Shown: positions 1 to 64,000 of the stretch, piece by piece
Layout: the number at the start of each line of letters is the position of its first letter
Position numbering within the stretch: the first letter of the stretch is position 1
Assembly (NCBI GenBank): GCA_964421245.1
Contig: CAYQVW010000001.1
Span: 242,712-306,711, forward strand
Origin: an uncultured bacterium
GTDB lineage: Bacteria; Margulisbacteria; WOR-1; XYC2-FULL-46-14
Length of the DNA: 64,000 nt
Direction of reading: 5' to 3'
Translations under genes and position numbers: made by a program
The notes under the pieces: generated by a model
What the model saw: the letters and a program-made list of their open reading frames with translations, nothing else
What the model was told of the DNA's origin: nothing
Database searches by the model: none

Positions 1-1096
1 CAGTTTTGCCGAAAGATGATAGAGGATTTTAGACAAAGTTGGAAGTCCAAAACGTAAATTTTCATAAGAAGGGGGGGTGCTGGTTCCAGTAATAGAAAGA
101 ATTCCTCCTGCTTTTCTCATTAAAAAGCTGTTGTGAAAGAAGAGCCAGGGAGAGGAGAGGATGGTTGACAAAAGAATGAATTTTAGCCCCAATTTCCATT
201 TAGTTTTATCCTCAAAGAAAATATATATTAGTAATGCTATTATTGCCAAAGCCCACAAAGGTATTCCAGATTGTTTTACAAAATTACCAATTCCCAAAAA
301 TATGGCCGAAATGTATAGATTTGGATTATCTTTGTTTTGCATCCACCTGAATAAATAAATTATTCCAATCGAATAATAAAAGGTCTGCATAAAATCTGTA
401 TAGGCGGTTCCGGCATGATAAATTATCAGCGGAAATGAGGTTAGCAAAAACGTAAAGACAAGAGAATAGAAGCGGGAGATATTTTTTCTAAGATTTATGT
501 AAAAGAGTGAGATAAGAGAGACAAAACAAAGTGCAAATACGATTTTGCCCAAAGCATCATTCCACGAGCCTATTCCATAATAAATATAAGCTTGAGAGAG
601 TGGGTTAAGATAAGGGTGGGGACCGGCCAGCTCAATGCTTTGATCTGTTAGAACGTGCCCAGTAGTAAATATTATCTTTGCAATGCTTCCCTGTCTCCAT
701 AGATCATCATAATTTATAATCGGTTTTACTGTTGCGTCAAAGAAAACATAGAAAACAATCAGAAGAATCATTAAAATTAATGCTTTTTCTTTAAGAGTTA
801 GTGAAGTTAAAGGATTTTTAAGCGAACGGAGATTTAATAAACTAACTTTTCTTATGATCAGAAAGGAAATCAGCAACAGAAGAAGGACCAAAGCCGGTCC
901 AACAGCCATAATTAAGCTAAGTTTGAAGCCGAGTAGAGAGAGAACAAACATTTCCAGGCCAATTAATCCAATTCCAATTCCCCAGGAAAGAGATAATCTT
1001 TCAAAAAAAGGAAAAGATTTTTTGTTTTGGTCGATTATAGCTACAATGCCAATTCCCAAAATTAAGGGAAATAAAATTGTTAAAATAAATCTAATA
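1..1096 (-). CDS. Polytopic integral membrane protein at the end of the glycan cluster (possibly a glycosyltransferase/polymerase-type membrane protein); the C-terminus runs off the window start
   Basis: My own translation of the minus strand reads open from about 1096 to position 1 with no stop. It has multiple long hydrophobic segments (e.g. ILTILFPLILGIGIVAII, LGFKLSLIMAVGPALVLLLLLISFLII). AGGAGG sits at 1106-1111 on the minus strand just upstream. The start codon is uncertain (ATT/TTG/ATG candidates between 1096 and about 960). This ORF is not in the supplied track because it is incomplete. Confidence 0.55.
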
Positions 1097-1100
1097 ATAA

Positions 1101-2093
1101 CTACTTCCTCCTTTTTACTATGTATTGACCAGTTTTATATTTTTCATGAATTTTATACATATTCTTGTTGTAAGATTGATCTTTTGCTTGATTAAAAATC
1201 AAAAGATAGTCCGGATTCTTTTCTGGGCTAATTAAAACATTTGGAATCAGATAAATCCTTGCTTGAAGGCCTGGAGCAAATAAAGAAGATAATATGCCTA
1301 AAGTTGCTTTTTTCTGAGGGAGTTTAAGCTTTGCAAATCTCAAAAAATCATAATAATCTCTTCCGTACGCTTTGGCATGCTTATTTTCGATAGATTTTCC
1401 GAAATATTTTGTGTAATTGTTTTTAAAAATATTAAAATAGTTATAATTGGCATTTAGTGTTAATAGTATCCAGATTAGTATGATTATGGTAAAGGTTTTT
1501 TCTGCCGCTTTCGTAAGAGAAAAGGATCTGACCCAAAAGATAAGGAAAGAGAGACCTATTATTAAATACATATAGATATTAATTGATCTTCCCCAAATTG
1601 TACTGCTGGGAGTAACATTTATGGTGCTTCCAATTACAACTCTTCCCCTTGGTTTCCAGAATTCTTGCCAGCCGGACAAAATATTAGTAATAAAACTGCC
1701 GGTGGTAATTTCTATATCTTCAACTTTCCATGTTAGTCCGGGAGTTTCTGGATTTATCAGGATTTGTTTTGTCCAACCGAACCAATTTGGGTTTTGTGAT
1801 GGGATACTAATATAATAACTATGACTGCCCGACTTGAGAGAGAATTGAATGCTTTTCTGGATATTGAATTGCATATCGTAGACATTGACCCAATATATTC
1901 TAGCAATTCCTCTTTGTTCGGATTTAATCTTTAATATTATGGTGTTGTATTCAGCAGAGTCGATAGTTAGTTCAGGGCTTGCGAAATAGGGCTGGTTTTT
2001 TGCCTTTTGAAAAGGGATAGATATTACATCTGCCAACCCAATACTTGTAAATAATAGCAATAAAAAAAAGGATAGTAGTATGACTTTTTTCAT
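1101..2093 (-). CDS. Hypothetical secreted/membrane-associated protein (N-terminal signal peptide, internal hydrophobic segments)
   Basis: Track ORF of 330 aa. The N-terminus MKKVILLSFFLLLLFTSIGLA has a signal-peptide shape. It sits inside the glycan-biosynthesis cluster. I recognise no family. Confidence 0.5.
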   Translation of the reverse strand: MKKVILLSFFLLLLFTSIGLADVISIPFQKAKNQPYFASPELTIDSAEYNTIILKIKSEQRGIARIYWVNVYDMQFNIQKSIQFSLKSGSHSYYISIPSQNPNWFGWTKQILINPETPGLTWKVEDIEITTGSFITNILSGWQEFWKPRGRVVIGSTINVTPSSTIWGRSINIYMYLIIGLSFLIFWVRSFSLTKAAEKTFTIIILIWILLTLNANYNYFNIFKNNYTKYFGKSIENKHAKAYGRDYYDFLRFAKLKLPQKKATLGILSSLFAPGLQARIYLIPNVLISPEKNPDYLLIFNQAKDQSYNKNMYKIHEKYKTGQYIVKRRK

Positions 2094-2135
2094 TTAGACA
2101 ATTATACCATCTGACATGATATAATTGACTGACAT

Positions 2136-2819
2136 ATGAAGCTTTCGATTATAATTCCTTGTTTAAATGAAGAGGCAACAATAAAAAAAGCTCTAGATAA
2201 AGTTTTGTCTGTTGATCTAATAGAAATTCAAAAAGAAGTGATCGTTGTTGATGATGGGTCGACCGATAAATCTCCTGAAATAATAAAAGGCTACAATCAA
2301 ATATTTTCTATTTTTCATCCAAAAAGATCTGGTAAGGGAGCAGCAATAAAGAGCGCAATGCCGCATGTAACCGGTGATTTTGTGATAATTCAAGACGCGG
2401 ATTTAGAGTATGACCCAGCCGATTATGTAAATTTGATTAAGGCAGCAAAAGAGAATAATGCTTCGGTGATTTATGGGTCAAGAAGATTAAATAAAAAAAA
2501 CCAGTGGTCTCACTTGTCTTTTTTATTCGGTGGCATATTTCTTAGTAAATTTACTAATTTACTCTTTGGATCAAGAATTACCGATCAGCCAACTTGCTAC
2601 AAATTATTCAAAACTAGCTTGCTTAAATCATTAAATATTAAGGCAGATGGATTTGAGTTTTGTTCAGAGGCAACTGCGAAAACACTTAGGAGAGGAATAA
2701 AAATATATGAGGTGCCAATATCATACAACCCTCGCCATGTTTTGGAAGGGAAGAAGATAAGCTGGAAAGATGGTGTTATAGCTATTTGGACTACCTTAAA
2801 ATACCGGTTTATCGATTAA
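2136..2819 (+). CDS. Family 2 glycosyltransferase (dolichyl/polyprenyl-phosphate sugar transferase-like)
   Basis: IIIPCLNEE...VIVVDDGSTDKS...IIQDADLEYDP is the classic GT2 DxD/DAD architecture. Confidence 0.9.
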   Translation: MKLSIIIPCLNEEATIKKALDKVLSVDLIEIQKEVIVVDDGSTDKSPEIIKGYNQIFSIFHPKRSGKGAAIKSAMPHVTGDFVIIQDADLEYDPADYVNLIKAAKENNASVIYGSRRLNKKNQWSHLSFLFGGIFLSKFTNLLFGSRITDQPTCYKLFKTSLLKSLNIKADGFEFCSEATAKTLRRGIKIYEVPISYNPRHVLEGKKISWKDGVIAIWTTLKYRFID

Positions 2820-2823
2820 TCAA

Positions 2824-3420
2824 ATGAGAAAATACATAAGAATAATTATACTTACTCTTTTAGTTATACTTTTTATATGGATTGTACATTCCTATATTCT
2901 TGAATCTTTTGCAAAGTATTTGATAGTTCGAGATGATATTAATAAATCCGACGCAATTGTTGTTTTGTCTGGAGATAGTAATGGAGAGAGGATTAGGCAG
3001 GCAGCAGAGCTCTATAAGAGGGGTCAAGCCGACTACTTTTTAATTAGTGGTGGATTGCTTTATTGGAATGTAACTTATGCAGATATTATGCGTCGTCATG
3101 CCATTTCTCTTGGAATACCCAATAAGGTCATTTTAATTGAAGACAAATCTGATTCTACTTATGAAAACGCAAAGTTTTCTCTAGAAATATTGAAAGAAAA
3201 GGGAATTAAAAGCATTATTTTGGTAACTTCTCCTACCCATACGAGACGAGCTAGTCGACTTTTTAAAAAGATGTATAAAAAAGAGGGGATTAAGGTTTCT
3301 TCTTACCCGGTTCAAAATAGTCGATTTAAAACAGAAAACTGGTGGATGAGGCACGAAGATACTCAGAGAGTTGTCTTGGAATATGTTAAAATAATAGGGT
3401 ATTTTATTAAAGGATGGTAG
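2824..3420 (+). CDS. DUF218 (YdcF/SanA/ElyC-like) envelope-biogenesis protein
   Basis: N-terminal transmembrane segment, then VVLSGDSNGERIRQAAELYK...FLISGG...VTSPTHTRRA, which matches the DUF218 fold signature. Confidence 0.7.
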   Translation: MRKYIRIIILTLLVILFIWIVHSYILESFAKYLIVRDDINKSDAIVVLSGDSNGERIRQAAELYKRGQADYFLISGGLLYWNVTYADIMRRHAISLGIPNKVILIEDKSDSTYENAKFSLEILKEKGIKSIILVTSPTHTRRASRLFKKMYKKEGIKVSSYPVQNSRFKTENWWMRHEDTQRVVLEYVKIIGYFIKGW

Positions 3421-4460
3421 TAGAAAAAATGACAAATGACAAATTAAAAATTAAAAATGATGGAGGGATTGTATTAGTAACTGGTGGAGCAGGGTATATA
3501 GGGTCAGTTCTGGTAGAAGAATTAGTCAGGCAGGGAAAAAGTGTTAGAGTTTTTGATAAGTTGTATTTTGGGGATCAAGCCCTAAATGAGGTTAAAAGCA
3601 AAATTGAAATTATTCAGGGGGATGTTAGAGTCTTTCCAGAAGAAGTATTGAATGATGTTTCTTCTGTTATTCATCTTGGCTCCCTTTCTAACGATCCGAC
3701 TGCCGATTTTGACCCAAAAGCGAATAAAGAGATAAATTTTGAAGGAACTATGCGAGTTGGCGAAGCCTGCAAGAAAAAGGGGATTCAAAAGATGACCTTT
3801 GCTTCTTCTGCTGCTGTGATCGGTTTTCATGTTGATGATATTGCCAATGAAGAGTTTGAGCCAAATCCTCAGTCAGAATATGCACAATCAAAATTAGATG
3901 CGGAGAACGGTTTAATATCACTAGTTTCTGACAAATTTAGTCCGGTTATTATCAGACAGGCCACAGTTATTGGTTTTTCACCCAGGATGCGTTGGGATTT
4001 AGTCGTTAATACTATGACTAAAGATGCTTTTTCTAAAAACAAGATATCAGTTTTTTGTGCTGGAGATAATTGGCGTCCCTTGGTTCACGTAAAAGATGTG
4101 GTTGATGCCCATTTAGCTTGTTTGGAGGTTGATTTGAAAAAGGTTGCTGGGCAGATTTTTAATTTGGTGCATAAAAATTATCAAATTTTGGATTTGGGAA
4201 AAGAGGTTCATGCTATTTTGAAATCATATCTTCCTGTTTCTCTTGATATACAAAAGGGGGACAAGGAGTCACGAAGCTATCGAATTTCTTCAAATAAAAT
4301 AAAAAAACTAGTCGGTTTTGAGGCCAAGAGAACAGTTGAAGCGGCAACCATGGAGATTTATAATTTACTTAAGGCGGGTAAATATACCGACTTCTCAAAT
4401 CCGATTTATTATAATATTGCCTGGATGAAAAAATTAGTAGAAGCAGGGAAAAAGATATGA
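3414..4460 (+). CDS. NAD-dependent nucleotide-sugar epimerase/dehydratase (short-chain dehydrogenase/reductase (SDR) family)
   Basis: VLVTGGAGYIGS Rossmann motif and YAQSK catalytic YxxxK. An alternative start at ATG 3429 (MTNDKLKIKN) lies inside the 32-nt repeat shared with 29224. Confidence 0.88.
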   Translation: MVVEKMTNDKLKIKNDGGIVLVTGGAGYIGSVLVEELVRQGKSVRVFDKLYFGDQALNEVKSKIEIIQGDVRVFPEEVLNDVSSVIHLGSLSNDPTADFDPKANKEINFEGTMRVGEACKKKGIQKMTFASSAAVIGFHVDDIANEEFEPNPQSEYAQSKLDAENGLISLVSDKFSPVIIRQATVIGFSPRMRWDLVVNTMTKDAFSKNKISVFCAGDNWRPLVHVKDVVDAHLACLEVDLKKVAGQIFNLVHKNYQILDLGKEVHAILKSYLPVSLDIQKGDKESRSYRISSNKIKKLVGFEAKRTVEAATMEIYNLLKAGKYTDFSNPIYYNIAWMKKLVEAGKKI

Positions 4461-5308
4461 AAATAGCAATTATTGGCGCTGATGGGCAGCTTGGAACTGA
4501 TTTATGCAAAGTTGTTCCCCAAAAAGAGCAGGTTCTTTTAACCATCAAAGATTTAGACATTACTAAACCTTCCCAGATTAATCAGGTTTTTAAGAAATAT
4601 AGCCCTGACATAGTGATTAACACTGCTGCCTACCATAAGGTGGACGATTGTGAGGCTAATCCGAAGCTAGCAGAGGAAGTTAATGCCATTGCTGTAAAAA
4701 ATCTTGCCATGGCTTGCAAAAATGCTGGAATTACACTGGTTCATATTTCAACGGATTATGTTTTTGATGGAGAAAAAGGGTCTCCTTATACGGAAGAAGA
4801 TTCTCCCAATCCAAAAACGGTTTATGGTGCTTCAAAACTAGATGGTGAAAAATTTGCAAAAGAGATTCTTCCCGAACATTTTATTGTCCGGTCTTGTGGT
4901 TTATATGGTGCTGCGGGGTGTTTGGGCAAAGGCGGGACTAATTTTGTTGAAGGAATGATTAAAAGGGCCAAATCCGGTCAAAAGATCAGGGTTGTTACTG
5001 ATGAAATAGTAACCCCGACTTATACGCTTGATTTGGCAAAGAAAATATATGAATTGATCAAAACTAAAAATTATGGTCTCTATCATATCTCAAATAACGG
5101 TCAATGTTCGTGGTGGGAGTTTGCCGCAAAAATATTTGAATTACTAAATTATGATATTAAAGTTGAAAAAACCGTTGCTGCCGAGTTTAAAGCAGCTGCC
5201 CATCGACCAAAGTTTTCTGTTCTTAAAAACAAAATGGGGAACCTACGTAATTGGGACGAAGCCCTTCGGGACTATTTGATCGAAAAGGGACATCTTGTGT
5301 CATCGTGA
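4457..5308 (+). CDS. dTDP-4-dehydrorhamnose reductase-like (RmlD family) NAD(P)-dependent reductase
   Basis: MKIAIIGADGQLG...HISTDYVFDG...YTEEDSPNPKTVYGASKLDGE shows RmlD substrate-binding-domain features. Confidence 0.85.
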   Translation: MKIAIIGADGQLGTDLCKVVPQKEQVLLTIKDLDITKPSQINQVFKKYSPDIVINTAAYHKVDDCEANPKLAEEVNAIAVKNLAMACKNAGITLVHISTDYVFDGEKGSPYTEEDSPNPKTVYGASKLDGEKFAKEILPEHFIVRSCGLYGAAGCLGKGGTNFVEGMIKRAKSGQKIRVVTDEIVTPTYTLDLAKKIYELIKTKNYGLYHISNNGQCSWWEFAAKIFELLNYDIKVEKTVAAEFKAAAHRPKFSVLKNKMGNLRNWDEALRDYLIEKGHLVSS

Positions 5309-6393
5309 AGAAAGTTGCAATCGTTCACGATTATCTAAATCAATTTGGTGGGGCGGAACGCGTGGTTGCTGCTCTTCATGAAATTTTTCCTGATGCACCA
5401 ATTTTCACCTCCATCTATAATGCAAGAAAAATGCCACCGGCCTTTCAAAAAATGGATATTCGAACCTCTTTTATGAAAAAATTGCCTTTTATTTTGAAAA
5501 AATTCCGCCACTATTTTTGGCTCTATCCACGTGCCTTTGAAAGTTTTGGTCTTAGTGAATATGATTTAATTATTTCTTCAAGCAGTGCATATGCAAAAGG
5601 AATAATAAAACGAGAAGATGCGATTCATGTTTGTTATTGTCATAATCCCATGCGATTTGCTTGGCGCTATGACGATTATATTAAAAAAGAAAATATCCCC
5701 TGGATAGCTAAAAAGATATTACCTCTTTTTTTAAACTCATTGAAAAAGTGGGATTTGAAAAGAAATAAAGGTGTTGATTTTTTTATTGCTAATTCCTCAG
5801 TCGTTAAAAACAGGATAAGTCAATTTTATGGTCGTGATTCAAAAATCATTCATCCCCCAATTGATATTGATAAGTTCTCCTTAGGAACAAATCAGGAAAA
5901 TTATTTTTTAATTGTTTCCAGATTAAATTATTATAAAAGGCTTGATATTGCGGTTGATGCTTTCTCAAAGTTGGGATTACAATTAAGGATTGTTGGGGAG
6001 GGACCAGCAAAGCCTGACCTAATAAAAAAAGCAGCTACCAACATTGATTTTCTGGGTAATGTAGATGATAATAGGTTAAGAGATCTTTATGCAAAGTGTC
6101 GCGCGTTAATTTTTACTGAAGAAGCTGATTTTGGAATGGTTCCGCTTGAAGGTGCGGCATCTGGGAGGCCGACTATTGCATTTGGGAGGGCTGGGGCGCT
6201 TGAAACCATAAAAGATGATGTTAGTGGTCTATTTTTTGATGAACAAACCCCAGAATCTCTAATAGAAGCGATAAAGCGTTTTGAAAAGATGAAATTTGAT
6301 AAAAATATAATTAGACAACATGCCGAGAAATTTAGTAAAGATGCTTTCAAAAGAAAGATAAGGGAGTTTTTAAGTGAAATCAAAGCACTTTAA
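5304..6393 (+). CDS. Family 4 (GT-B fold) glycosyltransferase
   Basis: VAIVHDYLNQFGGAERVV near the N-terminus and EEADFGMVPLEGAASGRPTIA (the EX7E-type GT4 motif). A probable GTG start at 5304 overlaps the upstream TGA (GTGA). The track ORF starts earlier, at ATG 5251, inside the upstream gene. Confidence 0.82.
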
Positions 6394-8617
6394 CATAATT
6401 ATTGAAGTTTTATTTTTATCTTTGCTCTTTTTGGCGGCAATTATCTTTGATCGCCGAATTGGAATTGTTTTTTCTCTAACCAAAGCAACCACCATCCGCT
6501 TTTTTTCGATTTTAATCTTGAGTGTTTGGGCAATTAAAATTTTAATTTTCAAGGAACATAAATGGGTTCGCTCTATTCTTGATTGGCCGGTTGCAACATA
6601 TGTTTTGTCATGTCTTATTGCCACAATATCGTCAATTCATGTATATATTAGTTTTTTTGGTTTTTATGGACGTTTCGAGGGATTTATAACTCTTTTTAAT
6701 TTTGCGCTTTTGTTTTTTGTTGCCACAAATTATATAAATAATATTAAAGCTGTTAAGCGTCTTATGGTAACGGTTTGCTCCGCCTCGGTTGTCATGTCAA
6801 TTTATGCAATCATACAGAGGAAGGGAATTGATCCTTACGCCTGGGGAGGGGTTGTTACCTGGCATCGGGTTATTGCAACAATTGGTCAGCCAAATTTTTA
6901 TGCAGCGTACGCAGATATGGCCTTTTTCTTAACTTTTATTTTGTTTTTGTTTCCCAAATCCAATAAACCATTTGAGCTTAAATCACTACTGCCTTCTGTT
7001 TATTTTATCGTTCCGATATTAACATTTGTTATAATGATTTATAATTTGGGAACATCTGATGTAATTGTTTGGTATTTAGGATTTCTTCTTTGTTCTGCTT
7101 TCACGGTGTTATTTGCTTATAAACATGACGAGTTGCCCCAATTATTAATAGACGCAATTTTTGGAATTAGTTTGATTATAATGTACACTGGGCTTTTTTA
7201 TACCCAAAGCCGTGGTGGTTTTATCGGTTTTTTTGCAGCTTTTTCATTGTTTTTTATTATTGGTCCTAAAAGAATTATTTTTGATAATTGGAAGAAAATT
7301 GGGCTTCTTTTCCTAGCCCTTGCAATTGTTACCGGGGTTACAATTTCTGACCCGCAGTTTTCCCTCTTTTCAAGAATGACCGGAGAGATTGAGGTTGAAG
7401 ATGTTCAAAAAGGAGATTCCCCTAAAATAGAATTTCAAGGTGCGGCAGGATCTCGTGGAGAGACCTGGAAAAGTGGATTTAATGTAATTGTCGATTTCCC
7501 GTTTTTTGGAATTGGTCCAGAAGTATTAAAGATGCTTTTTCCTCGCTATGAAACAAAACTTTTTCGTTTTAAAGAGGCCTTCCATGTAAAGCAAGATCGT
7601 ATGCATAATGAGACGCTAGACGTGCCGGTAACTCGAGGCCTGGTTTCTTTCTTTGCTTACATATTAGTATTGTTTTTGGTATTCAAAAAAGGATTTAAAA
7701 CGGTAACGAAGTCAATTTCTCAGTCAAATAAACTAATTGTAGCTGGTTTTTTAGCTGCAATCACGGCATATCTGGTTCAAAATCAGTTTAGTTTTGGTGT
7801 GGTTGCTATAACTTCATTGTTTTGGGTAATGTGGGCGGTTGTAATTAAGTCAGATACTTGTCTTTTGGATGAGCCGGAGCAAGTAGAAGAAAAAACATTG
7901 ACGATAGACAATATACCTTGGCTTTTGGTTGCTTTAATTGTATTAATTACTTTTTCATTATTATATGTTTCATCAATACCGTTTAACGCGGATAAAGAAT
8001 TCAAAATGGGTAAAACCCTTGCTTCGGTAAAACGTTTTTCCGAAGCCGTGGGTTTTTATGATAAGTCTCTGGCTATTCAACCATTTGAGGGTGGGCCAAT
8101 AACCCATAAAGGGATTAGCTTGATTAATTTGGCGGCTCAGTCAAAACCCGAACAGAGGGCGAAAATCCACAAAGAAGCCCTTGATATTTTAAGATTTGGA
8201 AATTTGGTCGATCCATACAATGCCGATAATTTTTATATTTTATCAAGGATTCATTTTGTTAGCAATAGGATAGGCTTGGCACTTGACGCTGCTAATAAGG
8301 CATTGAAAATTGATCCTTATTATGCAGAAGTATACCTAGTCCTGGCCAATATTGCAAAAAAGCAAAAGCAATATAAAAAGGTCCAATTATATTACAAAGA
8401 GGCTAACCGAATTAACCCAAATATTCTTGAAGCAAAGGAGCAGGTTATCTGGCAATTGATTGATGCTGGTGAATTGGATCAGGCCTTTCAAATGGTACAA
8501 GAAATTATTATGACTAATCCAAAGCATCTAAGTGCCTACCGGGCTCTTGGGATAATATATAAAAAAATGGGAAAACATAAGGAAGCCCAAGAGGCTTTTG
8601 ATGTGCTTAAACAATGA
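6374..8617 (+). CDS. O-antigen ligase/polymerase-like (Wzy_C) polytopic membrane protein with a C-terminal TPR-repeat domain
   Basis: At least ten hydrophobic helices, the Wzy_C-type motif YTQSRGGFIGFF, then about 230 aa of TPR-like repeats (KALKIDPYYAEVYLVLANIAKKQKQYKKVQLYYKEANRINPN...). Confidence 0.72.
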   Translation: MKSKHFNIIIEVLFLSLLFLAAIIFDRRIGIVFSLTKATTIRFFSILILSVWAIKILIFKEHKWVRSILDWPVATYVLSCLIATISSIHVYISFFGFYGRFEGFITLFNFALLFFVATNYINNIKAVKRLMVTVCSASVVMSIYAIIQRKGIDPYAWGGVVTWHRVIATIGQPNFYAAYADMAFFLTFILFLFPKSNKPFELKSLLPSVYFIVPILTFVIMIYNLGTSDVIVWYLGFLLCSAFTVLFAYKHDELPQLLIDAIFGISLIIMYTGLFYTQSRGGFIGFFAAFSLFFIIGPKRIIFDNWKKIGLLFLALAIVTGVTISDPQFSLFSRMTGEIEVEDVQKGDSPKIEFQGAAGSRGETWKSGFNVIVDFPFFGIGPEVLKMLFPRYETKLFRFKEAFHVKQDRMHNETLDVPVTRGLVSFFAYILVLFLVFKKGFKTVTKSISQSNKLIVAGFLAAITAYLVQNQFSFGVVAITSLFWVMWAVVIKSDTCLLDEPEQVEEKTLTIDNIPWLLVALIVLITFSLLYVSSIPFNADKEFKMGKTLASVKRFSEAVGFYDKSLAIQPFEGGPITHKGISLINLAAQSKPEQRAKIHKEALDILRFGNLVDPYNADNFYILSRIHFVSNRIGLALDAANKALKIDPYYAEVYLVLANIAKKQKQYKKVQLYYKEANRINPNILEAKEQVIWQLIDAGELDQAFQMVQEIIMTNPKHLSAYRALGIIYKKMGKHKEAQEAFDVLKQ

Positions 8618-9954
8618 GAATATTTTTTGATGCTATTTTAATTAATTTGTCTTTTATATTGGCCTACTATTTGCGTTTTAATATTTTCTCTTTTGTTGGG
8701 GCTGAGGCAACTAGGCCTATTAATCAATATGGTGGGGTGTTACTCTTTGTAACAATTCTATGGTTGGCGGTTTTTAATTTAGTAGGTTTTTACAAAGAAA
8801 CCCATTCATATCCTCTGATTGATAAATTGGCAAAGATAATCTGGGGAATAACTCTTGCTTCGACTTTGCTTTTTGCACTTTTGTTTATTTATCGTAGTTT
8901 TTGGTTTTCACGTTTAGTAATATTGAATTCCTGGTGGATAGCGATTGTATTGATTGGTTTTTCGAGGACAATCACAACCATGTTTAGGAACTTATTGTAT
9001 AGAAAGGGAATTGGCCTAAAACGCGTATTAATTCTTGGGGAAGATGAGATTGCAAATGCTCTAAATAGTAAGTTTTTAAACGAGAAATCTCTTGGGTATT
9101 TTCCCGTTGGATTAATAAGTGCTGATCCATCTATTATAAAACAGGCGATTATTGAGAAAAGGGTTGATGAGTTAATCATTGCATCTACAAATCTATCTCA
9201 TCAAACAATTTTAGATATTATTACTGAGTGTGAAGTCTTAAATATTAAATTTAAAATTGTCCCTGGTATGCTTGAGCTAATTGCAAGTAGGGTTGATGTT
9301 GATGAAATAGGGGGAATTCCATTAATTACAATAGCGGAAATTGGCCTTTCTGGTATAAAGGCCTTTATTAAGCGCAGTTTTGATATTTTTGTCTCTTTTG
9401 TTTTGTTAATAATACTTTTACCATTATTTATAGTGGTTGCTCTTTTTATAAAGTTTGGTTCTCCTGGTGGGGTATTGTTTAGTCAGAAAAGGGTGGGTAA
9501 GAACGGCAGAATTTTTGACTGCTTAAAATTCAGATCAATGGTTGTGGGTGCTCCAAAGCTTAAAGAGCGGTTAATGGACCAATCAGAGGCAGAAGGGCAT
9601 ATTTTTAAAATTAAGAATGATCCTCGCATAACCCGTGTTGGAAATTTTATTAGAAGATATAGTATTGATGAACTTCCGCAGCTGTTTAATGTTTTATTGG
9701 GGAATATGAGCTTGGTTGGTCCTCGGCCTCCTCTTCCTCCCGAGGTCGAAAAATACTCAGCTTGGCATAAAAAGAGGCTTAGGATTACTCCTGGAATCAC
9801 AGGGCTTTGGCAGGTTTCTGGCAGGTCCCTATTACCTTTTGAAGATATGGTCAGATTAGATATTTACTATATTGAAAATTGGTCCCTTTGGTTAGATGTA
9901 AAAATACTTTTTAGAACTATTCCGGCAGTTTTATTTAGTACCGGGGCATACTAG
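8614..9954 (+). CDS. Polyprenyl-phosphate hexose-1-phosphate transferase (WbaP/bacterial sugar transferase family), the initiating enzyme for glycan assembly
   Basis: The C-terminal domain has KRVGKNGRIFDCLKFRSM...DELPQLFNVLLGNMSLVGPRPPLPPEVEKY, the diagnostic Bac_transf motifs. The N-terminus carries several transmembrane helices. Confidence 0.92.
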   Translation: MRIFFDAILINLSFILAYYLRFNIFSFVGAEATRPINQYGGVLLFVTILWLAVFNLVGFYKETHSYPLIDKLAKIIWGITLASTLLFALLFIYRSFWFSRLVILNSWWIAIVLIGFSRTITTMFRNLLYRKGIGLKRVLILGEDEIANALNSKFLNEKSLGYFPVGLISADPSIIKQAIIEKRVDELIIASTNLSHQTILDIITECEVLNIKFKIVPGMLELIASRVDVDEIGGIPLITIAEIGLSGIKAFIKRSFDIFVSFVLLIILLPLFIVVALFIKFGSPGGVLFSQKRVGKNGRIFDCLKFRSMVVGAPKLKERLMDQSEAEGHIFKIKNDPRITRVGNFIRRYSIDELPQLFNVLLGNMSLVGPRPPLPPEVEKYSAWHKKRLRITPGITGLWQVSGRSLLPFEDMVRLDIYYIENWSLWLDVKILFRTIPAVLFSTGAY

Positions 9955-9955
9955 T

Positions 9956-25866: not shown

Positions 25867-28350
25867 ATGCCAGAAGTTACCCCGATGGTAAAACAGTACC
25901 AAGAAATCAAATCTTGCCATAAGGACTCAATCCTTTTTTTTCGCCTTGGTGATTTCTATGAGATGTTCTACGATGATGCAATTTTAGCTTCTCGTGAGCT
26001 TGAGTTAACCCTAACAGGCAGGGGCAAGAATGAAAACCGCATGCCGATGTGCGGAATCCCTCATCATGCTTCAAAAAATTATATCCAAAAGCTAATAGAA
26101 AGAGGGTATAAAGTTGCAATCTGTGAGCAGGTAGAAGATCCATCGATTGCAAAGGGTATTGTAAAAAGGGATGTTATAAAAATCTATACCCCTGGAACAG
26201 TCATTGAATCATCAATGCTTTATGAAAAGACCAATAACTATCTTATGGCAATTGCCTTTGAAAAAAACAAATATGGCATTGCCTACGTAGATGCTTCGAC
26301 TGGGGAATTCAAAATTACTCAGGTTGATTCAGAACATAAAGTTAAAGAAGAGATAGATCGGATAAATCCGTCGGAATTGTTGATTTCGGATATGATAGAT
26401 GCTGGAAACCGCGAGGTTTACTCGCAGGTTTCCAAAAGTGTTTTCGCAGACAAATACGACTTCGAGTCCGCTTCCGAAAAGCTCAAAGAACACTTCAAAA
26501 TATCTAATTTAGAATCGTTTGGAATAGAAGATTTTAAAGTAGGAGTTGAAGCGGCTGCTGCGATCATAGATTATCTTTCTGATACACAAAAAACATCTCT
26601 CGATCATATAAATAAAATTCAACCATATAGAGTGGGGGAATTTATGTTTATCGATTCCGCTACTCGTCGCAATCTTGAATTAGTGCATACAGTAAAAGAT
26701 AAAGGCTATAAAGGAAGTTTGCTTTGGGTTCTTGATCAAACAAAGACCTCAATGGGTTCTCGCATGCTTCGTTCTTGGGTCTTACAACCACTTTTGAACG
26801 TTTCAGAAATACAAAATAGACTTGATGCTGTAGAAGAATTATATACTTCTTCAATTCTTAGGGAAGATTTGGGAAGTAATATTAGGGACATTTCAGATAT
26901 AGAAAGGTTAACGGCTAAAGTTGCTGCTGCAAGTTGTAATGCGCGGGATTTAATTGCGCTTAAAGAGTCTTTACAAAAATTACCGGCTATTGTTGAGACT
27001 TTGAGAAATTGCAGTACAAAGTTGCTAAAAATAGACATTGATATGGAATCCGTGAGACAAATTTCTGAATTTATCCAGAGATCGGTAGTTGATGATCCTC
27101 CTTTCCAAATCAAAGAGGCCGGAATAATCAAAATTGGCTATAATCCAGAACTCGATGAAATTAAAAAAGCAGCGAGTGGTGGAAAACAATGGATTGCAGA
27201 ACTTGAAACCAAAGAGCGCCAAAGAACCGGTATTAAATCGCTTAAAGTCAGCTTCAACAAAGTCTTTGGTTATTACATAGATGTAACTAAATCAAATTTG
27301 TCTCAAGTTCCGGATGATTATATTCGAAAACAAACGCTTGTAAATTCTGAGCGATATATTACTCCAGAATTAAAAGAGCAAGAATCCTTAATTTTAAATA
27401 CAGATGAAAGACTTAAAAAGATGGAGTATGAGGTTTTTTGTGAGGTCCGGGACGAAGTTGCGAAATATACCAAGTCATTACAGCTTATTGCTTTTTCATT
27501 GGCCCAGTTGGATTGTATTCTTTCGTTGGCAGAAGTTGCGGTTTCGAATAATTATTGTAAGCCTATTGTTAATGGAGAAGGGGCAAGGGTCAAGTTGCAA
27601 GGGTCAAGGCATCCAGTGGTAGAAAAGACACAGGGTGAACATCGGTTTGTGCCAAATGATGTGGAATTAAATGAAAAACAAAGCTTTTTGTTAATTACCG
27701 GACCTAATATGGGTGGAAAATCTACCTATATGCGTCAAGTTGCCTTAATTTGTTTAATGGCACAAATTGGATCATATGTTCCAGCAGATAAAGCTGAATT
27801 AATCCCAGTAGATCGTATTTTTACTCGCATTGGCGCAATGGATGATATATTTTCTGGTCAATCGACTTTTATGCTAGAGATGACCGAGACAGCAAACATA
27901 ATAAACAATGCAACTGATAAAAGTTTAATTATTCTTGATGAGATTGGTAGGGGAACCGCTACCTTTGATGGAATGTCGATTGCAGCAGCAGTTGCAGAAT
28001 ATATTCATACAAAAATCAAAGCAAAAACTATGTTTGCGACCCATTATCATGAAATAACCCAGCTAGCAGATAAGTACGATGCTATGCAGAATTTAAATGT
28101 TTCAGTAATCGAGAAAAATGATCATATTGTCTTTTTGCATAAGATTAAAGAGGGAACAGCTGATAAATCATATGGGATTCAGGTAGCAAAATTAGCCGGT
28201 TTACCAGAGTCAGTTATTTCTCGTTCAAAAGTGATTTATAACACGCTTGAGATGGTTGAAAAAGGATTTGGAGAGACACAGAAAAAGAGGTTGAAAAAGG
28301 GGAAAGGAAACGGTAGAATAGCGGATCAAGAACAGATGGGATTATTTTAG
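25867..28350 (+). CDS. mutS: DNA mismatch repair protein MutS
   Basis: GPNMGGKSTYMRQVALI (Walker A), STFMLEMTETANII, DEIGRGTATFDG, and the N-terminal mismatch-binding FYEMFYDDA. Confidence 0.97.
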   Translation: MPEVTPMVKQYQEIKSCHKDSILFFRLGDFYEMFYDDAILASRELELTLTGRGKNENRMPMCGIPHHASKNYIQKLIERGYKVAICEQVEDPSIAKGIVKRDVIKIYTPGTVIESSMLYEKTNNYLMAIAFEKNKYGIAYVDASTGEFKITQVDSEHKVKEEIDRINPSELLISDMIDAGNREVYSQVSKSVFADKYDFESASEKLKEHFKISNLESFGIEDFKVGVEAAAAIIDYLSDTQKTSLDHINKIQPYRVGEFMFIDSATRRNLELVHTVKDKGYKGSLLWVLDQTKTSMGSRMLRSWVLQPLLNVSEIQNRLDAVEELYTSSILREDLGSNIRDISDIERLTAKVAAASCNARDLIALKESLQKLPAIVETLRNCSTKLLKIDIDMESVRQISEFIQRSVVDDPPFQIKEAGIIKIGYNPELDEIKKAASGGKQWIAELETKERQRTGIKSLKVSFNKVFGYYIDVTKSNLSQVPDDYIRKQTLVNSERYITPELKEQESLILNTDERLKKMEYEVFCEVRDEVAKYTKSLQLIAFSLAQLDCILSLAEVAVSNNYCKPIVNGEGARVKLQGSRHPVVEKTQGEHRFVPNDVELNEKQSFLLITGPNMGGKSTYMRQVALICLMAQIGSYVPADKAELIPVDRIFTRIGAMDDIFSGQSTFMLEMTETANIINNATDKSLIILDEIGRGTATFDGMSIAAAVAEYIHTKIKAKTMFATHYHEITQLADKYDAMQNLNVSVIEKNDHIVFLHKIKEGTADKSYGIQVAKLAGLPESVISRSKVIYNTLEMVEKGFGETQKKRLKKGKGNGRIADQEQMGLF

Positions 28351-28363
28351 AAAGATAAACTTT

Positions 28364-29227
28364 ATGAAAAAGATATTTTCGCTATTATTCATATTGTTGG
28401 TGGTTGTTTCTGTCTCTTCTGCCCAAGAAATTCCTCAAAATTTTATTGGTGGTGGTGGATCGACTAATTCAACTTCTAGCACCAATTCTTCTTCTGGCTC
28501 TGCTGGAGGATCTGCTATTGGTAAAATGACCAATAGCGGCTACATTATGATTGCCGGTTTCCAAGCAGGTCTTATGTCCACCACTTATTCAACTGGATCC
28601 GCAGTTGCAAGCAGCGTTGTCATTGACAATGTTCTTTTTAATGGGTATGAAAAGTTAGATGACGATTATGTTGAAGCAAGTCCAAGGGTTCTTGCAACAA
28701 TAACTTCTTTAGCATCAACAATTAGTCCAGAAGTTAGCTATGTTGAAGTAAATGGAACAAAGACCTATTTTTCAGGTCTAACATCTCCTTCGGGTTTTAG
28801 TGGGACTTCGTTTATCTATGATGCGACATTCTCGGATGGGGATAATACTTTTAGCATTGTCGCATATGATCGAAGTGGCAATTCTGAAACTTATTCTCGC
28901 ACTCTAAAGGTTGATATCGGAGATATTAGCGCAACTTCGGTTTATATATTTCCAAATCCATATAATCCAAATAACGGTGTTGGTAAGATTGCCTATAGTT
29001 TGAATAAACAGGATACTGTTTCAGTCTATATCTTTAACGCAATTGGACAGCTTGTTTATAAGAGAGAATATTTGTCCGGATGGGCAGGGGCAAGGGTTGG
29101 CTATAATGAAGTTGATTTTAATGGAGTATCCGATTTTGGTCAAACTCTTGCGAACGATCTTTACTTCTTGAGAATAGTTTCTGGTGGTAAACCGATTGGG
29201 AGAGCTAAGATAGCTATACTCAAATGA
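28364..29227 (+). CDS. Secreted Gly/Ser-rich protein with a T9SS-type C-terminal sorting domain
   Basis: Signal peptide MKKIFSLLFILLVVVSVSSA. The C-terminus YIFPNPYNPNNGVGKIAYSL...VSVYIFNAIGQLVY...NDLYFLRIVSGGKPIGRAKIAILK is a Por_Secre_tail-like pattern. Confidence 0.65.
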   Translation: MKKIFSLLFILLVVVSVSSAQEIPQNFIGGGGSTNSTSSTNSSSGSAGGSAIGKMTNSGYIMIAGFQAGLMSTTYSTGSAVASSVVIDNVLFNGYEKLDDDYVEASPRVLATITSLASTISPEVSYVEVNGTKTYFSGLTSPSGFSGTSFIYDATFSDGDNTFSIVAYDRSGNSETYSRTLKVDIGDISATSVYIFPNPYNPNNGVGKIAYSLNKQDTVSVYIFNAIGQLVYKREYLSGWAGARVGYNEVDFNGVSDFGQTLANDLYFLRIVSGGKPIGRAKIAILK

Positions 29228-30774
29228 CAAATGACAAATTAAAAATTAAAAATATTATTTTTTGCGGTTTCTTTGTTGTAAGTTGTTTGTTGTTAGTTGT
29301 TAGTCAAAGCGAAGCGAGTCTTGATCCAATGAAATTAGGTGTCGGCGCTCGATCGCTGGCAATGGGCAGAGTATCAGCCGCAATCGATGGTGATATTAAC
29401 GCAATGTTTGTAAATCCAGCCAATGCAGGAGCTCTTTCTGATTGGGGACTAACCTCAATGTATACCTCTCTTATGGAGGGAGATATTGCCTATACGTTAC
29501 TTGGATATGGGAAGAGAGTTGGAATGGCCACTCTGGGCTTGTCTTACATGGGTACAGGAGTTTCTGGATTAGAAACTACTCAACGAGATGCTAATAACCG
29601 TATTGTTACGACCGGAACTACCTTTAATTATTCTAACTACGTTGCACAGCTTGTAATTGGGTTACCTGCAAATTCTGCTGGAATTGCAACTGGTGCAACA
29701 ATTAAAATGTTTAATAAATCACTATCTGATCAAGCTGGAGGGACTGGTTCTGGTTATGATCTGGATTTAGGTGTTTTGTGGAAACCAAAAAATAATCTAA
29801 CTCTTGGATTGTCTCAACAAAACACTTTGCCAGCATCAATGGGAGGGAAAATCGTTTGGGGTACTGGAGCAGAAGAAGGAATTTTATTTAATACGAAATT
29901 TGGTTTGGCTTTTAAACCTAGAAATTTTCTATTGGTTGCTTTAGATGGTGATTTTGCGCAGAATAAACCACTTGTTTTTCATGGCGGATTAGAATGGACA
30001 GTGAGAGATTTTTTAGCTTTTCGTGGTGGACTTGAACAAGTTCCAACCTCAAAAACTACTTCAACCAACAATTATTCTTTAGGATTAGGGTTAAAAATAA
30101 GAAATATTAATTTTGATTATGCTTATTATCTTGACAATGTTTTAGCAGCTAATTCTACTCATTACTTTACATTATCAATTGTTCCAAGAAAAGAAATTAA
30201 GAAAAAAGTTGTAAAACCTCCTTATAAACAAATGTTTTCTGATGTTGCAAAGGATTACTGGGCAAGGGTAGCAATTGAGCATTTGGCTACAAAAGGAATT
30301 ATTAATGGCTATACGGATAAAACATTTAGACCGACTAGAGCATTAACCCGAGCCGAGCTTTGTACCTTGCTTATTAAAGCTAAGAAAGTTCCACTCGCAA
30401 ATATTGAAGGGGAGAATGTCTTTACAGATGTTAAGAGTTCGCATTGGGCAGCGCGCTATATTAAAAATGCTGCTAATTATAAATTAATCTCTGGATATCC
30501 AGATGGTACATTTAAACCGAATAAACCTTTGAGTAGAGAAGAAGCAATGAAAATCCTAGTTTTATTTGATAAAAAGCCTTTGATAGACAAAGTTGTCTTT
30601 CCATATGGAGATATTCCTTCTGGTCGATGGTCAACTCCATATATTTCAACTGCCTATTCAGCTGGCTGGCTAACTTTTATAAAAGAAAAGGCCTTTTATC
30701 CGAAAAAGAGCTTTACTAGAGCAGAAGCAGCATTTATATTGTACTTGACTTCTTTTGTTCAGAGTTTAAAATAG
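29224..30774 (+). CDS. Outer-membrane FadL/PorV-like beta-barrel (N-terminal about 300 aa) fused to three C-terminal S-layer-homology (SLH) domains
   Basis: Signal peptide MTNDKLKIKNIIFCGFFVVSCLLLVVSQSEA. N-terminal hatch-like motif GVGARSLAMGRVSAAIDGDINAMFVNPANAGAL (cf. FadL [26 protein letters not shown]). Three SLH repeats: FSDVAKDYWARVAIEHLATKGIINGYTDKTFRPTRALTRAEL; FTDVKSSHWAARYIKNAANYKLISGYPDGTFKPNKPLSREEA; and a degenerate third ending FTRAEAAFILYL. Confidence 0.7.
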   Translation: MTNDKLKIKNIIFCGFFVVSCLLLVVSQSEASLDPMKLGVGARSLAMGRVSAAIDGDINAMFVNPANAGALSDWGLTSMYTSLMEGDIAYTLLGYGKRVGMATLGLSYMGTGVSGLETTQRDANNRIVTTGTTFNYSNYVAQLVIGLPANSAGIATGATIKMFNKSLSDQAGGTGSGYDLDLGVLWKPKNNLTLGLSQQNTLPASMGGKIVWGTGAEEGILFNTKFGLAFKPRNFLLVALDGDFAQNKPLVFHGGLEWTVRDFLAFRGGLEQVPTSKTTSTNNYSLGLGLKIRNINFDYAYYLDNVLAANSTHYFTLSIVPRKEIKKKVVKPPYKQMFSDVAKDYWARVAIEHLATKGIINGYTDKTFRPTRALTRAELCTLLIKAKKVPLANIEGENVFTDVKSSHWAARYIKNAANYKLISGYPDGTFKPNKPLSREEAMKILVLFDKKPLIDKVVFPYGDIPSGRWSTPYISTAYSAGWLTFIKEKAFYPKKSFTRAEAAFILYLTSFVQSLK

Positions 30775-30786
30775 AGGAGGGAAAAA

Positions 30787-31887
30787 ATGAAAAAAATATT
30801 ACTCATTACTTTTTACTTGTTACTCTTTACTCCAATAGCATTAGCTGTTCCATCACAAATGAATTATCAGGGAGTATTAAAAAATAGCTCGGGCGCTTTA
30901 GTTAGTAGTGAAGTGTCGATGAAATTTGCAATTTACGCTGCAGCCACGGGTGGAGGTGCACTCTGGTCAGAGACTCAATCGATTGTGACAGTAGAAGCCG
31001 GATTATATTCTGTACAACTTGGGTCAGCAACTGCACTTTCTCATTCGTTTTTTGATGGAAGTACGAGATATCTTGGGGTGGCTGTTCCAAGTGGTGGAAC
31101 CGAATTAACGCCACGTATTCCATTGATAACTGTTCCTTATGCATTTCGCGCAGGAACTGCAGAATCAGTTGGAGGAATCGATGCCTCTGGTCTTGTTCAG
31201 TTGGGGCCTTCTAGTATGCAAACAACCTCGGCGGCAATTGGCGCGGATATTAGTTCTACTAATGTAGCTGGAGTTGGAATACGTGCTACTGCTGAGGGCT
31301 TTGGTGTTATAGGAATAGCTTCGTCGGCTCTTTCTTATGGTGTTTGGGGAAGTGGGCTTACCGCTGGAGTCTATGGTATTGGTACTACTGGAGATGGGGT
31401 ACAGGGTATAAGTACTTCTGGAGATGGGGTTTATGGGTCTAGTACATCTGGTTTCGCTGTTAATGGTATAGCACCCGGAGTAAATGGTAGAGGTATTTTT
31501 GGGAGGGCTACCCATACAACTGGAAACAACTTTGGAGTAATTGGTATTAGTAGTAGTACGGGTGGATACGGGGTATCGGCGCAAAATACTGCTGCAAGTA
31601 ATCAGGTTTCTCACGCTGGAGCTGCATTAAAAATTACTGGAATGATAATAGCGGATTCTGGGGACGGATACTGTTTTGGAGATGGTACGATTGCAAATGC
31701 TAGTGATACTGTAACTGTTGCCAACAAGGCCTGTGATACTACCAGTTTGGTATTGGCAAGTTTGATCGAAAATCCAGGAGCAGCTATTAGTATAAGAGAT
31801 ATTACTCCCTTAGCTGGAAGCTTTGTTGTGACATTAACTAATCTTACAGGAAATTCAACGGATTTTAGATATTTAATAATTAATTAG
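30787..31887 (+). CDS. Secreted glycine-rich repeat surface protein
   Basis: Signal peptide MKKILLITFYLLLFTPIALA. The central region is made of degenerate G-x-x-G repeats (GVYGIGTTGDGVQGISTSGDGVYGSSTSGFAVNGIAPGVNGRGIFG...). No family recognised. Confidence 0.55.
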   Translation: MKKILLITFYLLLFTPIALAVPSQMNYQGVLKNSSGALVSSEVSMKFAIYAAATGGGALWSETQSIVTVEAGLYSVQLGSATALSHSFFDGSTRYLGVAVPSGGTELTPRIPLITVPYAFRAGTAESVGGIDASGLVQLGPSSMQTTSAAIGADISSTNVAGVGIRATAEGFGVIGIASSALSYGVWGSGLTAGVYGIGTTGDGVQGISTSGDGVYGSSTSGFAVNGIAPGVNGRGIFGRATHTTGNNFGVIGISSSTGGYGVSAQNTAASNQVSHAGAALKITGMIIADSGDGYCFGDGTIANASDTVTVANKACDTTSLVLASLIENPGAAISIRDITPLAGSFVVTLTNLTGNSTDFRYLIIN

Positions 31888-31930
31888 CTTTAAGTTTGAA
31901 TTTCCTCTTAAAATAAGCTAAAATGTTTCA

Positions 31931-32070
31931 GGAGATCCGGGGATTCGGAAATCAGGGACTGGAGATCAGGATATTAGGAGATCAGGGATGGGACAATCTA
32001 CCTAATATTCGTCCCTAATTTCCGGATAGCCCAATGCTCTGTCCCAAATATCCCAATATCCGGATAACCT
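31931..32070. promoter_or_regulatory. Dyad-symmetric, repeat-rich leader upstream of dnaB: three direct GGAGATC(A/C)GGGAT units plus nested inverted repeats and the 10-bp palindrome TATCCGGATA
   Basis: GGAGATCCGGGGAT (31931), GGAGATCAGGATAT (31961) and GGAGATCAGGGAT (31977). ATTCGGAAATCAGGGACT (31942-31959) is the reverse complement (15/18) of CGTCCCTAATTTCCGGAT (32011-32028). An inner pair GGATATTAGGAGAT / ATCTACCTAATATTC surrounds a 13-nt loop. TATCCGGATA lies at 32057-32066. Confidence 0.5.
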
Positions 32071-32076
32071 AAAAAA

Positions 32077-33417
32077 ATGCCAGAAGATCGTATTCCACCG
32101 CAAAATTTAGTAGCAGAACAATCTGTTTTGGGCGCAATGTTAATCGACAAAGCGGCCATTGCCAAATCAGTTGAAAAATTAAAACGTGATAGTTTTTATC
32201 GTGATGCCCATACTTATATCTATGAATCTATCCTTGAACTGTTTGATCGTGGAGAGCCGGTTGACCTTGTAACTGTAACAGAAAATTTAAGAAAAAACGG
32301 AAAACTAGATGCAATCGGTGGTAGTGTTTATATCTCTGATCTAATTAATTCTGTTCCAACCTCAGCTAATGTCGAGTATTATGCCAAGATTGTAGAAGAA
32401 AAGGCAATTTTGCGTCGTCTGATTGAAGCCGGAACTCATATTGTTCAAGAAGCTTTCCAAGAGCCAGAACATGTTGATCAGGTTCTAGATCGTGCCGAAA
32501 AAAGCATCTTTAATATTGCACTTAGAAAATCAAGTGAGGGATTTAGCAAGATTGATAATATTCTAAAAAGTGTTCTTGATCGAATTGATAGTCTCTATGG
32601 CAAGAATCAAAATATAACTGGAATTCCGACCGGCTTTACTGACTTAGACAATATGACCGCCGGATTCCAAAATTCCAATTTGATTATTATTGCCGCCCGT
32701 CCATCGGTCGGAAAAACTGCATTGGCACTTAACATGGCCCAGAATACCGCTATTCGTTTTAACGTTCCGGTTGCGATCTTTTCTCTTGAAATGTCAAAGG
32801 AACAATTAGCTCAAAGAATGCTCTGCTCCGAAGCAGAAGTCAATGCGCTGCAGCTTAAAACTGCAACTTTGCCCGATCGTGGATGGAAAAAACTGACCAA
32901 AGCTCTTTCAAAACTTTCTGAAGCACCGATCTTTATTGATGATTCGTCTTCTATTACCTCAACTGAGATCAGGGCAAAGTGTAGGAGATTAAAGATTGAT
33001 CGTGGACTTGGAATGGTAATAATTGATTATATGCAGCTTATGCAAGGTAGGGGTGGACGCAACGAAAACCGTGTTCAAGAAATATCGGAAATTGCTAGAT
33101 CCCTTAAGACCTTAGCTCGTGAATTGGATATCCCTGTAATTGCTTTGTCGCAGCTCTCTCGAGCAGTTGAACAGAGACCAGATAAAATCCCAAGACTTTC
33201 TGATTTGAGAGAATCGGGAGAAATTGAACAGACTGCTGACGTTGTTATGTTTATTCATCGTGATGATTATTATAATCCACAGTCAGAACGTGGTAATGTT
33301 GCCGAATTAATAATGGCAAAACAGAGAAATGGTCCGGTTGGTGTGGTTGAATTAGTATTTAGAAAAGAGATTACGAAATTCTGCAACAAAGAGAGCCGCT
33401 ACGAGCACGTTGGATGA
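32077..33417 (+). CDS. dnaB: Replicative DNA helicase DnaB
   Basis: GFTDLDNMTAGFQNSNLIIIAARPSVGKTALALN (Walker A), SLEMS, DYMQLM, and QLSRAVEQRPDK...LSDLRESGEIEQTADVV. Confidence 0.96.
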   Translation: MPEDRIPPQNLVAEQSVLGAMLIDKAAIAKSVEKLKRDSFYRDAHTYIYESILELFDRGEPVDLVTVTENLRKNGKLDAIGGSVYISDLINSVPTSANVEYYAKIVEEKAILRRLIEAGTHIVQEAFQEPEHVDQVLDRAEKSIFNIALRKSSEGFSKIDNILKSVLDRIDSLYGKNQNITGIPTGFTDLDNMTAGFQNSNLIIIAARPSVGKTALALNMAQNTAIRFNVPVAIFSLEMSKEQLAQRMLCSEAEVNALQLKTATLPDRGWKKLTKALSKLSEAPIFIDDSSSITSTEIRAKCRRLKIDRGLGMVIIDYMQLMQGRGGRNENRVQEISEIARSLKTLARELDIPVIALSQLSRAVEQRPDKIPRLSDLRESGEIEQTADVVMFIHRDDYYNPQSERGNVAELIMAKQRNGPVGVVELVFRKEITKFCNKESRYEHVG

Positions 33418-34865
33418 TACTTTTTTTTATTATCCTGGCACTTCTAATCTCTCCGGCCTTAGCTTCCGACCAAGATCTTATAATAAATGCAGATAGTATT
33501 GCTTACGAAAAAGATAATATAGTTGCCGAGGGATCGGTTGAAGCTATTTATAAGAATAATAAAGCCTTGGGTGAGCGGCTTGTTTATAACACAAAAACAC
33601 GATCAATTAAGCTAGATAATGGCTTTATTTTCTTTTATGGAGATATTGTTTTATCGGGTGATGAAATAGAGTATGAATTAGATAAGGATCGAGGAAGAGG
33701 AAGAAGAGTTCGAGTTAATTATGAGAGTGTTTTTCTAGAAGGTAATTATATTGATTTTAATCGGGAAGAGATTAAATTAAAAGGGGCCTCTTTTGATACC
33801 TGTGGAATAAAACCAGAGTCTCATTATAGAATTTCTGCCCAGCAGATGTCTCTTTATCCAGCTACCAACTGGTTAGTATCCTATTGGGGAATTTTTTGGT
33901 ACGGAAGGATCCCAACTCTGCCAATACCGGTTTATGTTTATGATCTTGAGGCAGAGCGAAAAGGAAAACATAATATCTTGCCTTATCCTGAAATAGGAAG
34001 CAACGACGAAGATGGGTTCTATATTAGTGAGAGAATTGTTTGGTACGCAAGACGAGAACTTAGCGGAAGTTTTAATATTAATTACTCTGAAAAGAAGGGA
34101 ATTGGATCTGGTTTTGAGGCAAATTATATATTAAGTAAGCAGAATCAGGGTAATTTCAGACTTTATGGAAATTATCATGAGCCCTTTTGGGGTGGCCTAA
34201 CTCATCATTATTATTTTGGACCGAGTGTTATAGATAGTTTTTTGCCGACTGATATATTTTCTGCTTCAACATATAGAAAACTCGATTTAGAAACCACCTT
34301 ATCTTTGAGAGAAAGAATAAATTATGAGAGGGTAACAAAATCGCCAGAGATTGCGCTTAACTTCAGAGATCCAAAGATAAAAATTGGAGCTGGATTAATT
34401 TCTGAAAATTCAAAAGAGGCGGTTGCTAAAGCACATTTGTCTTATCTTTGGGATAGCAAGATTTATGATAAGAATGACTTTGAAATAATTCCAAGCATCT
34501 TGTTTGATTATTCCAGATATTCAAAAGGGCGTTTTTGGTGGAGAAATATTGGTAAATTGACTTTAAATAAGAAGTGGAGTCCATATCTTTCAAACTCGCT
34601 TGCTTATTCCCACTTTTTTGATCAGCAAGGAGCAAGCCCATTCTTATATGAAAATTATAAGTTAATCAACTCGGACCAATTCTCTGCAAATTTACAGTTA
34701 AATATCTTTAAGAGTACCTTAAGGGTGGATACAGTATATGATATTCCGTCCTGGAATCCATACGATATTGATTATACAATAGAGGCAGGTGTCCATTGCC
34801 ATACATTTGGTTTTCGTTATCGAGCTGTTAGAAATGAATTTGGTTTAATATTTAGGATTATATGA
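33414..34865 (+). CDS. lptD: LptD/OstA-family lipopolysaccharide-assembly outer-membrane protein (short form)
   Basis: Signal peptide, an OstA-like N-domain (ADSIAYEKDNIVAEGSVEAIYKNNKALGERLVYN...IFFYGDIVLSGDEIEYE) with an FDTCG motif like the LptD 'TTC' motif, and a beta-rich C-terminal region. 483 aa is shorter than the canonical size. Confidence 0.6.
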   Translation: MILFFIILALLISPALASDQDLIINADSIAYEKDNIVAEGSVEAIYKNNKALGERLVYNTKTRSIKLDNGFIFFYGDIVLSGDEIEYELDKDRGRGRRVRVNYESVFLEGNYIDFNREEIKLKGASFDTCGIKPESHYRISAQQMSLYPATNWLVSYWGIFWYGRIPTLPIPVYVYDLEAERKGKHNILPYPEIGSNDEDGFYISERIVWYARRELSGSFNINYSEKKGIGSGFEANYILSKQNQGNFRLYGNYHEPFWGGLTHHYYFGPSVIDSFLPTDIFSASTYRKLDLETTLSLRERINYERVTKSPEIALNFRDPKIKIGAGLISENSKEAVAKAHLSYLWDSKIYDKNDFEIIPSILFDYSRYSKGRFWWRNIGKLTLNKKWSPYLSNSLAYSHFFDQQGASPFLYENYKLINSDQFSANLQLNIFKSTLRVDTVYDIPSWNPYDIDYTIEAGVHCHTFGFRYRAVRNEFGLIFRII

Positions 34866-35482
34866 GAAAAGGAATATTTATAACATTTGAAGGAGGCGAG
34901 GGATGTGGGAAGTCTACTCATATCCGTCTTTTAGCCAGCTATCTTCGATCTAGCCGAAGAAAAGTGGTAATGACTCTTGAACCAGGGGGAACCGAACTTG
35001 GTCGTGCCCTTCGGCGAATTCTTCTAAAAAATAAAAGTATTGCAAACATTTCAGAATTAATGCTTTTTGCAGCAGATCGCGTTGAACATATTGAAAAGGT
35101 GATAAAACCGGCCCTTAAAAAAGGCTATATTGTTTTATGTGATCGCTATTGTGATTCAACAGTTGCTTATCAAATAGGGGGACGTGGAATTAATCCTAAA
35201 ACAGTTACTTTGCTGAATAAAATTTCTTCGGAGGGATTAAAACCCGATTTAACCTTCCTACTTGATCTTCCAATAGAAATAGGGCTTAAAAGAGCGTTAG
35301 TTAAGACCAAGTTTGAAAAAGAGGCAGTGGCTTTTCATAAAAGAGTTCGATCTGGTTTTTTAAAAATTGCGCGACGTGATAAGAGAAGAGTAAAAGTAAT
35401 CGATTCAACTCAATCAATTGATGCTGTCCAAGAGGAGATTAGGGCGATATGCAAAGCAAAGATATTCGGGAAACCTTCTTAA
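34862..35482 (+). CDS. tmk: Thymidylate kinase
   Basis: FITFEGGEGCGKST (P-loop) and DRYCDSTVAYQ (the DRY/LID region). Confidence 0.93.
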   Translation: MRKGIFITFEGGEGCGKSTHIRLLASYLRSSRRKVVMTLEPGGTELGRALRRILLKNKSIANISELMLFAADRVEHIEKVIKPALKKGYIVLCDRYCDSTVAYQIGGRGINPKTVTLLNKISSEGLKPDLTFLLDLPIEIGLKRALVKTKFEKEAVAFHKRVRSGFLKIARRDKRRVKVIDSTQSIDAVQEEIRAICKAKIFGKPS

Positions 35483-37929
35483 AGTATTTCGAAGAAAAAA
35501 AACATAAGCGACTTCCTTCTTCGTCTTTAATTCCGTCTGATCCAACTGTTCTTTTAACAATTGCTGGGATGCTGCAGTTTAAACCAATTTTTTTGGGATT
35601 AGAAGAGCCAGCTTTTTCCAAAGCCACAACCTGTCAAAAATGTGTCCGCGTTAATGATATAGAAGAGGTTGGAAAGACTTCCAGGCACCACACTTTTTTT
35701 GAAATGCTTGGAAACTTCTCTTTTGGTGATTATTTTAAGGAGGATGCTATCAGATTTGCTTGGGAGCTATTAACAGTAAAATTAAAAATTAAAAGTGAAA
35801 AATTAAAAATTGCGGTATTTAAAGATGATAATGAGGCCCATGATATTTGGACAAAAAAGATAGGAATTAGTGAAGATAGAATTTATCGTCTAGATGCAGA
35901 GAATAATTTCTGGGCAGCTGGGCCAACCGGTCCATGTGGTCCATGTTCTGAAATATATTATGATTTTGGAGAAGACAAATCCTGTGGCCCAGATTGTAAG
36001 CTGGGGTGTGATTGTGAACGATATTTGGAGATTTGGAATCTTGTTTTTATCCAGTATAACCGTGATGAAGCCGGCAATTTAGACCCGCTTCCTAAAAAGA
36101 ACATTGATACTGGTATGGGGCTTGAAAGAATTGCCAGAGTATTGCAGAATGCAGCAACTAATTTTGATACTGATCTTTTTAAACCACTCCTTCTCGAAAT
36201 CAATAAGCACTCCAAGAAGAAGAATATTTCGGCGACAAGGATTGTTGCTGATCATTGTAGAGCTATGACCTATCTTATTGCTGATGGAATTACTCCATCA
36301 AATGAGGCTCGGGGTTATGTTCTCCGCCGTTTAATTCGACGAGCTGTTATGTATTGTAAGAAATTAGGAATAGAAGATCCCTTTTTATGGAATATTTGTG
36401 AATTAGTGATTGAATCAGGACAACATTTTTACCCAGAGCTTCAAGTTCAAGAGAGATTTATTAAATCAATAATTCAAACAGAAGAAAACAACTTTAAGTT
36501 AACTTTAAGTTCTGGAATGGAAATTATTGATAAAATAATAACTGATTCTAAAAATAAAAATATTTCAGGGGCACAGGTTTTTAAACTTCATGATACCTAT
36601 GGATTCCCATATGATCTGACAAAAGAGATATTGAAAGAAAAAGGCTATAGTTTTGACGAAGCACAATTTCACAAAAAAATGGAGGAGCAGAGAACCAGGG
36701 CCCGTTCTGAGGCTCCCAAAGATCAGTTTTTGAAGTTAAAAAAACAGGCACAAGATGATTATGGGACAACTAAATTTGTTGGCTATGATACTTTAGAAAT
36801 ACAAAGTAAAATTGTTGGAATTATCCCAGAAGAAAATTATATTATCTTAAATAAAACCCCATTTTATCCAGAAGGCGGAGGACAAGTCGGAGATATTGGC
36901 AAGATTAATAAGACAAAAGTACTTGATACCTTAGGAACAATCGGGGGAGTGATTTTTCATAAAGTAGAGCATAGTGATGGATTTAAGGTCGGAGACACTG
37001 TTTCGGCTCAGATTGACTTTATTAGACGCAACAAAATCTGTCCACATCATACGGCTACTCATCTTTTGCACGCTGCTTTGCGAATTGTTTTAGGGCAACA
37101 TGTTAAACAGGCTGGCTCATATGTCGGATCTGATCGTTTGCGTTTTGATTTTACTCATCACAAGGCCTTGTCAAAAGAGCAAGTTCTTGATGTCGAGAAA
37201 ATTGTTAATCAAAATATTAACAAGGGAATAAGTTTAAACATCTTTTGTACCAATTATGAAGCTGCCAAACAAAAAGGGGTTACTGCTCTTTTTGATCAAA
37301 AATATGGAAATGAAGTTAGAGTTGTTGAAGTTGGCGACATAAGTCGTGAATTGTGTGGAGGGTGTCATGCAAAAAACACCAAAGAGCTCAAAAGTTTTAA
37401 AATTATAAAAGAGGGTGGGATTCAATCCGGTGTTCGAAGGATTGAGGCTGTGGTTGGGGAGGCAGTTTTAGAATATCAGAGGAAAAAAGAATTTAATGAC
37501 TCTGAACTAAAAAAGAAAGAACTAGAGAAAGAGGAGGCAAAGGCTGCGGCGAAGGCAAAGGTGCAAGGTGCCGCAGGGTTGAGAAACGAGGCGGTTAAGA
37601 GTATCAAAGAGATAAAGGGAATTAAGGTACTTGCTTATCAGGCAGATAAAGTTGATATAAAGGGACTGAGGGCATTGGGAGATAAAATTAGAGATGTTTT
37701 TGACTCAGGAATTGTGCTACTTGCAGCTAGTTTTGAAGGAAAGGCCTTCTTTTTGGCTTTAGTTTCAGACGATTTGGTTAAAAAAGGTTATAAAGCAGGA
37801 GATTTAGTTAAAATCATGGCGAAGGTTTGTGGTGGAGGTGGTGGTGGTCGTCCAAATAAAGCAGAGGCTGGTGGGAGGGACCCATCAAAAATAGAAGAAG
37901 CCCTCAAGAAAGCGATTGAGTCAATATGA
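35449..37929 (+). CDS. alaS: Alanine--tRNA ligase
   Basis: N-terminal SKDIRETFLKYFEEKKHKRLPSSSLIP.DPTVLLTIAGMLQFKP, the editing-domain HTATHLLHAALRIVLGQH, and the C-terminal DHHA1 motif CGGGGGGRPNKAEAGG. Confidence 0.96.
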   Translation: MQSKDIRETFLKYFEEKKHKRLPSSSLIPSDPTVLLTIAGMLQFKPIFLGLEEPAFSKATTCQKCVRVNDIEEVGKTSRHHTFFEMLGNFSFGDYFKEDAIRFAWELLTVKLKIKSEKLKIAVFKDDNEAHDIWTKKIGISEDRIYRLDAENNFWAAGPTGPCGPCSEIYYDFGEDKSCGPDCKLGCDCERYLEIWNLVFIQYNRDEAGNLDPLPKKNIDTGMGLERIARVLQNAATNFDTDLFKPLLLEINKHSKKKNISATRIVADHCRAMTYLIADGITPSNEARGYVLRRLIRRAVMYCKKLGIEDPFLWNICELVIESGQHFYPELQVQERFIKSIIQTEENNFKLTLSSGMEIIDKIITDSKNKNISGAQVFKLHDTYGFPYDLTKEILKEKGYSFDEAQFHKKMEEQRTRARSEAPKDQFLKLKKQAQDDYGTTKFVGYDTLEIQSKIVGIIPEENYIILNKTPFYPEGGGQVGDIGKINKTKVLDTLGTIGGVIFHKVEHSDGFKVGDTVSAQIDFIRRNKICPHHTATHLLHAALRIVLGQHVKQAGSYVGSDRLRFDFTHHKALSKEQVLDVEKIVNQNINKGISLNIFCTNYEAAKQKGVTALFDQKYGNEVRVVEVGDISRELCGGCHAKNTKELKSFKIIKEGGIQSGVRRIEAVVGEAVLEYQRKKEFNDSELKKKELEKEEAKAAAKAKVQGAAGLRNEAVKSIKEIKGIKVLAYQADKVDIKGLRALGDKIRDVFDSGIVLLAASFEGKAFFLALVSDDLVKKGYKAGDLVKIMAKVCGGGGGGRPNKAEAGGRDPSKIEEALKKAIESI

Positions 37930-38324
37930 GAATCATATGTTTAGATTATGGACAGAGACGAATTGGAGTAGCTGTCTCTGATCCACTAGGATTAATGGCT
38001 CATCCGGTCGCGGTGATTGGTACCGATTTTTCCGAATTAAAAAAAATTATTGATGATTATGAAGAGGTGTCCGAGATATTAGTCGGTCTTCCAAAGACAC
38101 TAAGGGGAGAAATTGGTCCTCGTGCGCAGAAGACCTTGGAGTATGTCTCTTTTCTCAAAGAGAAGTTTGATATTCCAATCAACACCTGGGATGAGAGAAT
38201 GACAACGGTTAGTGCTCAAAAAACTCTTTCTGACGCTGGATTAGATTCTCGCAAACAACGCAAGGTAATTGATAAAGTTGCAGCGGCTATTATTCTTCAA
38301 AATTACTTAGATAGAAAGAAATGA
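37926..38324 (+). CDS. ruvX: YqgF/RuvX-family putative pre-16S rRNA nuclease / Holliday-junction-resolvase-like protein
   Basis: MRIICLDYGQRRIGVAVSD...ILVGLPKTLRGEIGPRAQ is the typical YqgF signature. Confidence 0.9.
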   Translation: MRIICLDYGQRRIGVAVSDPLGLMAHPVAVIGTDFSELKKIIDDYEEVSEILVGLPKTLRGEIGPRAQKTLEYVSFLKEKFDIPINTWDERMTTVSAQKTLSDAGLDSRKQRKVIDKVAAAIILQNYLDRKK

Positions 38325-39331
38325 AAAAGAAATTAATATTAGCAATACCGGTTGTTTTGGTTCTTCTTGCCTGTGGGATTGTTTCAATCTTAACTCAGAC
38401 CGGGGGAAATGGAACAACTAAAACAATTTCTATCCCCAAGGGTTTTAATGCCAACAATATTACAAATCTCCTTTATCAGGAGGAGATAATAAGAAATAAG
38501 CACTTTTTTAAGCTATCGACTAGATTTTTGGGGCAACAAAACAATCTTCAAGCTGGGGTCTATATTTTGTCGGGCAACATGACAAATATTGCAATTATAA
38601 ATAAGCTTAAACTAGGCGAGGTTATTCCACCAAATCTTATGAAAATAACTTTTCCTGAAGGATCATCTGTTTATAGGATGGGAAAGATCTTAAAAGAGTT
38701 ATCGTATGAAGCCTATTCAAAATTTCAAAAGCTTTATAAGCTACCAATCGATAAAGAATTAAAAAAAGAATATGCCTTTTTGGCGGATGTAGGACAGAAT
38801 TCACTTGAAGGATATCTTTTTCCGGATACCTATCTTTTTGATCCAGAAATTAATGAAAAAGAGCTTTCCCGTATTATGCTTAATAGATTTACCGAAGTTG
38901 TTATTCATTATTGGTTAGAAAATGCCAATAATACCAAATATAATCTGCATCAAATCTTAACTTTAGCTTCAATTATTGAAAAAGAGGCTCAGAAACCGGC
39001 AGAGCGAGCAATTATTTCTTCGGTTTATCATAATAGATTAAATATAGGTATGGCGCTTGATGCCTGTCCGACAATAAAATATGCACTTAATGATCCGACT
39101 AAACGGGTTTTTCTTTGGCAGTTAAAGGTAAAATCGCCTTATAACACCTATATTAATCCTGGTTTACCTCCTGGGCCAATCTGCAATCCAGGCATTGAGT
39201 CAATAAAAGCTGCAATTTACCCATTAAAGACTAAATACTTCTTTTTTGTGGCGAAGAAAGATGGAAGTCATATCTTTTCAAAGACTCTAGCAGAGCATAA
39301 TCGGTCTAGAAGATCTATTCCCACTCAATAG
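38321..39331 (+). CDS. mltG: Endolytic murein transglycosylase MltG (YceG family)
   Basis: N-terminal transmembrane helix, then [12 protein letters not shown]...[23 protein letters not shown]...[21 protein letters not shown] are the YceG-domain motifs. Confidence 0.88.
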
Positions 39332-40859
39332 TTGAAGGTGGCTTAGAAGAAATATCATAAACCACGCGATTTACAAGAGGACATTCATTAACAATTCTGT
39401 TAGAAATAATTTCAAGAAGATCATATGGAAGACGAGCCCAGTCTGCAGTCATTGCGTCAACCGAGGTTACTGCTCGAACAGCGATTGTGTTTAAGTAAGT
39501 GCGTTTATCTCCCATAACACCGACAGTTCTTATTGGAAGCAGAACACCAAAAGATTGCCAAAGTTTCTTATAAAATCCAGCCTTTTTAATCTCAGTCCCA
39601 ATGATATCGTCTACTTCTTGTAATATTTTAACTCGCTCGGGGGTAACCTCCCCAATAATTCTAATGGCAAGCCCCGGACCAGGAAAAGGTTGTCTCATTA
39701 TTATATCTTCTGGAACTCCCAAATCTTTTCCTAGGGCTCGAACTTCGTCTTTAAATAGTTTGCGTAATGGTTCAACCAATTTAAATTTAATATCTTTTGG
39801 AAGTCCACCAACATTGTGATGGGTCTTAATGGTATGTGCAGTGGTTACTTTTGATGGAACGGCAGATTCAATAACATCAGGATATAGAGTTCCTTGGGCA
39901 AGATAGGGCATTTCACCTAACTTCTTTGCTTCTTCTTCGAACACTCTAATAAACTCAGTTCCAATAACCTTTCGTTTTTTCTCTGGATCAACTACTCCTT
40001 TAAGCTTATCAAAAAATCTCTTTGAAGCATCAATATAAACAATGTGTATTTTGAAATGTCTTGAACAGAGCTCTTTTATCTTTTTGGCCTCATCTTTTCT
40101 CATAAACCCTTGATCAATAAACATACAGGTAAGCTGATTTCCAAGAGCTTTATGAACTAATGCCGCAACGGTAGTAGAATCAACTCCACCAGATAGGGCA
40201 CAAAGGATTTTTTCTTTGCCAATTACAGCCTTTAGCTCTTTTGATGCTGCTTCGATATAATGTTCGGTTGTCCAGGTTGGCTTAATTCCACAAACAACAT
40301 ATAGAAAATTCTTGATTATTTCAGAACCCTGTGGAGTATGAACAACTTCTGGATGAAATTGGACTCCATAGATATTTTTTGTCTCTGAGCCAATGGCTGC
40401 GTGGGGTGTGTTTTCTGTATGTCCGATAACCTTGAATCCATCCGGGAGCTTTGAGACAGAATCTCCATGACTCATCCAGCATTTAATTTTTTCAGGAAGA
40501 CCGGCAAAGATGTTTTCTGGATCATCTATTTCTAAACTAGCCTTGCCGTATTCATGTTTGTGTCCTTTTCTTACATCACCCTTTAATTCTTTTGCAATAA
40601 GCTGCATCCCATAACAGATTCCAAGGATAGGAACACCAAGGTGCCAAATTGCAGGATCAGGATGCGGTGCATCTTTATCATAAACCGAGTTGGGACCACC
40701 AGACAAAATAATACCTTTTACGTTACGTTTTTTTAACGTATCAGCTGAGGTGTTATAGGGTAGGATTTCGCAGTAAACATTTGCTTCTCGCACACGACGT
40801 GCGATTAGCATAGAATATTGGGCACCAAAATCGAGGATTACGAGTAAATTATGCTTCAC
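39315..40859 (-). CDS. guaA: GMP synthase (glutamine-hydrolysing)
   Basis: GATase [19 protein letters not shown]...GICYGMQ, the ATP-PPase P-loop [15 protein letters not shown], and the C-terminal dimerisation domain. Confidence 0.97.
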
Positions 40860-42016
40860 TTATACATCCCCAGCTGCTGTGCTTTTTGATAAACTTTTCC
40901 CTCAGTTGCGTTTGACGGAGCAATTACTACATCAACATGCTGCATCTCTTTGATGTTAGATGCTCCTAGAGTTCCCATAGAGGTTTTGATAGCTCCAACT
41001 AAGTTCATAGAGCCAGTATCAAATTTTGCAGGTCCATGCAGAATTTCTTTTAGTGATCCGACTGTTCCAACTGCAACCCTTGCTCCTCTTGGTAGAGTTG
41101 CATTTGGAGTTGCCATTCCCCAGTGTTTTCCTCGTCCTGGTGCTTCATTTGCTCTTGCAATAGGAGAGCCGATCATAACTGCATCTGCACCGCAGGCTAG
41201 GGCTTTACAAATATCACCACTTACAACCATTCCACCATCTGCAATAATTGGTACATAGACTCCATTTTCTTTATAGAAAGAATCGCGTGCTGCCGCACAA
41301 TCAGCGATTGCTGTAGCCATTGGAATTCCAATTCCCAACACTCCACGTGAAGTACAAGCAGCTCCTGGTCCGATCCCAACCATTACTCCAGCTACTCCTG
41401 TCCCCATCAATGTTAGAGCGACTTTGTATGTTACGCAATTACCGACTAAAACTGGAATCCCAATTTTTTTACAAAATTCCTTTATGTCCAGAGCTTTTGA
41501 GGTTGTGGATTTATGTTTTGTAGAGATAACAGTAGATTGAATTACAAAAATATCTGCACCAGCTTCTTTTGCTATTTTTCCGAACTCCTTGGCTTGTTGG
41601 GGGGTAGCAGAAACTGCAACTACTCCTCCTTTATCTTTAATTTCTTTTATCCGTTTAGTAATTAATTCTTTTTTGATTGGTTCTTCATAAAGTTTTTGCA
41701 TCAATTCTACATATTTTTCTTTTTCAACCTTAGCTATTTGATTGAGAATAGAATCAGCATCCTCATAACGAGTTTGTACACCTTCCAAGTTTAATACCCC
41801 AAGCCCACCATGTTTTGACATTAGGGCTGCAGTATTTGAATCTACAACAGAATCCATGGCCGAGGCTATGATTGGAATGTCGAATTTTTTCCCTCCTAAT
41901 TCAAATGATGTATCTGCGTCATCAGGATTAACCGTAACAATTGACGGAACTAATGCAATTTCATCAAATCCATAAACTCTTCGGGTCGATTTATTTCCAC
42001 CTAGCTTACTTTCCAT
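40856..42016 (-). CDS. IMP dehydrogenase/GMP reductase-family protein lacking the CBS pair (GuaB-like catalytic barrel only, 386 aa)
   Basis: Active-site loop [29 protein letters not shown]-terminal FDEIALVPS. Adjacent to and co-oriented with guaA. Confidence 0.8.
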
Positions 42017-42027
42017 TTATTTTCTCC

Positions 42028-43149
42028 TTAAGGCTTTTCGCCAATTTTGCCACTTAGCTTTATATTTTTTCCATTGCGATAAACTAATAATTCAATTTTT
42101 TGCTTTGGCTTCATGTTTGCAACTATTTCAATCAGTTCGTCGCTTTTATTGATTGTTTTTCCATCTACTTTTTTAATAATGTCATAACGCTTTAATCTCA
42201 TTTTCTCAGCTGGACTATTTTTTACAATCTCAACGACAGCAATACCTTCTTTTAATGGAAGGTCTAGATAATTCGCAAGCCTCTTATCCATATCTCTAAG
42301 ATAAACTCCAAGCCAAGGACGAACAACTTTCCCTTTTTCTATTAATTCTGTTTTAACTCTTTTTGCCTCATTTACAGGAATTGCGAAACCGATTCCCTGT
42401 GCTTGGGCAACAATTGCAACATTTATTCCGATAACTTCGCCAGCCAGATTAATTAATGGTCCGCCGGAATTTCCCGGGTTAATTGCCGTATCAGTTTGGA
42501 TGAGATTTTTTTTCCCAAGATCAGAGAGGTGTCTCCCGGTTGCACTAATTATTCCAGCCGTAACGGTATTCGAAAAGCCATAAGGATTTCCAATTGCAAT
42601 TGCCCATTCTCCCGGACGGATTTTGGACGAATTGCCAAGAGGAATAACCGGAAGGTTTTTTGCCTTAATTTCTAAAATTGCCAAATCAATGGTAGAATCT
42701 TTTCCAATAACTTTTGCATCAAATTTTCTTCCATCTTTTAGAGTGATTTTAATCTTATCCGCATTTTTAATTACGTGTTCATTTGTCATGATATGGCCTT
42801 TTTTATCAAAGATAAATCCTGATCCAGCCCCTCTTTGAGGAATGACCTGGTCTTCAAAAAAATCTTTGAATCCAGGATCAGGATCAAAGCCAAAGAACCT
42901 GCGATCAAAATTATTGAGTGGGCTAAAGACCCTTGCTTTAATACTCTTCTCAACGTCAATATTAACAACAGCATCTCCAACTTGTTCAACTATATCTGCA
43001 ATAACATTGTATCCATTAGCATTTGGAATTGGTGTTATCTCTTTGCTAGAATCAGAACGATTTGAAAACCCAACTACAAATGTTAGTGAAAGAGACAAGA
43101 AAACAATAGATGATATAAGAAAAAGCGTTCCTTTTTTCCTCAATACCAT
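42028..43149 (-). CDS. HtrA/DegP-family periplasmic serine protease with a PDZ domain
   Basis: GNSGGPLINLAGEVIGIN and the catalytic H/D/S context. Start reassigned to MVLRKKGTLFLISSIVF (ATG at 43149) with AGGAGG 8 nt upstream; this removes the overlap with the upstream gene that the longer track ORF creates. Confidence 0.9.
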   Translation of the reverse strand: MVLRKKGTLFLISSIVFLSLSLTFVVGFSNRSDSSKEITPIPNANGYNVIADIVEQVGDAVVNIDVEKSIKARVFSPLNNFDRRFFGFDPDPGFKDFFEDQVIPQRGAGSGFIFDKKGHIMTNEHVIKNADKIKITLKDGRKFDAKVIGKDSTIDLAILEIKAKNLPVIPLGNSSKIRPGEWAIAIGNPYGFSNTVTAGIISATGRHLSDLGKKNLIQTDTAINPGNSGGPLINLAGEVIGINVAIVAQAQGIGFAIPVNEAKRVKTELIEKGKVVRPWLGVYLRDMDKRLANYLDLPLKEGIAVVEIVKNSPAEKMRLKRYDIIKKVDGKTINKSDELIEIVANMKPKQKIELLVYRNGKNIKLSGKIGEKP

Positions 43150-43228
43150 ATGGAAACCCTCCTTTTTCAACCTGATGGAATTGGGAACCATTATAGCAGA
43201 AAATAAGGCGAAGGGCAAAGGTGAAGGC

Positions 43229-44071
43229 TTAGTTGGGGCGTAGGAAAAGAATATCGAAATAAGCCAAAAGACGATCAAGAAATTTTTTTCTTTTGAAAGG
43301 GAAGGATAGAATTAGAAGGGGAATAAAAGCTAAAATAAATACAAAAAGTAGAATTCTATAAATTAACCAAGCAAAAGCACCATAGTGTTTTCTGCAGAAG
43401 TATAATCCACCCTTGAATCCTTCAACAAATAGACGACGATTAAAAGTCCTTTTACTACTATAGCCACCATAATGGATCACCTCTGATTGTGGGCAGAAGT
43501 ATATTTTCCATCCAGCCTTTCTAATACTCATACACCAATCTAGGTCATCATTGTAAAAGAATAACTTTTCATCCATCATTCCAACTTTTTCAATAACCTC
43601 TCTCCTAACCATTAAACAGGCCCCGATTATAAAATCAACCTCAGCTGGTTGTTTTGCATTGTAGAATTTCTTTCCAAATATTCCGCCCTGTCTTTGAATG
43701 GTTCCATCGATATTTAGAAGTTTGGCGCCGCATGCACCGGCTTTTGGATTATGATTCATAAAACTAACCATTTTATCAAAAGCAGAATCTTTGGTGATAG
43801 TATCGTCGTTTAACAGCATTTGATAACGTCCGTTGGCTATTCTTAATCCTTGGTTTGATGCTTTTATAAAGCCCATATTTTTATCATTATTAATTAAATG
43901 AACCTCGGGGTATTTTCTTCTTACCATCTCCTGTGATCCATCGGTTGATGCGTTGTCTACAACAATTATTTCAAAGATGACCTTTTTGGTGTTTTTATAG
44001 ATAGAATCAAGGCATTGATCGAGAATCTTTTTATTGTCTGTGTTTACTATTATAATTGATAAGTCAAACAT
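43229..44071 (-). CDS. Family 2 glycosyltransferase with a C-terminal membrane anchor
   Basis: LSIIIVNTDNKKIL...EIIVVDNASTDGS...LLNDDT (the DxD region), then two hydrophobic C-terminal segments. Confidence 0.88.
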   Translation of the reverse strand: MFDLSIIIVNTDNKKILDQCLDSIYKNTKKVIFEIIVVDNASTDGSQEMVRRKYPEVHLINNDKNMGFIKASNQGLRIANGRYQMLLNDDTITKDSAFDKMVSFMNHNPKAGACGAKLLNIDGTIQRQGGIFGKKFYNAKQPAEVDFIIGACLMVRREVIEKVGMMDEKLFFYNDDLDWCMSIRKAGWKIYFCPQSEVIHYGGYSSKRTFNRRLFVEGFKGGLYFCRKHYGAFAWLIYRILLFVFILAFIPLLILSFPFKRKKFLDRLLAYFDILFLRPN

Positions 44072-44090
44072 GTTCTGGTAGAATTATACC

Positions 44091-44519
44091 ATGATACTAA
44101 TAATACATGGTCCAAATCTCGATCAACTTGGAAAAAGAGAAATAGATGTCTACGGAAAAACTACTCTAGATGATATTAACAAAGCACTAAAGCACAAGGC
44201 ACAAGAGCTTAAGTTAGAAGTAAAGACAATGCAACTCTCTGGTGAGGGAGAGATTTGTAAAGAACTTGGGTCGGCAAAGGCTAATGGTTTTTCTGCGATT
44301 TTAATAAATCCAGCAGCTTATACTCATTATTCGGTTGCTGTTCGTGATGCAGTTGCTGGAGCCAATCTGCCAACAGTTGAAGTTCACTTATCAAATATTT
44401 ATGCTAGAGAAGAGTTTCGTCATAAATCAGTTATTGCACCAGTTGCAACCGGGCAGATTTCTGGCTTTGGATTAAACAGCTATCTTTTAGGTTTAGAGGC
44501 CATCGCTAAACTTATTTAA
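44091..44519 (+). CDS. aroQ: Type II 3-dehydroquinate dehydratase
   Basis: [21 protein letters not shown]...[19 protein letters not shown]...VEVHLSNI is the type II DHQase pattern. Confidence 0.92.
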
Positions 44520-45184
44520 TGAACAAAAAACATCTAACGTCTATTCGCATTGCCGAGAGAGTTTTTTCCGAATTAAAAGAATTTGTAAAACCAGGGGTTT
44601 CTGAAAAAGAGGTAGCTGCCGAAATTCGTAAGCGTGTAAAAAAATATGGAGCAAAGAAAGAATCGTTTCGTGTAATTGTTGCCTCAGGAAAAAATTCTGC
44701 TAAAATCCATGGTTTTTCCTCTAGGAAAAAAATAAGATCAAAAGATGTAATAATGTTCGATTTTGGCGCATTGTATAGAGGTTGGCGATCAGATATTACC
44801 CGTAGTTATGTTTTAGGGCAACCGACTAAAAGACAAAAAAATATTTATACTCTGCTTAAAAAGGCACAGGCTGCTGGAATAAAAAGAGTAAAGGCTGGAA
44901 TAAAGTGTTCTGAAATTGATAATAGAGTAAGGAATGTTATTGAGAAGGCTGGATATGGAGAATACTTTGTTCATACGACTGGCCATGGTGTTGGGAGAAA
45001 GACGCATGAAACTCCCCGTATTTCTGGAAATAATGATAATATACTGAAAGCTGGACAGATTATAACGATTGAGCCTGGAATTTATTTTAAAAAGAAATGG
45101 GGGATGAGAGTAGAGGATATGGTGCTTGTGACAAGTAGGGGACATAAGGTTTTAACAAAACTACCAAGGAGTTTGCTCTTGTGA
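44519..45184 (+). CDS. M24-family metallopeptidase, catalytic 'pita-bread' domain only (methionine aminopeptidase / Xaa-Pro peptidase-like)
   Basis: HTTGHGVGRKTHETP...ITIEPGIY...RVEDMV, with upstream D/D ligand positions (MFDFG, RSDITR). 221 aa. Confidence 0.72.
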   Translation: MNKKHLTSIRIAERVFSELKEFVKPGVSEKEVAAEIRKRVKKYGAKKESFRVIVASGKNSAKIHGFSSRKKIRSKDVIMFDFGALYRGWRSDITRSYVLGQPTKRQKNIYTLLKKAQAAGIKRVKAGIKCSEIDNRVRNVIEKAGYGEYFVHTTGHGVGRKTHETPRISGNNDNILKAGQIITIEPGIYFKKKWGMRVEDMVLVTSRGHKVLTKLPRSLLL

Positions 45185-45891
45185 AAATTTTCACAATCAT
45201 CGCGGCAGGTGGAACTGGAAACCGCATGGGACAGCCAAAACAGCTGCTACCAATATGTGGAAAACCAATGCTTGAGTGGACAGTTAACGTCTTTAAAGAG
45301 GTTTCAGAAATTTCTGGAATAGTAATTGTTGGTCCGGGAGAAGGATTGTCACCCTTGGTTTGTAAATCTGGTCAAGAAAGAACTGATTCAATTCGAAATG
45401 GTTTAGAATTAGTTCCAAAAGATTGTGACATTGTTTTAATTCATGATGGTGCGCGACCACTTATTACACCCGAAATAATTAGAAATTCTATAGAAGAATG
45501 TATGAAACATGATGCAGTAGTGGTAGGGGTACCGGTCAAGGATACAATTAAGCAAATCCGAAATCCTAAACCTGCCTCGCCTGCTGCTCGGCAAGGCGGG
45601 TCCGAAATCCTAAATAAATCCAAATTACCAATTGTCCAAATTCAAAACACATTAAACAGAAAAGAGTTGTGGCAGGCGCAGACACCGCAGGTCTTTAAAT
45701 ATTCCGTACTAAAAGAAGCCTACAAAAACGCCAAAGGCAATGCAACTGATGACTCAAAATTAGTTGAGGATCTTGGTATTCCTGTTAAAATGGTTGTGGG
45801 GTCATACGAAAACATAAAAGTAACGACCCCGGAAGATTTAATTATTGCGGAGACTATATTATGTTCACGCCAACAAAAGAAGAATTCGTAA
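45181..45891 (+). CDS. ispD: 2-C-methyl-D-erythritol 4-phosphate cytidylyltransferase
   Basis: IIAAGGTGNRMGQPKQLLPICGKPML...VLIHDGARPLI...VPVKDTIK...LWQAQTPQVF. GTG start. The gene contains a GC-rich hairpin element flanked by direct repeats (45557-45614). Confidence 0.86.
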   Translation: MKIFTIIAAGGTGNRMGQPKQLLPICGKPMLEWTVNVFKEVSEISGIVIVGPGEGLSPLVCKSGQERTDSIRNGLELVPKDCDIVLIHDGARPLITPEIIRNSIEECMKHDAVVVGVPVKDTIKQIRNPKPASPAARQGGSEILNKSKLPIVQIQNTLNRKELWQAQTPQVFKYSVLKEAYKNAKGNATDDSKLVEDLGIPVKMVVGSYENIKVTTPEDLIIAETILCSRQQKKNS

Positions 45892-47267
45892 AACTATCAA
45901 AAAAGGGTAATCTTATCCCAGTCTATAAAATTATAGAGATGGGGAAGGAGACACCAGTTAGCGCGTTTCGGAAAATAGAGTCAGATTATTCATTCCTCTT
46001 GGAATCAATTGAAGGTGGGGAAAATATTGCTCGTTATTCTTTTGTGGGATCAAATCCAAAATTCGTATTTAGGTCTGGCTTAGAAAATCCTTTTGATGAG
46101 TTAAAAAAATTTCTGGAACAATACCAAGCTGTAAAGATCCCAAATCTTCCTCGTTTTCATGGTGGGATGGTTGGGTATATTGGCTACGATAGTATTCGCT
46201 ATATTGAACCTAGAGTTCCGTGCAATAATTCTGATGATTTGAAAGTTCCTGACATGGTTTTTATGATGGCTGATTCTCTATTGGCCTTTGATCATGTAGA
46301 AAAGAAGATAATCATAATTTCAAATGCACATATAACATCCGATCCAGAAAAAGCTTATGCTGGTGCGGTTGAACAGATAAAAAAGATAGAAAAAACCTTA
46401 AAAAAGAAAATCCGACTTTCAAAGTTAAAAGATGTTAAAAAAGATATTGAATTTTCTTCTAATTTTTCAAAAAAAGAATATATGCAGATTGTAGAAAAAG
46501 CAAAAGAATATATAACCTCTGGGGATATTATTCAAGTTGTTCCGTCTCAAAGATTTGAGGTACCATTTACCCAAAATGGATTAGACACCTATCGGGTTTT
46601 AAGAGAAATAAATCCATCACCGTACATGTATTACTTAAAAATGGAGAATATGAGTTTAGTTGGTTCCTCCCCTGAGGTTATGGTCCGTTTAGAAGAAAGG
46701 GAGTGTACAATTCGTCCAATTGCAGGGACCAGATGGAGAGGAAAAACAAAAGAAGAAGACAAGGCTTTGGAAAAAGAACTTTTGGCATCTGAAAAAGAGA
46801 TTGCAGAACATGTTATGTTGGTTGATTTAGCTCGCAACGATTTAGGTAGAGTTTGTGAGTATGGATCGGTTGAAGTTAATGAAAAAATGACAGTGGAAAA
46901 ATACTCTCATGTTATGCATATTGTTTCAAATGTCCGAGGTAAAATTAGTTCAGATAAAGACTGTTTTGATTTAATAAAGGCCTCATTTCCCGCGGGAACC
47001 GTTTCCGGTGCTCCAAAGATTCGGGCGATGGAGATAATTGATGAACTTGAGAATACAAAACGTGGTCCGTATGCTGGATCGGTTTGCTACTTCGGATTTA
47101 ACGGAGAACTGGATTCCGCAATCACTATTCGCACCATTCTATTAAAAGACAAAAAAGCTTATGTTCAAGCGGGTGGGGGAATCGTTGCTGATTCTGATCC
47201 TGAGGCTGAATATCAAGAGACCTGTAATAAGGCTAAAGCCTTACTTTCTGCTATTCAAATAGCCTGA
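45861..47267 (+). CDS. Chorismate-binding enzyme, anthranilate synthase component I / aminodeoxychorismate synthase family (TrpE/PabB)
   Basis: GGMVGYIGYDSIRYIE, IIQVVPSQRF, and GTVSGAPKIRAMEIIDELE...RGPYAGSVCYFGFNG...AITIRT. Confidence 0.88.
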   Translation: MFTPTKEEFVKLSKKGNLIPVYKIIEMGKETPVSAFRKIESDYSFLLESIEGGENIARYSFVGSNPKFVFRSGLENPFDELKKFLEQYQAVKIPNLPRFHGGMVGYIGYDSIRYIEPRVPCNNSDDLKVPDMVFMMADSLLAFDHVEKKIIIISNAHITSDPEKAYAGAVEQIKKIEKTLKKKIRLSKLKDVKKDIEFSSNFSKKEYMQIVEKAKEYITSGDIIQVVPSQRFEVPFTQNGLDTYRVLREINPSPYMYYLKMENMSLVGSSPEVMVRLEERECTIRPIAGTRWRGKTKEEDKALEKELLASEKEIAEHVMLVDLARNDLGRVCEYGSVEVNEKMTVEKYSHVMHIVSNVRGKISSDKDCFDLIKASFPAGTVSGAPKIRAMEIIDELENTKRGPYAGSVCYFGFNGELDSAITIRTILLKDKKAYVQAGGGIVADSDPEAEYQETCNKAKALLSAIQIA

Positions 47268-47301
47268 AATTTTTTGAAATACCTACCGAAAGAAACATGT
47301 A

Positions 47302-48666
47302 ATGGTCGTTAAACCAATATATACAACTACCAACGGAACCGTTGAGTCTATTAAAAGGATAAGTAAAGATCAATTTGCTGAGACAATCTTTAAAACCTTA
47401 GGAAGACGTGGTTATATTCCAAGAAGCGCAAAATTTAAGAAATACAAAAATGTAATTAAAGAAGCAATAAGGGATAAGGATAAAGACAAACGTCCAGAGG
47501 CAGTAGTAGCAGAAGTAGCGAAAAAACTTGTAGCCAAAAAACTGCAAACAAAAAAATTACAGCTTACTCCTAAAACACTGAAAAAAATAGATTGGGTTCT
47601 CTGTAGTATTAATGGAGTGGAGCGCTACTTCCCAGCAGAGGTTGACCCTAAAGCGGTAAACCCACGATTTGTTGGTTATATTAAGATTACTAGTGGTTTA
47701 AAGCCGATCAAGTCAACTAAATTTAAAAAGCCTATTAAGGAAGGGGTGGCAAAGTTTAAAAAACACTTTAAGTCTGGTTGGTGGAGAGACGAAAGACAAA
47801 TTTCTCTTTATATGGGTTCGGCCAACGCATTTTTAAATTATTACTTTGTTCATGGTGGACATGTTGGCTTTACTAGAAACTTAACAGATGGACTTATCCC
47901 CCAATTAGCTAAAGATAAATATAATCGTTCCATTACAAACTGTAAGGGGTTTCGTGATCTTCATACAAAATTATTCCGTTCATTAGGACTTACCAAGCTT
48001 TATTTTGGAATGGCACTGATGGGAAACTCTTCTGCTAATCTATTGCCACGGCCGCACACCTTTGTAATGGCCAGAATTCCAGGCACTAGATCTGTTTTGG
48101 TTGGGGATAACCGTTTTGTTCGCCGCTATAATGCTCTCAATACATTCTATTCCCAAAAGAGTCAAGATAATTATCTCTATATTACATATGGTAAGAGCGT
48201 TAGAACAACTAATCGCGTATATTCGAAAGGTTTATATCGAGGATACCTTGAATTTGCTCGTAGAAAACTGAAACAACATTCAAATGCAATCGCCGACAAA
48301 ATAGCAGGTAGGGATTCTCTCTCTGCTGATTGCAAAAAAGATTTAAAGTTTGCTTTGAGGGCTGTAGATAAAGCTATAAAGAATATCACAAGGCAAAGTT
48401 TTGAAGTTAAGTTTGGCCGATTGTCAAAAGCGAAAAAGGTTAGAGTAAAGGTTTTCTTAAAACATTATAGGAGAATGATTGCTATGGCACTGCGTGGCAG
48501 TGTTACAAAAGCAAAAGAAGATAAGGATGCGCTTGCTTTTTTTAGAAATCAAATTAAAGAAGAAGCGGCTAGGAAAGGGATTAATCCAAGTAATGATAAT
48601 GTCTTTTTCCTTGTTTTTAGAAGTCTTGTGGGTGGATCAGTTTCTGAAAATGTTCCCAACTTTTGA
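47302..48666 (+). CDS. Hypothetical highly basic protein (454 aa)
   Basis: Continuous ORF. Lys/Arg-rich throughout, with a histone-H1-like N-terminal stretch (KKLVAKKLQTKKLQLTPKTLKK). No family recognised. Confidence 0.55.
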   Translation: MVVKPIYTTTNGTVESIKRISKDQFAETIFKTLGRRGYIPRSAKFKKYKNVIKEAIRDKDKDKRPEAVVAEVAKKLVAKKLQTKKLQLTPKTLKKIDWVLCSINGVERYFPAEVDPKAVNPRFVGYIKITSGLKPIKSTKFKKPIKEGVAKFKKHFKSGWWRDERQISLYMGSANAFLNYYFVHGGHVGFTRNLTDGLIPQLAKDKYNRSITNCKGFRDLHTKLFRSLGLTKLYFGMALMGNSSANLLPRPHTFVMARIPGTRSVLVGDNRFVRRYNALNTFYSQKSQDNYLYITYGKSVRTTNRVYSKGLYRGYLEFARRKLKQHSNAIADKIAGRDSLSADCKKDLKFALRAVDKAIKNITRQSFEVKFGRLSKAKKVRVKVFLKHYRRMIAMALRGSVTKAKEDKDALAFFRNQIKEEAARKGINPSNDNVFFLVFRSLVGGSVSENVPNF

Positions 48667-48712
48667 TAATATTTCTATTGCCTGAATTTTCCCAATATAC
48701 TACAATTAACAC

Positions 48713-49942
48713 ATGATCAATCCTCGCATGATTAAGATATCTGATTCTCTTGTGTGGCTAATCCCAATTGTTTTAGTTTTAGTCGGATTATTATTGATTG
48801 CCTCAACAACTTTTAATGCAGAACAAAAAGCAGAGCGCGATCCTTTTTCCTATGTGAAACGACAGGCGGTCTCATTTTCAATCGGTTTAGTTCTAATGGT
48901 TTACTTTGCATTTGTAGATTATAAGAAGCTAAGAAGCCTAGCTCCATTACTTTACATATTGATGCTTTTTATTCTTGTTCTTGTTCTTTTTCTAGGAAGA
49001 AGTTCCTTGGGGGCACAGCGTTGGATTATGCTTGGACCCTTTTCGTTTCAACCCTCAGAAATTGCAAAATTATTGCTAATTATTTCTTTAGCAGCATATT
49101 TTAGTTCCAGGAAAGAAAAGATTGGAATGTTTAGGGCCTTAGCAATTGCGGGCATTCCCTTTTTACTGATTTTTAAACAACCAGATTTAGGAACTGGATT
49201 AGTATTAATTTCAATTTCGCTTGGAATGTTAATCTGGGGAAAGGCTTCTCCAGTATTGCTTACAATGATTTTTTCTCCTCTGGCTTCTATTTATTTTCGT
49301 CAAAACCTATATCTTTGGATTACCTATATTATTATTCTATGGGCCGTTCTATATTTTTCACGTGTCAAGATTGCTGACATGCTTTTAATTCTTGGAATAA
49401 ATATTGGTGTTGGTATCGCTCTTCCTATTCTATGGGGATTATTAAAGCCTTATCAGCAGATGAGGGTCTTGTCATTTTTAAATCCAGCAATGGATCCACA
49501 TGGGATTGGGTATCATACATTGCAATCAAAGATTGCGGTTGGGGCTGGCGGGTTTTTGGGAAAAGGTTTCATGAGTGGGACTCAAACCCAACTACAATTT
49601 GTACCAATTCAAAGCTCTGATTTTATCTTTTCGGCAATTGCCGAGGAGTTTGGTTTTATCGGATCTTTCTCTATTCTTTCTTTGTTTTTGATTTTATTAT
49701 GGAGAATCTTTAAAATTGCGGAAGGAGCTTATGATTATTTTGGATCAATGTTAGTTGCCGGAATTGGAGTAATGCTAATGTTTCATTTTTTTGTTTCAAT
49801 CGGGATGAATATTGGTGTTCTTCCAGTAGTTGGGATACCGCTACCGTTTGTCTCTTTTGGAGGAACTTCACTTATTGTAAATTTGGTTTCAATTGGTATA
49901 ATACAAAGTGTCGCAATGCGACGCCAGAAACTTATTTTTTAA
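48713..49942 (+). CDS. rodA: SEDS-family peptidoglycan glycosyltransferase (RodA/FtsW-type; likely rodA, being outside the dcw block)
   Basis: PSEIAKLLLIISLAAYF, KQPDLGTGLVLISI, and C-terminal GIPLPFVSFGGTSL. Confidence 0.85.
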   Translation: MINPRMIKISDSLVWLIPIVLVLVGLLLIASTTFNAEQKAERDPFSYVKRQAVSFSIGLVLMVYFAFVDYKKLRSLAPLLYILMLFILVLVLFLGRSSLGAQRWIMLGPFSFQPSEIAKLLLIISLAAYFSSRKEKIGMFRALAIAGIPFLLIFKQPDLGTGLVLISISLGMLIWGKASPVLLTMIFSPLASIYFRQNLYLWITYIIILWAVLYFSRVKIADMLLILGINIGVGIALPILWGLLKPYQQMRVLSFLNPAMDPHGIGYHTLQSKIAVGAGGFLGKGFMSGTQTQLQFVPIQSSDFIFSAIAEEFGFIGSFSILSLFLILLWRIFKIAEGAYDYFGSMLVAGIGVMLMFHFFVSIGMNIGVLPVVGIPLPFVSFGGTSLIVNLVSIGIIQSVAMRRQKLIF

Positions 49943-49943
49943 A

Positions 49944-50165
49944 ATGAAAAATGTAACAAAGATAAAGGGAATTATCGATAGAGTAGAGGATGGCTTTGCA
50001 GTCATTCTTTTGGGCCATGATGAAGAGGTTATGGTTGAACTGCCCGATTGCTATCTACCCCCAGAAATACAAGAAGGGGATATTGTAACCTTTAAACTTG
50101 AAAAGCACAGTAGAAAAACAAAAGAAGCTAAGAAAAAAGTTGCGAAGATGATAAAGGCGCTGTAG
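49944..50165 (+). CDS. Small DUF3006-like protein
   Basis: MKNVTKIKGIIDRVEDGFAVILLGHDEEVMVELPDCYLPPEIQEGDIVTF resembles the DUF3006 pattern. Start reassigned to ATG 49944, immediately after the rodA stop; the track ORF begins at 49908 inside rodA. Confidence 0.55.
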   Translation: MKNVTKIKGIIDRVEDGFAVILLGHDEEVMVELPDCYLPPEIQEGDIVTFKLEKHSRKTKEAKKKVAKMIKAL

Positions 50166-50191
50166 GGTCAAGTCGCGACTTGACCCTACAG
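50160..50191. terminator. 32-bp perfect palindrome (CTGTAGGGTCAAGTCG|CGACTTGACCCTACAG) between convergent genes, probably a bidirectional terminator hairpin
   Basis: Perfect 16+16 inverted repeat, GC-rich in an AT-rich context. It contains the TAG stop of the plus-strand gene (50163-50165) and the TAG of the minus-strand gene (complement of 50186-50188). No U-tract on either side. Confidence 0.6.
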
Positions 50192-51415
50192 CTTAAATTC
50201 TGCTTCTACTTGTCCGGAAGCCTCAAAAGTTTTGTCTTTTACAGAAATAATTACTTTTTGACATTTAACCCAACGCTCTTTTTCTTTTAAATAAACATTA
50301 TTAGTTAATGTTATAGTTTCATTCTTGTCAGAATAATCCGCCCTTTCTGCTTTTGCCTTTTTGTCCACCTCGGCGAGCCTGCCTCGCGGCAAGGCGGGCC
50401 CTCGGCGAGACGGGCCTTTCTGCCTTACTATTATATTCCCAAAAGCCTTATAATCACCGTTTATGGTTGAAAGAATCAAGGTGTCCGAGCTTTGCAGCGT
50501 TTTATTTTTTAGTAGTTCTTTTATTTTTTTGTCTTTTAGCTTTTGTGCTGTCTTTTCCTTAATTAAGGCACTTCCTCTTTCAATGATTGTTTCAACGGAT
50601 CCAGACAGAGTGATCTCTTTTTTTATCTTATTATATATTGCCTGATCGGCTGTGCAAACTTTTTTTCCTTGAATTACCTCAACCTCCGATGAGATACTTA
50701 CATCTTTATTTTCATCGATATACATTTGAAGATAACCAGATTTTATTCTTGTTTTTTCTTTTCCTGAAATAGTAGATCTAATATTTTTTTGTGCCAGGAT
50801 TTTTTCGGTTTTAGCTCGATACTCTAATGCCCGGCAGGTTAGGCTAACATCTTCTCTCTTGATTCTTATATTGTCTGTTAGCCAGGCAATTTCTTTGTCA
50901 TGATTTATTCTCATGTTATCGCTAAATAATGTTGTTTTTTTATCAATTAATCTTATGTTCCCAGAGAGGGAAGATTCTTTTAGATCTGGATTGTGGCTAA
51001 AAAAATCAGCATTGATGCTTGAGTATTTTCTTTTTCCTTTATTTCTTTTACTGGTAATTGATATTTGTGCTTTGGCTTTTTTGGCTTCAACCCTTTTTGA
51101 TCCACGAAAAGCAGAAACTTGTTCGGCAGTGAAATTTTTTATCAGGAGTTCTCCATCTTTATAAAATGTTCCTTCAACAACGTCTTTGAGATTGGTTATA
51201 TCTTTATTTTTTCCAACCCAGCCGGTTTTGGCGGAAAATTCCCAAACTTTTTTTCCATCGGTCCTTCCAACAATCGATGAAGCATCAAACTCAAGAATTC
51301 TATCAATTCTTTTGGTTGTCTCAACCTTGGGAAGTGTAAAGACAAAAATCAAGATAAGCATCACAAATGAGGCTAGGGCAGCAAAAAGAATGGGTTTCCA
51401 AGGAGCTTGTTCCAT
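50186..51415 (-). CDS. Membrane-anchored periplasmic protein with OstA-like beta-jellyroll repeats, a putative LptC/LptA-type lipopolysaccharide transport protein
   Basis: N-terminal transmembrane anchor PILFAALASFVMLILIFVF. Repeated LptA-like segments (TLFSDNMRINHDKEIAWLTDNIRIKRED; KVCTADQAIYNKIKKEITLSGSVETI). It contains a GC-rich hairpin element at 50368-50409. An extended -10 TGcTATAAT lies just upstream on the minus strand (complement of 51424-51432). Confidence 0.45.
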   Translation of the reverse strand: MEQAPWKPILFAALASFVMLILIFVFTLPKVETTKRIDRILEFDASSIVGRTDGKKVWEFSAKTGWVGKNKDITNLKDVVEGTFYKDGELLIKNFTAEQVSAFRGSKRVEAKKAKAQISITSKRNKGKRKYSSINADFFSHNPDLKESSLSGNIRLIDKKTTLFSDNMRINHDKEIAWLTDNIRIKREDVSLTCRALEYRAKTEKILAQKNIRSTISGKEKTRIKSGYLQMYIDENKDVSISSEVEVIQGKKVCTADQAIYNKIKKEITLSGSVETIIERGSALIKEKTAQKLKDKKIKELLKNKTLQSSDTLILSTINGDYKAFGNIIVRQKGPSRRGPALPRGRLAEVDKKAKAERADYSDKNETITLTNNVYLKEKERWVKCQKVIISVKDKTFEASGQVEAEFKL

Positions 51416-51448
51416 GGAAGATATTATAGCAGAAAAGTTACAATATTT

Positions 51449-52315
51449 TTAATTCGTCGTAATTTTTTGCTCGTCTGCTAAAACAACTTGTGCGGTAGAA
51501 ACCCCACTTGCCAAAGTCACTTCTCCATCTGTACTAACATCATGGATGGATCTGATCTTTTCTGCTGCTGCCCAAACAGAAAAAGCTCTCTCTATAGGAA
51601 TTCCTAATTTTATTCTTTTCTGGAGCATGGCTTGAAGATCTTCTACTGATGGAATTACCAGATGACGAGTAACAACACGAAGCCTATCAATATCCCACAT
51701 TAAAATACGGTTTTGTTCTTCAAGTCCGGCATGAAAAAGAAGGTGTGATATTTCTCCCTCTTTAACATGAAGAGGATTAATTTTTGTTAGTTGTGAGGGT
51801 GAGTAAAATCTGGAAGTACCTCCGAGACGACTATTATAATACATGTAAGTAGTTTGTTTGGGGGTAAGCGGAAAGAGATCGACCATTCGGCCAAATTCTT
51901 TAGCTTCTACAGAGATCCTGGGTAAGCCACAGTTCCAAGGTATGTGAGTAATTGATTTGGCAATTGTAACAGCTGCTTCTTCCGGCAAACCAAGCTCAGA
52001 CAGTTTAGGTCTGACTATAAAGTTAACTATTTGACGCTGATTCATACCGGCTAAAGAGTTTGCTGCAAGCCTTACTCGCTGATGGGTGTCTGCTCCATAA
52101 ATTATTCCCATTAGTATTAGCCCAATCTCTGCATCGTTATCAAAATCAGTCAAAGAAAGCTTGCTTGGGTCAATTGCCATATTTCTTACTGCGGTATCGA
52201 AAGAATCATTTGTATGAGATCCAAAAAATTCTCGTAGTTGTTTTCCTTTCCTTGCTAGATGAACGGTTTCGACAATAGTTCTAGGATGTGCATGTATTAA
52301 AAATCGTATTCCCAT
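51449..52315 (-). CDS. Hypothetical protein (288 aa), divergent from gap-pgk
   Basis: Track ORF, no family recognised. Confidence 0.4.
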   Translation of the reverse strand: MGIRFLIHAHPRTIVETVHLARKGKQLREFFGSHTNDSFDTAVRNMAIDPSKLSLTDFDNDAEIGLILMGIIYGADTHQRVRLAANSLAGMNQRQIVNFIVRPKLSELGLPEEAAVTIAKSITHIPWNCGLPRISVEAKEFGRMVDLFPLTPKQTTYMYYNSRLGGTSRFYSPSQLTKINPLHVKEGEISHLLFHAGLEEQNRILMWDIDRLRVVTRHLVIPSVEDLQAMLQKRIKLGIPIERAFSVWAAAEKIRSIHDVSTDGEVTLASGVSTAQVVLADEQKITTN

Positions 52316-52402
52316 AAGGTTTTTTCGATAGTAAATCTTAAAAATTTCAGCTAATTTTTGCAGGTTGATAGGAATCCCTATATATTATATAATAAATTTG
52401 TT

Positions 52403-52428
52403 GGGACAGAACAATGTTCTGCCCGTAC
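52403..52428 (+). promoter_or_regulatory. Palindromic operator-like site GGGACAGAACAATGTTCTGCCCGTAC in the gap leader, a near copy of the 18548-18571 site
   Basis: 15-bp perfect palindrome CAGAACAATGTTCTG, followed by CCCGTAC. It is preceded by TATATTATATAAT (-10-like) and followed about 15 nt later by RBS AAGGAGG. Confidence 0.55.
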
Positions 52429-52443
52429 ATTTAAGAAAAATAA

Positions 52444-53468
<1,025 letters not shown>

Positions 53469-53469
<1 letters not shown>

Positions 53470-54665
53470 TGGCAAAGAAAACTGTCAAAGATATAAAAGA
53501 CTTGAAAGGTAAAAAGGTTTTTGTTCGATGTGATTTTAACGTTCCATTGGATGAAAAACAGAATATTACTTCAGATAAACGTATCCTGGCAGCATTGCCA
53601 ACAATAAAGTTTCTTCAAGATAAGGAGGCAAGGATAATTCTTGCCTCCCATCTTGGTCGTCCCAAGGGAGAAGTTAAAAAAGAACTAAGTTTAGCTCCAG
53701 TTCAAAAGAAACTATCCGAACTTTTGGGAAAAAACGTAAAACTAGCGAAGGACTGTATCGGTGATGAAGTTAAAAAATTAGTTTCTTCACTTAAAGATGG
53801 GGACATTTTACTACTTGAAAACCTTCGATTTCATAAAGCAGAGACTAAAAATGATCCCAAATTTGCCAAAGAGTTGGCATCCTTGGCTGAAATCTATGTT
53901 TCAGATGCTTTTGGAACAGTACATCGTGCCCATGCTTCAACTGTTGGTATTGCGGATCATCTGCCAGCCTATGCCGGTTTTTTAATAGAGAAAGAACTTA
54001 AGTTTTTAGGCGAAGCCCTTGATGAACCCAAACGACCTTTTATCGCCATTATTGGTGGGGCAAAGGTATCTGGAAAGCTCCAGGTACTTAAAAATCTAAT
54101 GAGTAAAGTTGATGCAATTATTGTTGGCGGTGGAATGGCCTACACCTTTTTTAGGGCTCGTGGGATTCATGTTGGAAAATCAATTGTTGAAAAAGATCTA
54201 ATTCCCGAAGCAAAAGAGATATTAAAGTCGGCAATTGATGAAGAGACACCGCTTATGTTGCCGCTTGACCACGTTGTTGCTGATAAATTTTCTGAAGATG
54301 CCAATGTCCAAGTTGTTCCTCGAACAACCATTCCAGAAGGGTGGCAGGGCGTTGATATTGGCCCCGATACTATTAGAAAGTTTGCTAATGCTATTTGTGA
54401 TGCTAAAACAATAGTATGGAATGGTCCAATGGGGGTCTTTGAAATGGACCGTTTTGCTAATGGAACGATCGAAATAGCTAAGATGGTAGCAGATGTAACA
54501 GAAAAGGGAGCAATATCCATTATTGGTGGAGGAGATTCTGCCTCTGCCGTCAAAAAAGCTGGACTTTCTGACAAAATGTCACATATTTCTACAGGAGGAG
54601 GTGCTTCTTTAGAATACATGGAGGGAAAGGTTCTTCCTGGAATTGCTTGTCTAGTTGACAAATAG
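53469..54665 (+). CDS. pgk: Phosphoglycerate kinase
   Basis: VFVRCDFNVPLD, ASHLGRPKG, and IIGGGDSASAV...STGGGASLEY. Confidence 0.97.
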
Positions 54666-54691
54666 TTCGTCTATGTTAAACTATCCATAAT

Positions 54692-54907
54692 ATGACAACA
54701 TTTTTAATTGGTGTACAATTTATTTCCGCAATTTGTTTGGTGATTACGATCCTTCTACATACCGCAAAAGGGGAGGGGCTTGGTGGAATTGGTGGTGCGG
54801 CAAAGCTTTTTGGAACTCCTAAGGGGCTTGAACAGGGCCTTGATAAAATAACTACTACCTTTGCTGTCTCTTTTATTGTCGTTTCAATACTTTTGGCAAT
54901 ATTTTAA
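54692..54907 (+). CDS. secG: Preprotein translocase subunit SecG
   Basis: 71 aa with two transmembrane helices and the Gly-rich loop LLHTAKGEGLGGIGGAAKLFG. Confidence 0.82.
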   Translation: MTTFLIGVQFISAICLVITILLHTAKGEGLGGIGGAAKLFGTPKGLEQGLDKITTTFAVSFIVVSILLAIF

Positions 54908-54918
54908 GGAGTTTTATA

Positions 54919-55575
54919 ATGTTTGATGGTCTATTAGTTTCTTTCCTTCAAGTTTGGGACAAGGTTCTGCCATATCTTCTTAATTTATTGGTTGCCGCCA
55001 TTATTCTTGTTTTTGGGGTAATAATCGCAAAAATTATTCAGTTTTTGGTCACCGGATTTTTTAAAGCTTTAAGCCTAGACCAATTATTAAAAAAATTGAA
55101 ATTAACAAATTTGATGGAAAAGGCTGAAATAAGACGATCTTCATCGGAGCTGCTGGGGGACTTTTCTTATTGGCTGGCAGTACTTTTATTGATTATAACT
55201 GTGGCTAATTATCTTGGACTACCAATTGACCCGCTACTTGATCGTATCTTGAATTATGTTGGGGTTGTTTTCCTTGCGGCTTTGGTTCTTGGGTTAGGGG
55301 TTTTTCTTTCGATTTTTATTAGTGGAGTTGTTTATCTAATAGCTTCTAATGTGGGAATCCCAGGTGCTAAGACCATTGCTAAGATAATGCAATACGCAAC
55401 TATTGTCTTTGCCTTTTTAGTTGCCCTAGAACAACTCGGTATTGGACCTGTCCTTATTGTTCCATCAATTGGTGTTATAATCGGCGCAGTTGGTTTGGCT
55501 CTTGCTATAGCATTTGGCCTTGGCTGCAAAGATCTTATGGCAGATTTTATTTCTAACTTGATTAGAGAAAAATAA
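54919..55575 (+). CDS. Integral membrane protein with repeated TM-helix motifs (MscS-like N-terminal region / conserved-TM-helix-repeat family)
   Basis: Five to six hydrophobic helices, with no soluble domain. Confidence 0.45.
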   Translation: MFDGLLVSFLQVWDKVLPYLLNLLVAAIILVFGVIIAKIIQFLVTGFFKALSLDQLLKKLKLTNLMEKAEIRRSSSELLGDFSYWLAVLLLIITVANYLGLPIDPLLDRILNYVGVVFLAALVLGLGVFLSIFISGVVYLIASNVGIPGAKTIAKIMQYATIVFAFLVALEQLGIGPVLIVPSIGVIIGAVGLALAIAFGLGCKDLMADFISNLIREK

Positions 55576-55623
55576 CCCTCCGAAACCATGGAAGGCGAAG
55601 GAGGGAAAAAAGGAGGTGAAATT

Positions 55624-56163
55624 ATGAAGAAAATTATATTTTTATTGATTGCGTTATTGGTCTTTGGGATAGCCACTTCTGCTTCTGCCCTAACAGTATC
55701 TCCAAAATTATCATATGTAGGTTGGATGGGAATTGGTGCTGAATTCGCCCCTTTGTACAAGATAAATAAAGATGTACATATCATGGGTGAAGTTGACTAC
55801 AGTTTTTGGGCCTGGAGTGGTGGAACAGGATATCTATATGGATCACTTAACGCTGTTTATGAAGCTAAACCATTTAAGACGGGAGAAGGCAAATCAGCTA
55901 GAATACTAAATCCTTATGCTGGTGGAGGTTTGATTTACGGCTTTCCATTAGGGTCTCCTGTGGCTGGTGCTTTTTCCGGAGGAATTGGATTTGGTTTTTT
56001 TGGTGGAGTAACAGGCAAGATGGATCCATATACCTGGTATGCTCAGCTTAAATATGCAACTGCTCCAATTACCTATAATTGGACTGTTCTTGGTCTTACA
56101 GGCTCTTCATCAAGCAATGCATTAGGCGTTGGAATGGAATTTGGTATCAGAATGCCACTTTAG
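55624..56163 (+). CDS. Small secreted Gly/aromatic-rich beta-type protein (putative outer-membrane protein)
   Basis: Start reassigned to MKKIIFLLIALLVFGIATSASA (a signal peptide) with GGAGG 7 nt upstream. The track start at 55588 has no RBS. Confidence 0.5.
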   Translation: MKKIIFLLIALLVFGIATSASALTVSPKLSYVGWMGIGAEFAPLYKINKDVHIMGEVDYSFWAWSGGTGYLYGSLNAVYEAKPFKTGEGKSARILNPYAGGGLIYGFPLGSPVAGAFSGGIGFGFFGGVTGKMDPYTWYAQLKYATAPITYNWTVLGLTGSSSSNALGVGMEFGIRMPL

Positions 56164-56174
56164 GAGGTGGATAG

Positions 56175-56609
56175 ATGAAGTATGTTTTAGCCGCATTATT
56201 AGCGGTAGTATTAATTGCATCTGCCTCATCGGCTGATATAAATGCAAAGCTTGGCTTGGCTGGTGGAAGTGCAAGAATTGTGCTTGAAGGAACCCGGCAG
56301 GTCAAAACTGATCTTGTTGGATCGGGGGCGTTGGGTTACGGCTATAATAGTGAGTATAGTTTGCTGTCACTTGAATTAGGGATAGCTAAACAACTTGCTG
56401 ATAATCTCGACATTGGTCTTGCCGCAACCTATTCTAGTTATTCAACAGCAGTATCAAATATCTTAGGGGCCGGAACCATTACCGATAAATCTGGAATCGG
56501 CGGTATGTTGTTTGTAAAGAAAATGGTCCGCGATGATTTATCTTTAACGCTCGGATACGATACAAGAATGGGATTGGTTGTTGAACTAGGTAAACTGTTT
56601 AGAAAATAG
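56175..56609 (+). CDS. Small secreted beta-type protein (putative outer-membrane protein)
   Basis: Signal peptide MKYVLAALLAVVLIASASSA, RBS AGGAGG upstream, and alternating amphipathic beta-strand-like composition. Confidence 0.5.
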   Translation: MKYVLAALLAVVLIASASSADINAKLGLAGGSARIVLEGTRQVKTDLVGSGALGYGYNSEYSLLSLELGIAKQLADNLDIGLAATYSSYSTAVSNILGAGTITDKSGIGGMLFVKKMVRDDLSLTLGYDTRMGLVVELGKLFRK

Positions 56610-56629
56610 CTTAATTAATTAAACTAAAG

Positions 56630-56663
56630 CCCTCGTGTATTCTATATATACGAGGGTTTTTTT
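56630..56663 (+). terminator. Rho-independent terminator
   Basis: GCCCTCGTGTAT-tcta-TATACGAGGG stem followed by seven T residues. Confidence 0.8.
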
Positions 56664-56678
56664 GTGCTAAAATATTTT

Positions 56679-64000: not shown

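Follow-up and report, generated by a model that had tools for sequence, protein, structure and literature searches.

In the window, as we call the whole 64 kb stretch of DNA analysed here, which comes from an uncultured member of the Margulisbacteria, the gap between two plus-strand genes, the second of them the replicative DNA helicase gene dnaB, is occupied by a palindromic element that forms a single long imperfect hairpin (Table 1). Its G-rich arm begins 44 nt past the stop codon at 31887 and its C-rich arm ends 7 nt before dnaB. An identical element sequence is present in four more contigs from four different samples (one JGI and three Logan assemblies), and the element is therefore not an assembly artefact. 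JGI contig Ga0118720_1000003 is the counterpart of the window, and the strain is also present in the sequencing runs SRR8062331, SRR8062333 and SRR9166041. An earlier note on this DNA had described a repeat-dense leader with separate outer and inner inverted repeats; the repeats are real, but the region is one nested hairpin.

Table 1. Features of the dnaB upstream region and of the hairpin within it (positions in the window)
Feature	Position	Strand	Details
-35-like hexamer TTGAAT, predicted dnaB promoter	31896-31901	+	Promoter scan TTGAAT-17-TAAAAT, 9/12 positions
11-nt direct repeat, left copy	31913-31923	+	ATAAGCTAAAA; 10/11 identical to right copy
-10 region	31917-31924	+	GCTAAAAT; homologous to Margulisbacteria dnaB motif G[GC]TA[AG]AAT
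31-aa ORF	31923-32018	+	Gene-finder call in L001, L003 and L004
Complete palindromic element	31926-32074		Single long imperfect hairpin, ~49-55 base pairs, 149 bases
5′-arm block 1 (30 nt)	31931-31960	+	GGAGATCC GGGGATTC GGAAATCA GGGACT; three octamers and hexamer, four G-tracts
5′-arm block 2	31961-31989	+	GGAGATCA GGATATTA GGAGATCA GGGAT
Apex	31990-32015		GGGAC 31990-31994, 16-nt loop 31995-32010, GTCCC 32011-32015
3′-arm inner block, degenerate	32016-32040	+	TAATTTCC GGATAGCC CAATGCTCT; pairs with block 2 in the fold
3′-arm outer block	32041-32069	+	GTCCC AAATATCC CAATATCC GGATAACC; pairs with block 1
11-nt direct repeat, right copy	32064-32074	+	ATAACCTAAAA
A-rich linker TAAAAAA, single-stranded	32070-32076	+	Between hairpin base and dnaB start
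dnaB, replicative DNA helicase	32077-33417	+	446 aa; Pfam DnaB 8.8e-35, DnaB_C 1.2e-111

The basic unit of the element is the G-rich 8-nt sequence GGRDATYN. Three such octamers and a GGGAC(T) hexamer make up a 30-nt block, and there are two blocks per arm, with the G-rich arm 5′ and the C-rich arm 3′; the 3′-arm outer block is the reverse complement of a three-octamer block with GGGAC, and matches the block pattern on the minus strand. The 30-nt period was detected by Tandem Repeats Finder (period 30 nt, 1.9 copies, 82% matches, score 81), by a repeat search in which 31931-31960 and 31961-31990 emerged as a 77% identical direct repeat, and as lag-30 self-identity of the arms (0.66 in the 5′ arm and 0.60 in the other). 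The three direct copies reported previously were found again as GGAGATC[AC]GG at 31931, 31961 and 31977, the outer inverted repeat was recovered as 31943-31959 / 32011-32027 (17 nt, 88% complementary), and the perfect palindrome TATCCGGATA was located at 32057-32066, within the 3′-arm outer block. The inner inverted repeat, given earlier as 14 bp with a 13-nt loop, was not exactly reproduced; repeat search and fold gave instead a perfect pair of 8 bp, ATATTAGG/CCTAATAT, and, at the apex, a stem of 8 bp that closes a 17-nt loop. The two-unit pattern GGRNATYNGGRNATY has five matches in the 64 kb, every one inside the element, compared with 0.21 expected. Between the arms, the variable unit positions are mostly non-complementary (about 2 of 9 in the outer block by hand count), so that pairing at these positions stems from the unit consensus and not from compensatory change. 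The 11-nt direct repeat is asymmetric to the palindrome, its left copy lying 7 nt outside and its right copy 6 nt inside, and it is therefore not read as a target-site duplication.

As RNA the element folds exceptionally, whereas as single-stranded DNA it does not. The minimum-free-energy RNA fold was -54.6 kcal/mol (z -3.6) for the plus strand and -61.4 kcal/mol (z -5.5) for the minus strand, the antisense fold thus being stronger than the sense fold, and the element was the top-ranked 150-nt fold across the whole 64 kb on either strand. The single-stranded DNA fold reached -22.6 kcal/mol (z -2.0), and 7 of 200 shuffles were equally good. The region had been singled out previously as the most structured and the most GC-rich intergenic segment of the window; the folding check bears out the former, and the latter is true only marginally (GC content of 0.402 vs 0.401 for the gap at 21192-21518). 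A G-quadruplex reading was considered and rejected, as neither strand of the element has a canonical G3+N1-7 motif; the G-tracts are mostly GG with loops of 4-6 nt, giving one G2-type motif per block.

The position of the hairpin relative to the dnaB promoter is clear from alignment with relatives, in which the -35 and -10 elements are conserved and approximately 150 extra nt are found solely in the window. A TTGAAT, TTGAAA or TTGATT hexamer stands at the position equivalent to the -35 in four of the aligned sequences (L086, L014, L006 and L012), and 13 of the 15 relatives examined have the end of the -10 motif 7-11 nt ahead of the dnaB ATG, a spacing that implies a leaderless dnaB mRNA in these organisms. 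In the window it is 6 nt from the end of the -10 to the first paired base of the hairpin and 152 nt to the ATG, and the hairpin is essentially the entire predicted dnaB leader. No GGAG, GAGG or AGGA that could serve as a Shine-Dalgarno sequence for dnaB occurs within -18 to -5 of the start. Leaderless-type spacing between -10 and ATG is a common arrangement among the genes of this genome, roughly half of which are without a Shine-Dalgarno motif. A terminator scan gave no site at the hairpin on either strand, the sole site (31821-31804, minus strand) lying upstream of it; as an intrinsic terminator the hairpin was rejected, since it is followed by TAAAAAAATG and not by a U-tract. Because the conserved promoter ends so close to the hairpin and no terminator follows, its position as a 5′ leader is supported, and to this extent position and fold agree with the earlier suggestion of a structured 5′ leader RNA, in which the hairpin would be transcribed ahead of dnaB. 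Evidence for a dnaB-specific regulatory RNA was not obtained, given its absence from relatives and the lack of an Rfam match. Indeed, a search of the whole 64 kb against Rfam at gathering score gave no matches, and at an E-value of up to 10 the sole overlap in 31800-32200 was with mir-3913, a chance hit of 13.9 bits vs a gathering score of 100; scans for tRNA and tmRNA found none. The possibility that GGAG units act as a Shine-Dalgarno decoy was also rejected, as GGAG begins just 13 of 187 octamers in the family.

The element is absent from the dnaB upstream regions of all 15 relatives (12 Margulisbacteria species and three closer relatives). Since even the closest relatives, with DnaB proteins 83-85% identical, are without it, any function must be dispensable. 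Searches of the window for further copies with GGAGATCAGGGAT (up to two mismatches), TATCCGGATA (up to one mismatch) and the two-unit pattern returned only the locus itself or chance sites, and no additional element was found in the 8-9 kb beyond the window on each side. The density is accordingly one element in approximately 81 kb of this genome (about 5% of its ~1.7 Mb) and two in approximately 215 kb of Margulisbacteria DNA. The same ~81 kb contain no near-identical copies, and no RAYT gene was seen among the neighbouring genes scanned.

Elements of the same kind are nevertheless numerous elsewhere, and on the two points on which the earlier note had let its proposal depend, conservation of the repeats in related genomes and copies at other places, the outcome is divided: relatives do not have the element at dnaB, yet there are many look-alikes. 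Scans for the unit pattern matched at least 120 metagenome loci and 108 viral loci, and the same architecture was present in many metagenome contigs of 21-71% GC as well as in a phage. The 38 hairpin-type elements analysed are all intergenic and fill their gaps, lying 10-30 nt from each ORF, and approximately 16 of 21 are situated between co-directional genes. The G-arm comes first in all 38 hairpins and the C-arm in none; when the GGGAY end was not required in the scan, every hairpin-type case was likewise G-arm first. Autocorrelation pooled over 47 arms, from which the window element was left out, peaked at lags of 8, 16 and 30, with a value of 0.45 at lag 30 vs 0.28 at lag 32, and the per-arm architecture of 8, 8, 8, 6, 8, 8, 8 and 5 nt is shared across many contigs. 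The GGGAC...GTCCC apex recurs in five look-alikes (L188, L189, L209, L112 and L122). One of these, L189, lies at an unrelated locus of another Margulisbacteria contig and is collinear with the window element over approximately 140 nt, ending in the same 11 nt, CCGGATAACCT; it has no flanking direct repeat. This contig was at one point taken for archaeal from its NrpR and geranylgeranyl-reductase domains, an assignment that was dropped when the NrpR homologues were found to be named Margulisbacteria or Saganbacteria. Three such hairpins occur in the portal-capsid operon of phage L089, where the arms differ, one being GGTGATTA and the other, as its reverse complement, GGAGATTA, and several copies are present within 6 kb in L147/L159. 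Copies differ at nearly every variable unit position, and their neighbours are unrelated genes, including phage capsid genes. When 17 family members between co-directional genes were folded, the sense strand folded better in just seven, which gives no hint that the sense RNA in particular is under selection. The same scans also found hairpins built from the heptamer GGGGATT/CCCCAAT (L125 and L162).

Repeat hairpins of this class have already been described in Xanthomonas and cyanobacteria, and are little understood; the octamer variant is new. The Xanthomonas repeats, defined as tandem 7-nt (GGGANTN)n in which one or more units are exactly GGGAATC, and with G3 tracts able to form quadruplexes, number about 185 per genome (per 5 Mb), or approximately one per 27 kb; they are 89-93% intergenic, mostly between aligned ORFs, have a modal length of four units that has been linked to G-quadruplexes, and include 70-75 convergent pairs per genome able to make stem-loops (Rehm et al., 2015; PMC4692102). 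They keep the same gene neighbours while repeat length varies, and are transcribed, with a function that is unknown (PMC4692102). The window element has much in common with these GGGAATC repeats and with the GGGGA(C/T)T repeats of Nostoc: tandem G-rich units with a conserved GG...AT, an intergenic location mostly between aligned ORFs irrespective of gene class, a G-rich strand that is found soon after a stop codon or, when antisense, no more than 50 nt ahead of an ORF, a grouping of G-tract units into blocks of four, and inverted pairs that are always convergent, G-arm first and capable of forming stem-loops. It differs in that its unit is the octamer GGRDATYN and not a heptamer, GGGAATC being absent from 31926-32074; in that its G-tracts are mostly GG, where a quadruplex takes at least four tracts of at least three G with short loops; in having each arm divided into two 30-nt blocks, with GGGAC(T) as punctuation; and in its low-GC Margulisbacteria host, with sparse copies in the DNA examined. 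STRR hairpins, of which those between hupS and hupL possibly serve transcript stability or translational coupling (PMC2670836), are likewise intergenic hairpins of short tandem repeats inside operons or leaders. They consist of 7-bp units (e.g. CCCCAAT/GGGGATT) and are confined to filamentous cyanobacteria, in contrast to the octamers and 30-nt super-period seen here, and the window element is a functional analogue of them and not a member. The cyanobacterial STRR repeats were reportedly first described by Mazel et al. in 1990, and Margulisbacteria are placed near the cyanobacteria.

Other known systems resemble the element less closely. REPs are conserved imperfect palindromes of approximately 20-35 nt, with hundreds of near-identical copies and linkage to RAYTs (REPINs: PMC3116915). 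Like the REP, BIME and REPIN sequences of proteobacteria, the window element is an extragenic palindrome that fills an intercistronic gap and forms a long hairpin; unlike them, it has no conserved core beyond the 8-nt unit, no near-identical copies in the DNA covered and no RAYT among the neighbouring genes scanned. The REPs of E. coli are transcribed and can stabilise upstream mRNA. The 5′ stabilising stem-loops of the ompA type and the intercistronic RNase III sites of phage T7 are single-copy, gene-specific structures without internal tandem repeats. With the former the element shares a stem-loop that begins no more than 1-2 nt from the predicted transcription start, and with the latter a long imperfect duplex between cistrons, also in the structural operon of phage L089; it differs from both in being built of repeats. 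From MITEs it departs in being palindromic throughout, in having no symmetric flanking repeat and in the want of a second copy in the ~81 kb.

The attractive idea that the element is an array of DnaA boxes, or of sites for another dedicated regulator, controlling dnaB transcription, as had been proposed, is already effectively refuted, and we give it hardly any credence. The element adjoins a replication gene, like the DnaA-box clusters of oriC and the dnaA promoter, and contains one TTATCCGGA on the minus strand at 32059-67 that agrees with TTATCCACA at 7 of 9 positions, as well as three GATC sites. Yet such 7/9 matches occur 272 times in the window, at the chance rate (245 +/- 14 expected); the element holds a single match with two mismatches and none with one or fewer, where a cluster would hold several good boxes; it lies downstream of the promoter and not over it; none of the 15 relatives examined has it at dnaB; and elements of its type, built on GGRDATYN, flank unrelated genes in other genomes, those for phage capsid included. 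GATC clustering was dismissed as uninformative, there being 254 such sites throughout the window. It is equally improbable that the element is a gene in its own right, be it as the 31-aa ORF or as an RNA that recognises a specific ligand or target (a small RNA or a riboswitch-type leader). The strong RNA structure would suit it, and gene finders called the ORF in three assemblies, but this ORF is probably spurious, because its ATG runs into the -10 box, no Shine-Dalgarno sequence precedes it and its peptide is simply the translated repeat. Against an RNA gene stand the want of Rfam matches already described, the missing terminator, and hence no discrete small RNA, and a plain hairpin with periodic mismatches that offers no ligand pocket and is not conserved with dnaB.

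Action at the level of DNA deserves more attention, although we think it unlikely. The element might extrude as a cruciform, form weak two-tetrad G-quadruplexes on each strand or offer sites to an oligomerising DNA-binding protein, and would in this way act on promoter clearance or transcription, on replication, or on the stability of the genome locally. Consistent with this, the motif and the G-arm-first polarity are alike on both strands, with no sense-strand folding bias; the unit motif, at its GG and AT positions, is better conserved than the complementarity of the two arms; and each 30-nt block has exactly four G-tracts, reminiscent of the four-unit preference tied to G-quadruplexes in Xanthomonas (PMC4692102). 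But neither strand has a G3+ quadruplex motif, the element folds unremarkably as single-stranded DNA, its many mismatches speak against extrusion as a cruciform, units repeating every 8 bp do not keep phase with the DNA helix, and none of the loci is linked to a candidate binding protein. We also regard as rather improbable a non-autonomous mobile element of the MITE or REPIN kind, that is, a palindrome of approximately 140 nt copied by a trans-acting transposase and inserted between the dnaB -10 and ATG in this lineage, with any effect on dnaB incidental. The earlier note had suggested a mobile-element remnant, and a dispersed class of palindromic repeats is indeed what was found, but target-site duplications and conserved termini were not found, nor was a second copy in this genome within the DNA covered. 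The site is filled here and empty in relatives, length and architecture are discrete and conserved in many contigs, several copies can lie close together (L147/L159), the ends carry a direct repeat nearby, and the collinearity and identical 11-nt end shared with L189, whose locus in a second Margulisbacteria genome is unrelated, are as expected of a mobile sequence. On the other hand, the direct repeat is asymmetric to the palindrome and missing from L189, no transposase adjoins the element in the loci inspected, and copies differ at almost all variable positions, with arms that have been homogenised separately (L089), which is the behaviour of slipping tandem repeats and not of transposed copies. 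The Xanthomonas repeats, too, stay between the same genes while varying in length (PMC4692102).

We conclude that the element is quite probably a pair of convergent, head-to-head G-rich tandem-repeat arrays, an octamer variant of the GGGAATC/GGGGA(C/T)T pairs and STRR hairpins. The best explanation also holds that it is not dnaB-specific and would not bind DnaA, and that it most likely works through RNA, as a stem-loop in the transcript; the specific role at the RNA level set out below is offered tentatively, and the explanation as a whole, classification and RNA-level role together, is one that we somewhat favour. Our current working model, which rests on sequence and predicted folds, is that transcription would start at approximately 31930-31931, at the first paired bases of the hairpin, so that the dnaB mRNA would open with a stem-loop of about -55 kcal/mol ending 6 nt before an AUG without a Shine-Dalgarno sequence. 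The element would then be a generic RNA stem-loop, placed 5′-terminally on a transcript or, elsewhere, between cistrons; mRNA ends would be protected or defined by it, perhaps because it serves as a site for processing of the RNase III type. At dnaB the stem-loop would damp ribosome access, and it would shield the gene from read-through out of the upstream surface-protein genes.

We have also considered whether octamer hairpins form a discrete, functionally constrained class of intergenic ‘punctuation’ and are not mere products of slippage, a proposal that appears doubtful at present. The argument for constraint is that the geometry (per arm two 30-nt blocks of 8+8+8+6, a GGGAC...GTCCC apex, the G-arm always 5′) stays fixed across contigs of 21-71% GC, among them those of no fewer than two Margulisbacteria genomes, and also in phages. 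Were it true, a conserved partner would read this geometry, either as an RNase III-like processing or insulation signal or as a protein that measures the 30-nt period, and an ancestrally leaderless dnaB mRNA would have been turned into one with a processed or protected leader. If the element is merely a by-product of replication slippage, the finding is an ordinary one.

GGGAATC and STRR repeats have been without known function since they were first described. This analysis adds to them an octamer variant with strict 30-nt blocks, an invariant polarity and an occurrence in Margulisbacteria and in phage structural operons, and these properties, together with a fold that is exceptional as RNA but not as single-stranded DNA, narrow the hypotheses that can be entertained about such repeats. 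At this locus, the appealing notion of DnaA controlling dnaB gives way to a concrete anatomy, in which a repeat hairpin lies between a leaderless-type promoter and the start codon, and the dnaB leader is thus a natural test case for the effect that such a hairpin may have on an essential gene.

The 189-nt gap upstream of dnaB holds a repeat-dense segment whose sequence is as the earlier note described; instead of a set of independent repeats, however, it is organized as one long imperfect palindrome across the region (see the table for coordinates). With 26 G and 8 C, the 5' arm is rich in G; it is made up of two 30-nt blocks that each join three octamers to a short G-tract unit, and it reads GGAGATCC GGGGATTC GGAAATCA GGGACT, then GGAGATCA GGATATTA GGAGATCA GGGAT, then GGGAC. 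In the 3' arm C prevails (20 C, 8 G), and the reverse complement of this arm follows the same grammar (GGTTATCC GGATATTG GGATATTT GGGAC...). Tandem Repeats Finder reported a period of 30 (score 81), and the two-unit pattern GGRNATYNGGRNATY matched five times in the 64 kb, every time inside the element, against 0.21 matches expected. An identical element was present in four more contigs, each from a different sample (three Logan run assemblies and one JGI assembly). In several public assemblies a 31-aa ORF has been called automatically within the hairpin; the repeat has likely given rise to a spurious prediction here. Within the coding sequence of the glycine-rich secreted protein just upstream, a tandem repeat (CTGGAGATGGGGTACAGGGTATAAGTACAT, 2.1 copies) has a period of 30 nt; this equals the period of the hairpin blocks, probably by coincidence.

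When the element was folded as RNA, a check proposed in the earlier note, one nested hairpin was obtained on either strand (+ strand, -54.6 kcal/mol, z -3.6; - strand, -61.4 kcal/mol, z -5.5). In a sliding 150-nt fold of the whole window, where mean energies were about -28 (+ strand) and -24 kcal/mol (- strand) with a standard deviation of about 6.5-7, the element ranked first on both strands; folding with DNA parameters gave just -22.6 kcal/mol (z -2.0). Elsewhere in the window, four long intergenic gaps (168-327 nt) without a match in Rfam are predicted to fold appreciably (-42 to -66 kcal/mol), and an antisense fold of about -54 kcal/mol inside a 1294-aa ORF coincides with repeats of 6 and 12 nt (AGAACCAGCACC). 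A perfect 34-nt palindrome (GCTGTAGGGTCAAGTCG / CGACTTGACCCTACAGC) between two convergent genes may serve as a terminator or bind a protein.

Positions of the dnaB hairpin and of other features (L-numbers are contigs or loci retrieved in the analysis)
Feature	Sequence	Position	Strand	Remark
Secreted glycine-rich repeat protein gene	window	30787-31887	+	left neighbour of gap
Coding tandem repeat	window	31388-31451		
dnaB promoter motif with -35	window	31896-31924		
31-aa ORF	window	31923-32018		automatic call
Imperfect palindrome	window	31926-32074		
Predicted transcription start	window	~31930-31931		
dnaB	window	32077-33417	+	Pfam DnaB and DnaB_C
Surface-protein cassette	window	25867-32076		
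Genes with close -10 box	window	1101-2093(-), 2136, 12519, 25867, 43229-44071(-), 48713, 50186-51415(-), 60957		
34-nt palindrome	window	50159-50192		between 48713-49942 and 50186-51415
Long structured gaps	window	21192-21518, 19249-19488, 18427-18594, 54666-54918		fold prediction
Antisense fold	window	24700-24900	-	
dnaB-upstream regions of relatives	L005; L009; L013	~2650-3000; ~60-410; 1-170		membrane ORF or C-arm-first hairpins
NrpR homologue	L189/L317	531-1508		L189 coordinates
Phage octamer hairpins	L089	3350-3470, 5735-5834, 7588-7660		
Hairpin cluster	L147 (same sequence as L159)	1433-5257		

Judged from its DnaB relatives, the host is a member of the Margulisiibacteriota/Saganbacteria (WOR-1), with best species-level matches of 74-77% identity and closest metagenome relatives of 83-85%. 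The comparison of dnaB upstream regions suggested earlier covered 15 relatives (L005-L016 and L085-L087) and revealed the hairpin in none of them. In 13 of these, dnaB is preceded by a promoter-like motif, G[GC]TA[AG]AAT, often with TTGAAT or TTGAAA 17 nt upstream; the motif ends 7-11 nt before the ATG, a spacing that implies, on sequence grounds, a leaderless or nearly leaderless mRNA. [quoted passage not shown] In the window the homologous motif is AAATAAGCTAAAAT, with TTGAAT at -35, and alignment places the 149-nt palindrome between it and the dnaB ATG. Because transcription is predicted to start at the first paired bases of the hairpin, only 6 nt separate the hairpin end from the AUG and a terminator scan found none after the hairpin, we infer that the hairpin constitutes essentially the whole 5' leader of dnaB; the upstream region contains no Shine-Dalgarno motif for this AUG.

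The neighbourhood itself is variable. Among the closest relatives, dnaB directly follows mutS in L085 and L087/L088, and in L086 the two are separated by a cassette of surface-protein genes, one of them encoding a protein with an SLH (S-layer homology) domain. The window also has this cassette of secreted or SLH-domain proteins, in rearranged form; its 366-aa protein shares 35% identity with the first protein of the L086 cassette. Being absent from two close relatives and rearranged in a third, the cassette makes this a local hotspot for changes in gene order. The hairpin would also be part of any transcript that reads through from the cassette. Two relatives carry a small conserved membrane ORF (MSF[AS]Q...KPPKYPGFGQ) just 5' of dnaB, and L005 and L013 have other low-complexity hairpins, which represent a different repeat type since their C-rich arm comes first.

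The block pattern (three GGDDATYN units and GGGAY) matched three viral and at least 120 metagenome loci; without the GGGAY end it matched 108 viral loci. In 38 clusters at least three units occur on each strand, making them hairpins of the same kind as the window element. All are intergenic and fill their gap, 10-30 nt from each flanking ORF; flanking genes are co-directional for about 16 of the 21 hairpins with both neighbours visible, host contigs range from 21 to 71% GC, and no particular gene accompanied the hairpins at the loci inspected. The G-rich arm comes first in all hairpins and the C-rich arm in none, also when the GGGAY end was not required. The arm plan of the window element (8,8,8,6,8,8,8,5) recurs in many look-alikes (e.g. 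L189, L188, L122, L137, L171, L156, L120, L205, L208 and L209), punctuated by GGGACT(A)/(T)AGTCCC with GGGAC...GTCCC at the apex. In 47 pooled arms, the window excluded, autocorrelation peaks at lags 8, 16, 22-23, 30 and 38, the value at lag 30 (0.45) exceeding that at lag 32 (0.28). Units follow the logo GG[G/A/T][A/T/G]AT[T/C][A/T/C], and their positions differ in how often they are paired in the folds: about 100% for positions 1-2, about 80% for 5-7 and about 60% for 3, 4 and 8, the variable ones.

The closest look-alike among the matches listed, L189/L317, aligns collinearly with the window element along some 140 nt, the final 11 nt being identical, and scores 61 against 16 +/- 2 for shuffles; as other elements of this architecture score 40-53, it is no outlier. 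Its locus is unrelated to dnaB, the element following a small basic ORF and being convergent with a reductase gene. The contig is assigned to the Margulisbacteria from the naming of its NrpR homologues; NrpR-type nitrogen repressors are typical of methanogenic archaea, and their homologues occur widely in genomes of Margulisbacteria and Saganbacteria. In L089, a true phage contig that carries genes for portal and capsid proteins, three octamer hairpins lie between genes of the structural operon, and repeat arrays occur in two more viral contigs of the same sample (L247 and L251). The densest cluster seen comprises at least four hairpins, some in tandem, within 4 kb around a two-component-system operon in L147.

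Known repeats offer a close parallel. G-rich heptamers are known from Xanthomonas (GGGAATC) and Nostoc (GGGGA(C/T)T). A Xanthomonas genome has about 185 of the GGGAATC repeats, modally four units long; 89-93% are intergenic, mostly with aligned ORFs on either side, and in 70-75 cases per genome two arrays make a close convergent pair able to form a stem-loop (Rehm et al., 2015; PMC4692102). Most of the repeats are transcribed, and no function was found for them (PMC4692102). The window element resembles them in position, polarity and four-tract blocks, yet its units are of 8 nt, it contains no GGGAATC and it does not qualify as a quadruplex, so that it is an octamer variant rather than a strict member. 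Intergenic precedents are the STRR hairpins of cyanobacteria, e.g. between hupS and hupL, for which roles in transcript stability or translational coupling have been suggested (PMC2670836). The element is thus a new octamer variant of a known, functionally unexplained repeat class.

We favour action of the element as RNA, given its position downstream of a conserved promoter, the lack of a terminator, a fold that is exceptional with RNA but not DNA parameters, and the occurrence of such hairpins inside operons, including a phage late operon. By analogy with ompA-type leaders, a stem-loop beginning at +1 would be likely to shield the 5' end, and, as at phage T7 sites, RNase III could plausibly cleave a long imperfect duplex. 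Initiation should be reduced by a stem that reaches to -7 of an AUG with no Shine-Dalgarno motif. Against an RNA role count the absence of a sense-strand folding bias among 17 family members, the better folding of the antisense strand of the window element, the complementarity of its arms chiefly at conserved unit positions and the fact that relatives manage without it. The structured leader proposed earlier is partly right, in its predicted position and fold; a leader RNA specific to dnaB is unlikely, since the element is missing from relatives and has no match in Rfam.

A role at the DNA level, as a cruciform, weak quadruplex or protein array, appears unlikely. The proposed array of DnaA boxes was rejected: 7/9 matches to TTATCCACA number 272 in the window against 245 +/- 14 expected, and only one lies in the element. 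The earlier suggestion of a palindromic mobile remnant was partly right in that the element belongs to a class of repeat hairpins; a REPIN- or MITE-like mobile origin appears unlikely as well, for no symmetric target-site duplication was found, about 81 kb of this genome contain no second copy, the two arms have been homogenized independently of each other, and the Xanthomonas repeats keep the same flanking genes while varying in length (PMC4692102).

Unvarying polarity and a 30-nt block geometry are kept across very different genomes, and it is these features that would lend the class interest should some factor recognize them.

Follow-up and report, generated by a model that had tools for sequence, protein, structure and literature searches.

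The small dispersed repeats (SDR4-6) of Nostoc and its relatives, described by Elhai et al. 2008 (Genome Res 18:1484), can reportedly form hairpins and are associated with heptamer repeats. According to papers citing that work, SDRs are dispersed units of 21-27 nt, thought to be mobile and reported in Nostocaceae only, SDR5 being inserted between nucleotides 3 and 4 of HIP1 (PMC5861425, PMC4390886, PMC2884548). In this work, we analyzed a 64-kb stretch of DNA (the window) in which two essential-looking genes each contain one GC-rich imperfect palindrome of 21-30 nt. The host is an uncultured Saganbacteria-type bacterium, whose lineage is regarded as sister to Cyanobacteria. Compared by description, the palindrome resembles SDRs in its size class, its dispersal, its precise insertion inside other short repeats and the lack of an encoded protein; its 21/22-nt units lie exactly within hairpin loops and heptamer arrays, with no linked gene. 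In contrast to the SDRs, which have been reported from Nostocaceae alone, the present core is identical across many phyla, and for it we show in-frame coding copies and a filter for lengths that are multiples of three.

REPs are imperfect GC-rich palindromes of 20-40 bp, mostly extragenic, some of which lie in ORFs and encode extra residues; some families are common to several species, and REPs can be nested in other small palindromes and show no target duplication (PMC3733652, PMC3116915). With REPs and REPINs (Di Nocera 2013, PMC3733652; Bertels & Rainey 2011, PMC3116915) the module shares these traits as well as a dispersal in many copies, but it has no GTAG or CGTC tag, keeps an identical sequence over many phyla, occurs as singlets instead of inverted doublets, and has no RAYT near any copy within the 119 loci of 8 kb that were inspected. 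MITEs are further away: the present unit of 21-45 nt falls below their range of about 50-500 bp and has no target-site duplication of characteristic length, and its arms could formally be terminal inverted repeats of 10-11 bp, although no related IS was seen. Of the alternatives "MITE- or REP-like" offered by a previous sequence-only reading of this DNA, REP-like is the nearer label, even though the tag and doublet of REP/REPIN are absent, as is the duplication of MITEs.

In-frame insertion has precedents. The Rickettsia palindromic elements (RPEs) of Ogata et al. 2000 are said to be selfish palindromic DNA residing in frame in conserved genes; they measure about 100-150 bp, are restricted to Rickettsia and occupy surface-exposed protein positions in a low-GC genome. 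The yeast mitochondrial GC clusters and "byp" elements are short GC-rich palindromic mobile inserts of an AT-rich genome, some of them in coding genes (var1); M-class clusters duplicate a TAG target, and byps are skipped by the ribosome. RPEs, also mentioned in PMC3733652, resemble our inserts as palindromic in-frame insertions at surface-exposed positions of conserved proteins in a low-GC genome, but, compared by description, they are longer (100-150 bp versus inserts of 21-51 nt and a unit of 21-45 nt here) and do not cross phyla. GC clusters and byps are likewise short GC-rich palindromic inserts of an AT-rich genome, some in coding genes; they are mitochondrial, however, and read-through of the present inserts is in frame, whereas bypass at site 1 would lead to a stop.

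The sequence-only reading had placed two hairpin elements flanked by direct repeats in ispD (site 1) and in an LptC/LptA/OstA-like gene (site 2), and we found the coordinates, sequences and repeats of both sites to be as it described. The features are as follows, site 1 first.

45181-45891, + strand: host gene ispD, 236 aa (Pfam IspD, E=5e-51).
45554-45570, + strand: left part of a heptamer array (AAATCCG AAATCCT AAA, up to the unit), containing the first copy of the 14-bp repeat.
45557-45570 and 45601-45614, + strand: 14-bp direct repeat TCCGAAATCCTAAA flanking the 30-nt core.
45571-45600, + strand: site 1 unit, the 30-nt core CCTGCCTCGCCTGCTGCTCGGCAAGGCGGG, made of CCTGCCTCGC, CTGCTGCTC and GGCAAGGCGGG (sequence match, hairpin scan).
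45601-45621, + strand: right part of the heptamer array (from the unit on, TCCG AAATCCT AAATAAATCC; TRF row 45605-45625), containing the second copy of the 14-bp repeat.
50186-51415, - strand: site 2 host gene, encoding an LptC/LptA/OstA-like beta-jellyroll protein of 409 aa (domain match, orthologues, structure model).
50363-50377, + strand: left arm of an older outer hairpin, GTCCACCTCGGCGAG, containing the first 10-bp repeat (comparison with the relative L008).
50368-50377 and 50400-50409, + strand: 10-bp direct repeat CCTCGGCGAG flanking the 21-nt core plus one C.
50378-50398, + strand: site 2 unit, the minimal 21-nt core CCTGCCTCGCGGCAAGGCGGG, which is the exact 21-nt difference from L008.
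50399-50413, + strand: right arm of the outer hairpin, CCCTCGGCGAGACGG, containing the second 10-bp repeat (comparison with L008).

Both sites share the core CCTGCCTCGC(0-9 nt)GGCAAGGCGGG, which has exactly two occurrences in the window but none in any of 100 shuffles, in support of the earlier proposal of a single core family. The module is composed of two constant, imperfectly complementary arms around a variable centre; its minimal unit has 21 nt, and there are further forms of 22, 27-30 and 43-45 nt, the last of them, from Lentimicrobiaceae, with a semi-conserved interior. The picture of GC-rich hairpins in genes of about 33% GC was only partly borne out: the sites are the two longest GC islands of the window and its only GC-rich hairpins exceeding the control level, but the GC content of the window is 36.7% and the stems, of 10 and 9 pairs, contain 2 mismatches each. 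A strict hairpin search (at least 8 Watson-Crick pairs, at most 1 mismatch) returned zero hairpins in the window and missed even both cores, which shows how imperfect the stems are. Folding was not clearly better than that of shuffled sequences (z of about -1.7 to -1.9 in 3 of 4 folds, and -0.6 for the 21-nt core alone). Searches against Rfam 15 at gathering thresholds, covering the window and 18 loci, gave no match, and more permissive scanning of 45300-50700 yielded noise only; nor did Rfam support reading the CTGAGA / CTGATGA flanks as hammerhead- or twister-like. The 28-nt form has an 11+6+11 geometry that could be read as dif/Xer-like, but this reading was set aside because the element is dispersed and its commonest form lacks a spacer.

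More than 10 comparisons of filled and empty sites establish that the module inserts with exact boundaries (21 nt, or 22, 27 or 43-45 nt), with zero target duplication and in either orientation. The hairpin formed by GTCATTCCCGCGAAGG and CGGGAATCC, for example, is empty in L016 and L028, contains 21 additional nucleotides between these two halves in L053 and is filled in inverted orientation in L106, and a single locus (L056) has both an empty and a filled copy with 0 mismatches; further pairs involve core-free heptamer arrays and the 43-45-nt forms. Frequent landing places are the loop of another small hairpin and the interior of a tandem heptamer array, the latter context being found also at copies in L083, L040, L105, L058 and L073. 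In the flanks of 115 non-redundant copies, R precedes the unit (-1) in 79% and Y follows it (+1) in 83%, nothing further is conserved, and GTAG/CGTC tags occur at background frequency. Each locus listed has a single core match. In a search for doublets, 35% of copies and 28% of controls had an arm-like word within 150 nt, and no consistent partner emerged.

The two sites of the window fit this pattern. Judged from its sequence, the 14-bp repeat of site 1 is two units of an AAATCCN tandem heptamer array, and the repeats of site 1, L083, L105 and L058 are all heptamer-array units. The 10-bp repeat of site 2 is close to self-complementary (8 of 9), which makes its two copies the arms of a hairpin older than the core. 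In L008 both copies of this repeat are present and the core is absent, the window being longer by exactly 21 nt; L008 has the outer hairpin alone (+30 nt), and L005, L007 and L009 have neither hairpin nor core. With an array at one site and an older hairpin at the other, the flanking direct repeats belong to the target context and are not, as a MITE-like reading would have it, products of insertion. The Lpt-like gene would first have received the 30-nt hairpin and then, in its apex, the 21-nt core (30+21 = 51 nt, or 17 codons), and the 30-nt core of ispD lies within a heptamer array that is probably 3 units longer than the ancestral one (30+21 = 51 nt). With one repeat added, the cores reach 44 and 32 nt; neither length is divisible by 3, which argues against a simple history of an element plus its duplicated target.

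Alignment with orthologues upheld the claim that both inserts are extra and lineage-specific. The site 1 unit is in frame and codes for part of ...PASPAARQGG... in a loop of IspD that has 35 aa here and 12 aa in the shortest close relative, which lacks the hairpin. On the gene strand (-), the site 2 core reads CCCGCCTTGCCGCGAGGCAGG and encodes PALPRGR, within an insert of 17 aa (residues 334-350) relative to 16 of 18 orthologues, which are uninterrupted. In structure models the IspD insert falls at the tip of a beta-hairpin arm (about residues 127-153) and the other between two strands; both are the lowest-confidence internal segments (pLDDT <50) between two beta strands of otherwise confident models, and are therefore predicted to be disordered beta-hairpin tips. 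A programmed translational bypass between the 14-bp repeats of ispD was also considered and rejected, as it would land out of frame on TAA, and read-through fits the orthologues. At the level of the family, unit lengths are multiples of 3 in 25 of 29 copies inside ORFs of at least 200 aa versus 13 of 46 outside (p=1e-6), the ratio of 21- to 22-nt units being 15:3 and 10:19, respectively. The module thus lands occasionally in coding sequence; the only copies that persist there are those that keep the frame and sit in tolerant surface loops. The earlier view of a tiny insertion family that tolerates coding residence holds, with in-frame copies in both genes and a dispersed family. This filter would offer a clean separation of mutational input from selection.

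The family is far wider than the sequence-only reading supposed, since the exact core is present in at least 119 stretches of other bacterial genomes from many phyla, 61 of them with a centre of 0-1 nt, against a chance expectation of well under one per fixed gap; some MAGs have several copies per genome. Phages are an improbable vehicle, with only 1 match in 2.9 million viral contigs, and a literature search for the exact core sequences found matches to eukaryotic primers only. That distant phyla carry the same imperfect palindrome would mean either that it is often transferred between phyla or that the factor recognizing it is very conserved; neither is described for such small elements in the literature searched.

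Taken together, these results make it probable that each site holds one copy of a very small dispersed repeat that is non-autonomous, that the older hairpin or array was there first, and that the flanking repeats are target context. The module is best grouped with the REP-like or SDR-like elements, the smallest dispersed palindromes, as a variant not described before. If so, a 21-nt sequence is a self-contained insertion unit across many phyla, mostly uncultured and small-genomed, and "very small mobile repeats" extend from one cyanobacterial family to a broad phenomenon. They would also supply conserved proteins (IspD, LptC/A-like, LeuRS, TrpE-like) with lineage-specific loop insertions, which can mislead alignments, gene calling and quality checks of MAGs based on protein length. 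Dozens of exact filled/empty sites would be usable to infer the mechanism.

As to that mechanism, we tentatively favor, at somewhat less than even odds, a cut-and-paste of single-stranded hairpins by an enzyme acting in trans. The module would be excised at the stem foot as a single-stranded hairpin and then pasted into transiently single-stranded DNA, such as hairpin tips or slipped tandem repeats, by a putative enzyme supplied in trans in the "peel and paste" style of IS200/IS605 and REP-RAYT; enzyme recognition, if the mechanism holds, would explain the exact conservation of imperfect arms across phyla. IS200/IS605 elements likewise lack the usual terminal inverted repeats and target duplication, recognize imperfect hairpins and target single-stranded DNA, of which hairpin and missing duplication are observed here. 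They differ in having at least 600 bp with tnpA, or derived MITEs with two different hairpin ends, and in inserting beside a specific tetra- or pentanucleotide with replication-strand bias, whereas the present copies show only the R/Y step at the junction and no bias (the top strand is on the G-rich strand in 66 of 121, p=0.36, in 8-kb loci that are a weak proxy of low power). To our knowledge, the 21-nt unit is shorter than the ends required by any characterized HUH transposase. A bolder version, which we regard as somewhat doubtful, takes the 21-nt core as the smallest discrete mobile DNA module known so far in bacteria, a "nano-transposon" whose hairpin would be recognized by horizontally shared or universally conserved machinery. 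In genomes from Patescibacteria to Proteobacteria, it would have entered single-stranded loops, also within essential genes, and duplicated no target in doing so. The Nostoc SDR elements would then have a counterpart that crosses phyla, and the filled/empty sites, together with complete multi-copy MAGs, would make its mechanism directly testable.

Templated repair or gene conversion with no dedicated enzyme is the alternative that fares best, although we consider it unlikely. Hairpin tips or slipped repeats would stall replication or be cut (e.g. by SbcCD-type nucleases), and another family member would serve, through GC-rich microhomology, as the template for mending the break. This scenario would suit the preference for the apexes of other hairpins and for tandem arrays, the 4-nt microhomology (CCTG) at the L056 junction, the cloud of related YYGCC-type hairpin words that co-occur with the core in the same genomes, and the orthologous copies of three Saccharibacteria, whose centres differ while the arms remain constant. 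Nor does it call for a linked gene or a strand bias: the ORFs of the 119 8-kb loci contain no candidate transposase or nuclease, and their all-against-all clustering revealed no recurrent neighbor protein, the top clusters being housekeeping (maximum 7 loci). However, copying by microhomology should leave ragged ends and carry over donor flanks, whereas the boundaries are base-exact in unrelated contexts, and, unless there is a recognizing factor or frequent transfer, one would hardly expect the same imperfect palindrome in many phyla.

That the module is instead an immobile motif under positive selection (a protein-binding site, a terminator, an mRNA-stabilizing hairpin or a small structured RNA) appears improbable. 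Copies are indeed rarer inside long ORFs than random positions are (34% versus 73%), related species (Nitrospira, Saccharibacteria, Cyclobacteriaceae) keep the arms at orthologous positions, and the Lentimicrobiaceae form has its semi-conserved interior. But the in-gene copies reside in unrelated housekeeping genes, in all reading frames and on both strands, with no bias towards the transcribed strand (26/43), and the absence of Rfam matches, a fold no better than that of shuffles and the filled and empty paralogues of the L056 locus argue against it as well. Some intergenic copies may still have taken on a secondary, exapted role.

The MITE-like reading, with a DDE-type transposase making staggered cuts 10-14 bp apart and the direct repeats as filled-in target, is largely refuted and retains very little probability. 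Direct repeats of at least 8 bp abutting the core, found at both window sites, L083 and L124, are enriched about 9-fold (7.5% versus 0.8% in a shuffled-pair control), as it would predict. Nevertheless, 79% of copies family-wide have no flanking repeat of even 6 bp, and the filled/empty pairs have no duplication; L008 retains both site 2 repeats without the core, that repeat is self-complementary as hairpin arms are, and the site 1 repeat consists of heptamers whose arrays also occur core-free. Moreover, core plus repeat would break the frame at both sites, and the unit length alone accounts for the frame being kept. All 119 matches listed come from MAGs, with no isolate among them, and there is a weak, partial resemblance to old 454 adapter words (8-nt matches only). 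This raised the idea that sequencing or assembly of metagenomes had produced an artefact, through remnants of adapters or hairpin linkers or through chimeric joins, which has a negligible chance of being right. The ispD insert was recovered in three separate Logan run assemblies as well as an ENA assembly, seven contigs in four sources contain the Lpt-like protein, and independent assemblies also recovered the contig with both genes. Many projects contributed to the matches listed, two of which lie in records deposited as whole chromosomes (OY969425.1, OZ245881.1). Orthologous copies show ordinary substitutions in flanks and outer hairpin, and no artefact predicts an in-gene enrichment of frame-preserving lengths.

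The presence/absence polymorphism that the sequence-only reading proposed to look for among strains was not found within the window's own population, where a metagenome scan for an empty or intermediate site 2 allele returned only an unrelated low-complexity match (L130). As only two copies lie in the window, the module may have been active in this genome only in ancient times. In L021 and L050 the LeuRS genes contain the core at different places, each site being empty in the other genome, another indication that insertion is derived, and L050, another WOR-1 genome, has a 27-nt sister form with the loop CTGCTC.

The core, a GC-rich imperfect palindrome with two constant arms and a variable centre (21 nt in its minimal form), occurs twice in the window, and both sites, when rechecked, agreed exactly in coordinates and sequence with the sequence-only reading, which had suggested a tiny mobile or templated insertion element flanked by direct repeats.

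45181-45891, plus strand: ispD (Pfam IspD, E=5e-51)
45571-45600: site 1 unit, CCTGCCTCGCCTGCTGCTCGGCAAGGCGGG (30 nt), in ispD, flanked on both sides by TCCGAAATCCTAAA
50186-51415, minus strand: LptC/LptA/OstA-like ORF, host of site 2
50378-50398: site 2 unit, CCTGCCTCGCGGCAAGGCGGG (21 nt), then one C, flanked on both sides by CCTCGGCGAG

The gapped core was found in none of 100 shuffles. Sites 1 and 2 are the longest GC islands of the window (36.7% GC overall) and its only GC-rich hairpins above control level. Their stems are imperfect (10 pairs at site 1 and 9 at site 2, with two mismatches each), and folding gave no clear gain over shuffles, with z of about -1.7 to -1.9 in three of four folds and -0.6 for the lone 21-nt core. 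Overlooked in the earlier reading, the core plus one repeat measures 44 nt at site 1 and 32 nt at site 2. As 3 divides neither length, a simple element with a duplicated target could not have entered in frame. Further short GC-rich islands lie within long ORFs at 9718-9748 (GGTCCTCGGCCTCCTCTTCCTCCCGAGGTCG, encoding ..GPRPPLPPEV..) and 36681-36718 (GGAGGAGCAGAGAACCAGGGCCCGTTCTGAGGCTCCCA).

The decisive evidence on insertion comes from repeated contexts found both empty and filled. Among stretches fetched from other genomes and contigs, (i) GTCATTCCCGCGAAGG joined to CGGGAATCC spans 25 nt in L016 and L028, where it is empty, and 46 nt in L053, with a 21-nt core at the junction, while in L106 the core is inverted, (ii) the junction of GTCATTCCCGA and CCTGATCGGGAATC is both empty and filled within one 8-kb locus (L056), with 0 mismatches, and (iii) a general search gave more such pairs, namely same-locus paralogues in L018 and L069, core-free (GTTAATC)n and (CAAGATA)n arrays, and the 43-45-nt forms. 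Target duplication was seen in none of the filled/empty pairs. Flanking direct repeats of at least 8 bp are enriched at core copies (7.5% vs 0.8%), 79% of the copies have no flanking repeat of at least 6 bp, and the repeats, where present, are heptamer-array units or hairpin arms. Taken together, these results lead us to reject target duplication and support the proposed mobility. The core is a discrete, non-autonomous module, an exact unit that enters its sites in both orientations without duplicating them and is frequently inserted into tandem arrays or at the apex of a hairpin.

The core often lands in members of a hairpin family of 25-27 nt (GTCATTCCCGCGAAGGCGGGAATCC and its variants), which are scattered through several Patescibacteria and through MAGs of other groups (L016 5537, L028 4095, L056, L060, L081, L102 and others). 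Element versions of 43-45 nt were noted in L025, L043, L046, L058, L082, L088, L090, L096, L100, L101, L104, L105 and L127, those with listed titles coming mostly from one Lentimicrobiaceae MAG; their interior of 22-24 nt varies, yet with loose conservation (e.g. ..GCCAACTGCA..).

The window belongs to a Saganbacteria/Margulisiibacteriota (WOR-1) MAG, and we compared it with seven syntenic relatives (L005, L007, L008, L009, L131, L132 and L133). The insert-bearing IspD is encoded identically in one ENA assembly and three separate Logan run assemblies. In the Lpt-like gene, QKG/(K/R)EAK is unbroken in 16 of 18 orthologues, and at that codon boundary the window has 17 additional residues and L008 has 10. 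The inserts are thus real and lineage-specific.

States of the Lpt-like insertion point (gene strand)
L007, empty: GGC/AAG
L008, 30-nt outer insert only: GGC/CCGTCTCGCCAAGGG.CTCGCCGAGGCGGAA/AAA
Window, outer insert plus core (in parentheses): GGC/CCGTCTCGCCGAGGG(CCCGCCTTGCCGCGAGGCAGG)CTCGCCGAGGTGGAC/AAA

These three states indicate that the window carries an L008-type 30-nt insert with exactly the 21-nt core in its centre. The supposed 10-bp direct repeat of site 2 is nearly self-complementary (8 of 9 positions), and the outer insert forms a hairpin (-8.5 kcal/mol with the core removed, -7.2 kcal/mol in L008). The site 2 repeats therefore make up the two arms of an older hairpin, which has the core at its apex. 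Identity is 80.1% in L007, 76.9% in L005 and 72.6% in L008, the most distant of these close relatives; the outer hairpin shared with L008 therefore points to either clean loss or parallel gain.

The ispD loop, compared between KDTIK and R..LW at eight loci, is a hotspot.

Length and content of the ispD loop
L133, 36 nt: no hairpin, 31% GC
L007, 42 nt: no strong hairpin
L008, 54 nt: GTAGGGACAGGTC-ACC-GACCTGTCCTAC
L132, 57 nt: GACAGCAC-ACT-GTGCTGTC
L131, 60 nt: GGGCGGGTT-TGA-AACCCGCCC
L009, 78 nt: perfect palindrome CCTGCCTGCCGGCAGGCAGG, ATGACCA units on the flanks
Window, 105 nt: core inside an AAATCCN array
L005, 126 nt: complex hairpin, CAAATGA units on the flanks

The site 1 context parses as AAATCCG AAATCCT AAA(core)TCCG AAATCCT AAATAAATCC, which makes the 14-bp repeat two units of a heptamer array. 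We infer a viable ancestor ...AAG CAA ATC CTA AAT AAA TCC... (KQILNKS...), in the present downstream frame, from which the window would differ by the 30-nt core and three heptamers of 7 nt, 51 nt in all, each part frame-neutral. Period-7 arrays are the commonest tandem-repeat class in the window (10 vs about 2.4 per Markov shuffle), so that heptamer slippage is habitual in this genome.

Such arrays, reminiscent of cyanobacterial heptamer repeats, lie for example at 3425-3460, 14479-14505, 27578-27609, 29221-29304, 30798-32, 35778-35811 and 44179-44204, many of them within long ORFs despite 7 not being divisible by 3. An identical 32-nt AAATGACAAATGACAAATTAAAAATTAAAAAT stands at 3427-3458 and 29222-29253 (plus strand), each time at what appears to be the 5' end of an ORF; the two ORFs are unrelated and would both start MTNDKLKIKN. 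An 18-mer from it also flanks the hairpin in the L005 ispD loop. The perfect 20-bp palindrome CCTGCCTGCCGGCAGGCAGG makes up another dispersed family, one with a relationship to the core (L008 8698-8717, L009 6249-6268 and nine further loci among L010-L128), and is also found as an in-frame 21-nt insert in the L008 trpE-like gene.

Inside genes the core is read in all frames, and a prediction was borne out there, namely that only units whose length keeps the frame survive: unit length is divisible by 3 in 25 of 29 copies within ORFs of at least 200 aa vs 13 of 46 in ORFs below 100 aa (p=1e-6), and the ratio of 21- to 22-nt units is 15:3 inside genes vs 10:19 outside (p=0.002). Among the matches listed, ORFs of at least 200 aa hold 34% of core copies vs 73% of random positions. 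In-gene copies are filtered by purifying selection. LeuRS carries a core near residue 492 in L021 (a Patescibacterium) and near residue 341 in L050 (WOR-1), each insert being absent from the other; the L050 core sits inside an outer hairpin, GGAAACCTGCGAC..GTCGCGGTTTCC, of which L018 has both empty and filled copies. In the structural models (mean pLDDT 82.6 for both proteins), the IspD insert (residues 138-149) is the sole segment below 50 and is placed between strands 123-126 and 154-158, the solved IspD 5mrn aligning end to end apart from a 22-residue gap facing it, and the Lpt-like insert (334-350, below 50 at 336-349) is placed between strands 322-333 and 351-362.

Beyond the window, at least 119 genome stretches hold the exact core pattern in a scan that took one genome for each species. 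Hosts among the matches listed include Saccharibacteria, many other Patescibacteria, Omnitrophota, Lentimicrobiaceae, Ignavibacteria, Planctomycetia, Nitrospira, Gammaproteobacteria, Flavobacteriaceae and another WOR-1 genome; some genomes hold several copies, and every listed match is a MAG, two deposited as whole-chromosome records. Of these matches, 31 have an empty centre, 30 have a single C there and the others have 3-30 nt. Viral contigs are nearly free of the core (1 in 2.9 million), it matches no Rfam family, no recurrent protein family was found among the neighbouring ORFs listed, and its orientation is unbiased relative to GC skew (66/121) and coding strand (26/43).

Published work describes REPs that lie inside ORFs, REPs that different species share and REPs placed within small palindromes (PMC3733652), and Nostoc SDR elements are described as mobile repeats of 21-27 nt with precise insertion into repeats of other kinds (PMC5861425, PMC4390886, PMC2884548). 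The core works like both. However, the GTAG/CGTC tag of REPs is absent from its flanks, where the sole preference is for a purine at -1 and for a pyrimidine at +1, and, in contrast to REPINs, the copies listed are singlets rather than doublets; the likeness to Nostoc elements is one of description, and identity across phyla sets the core apart. A literature search did not find these sequences in a bacterial context. We place the core among the very small dispersed palindromic repeats, as a new variant. Its least explained feature is the identity of the imperfect arms across phyla, which means that either a conserved factor recognises them or transfer is frequent. A trans-acting enzyme may, we tentatively suggest, move the core in the form of a single-stranded hairpin; the core's spread by templated repair at hairpin tips appears unlikely, and movement by some other means is a further alternative.

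Other differences in gene content were noted. Between the trpE-like gene and rodA stands a 454-aa ORF (47302-48666, plus strand) that matched nothing in Pfam (best E=0.12); it is missing from the otherwise syntenic L005, L007, L008, L009 and L132, and is thus a lineage-specific gene insertion. A small gene pair including a ParE-toxin-family protein (L131 600-1057, L132 8820-9277), between aroQ and an M24 peptidase gene, is missing from the window, as is a 666-673-aa ORF without Pfam domains (L005 5445-7466, L008 3896-5896), between a trypsin-like protease and a GT2 gene, which is missing from L007 too.
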